Part shown: piece after piece, positions 1 to 28,026 of the stretch
Layout of the letters: each line of letters opens with the position of its first letter
How positions within the stretch are numbered: position 1 is the stretch's first letter
Assembly (NCBI GenBank): GCA_054661495.1
Contig: BAAFSQ010000128.1
Location: 1-28,026 of the forward strand
Direction of reading: 5' to 3'
DNA: 28,026 nucleotides
Source of the DNA: Zygophlyctis sp. KS116
Lineage: Eukaryota; Fungi; Chytridiomycota
Made by a program: the position numbers and the translations under genes
The notes under the pieces: generated by a model
What the model saw: the letters and a program-made list of their open reading frames with translations, nothing else
The model's database searches: none
Told to the model about the DNA's origin: nothing

Positions 1-149
1 TGAATTTAGGAATTAATTAATAATCAGAAAATATATAAGAATAGAGGTTTGGTCTGAATGTTCTAAACATGTCCGAGAGTCAACTTAGGGCAATAGATTT
101 TGGGGCTCTGCTACAGCCAAAAAGAAATTGTTTTGTGATAATTTGAGGA

Positions 150-2601
150 ATGATTACAGCTCTAGCCTTGGAATGCAAAAAGCATTGGTACAATTCATTA
201 CTCAAAGGTCAAAATCCTTTAAGAAAAACATTATATTCGCAACAACACATGAAATTTAAAATGTTGAATGCATTGGAAATGGAGAGATTGGCCACTTTGA
301 GAGGCCTGAAAATAGCCAGTCATGGATTCTCAGACGGTAAAACTCTGAATAAATTTGGTGCTTTTGATTGGAAAAGTCAAAAATTAAACGTCAGAATGGA
401 GTCGAGCCAGTCTATTATTAAAGCCAATTCTCAAGATCAGTCGGTCAAGGATGCATCCAAAAGGTATTGACTGATTACTGAATGCTAGAGAGGAATATAA
501 TGGAAAATATTTTGTCTACTTGTTCATTTATAGATTTGCGTATCGGATTAAAAGTTACATATGGCGCAGGGCCAATGATGATGGAGTAATTGTCGGAATC
601 TATGATACAGAAGCCGATGCATTCGATATTGCACAGAAATTCTTGGAAGCATTTAAGGAAGAAGAAGACTATGATCTTGAAGAATCATCGAACATTGAAC
701 TGGGTTTGTTGAAAAGATGGTCATATGATAATATTCAAAGACAACGGATATTCATTTTGACTGTAGGCAAGTTTGGACATGGGATTGAAAACTTTCAATT
801 TCCTGATATATATCGATATGAAAAGTCGAAAGAAGATACGATTGACGATTTGCTGAAGGCTTATAGAACTAATCTTGTGGATGTAGGATCAACTGTGATA
901 TCTGATGATAAACCGATTGAGGATATGTCTATAAGGTATTAAGTGATTACTGAATGCTAGAATGAAACATCAAGGAAAATATTTTGTCTACGTGTACCTT
1001 GACGAATGTGCGTATCTGCTTAAAAGTGATTTAAGGGATCTGGCACGTGATGATGGATTGCTCGTTGGAAAATATGAAACAGAAGCTGATGCATTTGATA
1101 TTGCGATAAAATTTGTAGAAGCTTTCAACAAAGACGAAGAAAAATTGGAACTTGAAGAATCAGAGGACAACAGGATGGATATTTTGAAAAAATGGTCATA
1201 TTATGATCCTTTGGATGAAGTACATTTCATATTGATTGTTGGAAAGCTTGGACAAGGAATAAAAGAATATGTGTTTCCTGGTATAGATCGGTTTGAAGTA
1301 AAATGGCGTAATGATGGGATTAACGATTTGCTCCGCAGTTATCAAACTAACCTTGTGGAGAAGGGGTCAAATATAATATCTCTTCCGGTTCAGGATAAAT
1401 CTCTTAGGTAGTAAGTGGTTACTAAATGCTAGAGAGAAATATAATGGAAAATATTTTGTCTACCTGCACCTTAAGAAATGTGGATATCATATTAAGCCTA
1501 GCGTGTGGCATCTGGCCACTAAAGATGGAGTTATTGTTGGAATATATGAAACAGAAGCTGATGCATTTGATCTTGCGTACAAATTCGTAGAAGCATTTAA
1601 AGAAGAAGAAGAAGATTCGGATCTTGAGGAATCAGAGGACATAGGACTGGATATTTTGAAAAAATGGTCATATGACGAATGGTTTAGAACAGAAAAATTC
1701 ATACTGATTGTTGGAAAGTTTGGACAAGGGATAGAGCAATCTGTGTTTCCTGGTATATATCGATATGACAAGTGGAGAAAAAAACAAATTGACGAGTTGC
1801 TGAATGATTATACAACTAATCTTGTTGATAAGGGGTCACCTGTAATATCTTATGATCAACCGGTTAAGGATATATCTATAAGGTATGAAGTGATTATTGA
1901 ATACTAGAAAGAAACATAAAGGAAAATATTTTGTCTACTTGTATCTTTACAAATGCGCTTATAATATTAAAAGTGATTTACGGGAACTGGCAATGGATGA
2001 TGGAGTAATTGTCGGAATATATGAAAAGGAAGCTGATGCAATTCATATTGCGAAAAAATTCGTGGAAGCATTCAACGAAGAAAAAGACGAGGAAGACGAC
2101 GGCAAAGACGGCGAAGACGAAGACGAAGAAGGCAAATTGGGTACTAAAAAATCAGAATATCTAGAGAAAGATATTTCGAAAACATTCGTAGAAGCATTCG
2201 ACAAAGATCACCAACATGGTGACGACGAAAAAGAAAAACGGCATGTTAAAAAATCAGAATATCTAGAGAAAGATATTTCGAAAACATTCGTAGAAGCATT
2301 CGACGAAAAAGACGACGACGATGACGATGAAGAATACGATAAAGAATACGAAGAAGAAAAATCTGGTCTTAAACAATCACTTAATCTAGAAAAAGATATT
2401 TTGAAATGCTGGTATTATGAAGATATTCCTTCAAATGAAAAGTACAATGTGGTTGTTGGCAAACTTGGACCCTGGATAAAGGAGTATGTGTTTCCAGGTG
2501 AATGTTTGGGTTCAATTTGGCGTAAAAAGGGGATTGACGATTTGCTCCAAGAATATAAGACTAATATTGTGAATGTAGGATCAACCGTTACACAAGAGTG
2601 A
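150..2601 (+). CDS. Spliced tandem-domain protein of unknown function: N-terminal exon plus four ~150-aa repeats. Introns at 464-488, 936-960, 1408-1432 and 1883-1907.
   Basis: Four homologous 25-nt GT..AG introns (e.g. GTATTGACTGATTACTGAATGCTAG), all phase 2 within an Arg codon, join ORFs 150, 520, 962, 1503 and 1897 in frame. Repeat motif: GKYFVY..DDGVIVGIYETEADAFDIA.KFVEAF..DILKKWSY..IVGKLGQ..VFPG..IDDLL..Y.TNLV..GS. The true start codon is uncertain. Confidence 0.8.
2145..2304 (+). repeat. Internal direct repeat of ~58 bp with a 102-bp period, inside domain copy 4
   Basis: TAAAAAATCAGAATATCTAGAGAAAGATATTTCGAAAACATTCGTAGAAGCATTCGAC occurs at 2145 and 2247, encoding KKSEYLEKDISKTFVEAFD twice among acidic tracts. 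Confidence 0.9.
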
Positions 2602-2692
2602 AACAAGAATCACTAAATTCACTAGTATAGAACTTTACACAATTCTTTTTTATAAAACTAATTAATCGCTAATCAATCTTTTGAAAGATATT

Positions 2693-3142
2693 CATGTCCG
2701 AGCGTCAACTTAGGGCAATAGATTTTGGGGCTCTGCTACAAACAAAAAGAAATTGTTTTGTGATAATTTGAGGAATGATTACAGCTCTAGCCTTGGAATG
2801 CAAAAAGCATTGGTACAATTCATTACTCAAAGGTCAAAATCCTTTAAGAAAAACATTATATTCGCAACAACACATGAAATTTAAAATGTTGAATGCATTG
2901 GAAATGGAGAGATTGGCCACTTTGAGAGGCCTGAAAATAGCCAGTCATGGATTCTCAGACGGTAAAACTCTGAATAAATTTGGTGCTTTTGATTGGAAAA
3001 GTCAAAAATTAAACGTCAGAATGGAGTCGAGCCAGTCTATTATTAAAGCCAATTCTCAAGATCAGTCGGTCAAGGATGCATCCAAAAGGTATTGACTGAT
3101 TACTGAATGCTAGAGAGAAATATAATGGAAAATATTTTGTCT
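2693..3142 (+). repeat. Near-identical duplicate of 68-517
   Basis: Direct comparison from CATGTCCGAG through the first intron and GGAAAATATTTTGTCT shows only a few substitutions. Confidence 0.9.
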
Positions 3143-3558
3143 TTTTGTTCATTTATAGATGTGGATATTCGATTCAGTCTAACATATGGCATGCGGCCAA
3201 TGATGATGGAGTAATTGTCGGAATCTATGATACAGAAGCCGATGCATTCGATATTGCGCAGAAATTCTTGGAAGCATTTAAGGAAGAAGAGCAGTTAGAT
3301 GTTGAAGAAAGAAAATATGATTACTTGGGAAAGGATATTTTGAAAAGATGGTCGTATGATGATGATATGCGATACAAAGAGAAGTACATTGTGATTGTTG
3401 GCAAACTTGGACAAGAAGTAAAAGACTATGTGTTTCCCGGAACATATCTATGTGAAGGATGGAGAAAAGAGGGAATTGATGATTTACTCAAGGATTATAC
3501 AACTAATCTAGTGGATGTAGGATCAACTGTTACACGGGAGGAAGATGAGGAAGATTAA
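2775..3558 (+). CDS. Single-domain paralog of the 150-2601 gene; intron at 3089-3113
   Basis: The first exon translates identically to 150-470. The same 25-nt intron joins it in frame to ORF 3145-3558, which carries one copy of the repeat domain. Confidence 0.78.
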
Positions 3559-3702
3559 AGATTAATATCACTAAATTTACTGGAATGGGAAATTAGTCAA
3601 TGATTAACTGGAATAGAAATTTATGAAATTAACTTTTTCAATGTGACATTTTAATATATCAGCAAATCTTTGTACTGGTGGAGTTATTCTGTTATGAAAG
3701 AC

Positions 3703-3777
3703 TCCGAAACGTCGGAACCTTTTCAGCGGCTGTGCGTGGATGCTTGGAACGCGAAAAAGGGTCCGAAACATCGGAAC
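3703..3777 (+). promoter_or_regulatory. Two copies of TCCGAAACRTCGGAAC (CCG-N6-CGG), candidate Zn2Cys6 binding sites
   Basis: The 16-mers at 3703-3718 and 3762-3777 differ at one base and lie upstream of the likely ATG at 3808. Paired CGG triplets are the usual zinc-cluster recognition elements. Confidence 0.45.
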
Positions 3778-3807
3778 TTAAAACGCGATCAGCTTGTCCA
3801 TCGAATT

Positions 3808-5728
3808 ATGTTGTCCATCAATGCCGCTCCTACCAGCCACCAAGACTCAAGGGGTGATATTCGTCCGAAAGACAAACAGCGTAAAAGGGCTAAAACTGCA
3901 TGCGATGAGTGTCATAAGAAGCGAACCAAATGCGATGGTGGTTCTCCATGTGGACTATGTATCAAGAATATGACTTTTTGTACGACCTCTCGAAAGGTTG
4001 CTAAAAGAGGTCCTAAAGCAGGACATATTGAGCGTTTGGAGTCTCGGGTTAGAATTCTAGAGTCACTTTTGACGCCAGACCAATGGGCGGCTTTGGAACG
4101 GTTGGAAAATAGTAAATCGGACATGAATGCTAGCCAGATAGATGAGGTATTTTGCCTCAAATATCATTTAACTCTTAGTTATCAATGGCAGTGGAAAACG
4201 CTGATAATAACTTGAGATTGGACTTGATTTCTCTGTATTTCAATCATATACACCATAAAATTCCGTTTTTACATGAACATTCGTTTATGCAAAATGTTAG
4301 CTCACATCGGCCTTGTTTGCTAAATGTGATGTATGCTTTGGCCTCTATCTATCAGGAAAATGGGGCAATGGAAGATAGTACAAAGGCGGGAGATTTTTAC
4401 TATCATTTGGCTTCTGAAGAAGTAGTAGGAGCTTCAAATGATGTCACAGACTATCAAATTATTGGGGCTTGCATTTTGCTGTTCAAATATTCAAAAGGTA
4501 TGTTCTAATTAACTGATTCTGCTATCAAATGTAGCATAATTATACTTTTTCTTACATTTAGGTTCTGGACGTATCTCTGATGGTACTAAATTCTATTCTC
4601 AAGGCTGTAATTTGCTGTTAAAATCAAAATTTCATCTGGATCTTCTCTTTTATCCAGAAAGTAATAGTGTAAAGATCCCAGAAACTGAACGGGAGATTAG
4701 AAGACGTCTCTTTTGGATGTATTATGAATATGGGCTGTATGCAGCGTTTGTGTTGGTAATTTATTGTTTGTCATACTTAGGGTAAAACTCCATTATTGTC
4801 TGAAGATATTTATCGTGGAGCATTACCTATGGATGACGAGTCTTTCAATTTGGTAGCTACTCTAGAGCGAAAATATGGGACTTCATATTTCTCTAATGAA
4901 GCAAAGGAAGAGCCTCAGAATAAATCTTATCCTATCCCATTCCCATTAGAAGATTTGCAAGATACAGACGCATTGAATGACTCATTAGCTCATTTGATGC
5001 GGATCCTAAAGGTTTTTGAAAAGATAATGCAGTTCAATCACCGAGGCCCTGGATCTATGGACAACCCCAAATTAGAGCTTGATATCAAGACCTCGCTTCA
5101 TAATTGGAATAAATCTTTCAAAACTTGGGTAGTCAATAGTTCTCTTATATTCGGTGAAAATCTCAAAAAACCTTTCTCTCCATGGATGAGCACATTCTTG
5201 GAAATTATATATAATTTTTGCATAGTATGCTTTCATCGTCCTCAACTATTAAAGGCCTCTGAGCTTTATATTGGTGATAGATCTAAATTCAGTCATCCTT
5301 CGCAACCTATAATTGAAAGTGCTGCAAACGCTGTTTCAAGTGTTTTTCAGAAGTTTGATTTTTCATATTTTTACACGAATGCACCATCATTTACGCACAC
5401 AATTATATTTCAGCTCGGCCTTACTTATGGAATGCTTCTGTTCATAAACCCAGAGTCACCATATTCTACTAGATATTTTCGCGAGATCAATTCCTTTACA
5501 GCATCCCTCTCTCGAATTAGTAGATATTTTTCTCCTGCCCAGATCAAATGGAATGTTCTCAAGAACTTGGCGATCTCACTTCATCGAGAGAAAACTGATC
5601 ACGAGCAAAAAGCAGAAATTATGTTTTTCCGAGAAATTGCAATTGTAGGCCAGCCTCTAATTGGTCCGTATGTATCTCAGAAAGTAGCTATAGAGTACAC
5701 GAAATCTCGAAGTTTATATCGCATATAG
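3808..5728 (+). CDS. Zn(II)2Cys6 transcription factor with fungal-specific TF domain (copy 1). Introns at 4147-4178, 4498-4561 and 4756-4780.
   Basis: ACDECHKKRTKCDGGSPCGLCIKNMTFC zinc cluster. Exon 4562-4755, absent from the ORF track, encodes EREIRRRLFW. Introns of 32, 64 and 25 nt restore the frame. An upstream in-frame ATG exists, so the start is uncertain. Confidence 0.88.
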
Positions 5729-6023
5729 GCATAGTTGGCTTGTAAATCCTTGGATTTTCTGCTCTTTATCTGGAAAGTATTCCTGCATAGTGCTGCAAAA
5801 TATAGTCTTCTTTATTTATTATTCTATGAGAAAAAGTCCGCAATAGTTGTTATATTTTTGTATTGTAATATGCGTGTCCATGATCATAGATTCAGACATT
5901 AGATATTATATTTGGAACTCATTGGATAAAAAGTAAATAGAAAGTGCATTATTATATATATCTTGATTTCCAGCTCATTGCGTAATCATCAAAAATTTCC
6001 TGTAAATTTTCCGTAAGCGAACA

Positions 6024-7968
6024 ATGAATAAAAGAATTTCGTCAAAGTCAAGCCCGGGGGGAGCATCGGAGGGAAGAGAAGATGATAAGCAAAAGCGAAC
6101 CAGGATTGCATGCGATGAGTGTCATAAGAAGCGAACCAAATGCGATGGTGGTTCTCCATGTGGACTATGTATCAAGAATATGACTTTTTGTACGACCTCT
6201 CGAAAGGTTGCTAAAAGAGGTCCTAAAGCAGGACATATTGAGCGTTTGGAGTCTCGGGTTAGAATTCTAGAGTCACTTTTGACGCCAGACCAATGGGCGG
6301 CTTTGGAACGGTTGGAAAATAGTAAATCGGACATGAATGCTAGCCAGATAGATGAGGTATTTTGCCTCAAATATCATTTAACTCTTAGTTATCAATGGCA
6401 GTGGAAAACGCTGATAATAACTTGAGATTGGACTTGATTTCTCTGTATTTCAATCATATACACCATAAAATTCCGTTTTTACATGAACATTCGTTTATGC
6501 AAAATGTTAGCTCACATCGGCCTTGTTTGCTAAATGTGATGTATGCTTTGGCCTCTATCTATCAGGAAAATGGGGCAATGGAAGATAGTACAAAGGCGGG
6601 AGATTTTTACTATCATTTGGCTTCTGAAGAAGTAGTAGGAGCTTCAAATGATGTCACAGACTATCAAATTATTGGGGCTTGCATTTTGCTGTTCAAATAT
6701 TCAAAAGGTATGTTCTAATTAACTGATTCTGCTATCAAATGTAGCATAATTATACTTTTTCTTACATTTAGGTTCTGGACGTATCTCTGATGGTACTAAA
6801 TTCTATTCTCAAGGCTGTAATTTGCTGTTAAAATCAAAATTTCATCTGGATCTTCTCTTTTATCCAGAAAGTAATAGTGTAAAGATCCCAGAAACTGAAC
6901 GGGAGATTAGAAGACGTCTCTTTTGGATGTATTATGAATATGGGCTGTATGCAGCGTTTGTGTTGGTAATTTATTGTTTGTCATACTTAGGGTAAAACTC
7001 CATTATTGTCTGAAGATATTTATCGTGGAGCATTACCTATGGATGACGAGTCTTTCAATTTGGTAGCTACTCTAGAGCGAAAATATGGGACTTCATATTT
7101 CTCTAATGAAGCAAAGGAAGAGCCTCAGAATAAATCTTATCCCATCCCATTCCCATTAGAAGATTTGCGAGCTACTGACACATTGACTGGATCATTGGCT
7201 CATTTAATGCGGATCCTAAAGGTTTTTGAAAAGATATTACAGCTTAATCGATCAAATTCTGAAGAGGATGTTTCTGCGGAAAGCCTGGATTCTAAAAAAT
7301 TAGAATTTGAAATCAAACAATCACTTCAGAATTGGAATAATTCTTTTAAAGCATGGTTAGTCAACCATAATGTGCTGATTCTATCCGATAAGTCAAGCAT
7401 ACCTACATCTCCTTGGATGAGCACATTCTTGGAAATTGTGTATAATTTTTGTATTATTTGCTTTTATCGACCCCGGCTTTTGAAAGAGTTTGAACTTAAA
7501 AATGGCGATAGGTCTACATTCAGTAATACTTCTCACCCTATAATTGAAAATGCAGCAAATGCAGTTTCAAACGTTTTGCATAAGAATGATTTTGCATTCT
7601 TCTTTATAAACGCACCATCATTTACGCATACAATTATTTTTCATCTTGGACTTACCTATGGAATGCTCCTGTTTATCAATCCGGATTCTTCATATTCTAA
7701 TAGGTACAATCGGGAAATCAATTCTTGCATTGCTGCTCTTTCTAGTATTGGACGATACTTCTCTCCTACCAGAAACAAGTGGGATGTTCTTAGGAAATTG
7801 GCCAACTCATTTTACCGCAAGAAAACAGAAGAAGACATTAAAGCTGAATTTTCTCTGTTTAAAGAGAGTATTTTGTTTGGTTATCCTCTAGTTGATCCTT
7901 TTGTGTCTGAAAATCTAATGGAGGAATATGCAAAATCTAGAGAAATAATGGGCGAGACTCTAGCTTAG
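6024..7968 (+). CDS. Zn(II)2Cys6 transcription factor (copy 2, tandem paralog). Introns at 6357-6388, 6708-6771 and 6966-6990.
   Basis: Same architecture offset by 2210 bp, with an identical zinc cluster and middle region but a diverged N-terminus and C-terminal half. Confidence 0.9.
6107..7168 (+). repeat. ~1.06-kb essentially identical duplicate of 3897-4958, introns included
   Basis: Identity read by eye from TGCATGCGATGAG to GAAGATTTGC; one mismatch noticed (4933 vs 7143). Confidence 0.9.
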
Positions 7969-8118
7969 AAATGGCTAACTATTTCTTCAATCTAGTTTAT
8001 GAGAATAAATCTTTTGATAGTAGTTGAATTCTATTTTCAGTAATTATTGGACGGAAAGAGCGCCCTGATCAGCTTACGCCACCAATGATGCTATTATTAG
8101 ATTATTTATAAATTGAGA

Positions 8119-9155
8119 ATGAATCTGAAAAGCTTGGCACAGAATAAGTGGTCCAGTTTACAAACCAATTGGAAAAATTCTAGTCAATCTACAAAAAAGT
8201 CTGTATATGTGATGCTTGCAATATTAGGAGTGATTCTCATTATAGTGCCGACTGTGTGGTGGCAAAACACTCAAAAGGCAGAGAGTCGAATGAATGGATC
8301 TGCACATGAAAAGAGTGAAATTAGTGATGCTAATACTGATGTTATGATTATCGATGTTAAGTTGACCAGTATTAACACTGATGATTATACTTACAGCTTA
8401 CTGATGAAACTGAGACCGACAGGAGGACTAGCACAGATCAGAAGTAACCTCACAATGTTAAATGAATCAATCATTATATTTGTTAAGGGACAAGCTTATG
8501 ACTTTCAGCCCAATCGTCCGATCACAAGTATAGAACTCAAAACCAATTTTGCCTCCGGAACATCTAATAGTTATCCATTTGATGCTTATTTTGATGATTT
8601 AGATGTAACAACTGTAAGGCGAAGTTCTAATGTATTGAGTCTGATTCCAACAAAGGTAAATTATTTCGGAATGTTCAAAAACTATGATGCTAATTGTTAT
8701 TCAGAAAGAACTCAATCAAGGACCGTCTTTCATATATCACTGATGCGATCTGGAACAACTCAATTCTTTTCTGTGTGTATTCTGATCTTAATGTGGGCTC
8801 TTTCATTAACAATTTTAACTTTGGCTGTCACTATTTGGGTTCGTAAGCGGACTGTAGAGCCTCCGGTAATTTTTATATACGGGTTTCTAATATATAGACT
8901 ATCGCAGTTGCTGCAGGACTTTTGTTTGCAATTCCACAATTAAGAAACGTTCAACCAGGAATACCGTCAATTGGATGTGCTGTGGATGCAGTCGGATTCT
9001 TTTGGAATATGGCTTTGATTGCGGTTGCTCTTTTATTGCTAATGTGGAACTATATAATTCACAAGAAGGAAGCACGATCTGATGGACTTACGCCTTTAAC
9101 TCCTTCAATTCCCATGAATTATGGAAGAAAGGCTAGTTTGGAAGCTAAGCCATAG
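8119..9155 (+). CDS. DUF4436-like membrane protein; intron at 8866-8897
   Basis: N-terminal TM helix, YPFDAY motif and C-terminal TMs MWALSL...LLFAIPQLRNVQPGIPSIGCAVDAVGFFWNM, which I recognise as DUF4436-like. A 32-nt intron joins ORFs 8113 and 8922. Confidence 0.78.
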
Positions 9156-9197
9156 TCAGACAATTCGACACAAAAGAAACGAATCTTCAATTTTATA

Positions 9198-10670
9198 TTA
9201 TTCTAAAACCAATTTCTTGCATAATCTATCAGCATATTTTGAGAACTTTGCTTCGTCTTTTAATGAATCCAAGATAGCATCATAATCTGCTTGATATGAC
9301 ACGAAATTAGAATGAAATGGTGAATTCTTCAAAGAAGTAAATATTGAGCCTGCCATATATCTGCAAAAAGGAGAGAAAGGATCAGCATAAATATTATTTG
9401 GATTTGAATTTCTCATAAATGAGATAATACTAGCGATAGATCTGGCACATGAAATGCATGATTGAAAAATTTTGTTCTGAATTGGGGAAAAAACAGGAAA
9501 CTGACAGATTTCTGGAAATTCTCTTTCATATAGATAAAGATATGCACTGAAATACATCTGTTTTGTGAAAATAATCATCCAATTTTCTGGATCAGAAGTC
9601 TGCAGTGAGTCGATAGATATGTCAACATCCATAATTGAATCCTTTGCAACATTATGCCAATCCATCAACGAAGCCTCTAAAATAGTATTACTGTTTGGTC
9701 TATGTGCCTTCTTTGAGTCTGCAATTCTCCCATAAATAGCCATTAAAACTATCAGATGCCCTCTAGTAGACCTGTTTGTTTCTATACGACCATCATCAGT
9801 CAGCAAGTTAAACTTTGAGTCTGAAATAGGCAGTGGAACTGGATATGAATGAGCAGACATTTGAGAAGGTATATCAGACTGCATAATAATCATTTTTCTA
9901 TCAAGACAATAAATCGCCCACCATAACCTGGACCTAACCTCTCTTTCTCTTGATGAAATATGCTCTATTGCTGGCTTATGAAGCCCTAATATATATGCCT
10001 GTCTTATAACAAGCGTTTCAGAGATCGAAAGAGCAACTTCTGTCCCACGCACTGAATATTAATCAAAAATACAAAATTTACAAAAACAATAGTATGTCGT
10101 CAATAATTGCGTTAAACATGAAGTGATAGAAACATTTTCATCCATTTTCAACTTTGATTGACTTGATTTGAAGTAGTGATCTGTTAATGCAAAATCAAAA
10201 CTCTCTACAGTCTCTAATTGATAATAAAGAAGCCCAAGAGCGTACATGATGTACAAGAGCGATGGTGGTTGGTCCGAAATATTTGCCATGAACGTTCCAA
10301 CATGAAAAACTCCCAAATAACAGTTTACATAATTAAAAAAATATCCCAACAACAAACGATCCACAAGCAGAGACGGGGAGTCTTCTCTTTGGGAAGAAAT
10401 ATCCTTTAATTCATTCTCCAAGAGCCGCACTCTAGATTCCAGCAGTGGTACATACCCCTTCTTCATTCCTGGTCTTGATGCAGGTCTATCATACTTGCAT
10501 TCTCTATTCCCATCCAAACATTGTGAGCATTTTGGCTTGTTCATGTCACATTTCACCTTCTGCACTATTAGTTTGGAATGTACCTTTTTCCAGCATTCGT
10601 CGCAAGCTCTCTTCAATTTAACAGTAGTCAATGGATGATTGGAAGCTGGGGATTCAGTCCCAGAATCCAT
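9198..10670 (-). CDS. Zn(II)2Cys6 transcription factor with fungal-specific TF domain. Introns at 10560-10583 and 10052-10081.
   Basis: Removing the 24-nt intron gives the canonical ACDECWKKKVKCDMNKPKCSQCLDGNREC. EREVRSRLWWAIYCLDR motif is present. A 30-nt intron joins the two ORFs. Confidence 0.9.
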
Positions 10671-10771
10671 GAAGCAAGTTTACAATGAGGCGGAACCGGG
10701 AAAGTTGGCGTCATAAGGTCATGAGGCGTTGCAAATCCAGCCACTCTGACCGAAAAAATTCATTATTAAAG

Positions 10772-12239
10772 TTATAATTCTTCTTCAACTATAGCATCAT
10801 CAACCGATTCATCATCTGATTCATCCTCTAAATCATCGTCTCCTTCAGTGAAAAATAACGTACGACTAGCAGGCTTGGTTTTACTTGGAAAAGTAGCCTG
10901 AATTGCAGGATGAGGTTCGAAATTCCAAACTGCCATTTTACCTTTAGAACCACCAACTGCAACATGATATGGTGCATCTATTGAAAATTGAGCTGAAAAT
11001 AAACGTCCCTAAAATTAATAATTTCAAAAAATTACAATTTCCAAGTCTTTAGAAGTAATACAAATTGGTTGATCATTTTGAATATTCCAAATTTTCAGTA
11101 ATTTATCCTCTGAAGATCCAGTAAGAATACATCCTGAAAGTTTTTGATTTATATCTAAAACTGAAACTGAACCATCATGGGCGTGAATCTTGAAAATTGG
11201 AGTTGAAGAATTTCTTGCATCAAAACAATAGACTTGTCCTCCTTCAGTGGATACCATAAATCTAGAGAGATTCAAAGGATCCCATTTTAAACATTCAACA
11301 TCACTATCTAATTTAAATATATCAGAATTTGTATCTGGAGTTCTGATATCAAAAACACAAGCTTTAGAATCAAAACCTCCAGATAATAAAACTGATGATG
11401 ATGTTGGATGCCATTGTAGAGCAGAGACTTTATTTGAATGCTTTTGAAAAGATTGTAAAGCAGATTTTGGTTGGTTTATATCCCAAATTTTAATGGTATG
11501 ATCAGCAGAACCCGATGCTAAATTACATCTGGAATTAGAATTCCAAGATAAACTCATGACTGCATCAGAATGAACCATCTTCTTCTTCTTTTTACCTGAT
11601 GATCCACCTAAAACTACAGTTGGTAACATTACTTCTAAACAATCCAAATCCCAAATTTCAATTTCCGGATCAAATGTACTAACTGCAATCAAATTTCCTA
11701 AATTTTAAATATTTAATCATACCATGGACACCATCTTTACCATAATCTAACCATTCTAAAGCCAATGGAAAAGACGGAAGTAGAATATCATGGTGAACAT
11801 AAAGATTTTCATCATCTTTTTCATAAATATAAACCTCTAAATGAGACATTTCATCTTGAGTTTTTGCCATGACTATTAAATGATCTGTCGGTAGTATTTT
11901 AGATTCCTCCAAGTTATCTTCATCCTTTAGTTTCAGATAAGGATCTTGATCGTTTGACGGATAATAACTTAATCCCTTCATTTGACTAAACAGAGCAGTC
12001 GATTCTTCTTCTTCTTCTGCCGACTCATAGTCTGATAAGTTGTATTCCTTTAAATCTTGATCGATCTGATCCATTTGATCAACTTGATCAGTCAATGCAT
12101 TCTTTGCGGCATTCTTTGCATTGGTCAAATTCAATCCCAATTCTTTCACAGCATTCTCAATTTCTTCTTCTGAAAGAGACGTTGGAGTTGGATCACTCTT
12201 TGCCTTTCCCTGTCTAATCCAAGTCAATGCAGAAATCAT
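10772..12239 (-). CDS. PWP1: Periodic tryptophan protein 1 (WD40 ribosome biogenesis factor). Introns at 11698-11722 and 11009-11035.
   Basis: MISALTWIRQG N-terminus, NLYVHHDILLPSFPLALEWLD, IEIWDLD and HSDAVMSLSWN...LASGSADHTIKIWD WD40 repeats. The last exon reads GRLFSAQF... into an acidic tail with a stop at 10772. Confidence 0.92.
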
Positions 12240-12267
12240 ATTTTCTTTTTAGAAAATTTATCCTTTA

Positions 12268-12951
12268 TTAAAGTCCAGTATATCTCAGATATGGCTTAAC
12301 AATCTTTAAATTTGGATACTTTTTTAATGCATCCTCTGTTGAGACAGTAGGAGGAACAATCACCTAAAAATATTAATTTTATAATTTAAATACATCTTCT
12401 CCCTTTTTCCAATTGACAGGAGTTGCAACTTTGTGCAAATCACAAGTCTGTAAAGAATCCAAAACTCGAAGTATTTCATGGAAATTTCTACCAGTTGACG
12501 CAGGATATGAGATCATGAGTCTTATAGTATCATTAGGATCAATTATAAAAACTGATCTGACAGTAAAAGGCATTCCTTGTTTATCAACATTTGTTGCATC
12601 TTGTCCGTCCAACATTGCATATAATGTAGCAACTTTACGATCTGCATCAGCAATAATAGGAAATGAAACTTTTGTATTTTGAGTTTCGTTAATGTCAGAA
12701 ATCCATTTTTCATGAGATTCTAGAGCATTACAAGATAATCCAATGACTTTTGTAGATCTTAACTTCCATTCTTCTTGTAATTTAGCAACTTGTCCTAACT
12801 CTGTTGTACAAACTGGAGTAAAGTCTTCAGGATGAGAGAATAATATTGCCCAAGAATTCTTTTTCCAAGTATAAAATTCAATAGATCCTTGAGTTGTTTC
12901 AGCGTTAAAGTTTGGCGCTTGATCTCCCAACAATAGAGATGATCTTGACAT
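12268..12951 (-). CDS. PRX1: 1-Cys peroxiredoxin (Prx6/PRX1 family); intron at 12364-12393
   Basis: FSHPEDFTPVCTTE active site, YPASTGRNFHEILRVLDSLQ and VATPVNWKKGED. The last exon is VIVPPTVSTEDALKKYPNLKIVKPYLRYTGL*. Confidence 0.93.
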
Positions 12952-13299
12952 TTTCACACAAAATTCCTACTAGTTGTGTTTCGGACTCGGCGTTTCCAGA
13001 CTGATTTTAATTTGACAAGATTATAAACTCAAGCCTTAGAATCAATGAATTACTATTGACAAGTTTTATACTCTATGAAAGATACTTCAAGTGATTGAAA
13101 GTTGGTCTATTTAATTCAGGAGACGTTGCAAATGATTCTGGGTGTTGTCCAAACATACCGAAAAATTAATTGTAAAAACAATTAATTTTAATTGTATGCG
13201 AACAATCATTGATTGTTCATTGAGTGAGTATTACAATATTTTTACAATTATTTACACAGCTATCGACATATTCTTTCAAGTATTATACATATCTGGCCA

Positions 13300-13700
13300 A
13301 AGTAGTAGCGCTTGAGAGCCGTCCCGATAGTATAGGCTGAGACTGAAACCAAATCAAAGGCTAATGGTCTGTTCGGCAAGTTGTACCAGAGGTAAGAAAT
13401 AAACCGTGATGGTCAAGCATGGTAATAATGGCCAATAATTCTTTTTCATGAACGGGGTACTTTCGTTCATGATCGTTCATTTTACGTGAATAGTCTGTAG
13501 ATAAATAAGTCTGTTTGTCCGGCTCAAAATGTTTCAACACTGGTGCAGTATATAAAGCTTCTAATAGCTTCTGATGAGCTGATCTCTCCTTGTTTCCCCT
13601 GATCCAGTTTGAGTCTTTTCGAGTTAAGTGTGATAAAGGCTGAGCGATCTCAGCACACATTGGAATATAGGCTCGGAACCAGGGGTTCCGACAATACTAT
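13300..13700 (-). mobile_element. Degenerate Ty3/Gypsy pol fragment (RT thumb and RNase H)
   Basis: WFRAYIPMCAEIAQPLSHLTRK...APVLKHF...YSRKMNDHERKYPVHEKELLAII, with an internal deletion and stops. Confidence 0.85.
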
Positions 13701-14249
13701 TGTTTATCTATCGGGTGCTAGAAAACTACCCAATAGATTATTGAGAAATCAAAATTCAATAAGATATATTGTAAATTATTTTTATATATTGTTCACTTTG
13801 ATTTGTCTAGATTTAGAACTTCCTGCAACGTTATTATTCCCCAAAGGTCACGATTTTCAGACTCAAAATACATTGAAAACTGATTTTCTATAATCAGTCA
13901 AAATAAGTGTAAGTTAGTCTTAATCGAAACTTACTTGGAGACACTAAACAATCTATATTTTTCGCATCCGTCACTATTCATACTTTTTCTTTTTAAAGCC
14001 CTTTCCAGCATACTTTGATTTTCCTTAGAGACTATTTCCTCTCTTCGCAGAAGAAAATGTGAAACAAATTGTTATCACATAAATCTTGTAAGGCTGGGCG
14101 TCCATGGTTTGGTTTGGATTGGAAATGATGAACCAAACTATGGGCTTTGCTCTCTCCGAAGATACACTTGATGCTTGAACCGTAAGATAATCCCTCGTCA
14201 TGACCGCTAATATTGGACAATTAAATTGATTATTCTTTCAAAACTGAAA

Positions 14250-15600
14250 AACAGTATTATTGGCCCCATAATCTAAACGTGGCCCATATTCCTCTTCAAC
14301 GTTAACTTCTTTTCATAAATGCTGGTAGTTAGCAACTGATAGAGATGCCTTAGCCGGCGACCTCACTTGCACATCGGCCTTCGTTTTGTAATAGTGAAAG
14401 GAACTTGAAAAATTGCTTTCCACACTTCTTACCCACTCATCTAACCATCCAAGCCTAGCTTTTAAAAAGTTTTTTGGTTCTGGGGTCCAAAATAAGTGCT
14501 ATTCCAGCAATTGGCGAAATTTGGTCATAATAATTCTCTAACTTCTCAATGGCCGCTGAAAGTCCAATATATATATCTTACAGCGAGTACTGACATCAAT
14601 TATGGAACTAGATACTTATTTTTTTTTCTTCACAAACTTGTTCCATTAATCTTCTTAATTTTGGCGATAACCTAATTTTTCTAACCAAAAAGGCTAGACG
14701 GGAGAGTGCTGTCACCATTCTGTCAGTAGAAAAAGACCCAGGATCGTATGTTTCCTTTTCAGTAGGCTGCTTAAAGTTTTAAGAATTTCTGATGCCCCAA
14801 GATTTATAAAATGTGCCATAAACTCAATCTGATTCCATGATACACTAAAGCCTGCTTCAGGAAAGTTAGCATGGTAATAATGTTTAAGATAAGCCATCAT
14901 TGTAGAGTTGTTACTAGCATTGTCCGCAGTAATTCCAAGCAGCCTTTGTGAAATTTCATAGTCTTCCAGTATTTCAATAAACGCCCGAGCCAAACTTTCA
15001 CCGTCATGTTCCTCCTTCAAGAATTTAAAAGCTAACAATCCTTCCTGCAGGTTTCAATCATTATCAATATAGCGAATTGTTAACCTAAAGAAAGACAGCT
15101 GATTCTTAGACGTCAATACATCACATGTGATAGAGAATTTTGATTTGAAAGAATGTAACTTTACCTTTAATTCCGATTTCAAATCATCATACATTGTATC
15201 CAAACGCCTCATGATAGTCCTTCGGGAGTGAACAGTTACATCTTTTTTCAAATATTCCAGCAAATCTTCAAATTCTTCAGCATCCACAATAGCAAACGGT
15301 AAAACTTTCTTGATTAAAAATTTCAGTATCTTTCCCATAAACACATCAACATCAAAATTTATCATTTTCTTGTCTTTAAAGAAATCAGGTTTAGCAGAGC
15401 GTTGCATTTGGGTCGGTGTTGGCAATAATGCTGCACATTTTGCTGGATGATTGTCCCTCAAATGCTTAAAAAAAGTCCCTGTAGATGGACCTTGATAGAT
15501 TTTCGACAGTAGTTGCATTTGTAATGAATAACACTTTTGCCTTTATTTTTTCCATCCTGCACAATTTTCTTTATCTTCTCGCAGTGAGGGGAACAAGCAC
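14250..15600 (-). mobile_element. Degenerate hAT transposase (Ac-like, with BED finger relic)
   Basis: KCNYC...STGTFFKHLRDNHP, LPFAIVD, FSITCDVLTSKNQLSF, EHDGESLA, GITADNASNN and MAHFINL motifs, broken by frameshifts. Confidence 0.85.
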
Positions 15601-15639
15601 TTTTTGATTCTTATAAGTCTTCACTTGCTACCTCATCTG

Positions 15640-16660
15640 GAACTGAGAGGGAGATATTTTTCAAATCAGAAAGCTCTCTGCCAGATGGAATCAGCAACTT
15701 TAATTCATCATCATCCATTTTTTAAATATATTCTTCAAGTCTTAAGGTCCGTTCCATCATCCTATATTTTGAAGACCATCTGGTTGTAGATTCATAGAAA
15801 CAGGCTCTAAGTCAGTAAGTTGTCTTAGCCTTCCAGCCTTCTTAAGATTTGACAAGATCATTATTTGATTAAAATTAACTATAATCTTTTGATTCGGTTC
15901 AAGATATTTCTGCACAGCAAGATTAAATCTATGACTTGTCCAGCCAATAAAAGGGTCAAATCTGCAGTATCAGGATTGGTGTTGGTGTTATCGGCAACCA
16001 TGTAAAGAATATCTTCTTTCTTTCTTTCAGCAAACATTTCCCACTACATCTACAATAAAATCTGCTTGAGTTTGAGCAGTGAATCTGGTTTCATCAAAAG
16101 GAGGGGCCATAGTAAGTAATCTTTCATAGTTTATACCATCTTTTGCATAAGCTGCATATACACCGAAATAATGAGTTCTTCCTTCCGTCCAGCCATCTAT
16201 AACTAAACCAAATTGATTTGGCAATTCTTCCTTTAATTGTTCATCAATAGGAGCTTCGACCAATTTCAAATATTTGTTGAATGTATCCACTGAAATAATC
16301 TCTAAAAGTTTTCTTTCTACGGTAAAAATTGGAAGGTTATCAGTGACAATCCAATTCAACCATGAGTGCAACTGTAAGACCTTTGGATTTGCAATAAAGA
16401 AATAGATTTTCCTTTCAGCGATTTGGGATTATTTCTTTTAAAGTCATTGTAGAGCTGCTCCCAAAAATCATGTTTTCCCCTTATATGAGACATTAGGTTT
16501 GTATATCCAGAACTTTTTTGTTTTTTCGAGTTGTGCCACAGCAACATTGAAAAACTTTATCCTAACCAGACTTAGGGTCACAAATCTCTTTAGTAGTGGA
16601 CTTGTTCTTAATACATGAAAAAAAATATTGAAAAAATATTGTAAAATTATTGACCGTAAT
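15640..16660 (-). mobile_element. Second degenerate hAT-family transposase
   Basis: SGYTNLMSHI, WLNWIVTDNLP, FGLVIDGWT, IGWTSHRFNLAVQ and TRWSSKYRMMER, distributed across shifted frames. Confidence 0.82.
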
Positions 16661-16849
16661 CCCAACCAATGATTAGGCCTAAAAATTGCTGAACTTCCTT
16701 AGGAGAGTTGGGAGGGGTAATATCTAGACCTGGTAGTTTCTTAACATTCGAAGATACTCCCTCTTGAGATAGATAGTGAACTCAGAATTTGACTGAATTT
16801 TTCAAGAATTGACATTTGCTAGATTTTAAATACAATTTATGTTTTCGAA

Positions 16850-18690
16850 GCAGGCTAAAGGTTTGCTCTAGTGTAATCAAATGAGATTTTCGATTTTCCG
16901 TATATAGAAGCAGATCATCCAATAACTATAAATCATAAAACTGACCGAATATTCTATTCATGGCAATCTGCATTGTTGAGGGAGAGTTGGTGAGGCCCAT
17001 GGGCGTCACGTCAAATTCATAATGTCCATAAAGTGTGCGGAAAGCCGTTTTGTGACGGTCTTCTTCCTTCACGAGTATATTATAAAATCCATCTCTTAGA
17101 CCCATAGTGCTAGATACTCTAGCCTCTCTTACCCGATCTCTTAATTCAGATAGATTAGGTGAAGGAGCCTTATTTTAAACTGTGATAGAGTTAAAACTCC
17201 TGTAATCGACACACAATCGAAAGGTCCCATCTGGTTTCTGTGCAAACAATATCATAGCTCCAAAAGGACTAGTAAGGGGTCTTATAAACCCCTTCTCCAT
17301 TAATTCTTCTATTGTGGTCTTTAACACGGATAATTTCTCCTCAGACAATCTACCAATTCCACAAACCGGGGGAAGAGGAGCTCCAGGCTTGATGGCTATA
17401 GAATGATCTTCTGGGCGCGAAGGAGGTGGAATGAGTGGCTTCTCAAATATATCTTGATAATCCAATAAAAGCGTTGCCAATTCAGGATCCACGGGGGAGT
17501 TATTTGTTGTGTCTACAGACCCTTCTGGTTTGTCTATTGACAAGATTCCATAAGTTTCAAATTCTCCATCTTCACAAGATTTTTCAAATTGAATGGTGGA
17601 TAAACACAATGAGTGGCTGACAGAAAATTCCCCAAAGTCAGCTTAATGAAAAGCCCCCCGTCATAAAATTGAACGATCTTTTGAAACCAATCAATCTTCG
17701 TAATAACCACTTAGAGGCAAATGTATATCGGCAATAAAAAATTCTATTTTTTGTGAATAAAGGCCTTGCTTAATATGTGACGTCGTGAATTTATTTTTTC
17801 TCGCGATTGCCCATGAACCGGGGGATAGTACCCGCGTTAATTTTTGGTACATAAAAATTTTAGTGTGTCGCGTGCTGCTCTAGGGTCGGGCATATCAAGA
17901 AACGATAGGTCCATAATATCTTTAGTAGGCGTCTTAATATCGGAAATTTTGATAGGTCTCTCCATACTTGAATCCGATACACTAGACGTAGCTATAACAT
18001 ATTCTTCCACGTATTTAAGCAATTCTTCTTGATAAACGCTGAGAGTTTTAAAATCGGTAGGGTTTAACTCCTCCAATTTATCTTTAAAGTTTATTGTATC
18101 GTTTGCGAAATTCGATTTTATGAAAGTCTTATTTCTTGCTACAAAGCCATCCATATATTTCCGAGCAAGTCTTTTGCGGTATACCCTGTCTCAACTTGAA
18201 AACTTCGAAAAGTATAATAATATTATCTTAGATCTCCTAAAGTAGTTCCTGCCTGTACTATTTATTCAAGCTTCCTAATCGCGTCAAGACGCTGATTAGT
18301 TCCTCGAAAGACGTCGTCTAGACTCGTAATGATGAAATCGAAGTCTTCAGATTCAAAATTAGTAGAGTCCAAAGAAGTCATCAGACGCCTTAGAGTACAT
18401 AAATGAATATTTCATATTGGCATAGCAAGAATTGGGACGATTTAATTCATTTAAGAGTTTGTTTTTAAAGTTTTTACCAAGGTACCATCATAGCTTGGAA
18501 CTTCCAGGAGCCGTCCGCTAACTTTAGGTATTGAAGAAACTTTGAGTGACAGTTCTATCCTACTTTGAATTGTAAAAAGAGAAGATAATTGGGAACCAGA
18601 ATTCATCATCTGAGCATTTTCCCGTCTCAAATGGTCAAAGGCAGTCCTTTGTTCTGCTAGTTGCTGATTCAGCAGCAGCAGTTTTGCCAA
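16850..18690 (-). mobile_element. Degenerate Ty3/Gypsy retrotransposon (gag-like region and RT)
   Basis: KGFIRPLTSPFGAMILFAQKPDGTFRLCVDYR, HKTAFRTLYGHYEFDVTPMGLTNSP and a decayed YxDD (LLDDLLLY). The upstream low-complexity ORFs occupy the gag position; that assignment is weaker. Confidence 0.85.
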
Positions 18691-19190
18691 TTACAAATAC
18701 TGATTGCTGTTTCTTCTGCATCCATTCATTATAAAAAGTAATGAAGCAATCTTGCAGCACATTCTCCTCGATCATTGAAAAAGGTAAGTACTGTTTTGAT
18801 ACTAATTCAGCATTTGCCTCACGGAATGTTTTTTCTTTCTGGAGTTGTTGAGGCATTGTTGTTGAAAATTGGTCTAAAGTGCCTTGTACTAAACCCTCTG
18901 GTAAACTATAAATTACAGTACGTAACTGAAGAAAAAGTGGCACTTCTTGGGCCAATATCAATTCCCATTTGAATGAAAAGCATCCAGACTGGAAGATTCA
19001 GGATGAAAAAGTTAAAAATGGTGGTACTTTTAATAAATATATGGATTCTGATGGTAACTATTCTAAACTTATTTCTAGGAACGAATTGTTATAGATGGAT
19101 ATCTGTTGTTGTTTCTGAAAATCTTCCTTTTAGTTTTGTAGAAAAAGAAATTCTTAGAAGTGTTGTATCACTGAAACCTATCCAGTGAAA
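18660..19190. mobile_element. Two short hAT transposase fragments in opposite orientations
   Basis: Minus strand LVSKQYLPFSMIEE and plus strand WISVVVSENLPFSFVEKEILR, both matching the hAT LPFSxVE motif. Confidence 0.65.
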
Positions 19191-19232
19191 AACTGGTTTG
19201 CACCAGTGAAAAGACTAGTTTGCACCAGTGAA
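19182..19232 (+). repeat. Short tandem repeat, ~21-22 bp unit, about 2.5 copies
   Basis: CCAGTGAAAAACTGGTTTGCA / CCAGTGAAAAGACTAGTTTGCA / CCAGTGAA. Confidence 0.8.
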
Positions 19233-20005
19233 TCATGTTATAAGCTTGTATCGAAAAAGCCCATCAGTTTCTATAAATTATAGTCAGAGAACTTACGTAG
19301 ATATATAGAGTTAGTATGCTTATTGAAGTACTCAACCTGTTTTAAATGGCATTGCAGTCAATAGCTAAAGAGAGAGAGGAAGAGAAACCGGTTTAAAGGC
19401 AGCTCAATGCGTGCCAGTTTCTAAGCCGGAATTATAGTCCTGAGAACAACCGTAAGGTAGACCCAGTCAACTCTACCTCTTTCTCTCTTCAGAACATCAG
19501 GCGCAAGCACTCAAACCAGGTACCCACAGATTGCCGTAGTCAGCCAGCCCAGCTGTTACTAAAATTCCTTGGCAAGACACGAACACCCTTGGATCTTCCT
19601 CTGTCGGTCCCATCTGGATCACTTTTGTCGGGCAGAGACAAAGGAATATTATCCTGAAGTCAGTTAAATAAACTACCCAGAAATTTTCAATAAATCTTGG
19701 AGTCGGCCCGATTAATTCACCTACCTGTATTTGCCAGGGACTTCATTCGTGTGGCGTTTGCGTGTGTTCCCATATAGAGTATACTGAGATTCATATCTAC
19801 CTAATAGACAAGTGTCCGGCTTTGTTCCAAATGAAACCATAGTGTAGCACGATTGGACATTTTCAAATTCAGGTAATCGAAGAACTTCTCTTAGTGTTTG
19901 TTCTACGTAGATTTGCAAATCTGTCAACAGTCCACGGGCTTTGTGAGGAACCCAATCTGGGAAAAACTGACTATTTAAACTTAGCTTAGAAATCATATGT
20001 TGCTG

Positions 20006-20097
20006 GTCAAGATGGCCAATAAGCTTAATTAAACCAAACTCCGAAAAGCCTTCTTCTGCTCACTAACGTGGCGTGGGTTCGAACCCCACTCTGATCA
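20006..20097 (+). pseudogene. tRNA-Leu-like pseudogene or fragment
   Basis: 5' GTCAAGATGGCC resembles a tRNA-Leu start. The 3' half has a variable-arm hairpin CAC-TAAC-GTG and T-arm GTGGG-TTCGAAC-CCCAC, followed by a T run. The D arm and anticodon arm are not recognisable and the acceptor stem pairs poorly. Confidence 0.65.
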
Positions 20098-20238
20098 GAC
20101 TTTTTGACTGAACCCATTGTCAAGGGTTTGACCTACTCCTAAAATTTCCACGAGAAACACCCCTATTTCGGCGCGTACAATTTTTTTATTACTCACAAAG
20201 TCATCTAACTGTAAGAGTGGCTTTGATCAATTATCATA

Positions 20239-20283
20239 CACTTTCCTAGTAAGATATGATTATCATATCTTACTAGGAAAGTG
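20239..20283. repeat. Perfect 45-bp palindrome (22-bp arms, 1-nt centre)
   Basis: CACTTTCCTAGTAAGATATGAT-T-ATCATATCTTACTAGGAAAGTG. Confidence 0.97.
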
Positions 20284-20407
20284 AGCTGCATTTGACCTTC
20301 TGAGTGCTTTCATTTCATGTGTTTGTGTGAATTTTAGGTATAGTTCTTCTTAAGTGTTTCTAAATTCATTCAGGTGTTGGACACTGACAAACCCCTCCCA
20401 CTTGTTA

Positions 20408-21071
20408 TTAGTGTTTCTGTGAAATTAAGAAAGTATTTATTCTACATAAAACTGAGATTTTTTCTGGTGTGAAAGTACCGCAATAAATCACAAAATACCT
20501 TCTCATTTCTATAATTACAACCCAAGTTTGCCTGATTTCTTCCACTGCACCTCCAATTTCATCGTCATTTCGATCTTCATCACAAGCATCGAGAGTCTGA
20601 TTCACGTAATCATCATAGTCACCATGGTGTTCGGCGTACCACAAGTCCAGGTCTGAATCAGTTTCAAAGACAAATCGAAAAGTTGCTTTAGCGGAATTAA
20701 TGGACCACAGCATAGGATTAACATCTGTCCAACTGTACCTTCCAGTTTTGTCAATATTTCTTCACCGATAACATTAAATCCCTTCCACTTAGACCTGACA
20801 CTGCACAGCGCGAATCAAAAGCTTTCAACAAAGTCCTGATTTCCTCGGCATTACGAAAATCATTGTTTGGAGTAACTATTGTGCCCATATGTTTCATATC
20901 TCGAAACATTTGACAAGTTTTTGGAACTGATAGAAGACATTCTCTGTTTTTAAAACGTTTGAACCGTTCTTGGGGAGGAGTAGTTAAGAAATCTTTAATA
21001 ATTTGATCCATTTCAGAAAAAAATTCTGTAAAATTCAGAGAATTATTTGAGTCCAAGTATGGCTTACACAA
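20408..21071 (-). pseudogene. Frameshifted gene with an HNH/His-Me-finger-like motif
   Basis: Joining the two ORFs across a 1-nt shift near 20757 gives RCAVSGLSGRDLMLSVKK-IDKTGRYSWTDVNPMLWSINSAK, resembling the CAxSG...LSxDRID..GY...NV......NxAK HNH-type pattern. Confidence 0.45.
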
Positions 21072-21589
21072 TTTCTGAAGATATCTTTCTCGGTTAGTTT
21101 CTGCTCCAAACTAACTAACCCTAAGTAACCTAAATCTGCCGTGTTCAGGACAGGTTTCAGCTTGGGCTAAAAACAGATAATAATTCACCGACTTCAGTTC
21201 AAGCTGATCTAATCTCAAATCTTCGTATTTAGCCCGTTCTGACGAGGACGTCAGCTAAACTAGTTGGGGGAAGATGTATAGGGGCAGATCAGTTCAGATG
21301 AACGTGTTTAACAGCGTAGGTTTGAGTTTGAGGGGTTAGCCTAAACAAGTAGGTTTGGGAATCTCACAAATGGAAGTACTAGGAAATCAATATAGGTTTT
21401 TTTAATTCTAGGTTAATAATAATTAATTTTATCTATAAGAGTTTCATCTCTTACATTGGCGGAGAACGCCGGCAAAGATTAAAACAAAAGAAAAAATTTA
21501 AAAAGTCTTGAAAAGTACTAAGAAAATGGGAGAAAAATGCCTCCAAGAAAAAGTAAAAATAATGCTGCTAGCTCAAGAAAACTGTAAGA

Positions 21590-21800
21590 TTCAATTCATG
21601 TCCTCACGAAACAAGTTGAATCAATGATCGCTACAATGCTTCCTGATAAGTTCTCACCAATGTTTGCTGGATGGTCGGCCGGTGATACTCATTTTGTAGC
21701 CATTTTTACAACATTCATGCATGAAGGTGAAGAAAACAGTCATTACTGTCTTTTTCTCCTCTGATGGATGAAATGTCACAAGACGCTTCAGATTATTGGA
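21590..21800 (+). mobile_element. hAT transposase fragment related to the 15640-16660 element
   Basis: QVESMIATMLPDKFSPMFAGWSAGDTHFVAIF...LLSFSPLMDE parallels ELPNQFGLVIDGWTEGRTHYFGVY...LLTMAPPFDE. Confidence 0.7.
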
Positions 21801-23196
21801 AAGTATTTCGCAAATATATCTTGGTTTCCCTGTTTCTTTTAAGCCAGAGAAGGTGCCTTCATAAGTCTATGATGTTAATAACCGTCTGGACATAGGATTA
21901 GAGGATTGGTTTTGTTATTTAAAATGTTTTATAGAAGTCACATCTATTTTTGAAGACCTCATGTGAGAAAAAAATCATTTGGTCGTTGTATGTCGATAAA
22001 ACACAGGAATTTCTCTTTGATCCTTCTACCCCGAACCAAAAAATTTACAAAGTTGTATATTATTATATGTATTTGTATAGTATGCATTGAAATTCCTTCC
22101 GGGACAGCATCTAATCTTGGCTGGGCTAAATTAGGGGTAGCTAAAAAGGTTTTGGATCTTTTGATCCCAGTCTCACCTGTGTAAAAACAACTGCTATCTC
22201 TACTAAGTGCAAAAATATTACGATGGATAACTGTTTCTAAGGATTAAAATGCAACTTATTAGGTCATGTCCGAGAATTCACGAATGCTAGTAGCTGAAAT
22301 ACTGATTATAGTAGAGATACCAACTCTTAAACCGTGTATATCTGATAGACATCTAACACAATAAGGAAAAGACAACTTTGACTGCTCATCACATTCAGAA
22401 ACAATAATTTTTGAATCTGAGTATATCAATTGATTTCATGACGAGTGCTTTATATCATCAATCCCGAACAGCTGCTGAAGAAGGCCATTCGAGTGCCTGA
22501 TCGACAATTCTTTCAAATAGCAGTGTTCTACATAAGTCTCTTGAAACAACCTTTGGGTTAGAAGACGGATATTTCTGATTTAGAAAACCAACACAATTCT
22601 TAGAAACAAATATTGTAGAATTCTTATAATTCATATAACTCTTCACGGCTCTACTCTCTTTAATAGTCATCAGTCCTCCAAAGTAAGATCGACCAATTTT
22701 CTCTATCTACAAAATTTCAAGATATCAACCTTGGCGAAGCAGACCCAGAATAGGAAATCACCTTGTCCCTGGTAAGCGTTCATCACACCCAAACTTCCAA
22801 TGAGCTAAAAGCTCTTTTAGAGAATGAGGTGAAACCTCTTTTAAAAATACTCCAAGTCTCGAATGAGAGAATTAACTTGCATACTCAATTGAAGAATCCG
22901 GTCTTTATCTGATTCAGAAATTTGATCTAAATTATATATCATAGATGTTTTCCAGAGCGATTCTTTATTCGGATGGGATCCATAATTTCCTATTGCCGAA
23001 TTTGAGGTTAGTCGTCCTGTTACAGTTTGGACGAAAAGTTGTTCTTCTTCGTTATCGAAGAAGAAAGGAATAGAGGATGATATGGATACCGGAGTTTTTT
23101 TGAAAATTATCATACATGTGTCGTCACTTGTATGATGATGATGTAATGTAACTATTTAATATCTAAATTTAGAAATTAGTCAGAAATTTATTATAA

Positions 23197-23800
23197 ATGA
23201 CAAATCTAACTGATCTCCCACTCGAACTGCAAGATGTGATCAAATCATATCTTTCATGGAGGGGCCAAAGAAATTATCATAATGTAAAAAGAGCATTCGC
23301 TTTGGCACAGGTTTAATCGAAGGAAAGTCTCAAGTTAGAAAAGCATTCAAGAGAGCAATTAGAAAAAGAGCAAATGAAAGAATTGTTAAACAGCTCAACA
23401 CATCCTGATGCTGATACTGCAGCTGATGATAATGATGGTATTATAGAGGCTTCTCAAAATGGTTATGTTGAAATTTTCAAAGTTCTTTCGGCTGATCCTA
23501 GAGCTGATCCTTCAGCTGATGATAATTTTGCTATTCGAACTGCATCTTACAATGGTCGGACTAAAGTTGTCAAAGATCTTATTTGTGATGATAGAGTAGA
23601 TTCTGCTGCTAATAATAATGAGGCCATCAGATATTCTTGTAAGAATGGGCATGTGGATATTGTCAAACTTCTTATTTCTGATCCTAGAGTTGAACCTTCA
23701 GTGTTGGATAATTATGCTATTCGGAAGTCTTCTAAGAATGGTCATTTGGAAGTTTGTAAAATCCTTTGTTATGGTCATTTGGAAGTTTGTAAAATTCTTT
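23197..23800 (+). pseudogene. F-box-like plus ankyrin-repeat gene, disrupted
   Basis: MTNLTDLPLELQDVIKSYL (F-box-like) precedes a stop at 23314. Ankyrin repeats follow (DPRADPSADDNFAIRTASYNG, NEAIRYSCKNGHVDIVKLLISDPRV). The 3' end dissolves into tandem duplications. Confidence 0.7.
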
Positions 23801-23910
23801 GTTGCGTATCTCATTCATATCTCATGTTTAATCTCAAGCATGTAAAATCCATTGTTGCATATCTCATTTTGCATATCTCATGTTTAATCTCGAGCATGTA
23901 AAATCCATAT
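23739..23910 (+). repeat. Local tandem duplications
   Basis: TGGTCATTTGGAAGTTTGTAAAAT occurs twice and CATATCTCATGTTTAATCTCRAGCATGTAAAATCCAT occurs twice. Confidence 0.85.
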
Positions 23911-23949
23911 TAAATCTTTATAATCAAACCTATTAAGATCTTTTAAAAC

Positions 23950-24220
23950 AAACCAGTCAAGCAGCTCTATCAAGTCCTTTTTCATTGGCTTTCGCAAGTT
24001 GTCAATAGGGAAGGGTCTCAAAATCCTAGCCCATATCCTGTTATAAGGGTAGGGTATATGCTGTTGCATCTTGATTAATAATATTTAGATCAATTATTTG
24101 CTTTTTAAAGGTTGATCCCTGACATTTGTAATCTGTTATTGCATAATGACATGTTATTGGCACTTGTTGACGTTTTATTCGAAATATCCGTGCTTCGTGA
24201 TTTCCATAAGGTACTTTTTA
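23950..24220 (-). mobile_element. PIF1-family helicase C-terminal fragment (Helitron-type), degenerate
   Basis: A minus-strand frame not listed in the ORF track reads RIKRQQVPITCHYAITDYKCQGSTFKKQIIDL, then ILRPFPIDNLRKPMKKDL after a frameshift. Confidence 0.75.
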
Positions 24221-24818
24221 ACCTCCCTAATGGACCGAAAAAATTTCTCATAGGAGAATTTTCTTATATCATTATATCTATTCAACTCTAATATTATATA
24301 TATATTATACACTTATTATCTTATACTTATAAACTTCTTTTCTATATTTGATTTGAATGATCAACTTTCAACATTCAACTTTCATCTGTTTATGTGAGAG
24401 TTTCAGAGTTCAACTTTCAACTTTCAACTTTCGGAAAATTAATAAACTCTAAATAATGCGCGAATGAATCAATCATCATAGAAATATATTTCAAGTTTTT
24501 CAATTTGTTTATTATAATAAAATCTGTAAATATATCTGATTGATATCTTTTCCTTGTTCTTCTACTTGAAAATTGACATCTTACGCCCGCTCACGCGGAC
24601 GCGCCACTTGGCATTGGAATATATATTATATTGTTGAGTTTCTTTCAGGTGATAGGCAAATCTGGCTAAGAATCGTCCATCTGAAACCAATAGACATAAT
24701 AATATAAGAGATATTCTGGTTCGAGAAAGAAAAGCTGGTCATTTCCAAGTAAAGAATGACCTCTGTAAAGATATCAGTAAAAGACCAGGAGACCTCACTA
24801 TTTGTAGCATAGCTATTT

Positions 24819-27103
24819 TTATTTAAACATTGTATACTTGTCCAAATCGGACCAAGTCCGTGGAAGTTTATTTGACTTCTCCAGTTTTTGAACTGAGATC
24901 TTGTATTTTGAGGCCATCTCTAAACAAATCTTCATGACCTTGAGTTGTTTGATATTATATCGATTATTTTCAAGTTCAAGCCTGAACCAATCAATAAGAC
25001 TGGCCATCTGCACATAATCTTCAAAATCTGATCGACAGGGGGTTAACTGGTTCTGTACGCATGTTTCTTTGGTATATAATTCTGAAAAATCTGTTTGAGC
25101 TTGATCCAATTCAGGTTCTGTCGAATCACTTTGGTTTCAGTAAGAAAAATATACATTTGTTTCATAACATCTTGTAATTTTAAGAAAGGAATTTCATCAC
25201 GTATACAAATTTCAGAAACGAAATGAGGCATATCCAGCTCTTTTGTTAGATGAGGACAAAGAAAATAATTGGACTGAATAAAATCTATACAGCTGCACAC
25301 CCAGCTTATTTGATTCGTAAAACATCCTGCGTTTTGATTTTTTTGAATCAGTGAGTTCCATTCTCGAAGAAATATATTAAACCATAAAGGAGTTCGCCGT
25401 CCAATCTGGGTTTGTTTGAATTTTAATGCAAATGACGGCAAGAGCCATCTGCACATTATGATAATACATGTGTTTAAATTCTAGTATTAAAAAATTTAAA
25501 TTACAGGCCTGCCAAAATTTGAGAAAAAATCCCGCTTCAATATTCGGTAGTGAGACTCAGCAAACATTGAAGTTCTGTACCTACAGATAAATTTCTCTTG
25601 AGCTGCGCGCATCCATAATTTGCAGTTCTCCATATCATACCATTCTTTCCACAGATAAATCAGTGCATCTAAAAACATATTTTTACAACAATATTCTCTC
25701 ATTTCCTTCCAGGATTCGTCTCGAATCTCTTTAAAAGAAGAATTTCTACCATTTTCATCAGGTATTAAGGGGTGTCTAAGAAAGTGCCTTTTCACCATTT
25801 CCACGATATTGCTGATTTCTTTTTTAGAAGGAACTTGAATGCGATCAATTAATTGAGTATTTAGAAGAATTTGCTTCAAATCATCGTCTAAATTTCTGCA
25901 TGTAAATATATGAGATAATACCTTATAAATTCAGATTTTTTCACATTTTTTGGCTCTGAGAGCCGTCTTTTAACTGCTTTAAGTACATGCCACAAACATA
26001 AAGAAATGGTAGCATCTGACCATACATTTCGTGCCGCCCAAATTTGACCTCGGTCTTTATCCATTTTTATAAATAATGGCCTAATATTCCTTTCATATAA
26101 ATTCAAAAACCTAATATATCATAGTGAATAAATTACCATTCTTTAATAGCGATTTTTCTGTCATAAGCCTGTGAATTTCGGTCCAAGTACAAATAACTCG
26201 CAGGATAACCCTCTCCTTCAAACAGTAGAATTAAAGCGAATAGTTCTAACCCCTCCCGATTGGATTTGAAAGTAGAATCAACAAATATGTATCTGCAATC
26301 AAATCCTAAAAATTCCGTATGAAAACAAACATGTTTTTGAGGAATGTTCAATATTATATCTTGGTAATTACACCTTTGTAGAGCATCCTGAAAAGAGTCC
26401 ATAGAATTAAGCCCATTTATTTTTGACCAGATGTAAGAAATCTAATGAGTTATACCAAAAAAAGTAACATACTTGCTTAATAGTGAGGCTCAAAAGCCGA
26501 TCTGGACCTTCCTTGGCTTTAAGCTCTCTAAATATTTGAGCAGGAGTTGAGGTGAGACTCATTTTTTCTATCATACAAATCAATTCATCATCCAACGTCC
26601 TCTTTACTGTGGGGTGATCAATATCGTGTCGTATCATCACAGAGATATAGGTTTCATTTAAGTGGACGTATAAACATCCATTGCATGAATATCTCTCATA
26701 TCCAAAGTTCAGTCTCTGGCGTTTAGTAGGCCCCTTTCCCTTAAATTCTATAGAAAGACTGCATTTTCCATAATAATGACAAGCAATAGATTTATCACAT
26801 CTAAAAGGTAAATGTTCTTGAAATATACCTAAATTTTAATCCAGTTTTTTCAAAAATGAGATCAGAAGTATCACTGCAGAATTCCTCAAATGTGTAATCA
26901 TCAGTAATGCCGTCATTTGGCATTAAAATGTAGGAGAGCGGTAGTACTTCAAGTGACTGAAGCTCATCCAAATCATCAATTGTGAACAGTTGACTCGATA
27001 GACGTGGCTTCTTCAAACATTTGAAGCATAGTTTATTGAGATTCCCTGATTCATTTAAGTGATCAATGGGTAGAGTAAAACGGTCGCATTTGTGGCAGTA
27101 CAT
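24819..27103 (-). mobile_element. Apparently intact Mutator-like (MULE) DDE transposase with SWIM finger, ~707 aa. Introns at 26801-26828, 26442-26472, 26111-26136, 25896-25921, 25481-25504 and 25129-25154.
   Basis: FVDSTFKSN (D1), KMDKDRGQ (D2), LCLWHVLKA, RTSMFAESHYRILK (E) and WVCSCIDFIQSNYFLCPHL (SWIM). Six GT-AG introns of 28, 31, 26, 26, 24 and 26 nt give a continuous 2124-nt frame. Confidence 0.88.
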
Positions 27104-27110
27104 AAAAAAT

Positions 27111-28026
27111 TTATTTTGAAGGCACCAACCCCTTATTTAATCTAAATAAATTAAATCTCGCTCTCCCTTGAGCAGTAGATAAAATATTGTCCAGTGGATT
27201 TATCTTTAGAGTATATAGCTCTTTTCCCGAGTTCCTGTTTGAAGCAGATAAAGTGACTTCGACCTCTCCAAATTCAACAATTTCCATCAATTTGAATATT
27301 TTTTTGATGTCATCTTCATCACGAAGAATCTTCGATCTAAGAATGTCTGAAATGGAAAAAAAATTTCCTTTGAGATACATAATCCTAATCTTATGCAAAT
27401 GAAATGCTACCTTTGTACAATAGAAACCACCGGAGGTGGAGGATGGATTGCCAAAGCTTCCAGGTCCTCTTCAGGCATTGGTTGAGGTGTCTCTAAAACT
27501 CCATCCTTTAATATTATTCTAAATTATAACTGAAACATATTTACCTTTGCCGCATAAAATATTCTCCAAGATTTAGAGCCTTATCAACGATAGCAGGATT
27601 AATGGCCAGAAGAATATTTTCATCGCATAAAGCCTTTTATTTAGAGTTAATAATCACCTCTTCAATTATGTGAAGAACAGCAGAAAGCCTCAATACTGTG
27701 CCCGGTAGTTTAGCATATTCTCCTACATAGTGTTCATCAGTGTTTTGCTTCTTTTTTGAATTAATTAGATTATAGACGTTATCAAAGCCATAGTTTTCAA
27801 AATAAAAAAAAACTTTTTTTGGATCTTCCTTAAATGTAAAAATTTTTAAATATACCTGAGAAGAATAATCAATGAACCTTATTTTTGAATGAAAAAATTT
27901 AAAGACTCTCAAATAAAAGTCTTTGGTTAATTTTAATAAATTACCAAAAAGAATTTTGGATTCAAATCGATTTTTACGAATTTGATCAAGAGTTATACAT
28001 TCAGAATTAAAACACGTAGGAATAAA
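27111..28026 (-). CDS. DUF3987/YfjI-like protein, 3' part (runs off the window). Introns at 27634-27657, 27519-27544 and 27385-27410; possible in-frame introns at 27829-27855 and 27921-27944.
   Basis: The spliced product reads YAKLPGTVLRLSAVLHIIEEALCDENILLAINPAIVDKALNLGEYFMRQR, then a Pro-rich linker and a winged-helix-like tail. This resembles the C-terminal part of DUF3987 proteins. The ATPase motifs would lie outside the window. Confidence 0.6.

Follow-up and report, generated by a model that had tools for sequence, protein, structure and literature searches.

Accessory ORFs are known from several groups of Mutator-like elements (MULEs), namely MuDR (mudrB), Mutyl (mutB), Hiun/VANDAL (vanB-vanC) and the MULE-Mucorales group, which a MULE survey (PMC6446971) describes with a DDE/CxxH/SWIM transposase, short TIRs, 8-11 bp TSDs and a second ORF inside the TIRs. 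The word 'ATPase' is absent from that survey, and the passages and table rows consulted name no ATPase partner and list no helicase among the accessory ORFs. The closest described pairing is that of KolobokH and AcademH, eukaryotic (fungal) DDE-type transposons which encode a helicase of the RecQ/DEAD type (SF2), lying in KolobokH downstream of the transposase domain (PMC9587614, PMC10799480). The DUF3987 family comprises SF6 helicases that form oligomers, and a C-terminal winged helix has been described for it (PMC4889955); among them, unwinding has been shown only for AgaPH, in the 5'-3' direction (PMC11724360). Here we describe an element which resembles the accessory-ORF MULEs in its transposase motifs, TIRs, TSDs and second ORF inside the TIRs, but differs from them in the asymmetry of the outer 7 bp of its ends. 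Unlike KolobokH and AcademH, it combines a MULE transposase with a separate AAA+ gene of the SF6 type, and this helicase-family gene is placed upstream of the transposase gene. A sequence-only reading of the locus had considered the pairing to be new, and our literature searches found no paper that describes MULE and DUF3987 together.

The window (the whole 28,026-nt stretch analysed, from the chytrid Zygophlyctis sp. KS116) is the entire contig C128 within a 12.7 Mb assembly of 1,175 contigs. The 3' four fifths of the Mutator-like element occupy 24219-28026 on the minus strand, and about 1,074 bp more, as judged from L073, lie beyond the contig end at 28026, which gives a total of about 4.9 kb. 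L073, an ENA metagenome contig (protein P0087) with 99.8% identity to the window, supplies the missing 5' half of the element, including the 5' TIR at its position 60; in addition, a contig of the likely source run extends 865 nt past 28026. The 5' junction was predicted from the 3' flank in the window and the 5' end in L073 and then searched for in the genome. It is present there once, at G000:C137:63-87, with the identical 9 bp (AAAAGTACC on the minus strand) that make up the 3' TSD copy at 24210-24218 (-). The extension past the contig end proposed with the sequence-only reading was thus obtained, from L073 for the sequence and from C137 for the junction. C167, also considered for the 5' part that the window lacks, was rejected, as it belongs with C598 instead (100% to L079).

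The 3' end of the element (24219-24251, -) consists of 7 asymmetric outer bases followed by a TIR of about 26 bp which matches the 5' end in L073. Within the element family, these outer 7 bp consist of AT and five variable bases on the 5' side and of a conserved motif on the 3' side. Subterminal TTCAACTTT-type repeats (24360-24441, without assigned strand) are common to other copies, are also found near 5' ends and are likely transposase-binding sites. The start of the DUF3987 gene lies about 190 bp in from the 5' end. In a contig from another sample the flank matches up to 24218 and unlike sequence follows, as it would at an empty site or in a paralogous flank, and a window-type copy in one other population has a nonsense change in the transposase.

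The neighbourhood of the element was also surveyed. A PIF1/Helitron-helicase-like C-terminal remnant, recognised by eye and with no Pfam match, adjoins the 3' end of the element at 24046-24217 (-). Elsewhere the window contains tandem ORFs of a repeated unit of about 150 aa at 150-3558 (+), with no Pfam match and interleaved with two identical 106-aa ORFs; a Zn2Cys6 transcription factor gene and its tandem duplicate at 3655-7968 (+), near-identical in the front and diverged in the back; a DUF4436 membrane protein gene at 8101-8940 (+, E 3.5e-16); decayed elements at 13364-22900, with an RT-RNase H match at 13364-13696 and Ty3-like and hAT-like pieces seen by eye; and an ankyrin-repeat ORF at 23374-23901 (+).

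Splice models confirmed that removal of tiny introns (24-31 nt) leaves two co-oriented, stop-free genes, as had been read from the sequence. The upstream gene (28026-27111, -) has 5 GT-AG introns of 24-27 nt and encodes 262 aa within the window up to a TAA at 27113-27111, its exons being 28026-27945, 27920-27856, 27828-27658, 27633-27545, 27518-27411 and 27384-27111. The MULE gene (27103-24819, -) has 6 introns of 24-31 nt and encodes 707 aa in exons 27103-26829, 26800-26473, 26441-26137, 26110-25922, 25895-25505, 25480-25155 and 25128-24819. The upstream stop and the transposase ATG at 27103 are indeed separated by only 7 nt (27110-27104, -). This short spacing, which had been put forward as a feature of the pairing, proved to be special to the window copy: spacers across copies measure 7, 36, 49, 53, 55, 60, 70, 71, 71 and 207 nt. 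Translational coupling or a fused ORF was therefore rejected as a family trait, the transposase start M-x-C-x-x-C also being conserved among copies.

The introns are no artefact of model fitting: 8 positions in the upstream gene are common to all seven intact copies, the size is uniform (23-30 nt in 63 of 64 introns), and elsewhere in the window a WD40 gene of the host has a 25-nt GT-AG stretch at a frame shift. The DUF3987 gene has 8-10 tiny spliceosomal introns across the element family, in patterns consistent with both gene trees (DUF3987 and MULE). The 24-nt stretch 27657-27634 was considered as the premature stop of a pseudogene and rejected, since every one of the seven intact copies has an intron at that position.

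From its N-terminus, the window transposase shows CxxC...CxxC, followed by the DDE, CxxH and SWIM motifs. The DDE and SWIM motifs named in the earlier reading are all present: D in VDSTFK (aa 256), D in MDKD, CLWH, E in AESH, and SWIM. DSTFK, MDKD, CLWH and AESH are conserved in 8/8 copies (one with DSTYK), and by inspection a W lies about 18 aa ahead of the catalytic E. One window exon matches Pfam MULE (PF10551) with 22.2 bits (E 2e-4), below the cut-off of 27.6 because introns split the domain, and the sister copies C484 (34 bits), C598 and C693 pass the cut-off. Atlas look-alikes of the transposase are eukaryotic clusters, which is weak evidence on its placement among the 50 described MULE clades. 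By every feature testable here, the element belongs to MULE. By analogy with Muta1 (PMC5499845), the transposase would most likely cut and join the element ends.

The window holds the 3' half of the DUF3987 gene (27111-28026, -), with the lid/sensor-2 helix (KLPGTVLR) and the C-terminal winged helix, while the segment encoding Walker A, Walker B, sensor 1 and the arginine finger falls outside the contig. The full protein of 495-511 aa is intact in L073 (510 aa, stop-free), C431, C513, C138, L066, L078 and L079. Database searches were made exon by exon, and joined proteins were used for frame checks, trees and local alignments. The window piece alone gave a Pfam E of 0.12, a hint only; with the N-terminal half taken from other copies, the DUF3987 score was 56.8 bits against a cut-off of 27, and the metagenome copy of the window element (L073/P0087) also passes this cut-off. 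The ATPase core was modelled with a pLDDT of 91.6 and aligned to DUF3987 clusters with TM 0.81-0.86. The first assignment of the gene as DUF3987-type was thus upheld by score and by fold. Phage primase-helicases in BFVD matched the core (E 7e-12), and PHROG 'DNA helicase' matched the protein (E 1.5e-9). Among solved structures the core found generic AAA+ proteins only (MCM, ClpX, ORC, Clp, TnsC and MuB), tied at Z 7-8, and a search of PDB sequence profiles gave no match. The last exon was modelled as a winged helix (pLDDT 85) with winged-helix proteins as top structural matches (best Z 7.6, which is middling; rmsd 1.5 over 60 residues). The upstream gene is a DUF3987 (SF6/MCM-like) AAA+ protein with a winged-helix tail.

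The DUF3987 copies conserve the Walker A Lys-Ser/Thr, the catalytic Glu, the arginine finger, the sensor-2 Arg and a basic hairpin. Of the Walker motifs and primase to be looked for after the first reading, the Walker A Lys and the catalytic Glu were found, Walker B is altered and a primase is absent. Walker B reads NE in every element copy, whereas 42 of 43 distant homologues have DE there; at sensor 1 the element copies carry H, and 39 of the 43 homologues carry Q. With these two replacements, ATP hydrolysis may be slow or altered. Helicases of the D5/P4 type function without the Walker B Asp, and the NE is therefore no proof of lost activity. The protein has about 110 aa ahead of Walker A, and the full-length copies contain two genes only, with no primase, polymerase or HUH domain.

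DNA searches and exon-wise protein searches revealed many diverged copies in the genome. The second transposase exon matches 10 contigs, 9 of which have upstream sequence, and same-strand DUF3987 sequence is present there in all nine. A search for the same pair, termini and TSDs yielded complete copies in C431 (4,648 bp), C513 (4,670 bp) and C138 (4,631 bp), each with short TIRs and exact TSDs. The TSD measures 9 bp in C431, C513 and window/C137 and 8 bp in C138, the four TSDs have no common sequence, and L066 showed no TSD. TIRs range from 23 to 32 bp among copies and whole elements from 4.6 to 4.9 kb. Both ORFs are intact in C431, C513, C138, L066, L073 and L079. At least five intact families occur in the genome, most of them at about one intact copy each, with transposases 39-48% identical to that of the window. 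In another sample, a C138-type copy with 99.5% identity adjoins other sequence on its 3' side, which points to recent movement. Three other MULE loci of the genome showed no DUF3987 match within about 3 kb, and some DUF3987 relics have no transposase nearby (C236). The two-gene Mutator-type mobile element that had been proposed is thus borne out by the pair at all nine informative loci, the TIRs and the TSDs of 8-9 bp, and we regard it as almost certain that it represents an autonomous family of DNA transposons.

At L067:1037-1046, and also in L075, the 5' ends of two families lie head to head with an 8-nt spacer, and the reverse complement of the L067 junction recurs in L074, where it flanks the C138-type copy on the 3' side. 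This single L067/L075 junction could reflect end-directed targeting or site reuse. Two transposase 3' parts are arranged tail to tail in G000:C149 (L011:7866-9836), and two 5' ends stand in tandem in C704 (L036:1904-2061). At G000:C131:7618-10210 a DUF3987 relic is followed 1.3 kb later by a same-strand NDC10_II match. A DUF3987 and Crypton recombinase pair at C403 (L018:3434-7500) was rejected, as the Crypton/NDC10-type gene is nested in a decayed element copy, after a transposase N-terminal remnant.

Between families, pS values of 0.67-0.79 are saturated, and dN is 0.22-0.56 for DUF3987 and 0.31-0.68 for MULE. Both genes are under purifying selection, and DUF3987 is usually more conserved than the transposase. 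The DUF3987 and MULE trees disagree at full support over C513 and C484, whose partners are swapped. When the split of one gene was imposed on the tree of the other, AU tests on groups picked after the trees were seen rejected it in both directions (p 1e-6 and 1e-7). Strict co-inheritance of both genes was rejected accordingly (Mantel r 0.18, p 0.15; AU tests against it). The swaps took place between transposases only about 40% alike. Taken with the constant arrangement, the conflicting trees indicate that the gene layout was kept while partners were exchanged.

Close DUF3987 homologues (55-82%) are all short, exon-sized pieces, and those that could be placed come from contigs arranged in the same way (L066, L073, L074, L076, L078, L079 and L081). 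Most belong to the host organism or its close relatives; the copies in L078 and L081 are divergent (<70% DNA identity in genes), and the L081 pair was located from the transposase side. The metagenomes containing copies are from freshwater, which together with the Zn2Cys6 genes of the window suggests an aquatic, fungus-like host. An IMG/VR search gave no match, and a JGI metagenome pattern scan found one short contig only. Beyond the element clade, the next DUF3987 relatives are about 25-35% identical and are bacterial or phage where placed, so a prokaryotic origin of the gene is likely. A wider eukaryotic spread may exist, since the searches detect spliced eukaryotic genes poorly. The searches found no host-like single-copy DUF3987 orthologue; as the full protein matches DUF3987 and the transposase copies adjoin it, the proposed pairing stands.

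The partner very probably has a selected role in transposition. The predicted role is unwinding or translocation, to which we assign about an even chance; it is favoured because the family consists of helicases (PMC11724360) and because partner swapping disfavours a tight cognate interface. Judged from the gene trees, the swapping would be easier to reconcile with an action on DNA than with close contacts between the two proteins. The upstream protein would then be a transposition helper acting on DNA and not on one cognate transposase. It would load as a ring at a nicked or broken donor end and unwind or translocate, upon which host polymerases would either duplicate the element or restore the donor site, with a rise in copy number. 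The partner has no primase, hence it would not constitute a replisome. Muta1, which transposes in yeast and in vitro without any partner (PMC5499845), counts against a needed helper.

The main rival is that the partner serves as a target-capture factor or a transposase activator under ATP control, like MuB, TnsC or IstB, which would coat target DNA and recruit or license the transpososome with no unwinding. We consider this somewhat unlikely. Mu, Tn7 and IS21 likewise have a DDE transposase next to an AAA+ gene, the changes in Walker B and sensor 1 may be compatible with a slow switch, and the L067/L075 junction, in which 5' ends from two families face each other across 8 nt, is a hint of end-directed targeting. 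Moreover, maize mudrB is apparently required for integration (PMC6446971). However, the protein belongs to the DUF3987/SF6 family, with TnsC and MuB only among its generic AAA+ matches; the genes were swapped between transposases of such low likeness, and the TSDs share no sequence. The mismatch with the MuB, TnsC and IstB families nevertheless leaves room for a similar way of working.

A role of the partner following or accompanying strand transfer, in which it would dismantle the transpososome or clear nucleosomes or silencing complexes from the element, is improbable. The AAA+ fold is common to remodelling ATPases, and MULE accessory genes include the anti-silencing factor vanC (PMC6446971), but DNA helicases are its nearest relatives in both sequence and structure, and the sequence gives no sign of a protein substrate. 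Still less probable is a gene that merely travels along, captured from the host as in Pack-MULEs and contributing nothing to transposition. MULEs do capture host genes (PMC6446971), and relics such as C236 have no transposase nearby. The gene has, however, stayed intact, with position and orientation unchanged, while synonymous sites diverged to saturation and partners were swapped, it is usually the better conserved of the two, its next relatives outside the element clade are bacterial or phage where they could be placed, and the searches turned up no host-like single-copy orthologue. Whereas Pack-MULEs are non-autonomous, carry host gene fragments and lack long-term conservation, the present element is autonomous and carries a complete gene under purifying selection. 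The least credible reading, a self-replicating element with its own replication machinery, draws on bacterial and phage DUF3987 being usually fused or linked to primases (PMC4889955), as in P0011 (Prim-Pol + DUF3987), and is largely refuted by the gene content of the full-length copies, the short stretch before Walker A and the number of intact copies, about one in most families. Of the first suggestion that the element has its own replicative helicase-like partner, a helper ATPase is thus well supported, and the replicative part is not supported, given the lack of primase and polymerase.

The helper reading can be set against known systems. With the DUF3987/YfjI SF6 helicases (AgaPH; phage Corndog) the partner shares the AAA+ core, the family Walker A variant, the arginine finger, the lid and the C-terminal winged helix. 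Unlike DUF3987/YfjI proteins of phages and integrative elements, it has no primase partner, contains introns, differs in Walker B and sensor 1 and resides in a eukaryotic DDE transposon; it is thus a phage/bacterial-type SF6 helicase gene that gained introns in a eukaryote. In Mu (MuA/MuB), Tn7 and CAST (TnsB/TnsC) and IS21 (IstA/IstB), a DDE transposase is paired with an AAA+ ATPase gene. Compared with these, the present element has another AAA+ family and another transposase family, and the likeness is one of generic fold only. To our knowledge, ATPase-assisted DDE transposition (Mu, Tn7, CAST, IS21) is known only from prokaryotes. The IS256 family (ISCth4) comprises prokaryotic relatives of MULE transposases with an 8-bp TSD and a copy-out pathway which needs unwinding and synthesis (PMC7780238). 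In that family host replication is used and no helicase is carried, and no circle junction was found in the present element.

It is a tentative suggestion, short of an even chance, that a eukaryotic DDE transposon lineage took a phage/bacterial ring-type ATPase as an obligatory part of its pathway, either as IS256-like copy-out with its own helicase or as a counterpart of MuB/TnsC. If true, transposition would proceed here by a mechanism so far undescribed for eukaryotes. Little is settled on what accessory genes such as mudrB and the RecQ genes of KolobokH/AcademH do in DNA transposons of eukaryotes; as the present family is small, with two genes, several intact natural variants and defined ends, the helper role is directly testable in a Muta1-like yeast assay. 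Its second conserved gene, predicted to encode a DNA motor of the ring type otherwise known from phages and bacteria, sets the family apart from described Mutator elements, and this pairing suggests an undescribed helper step in the movement of a eukaryotic DNA transposon.
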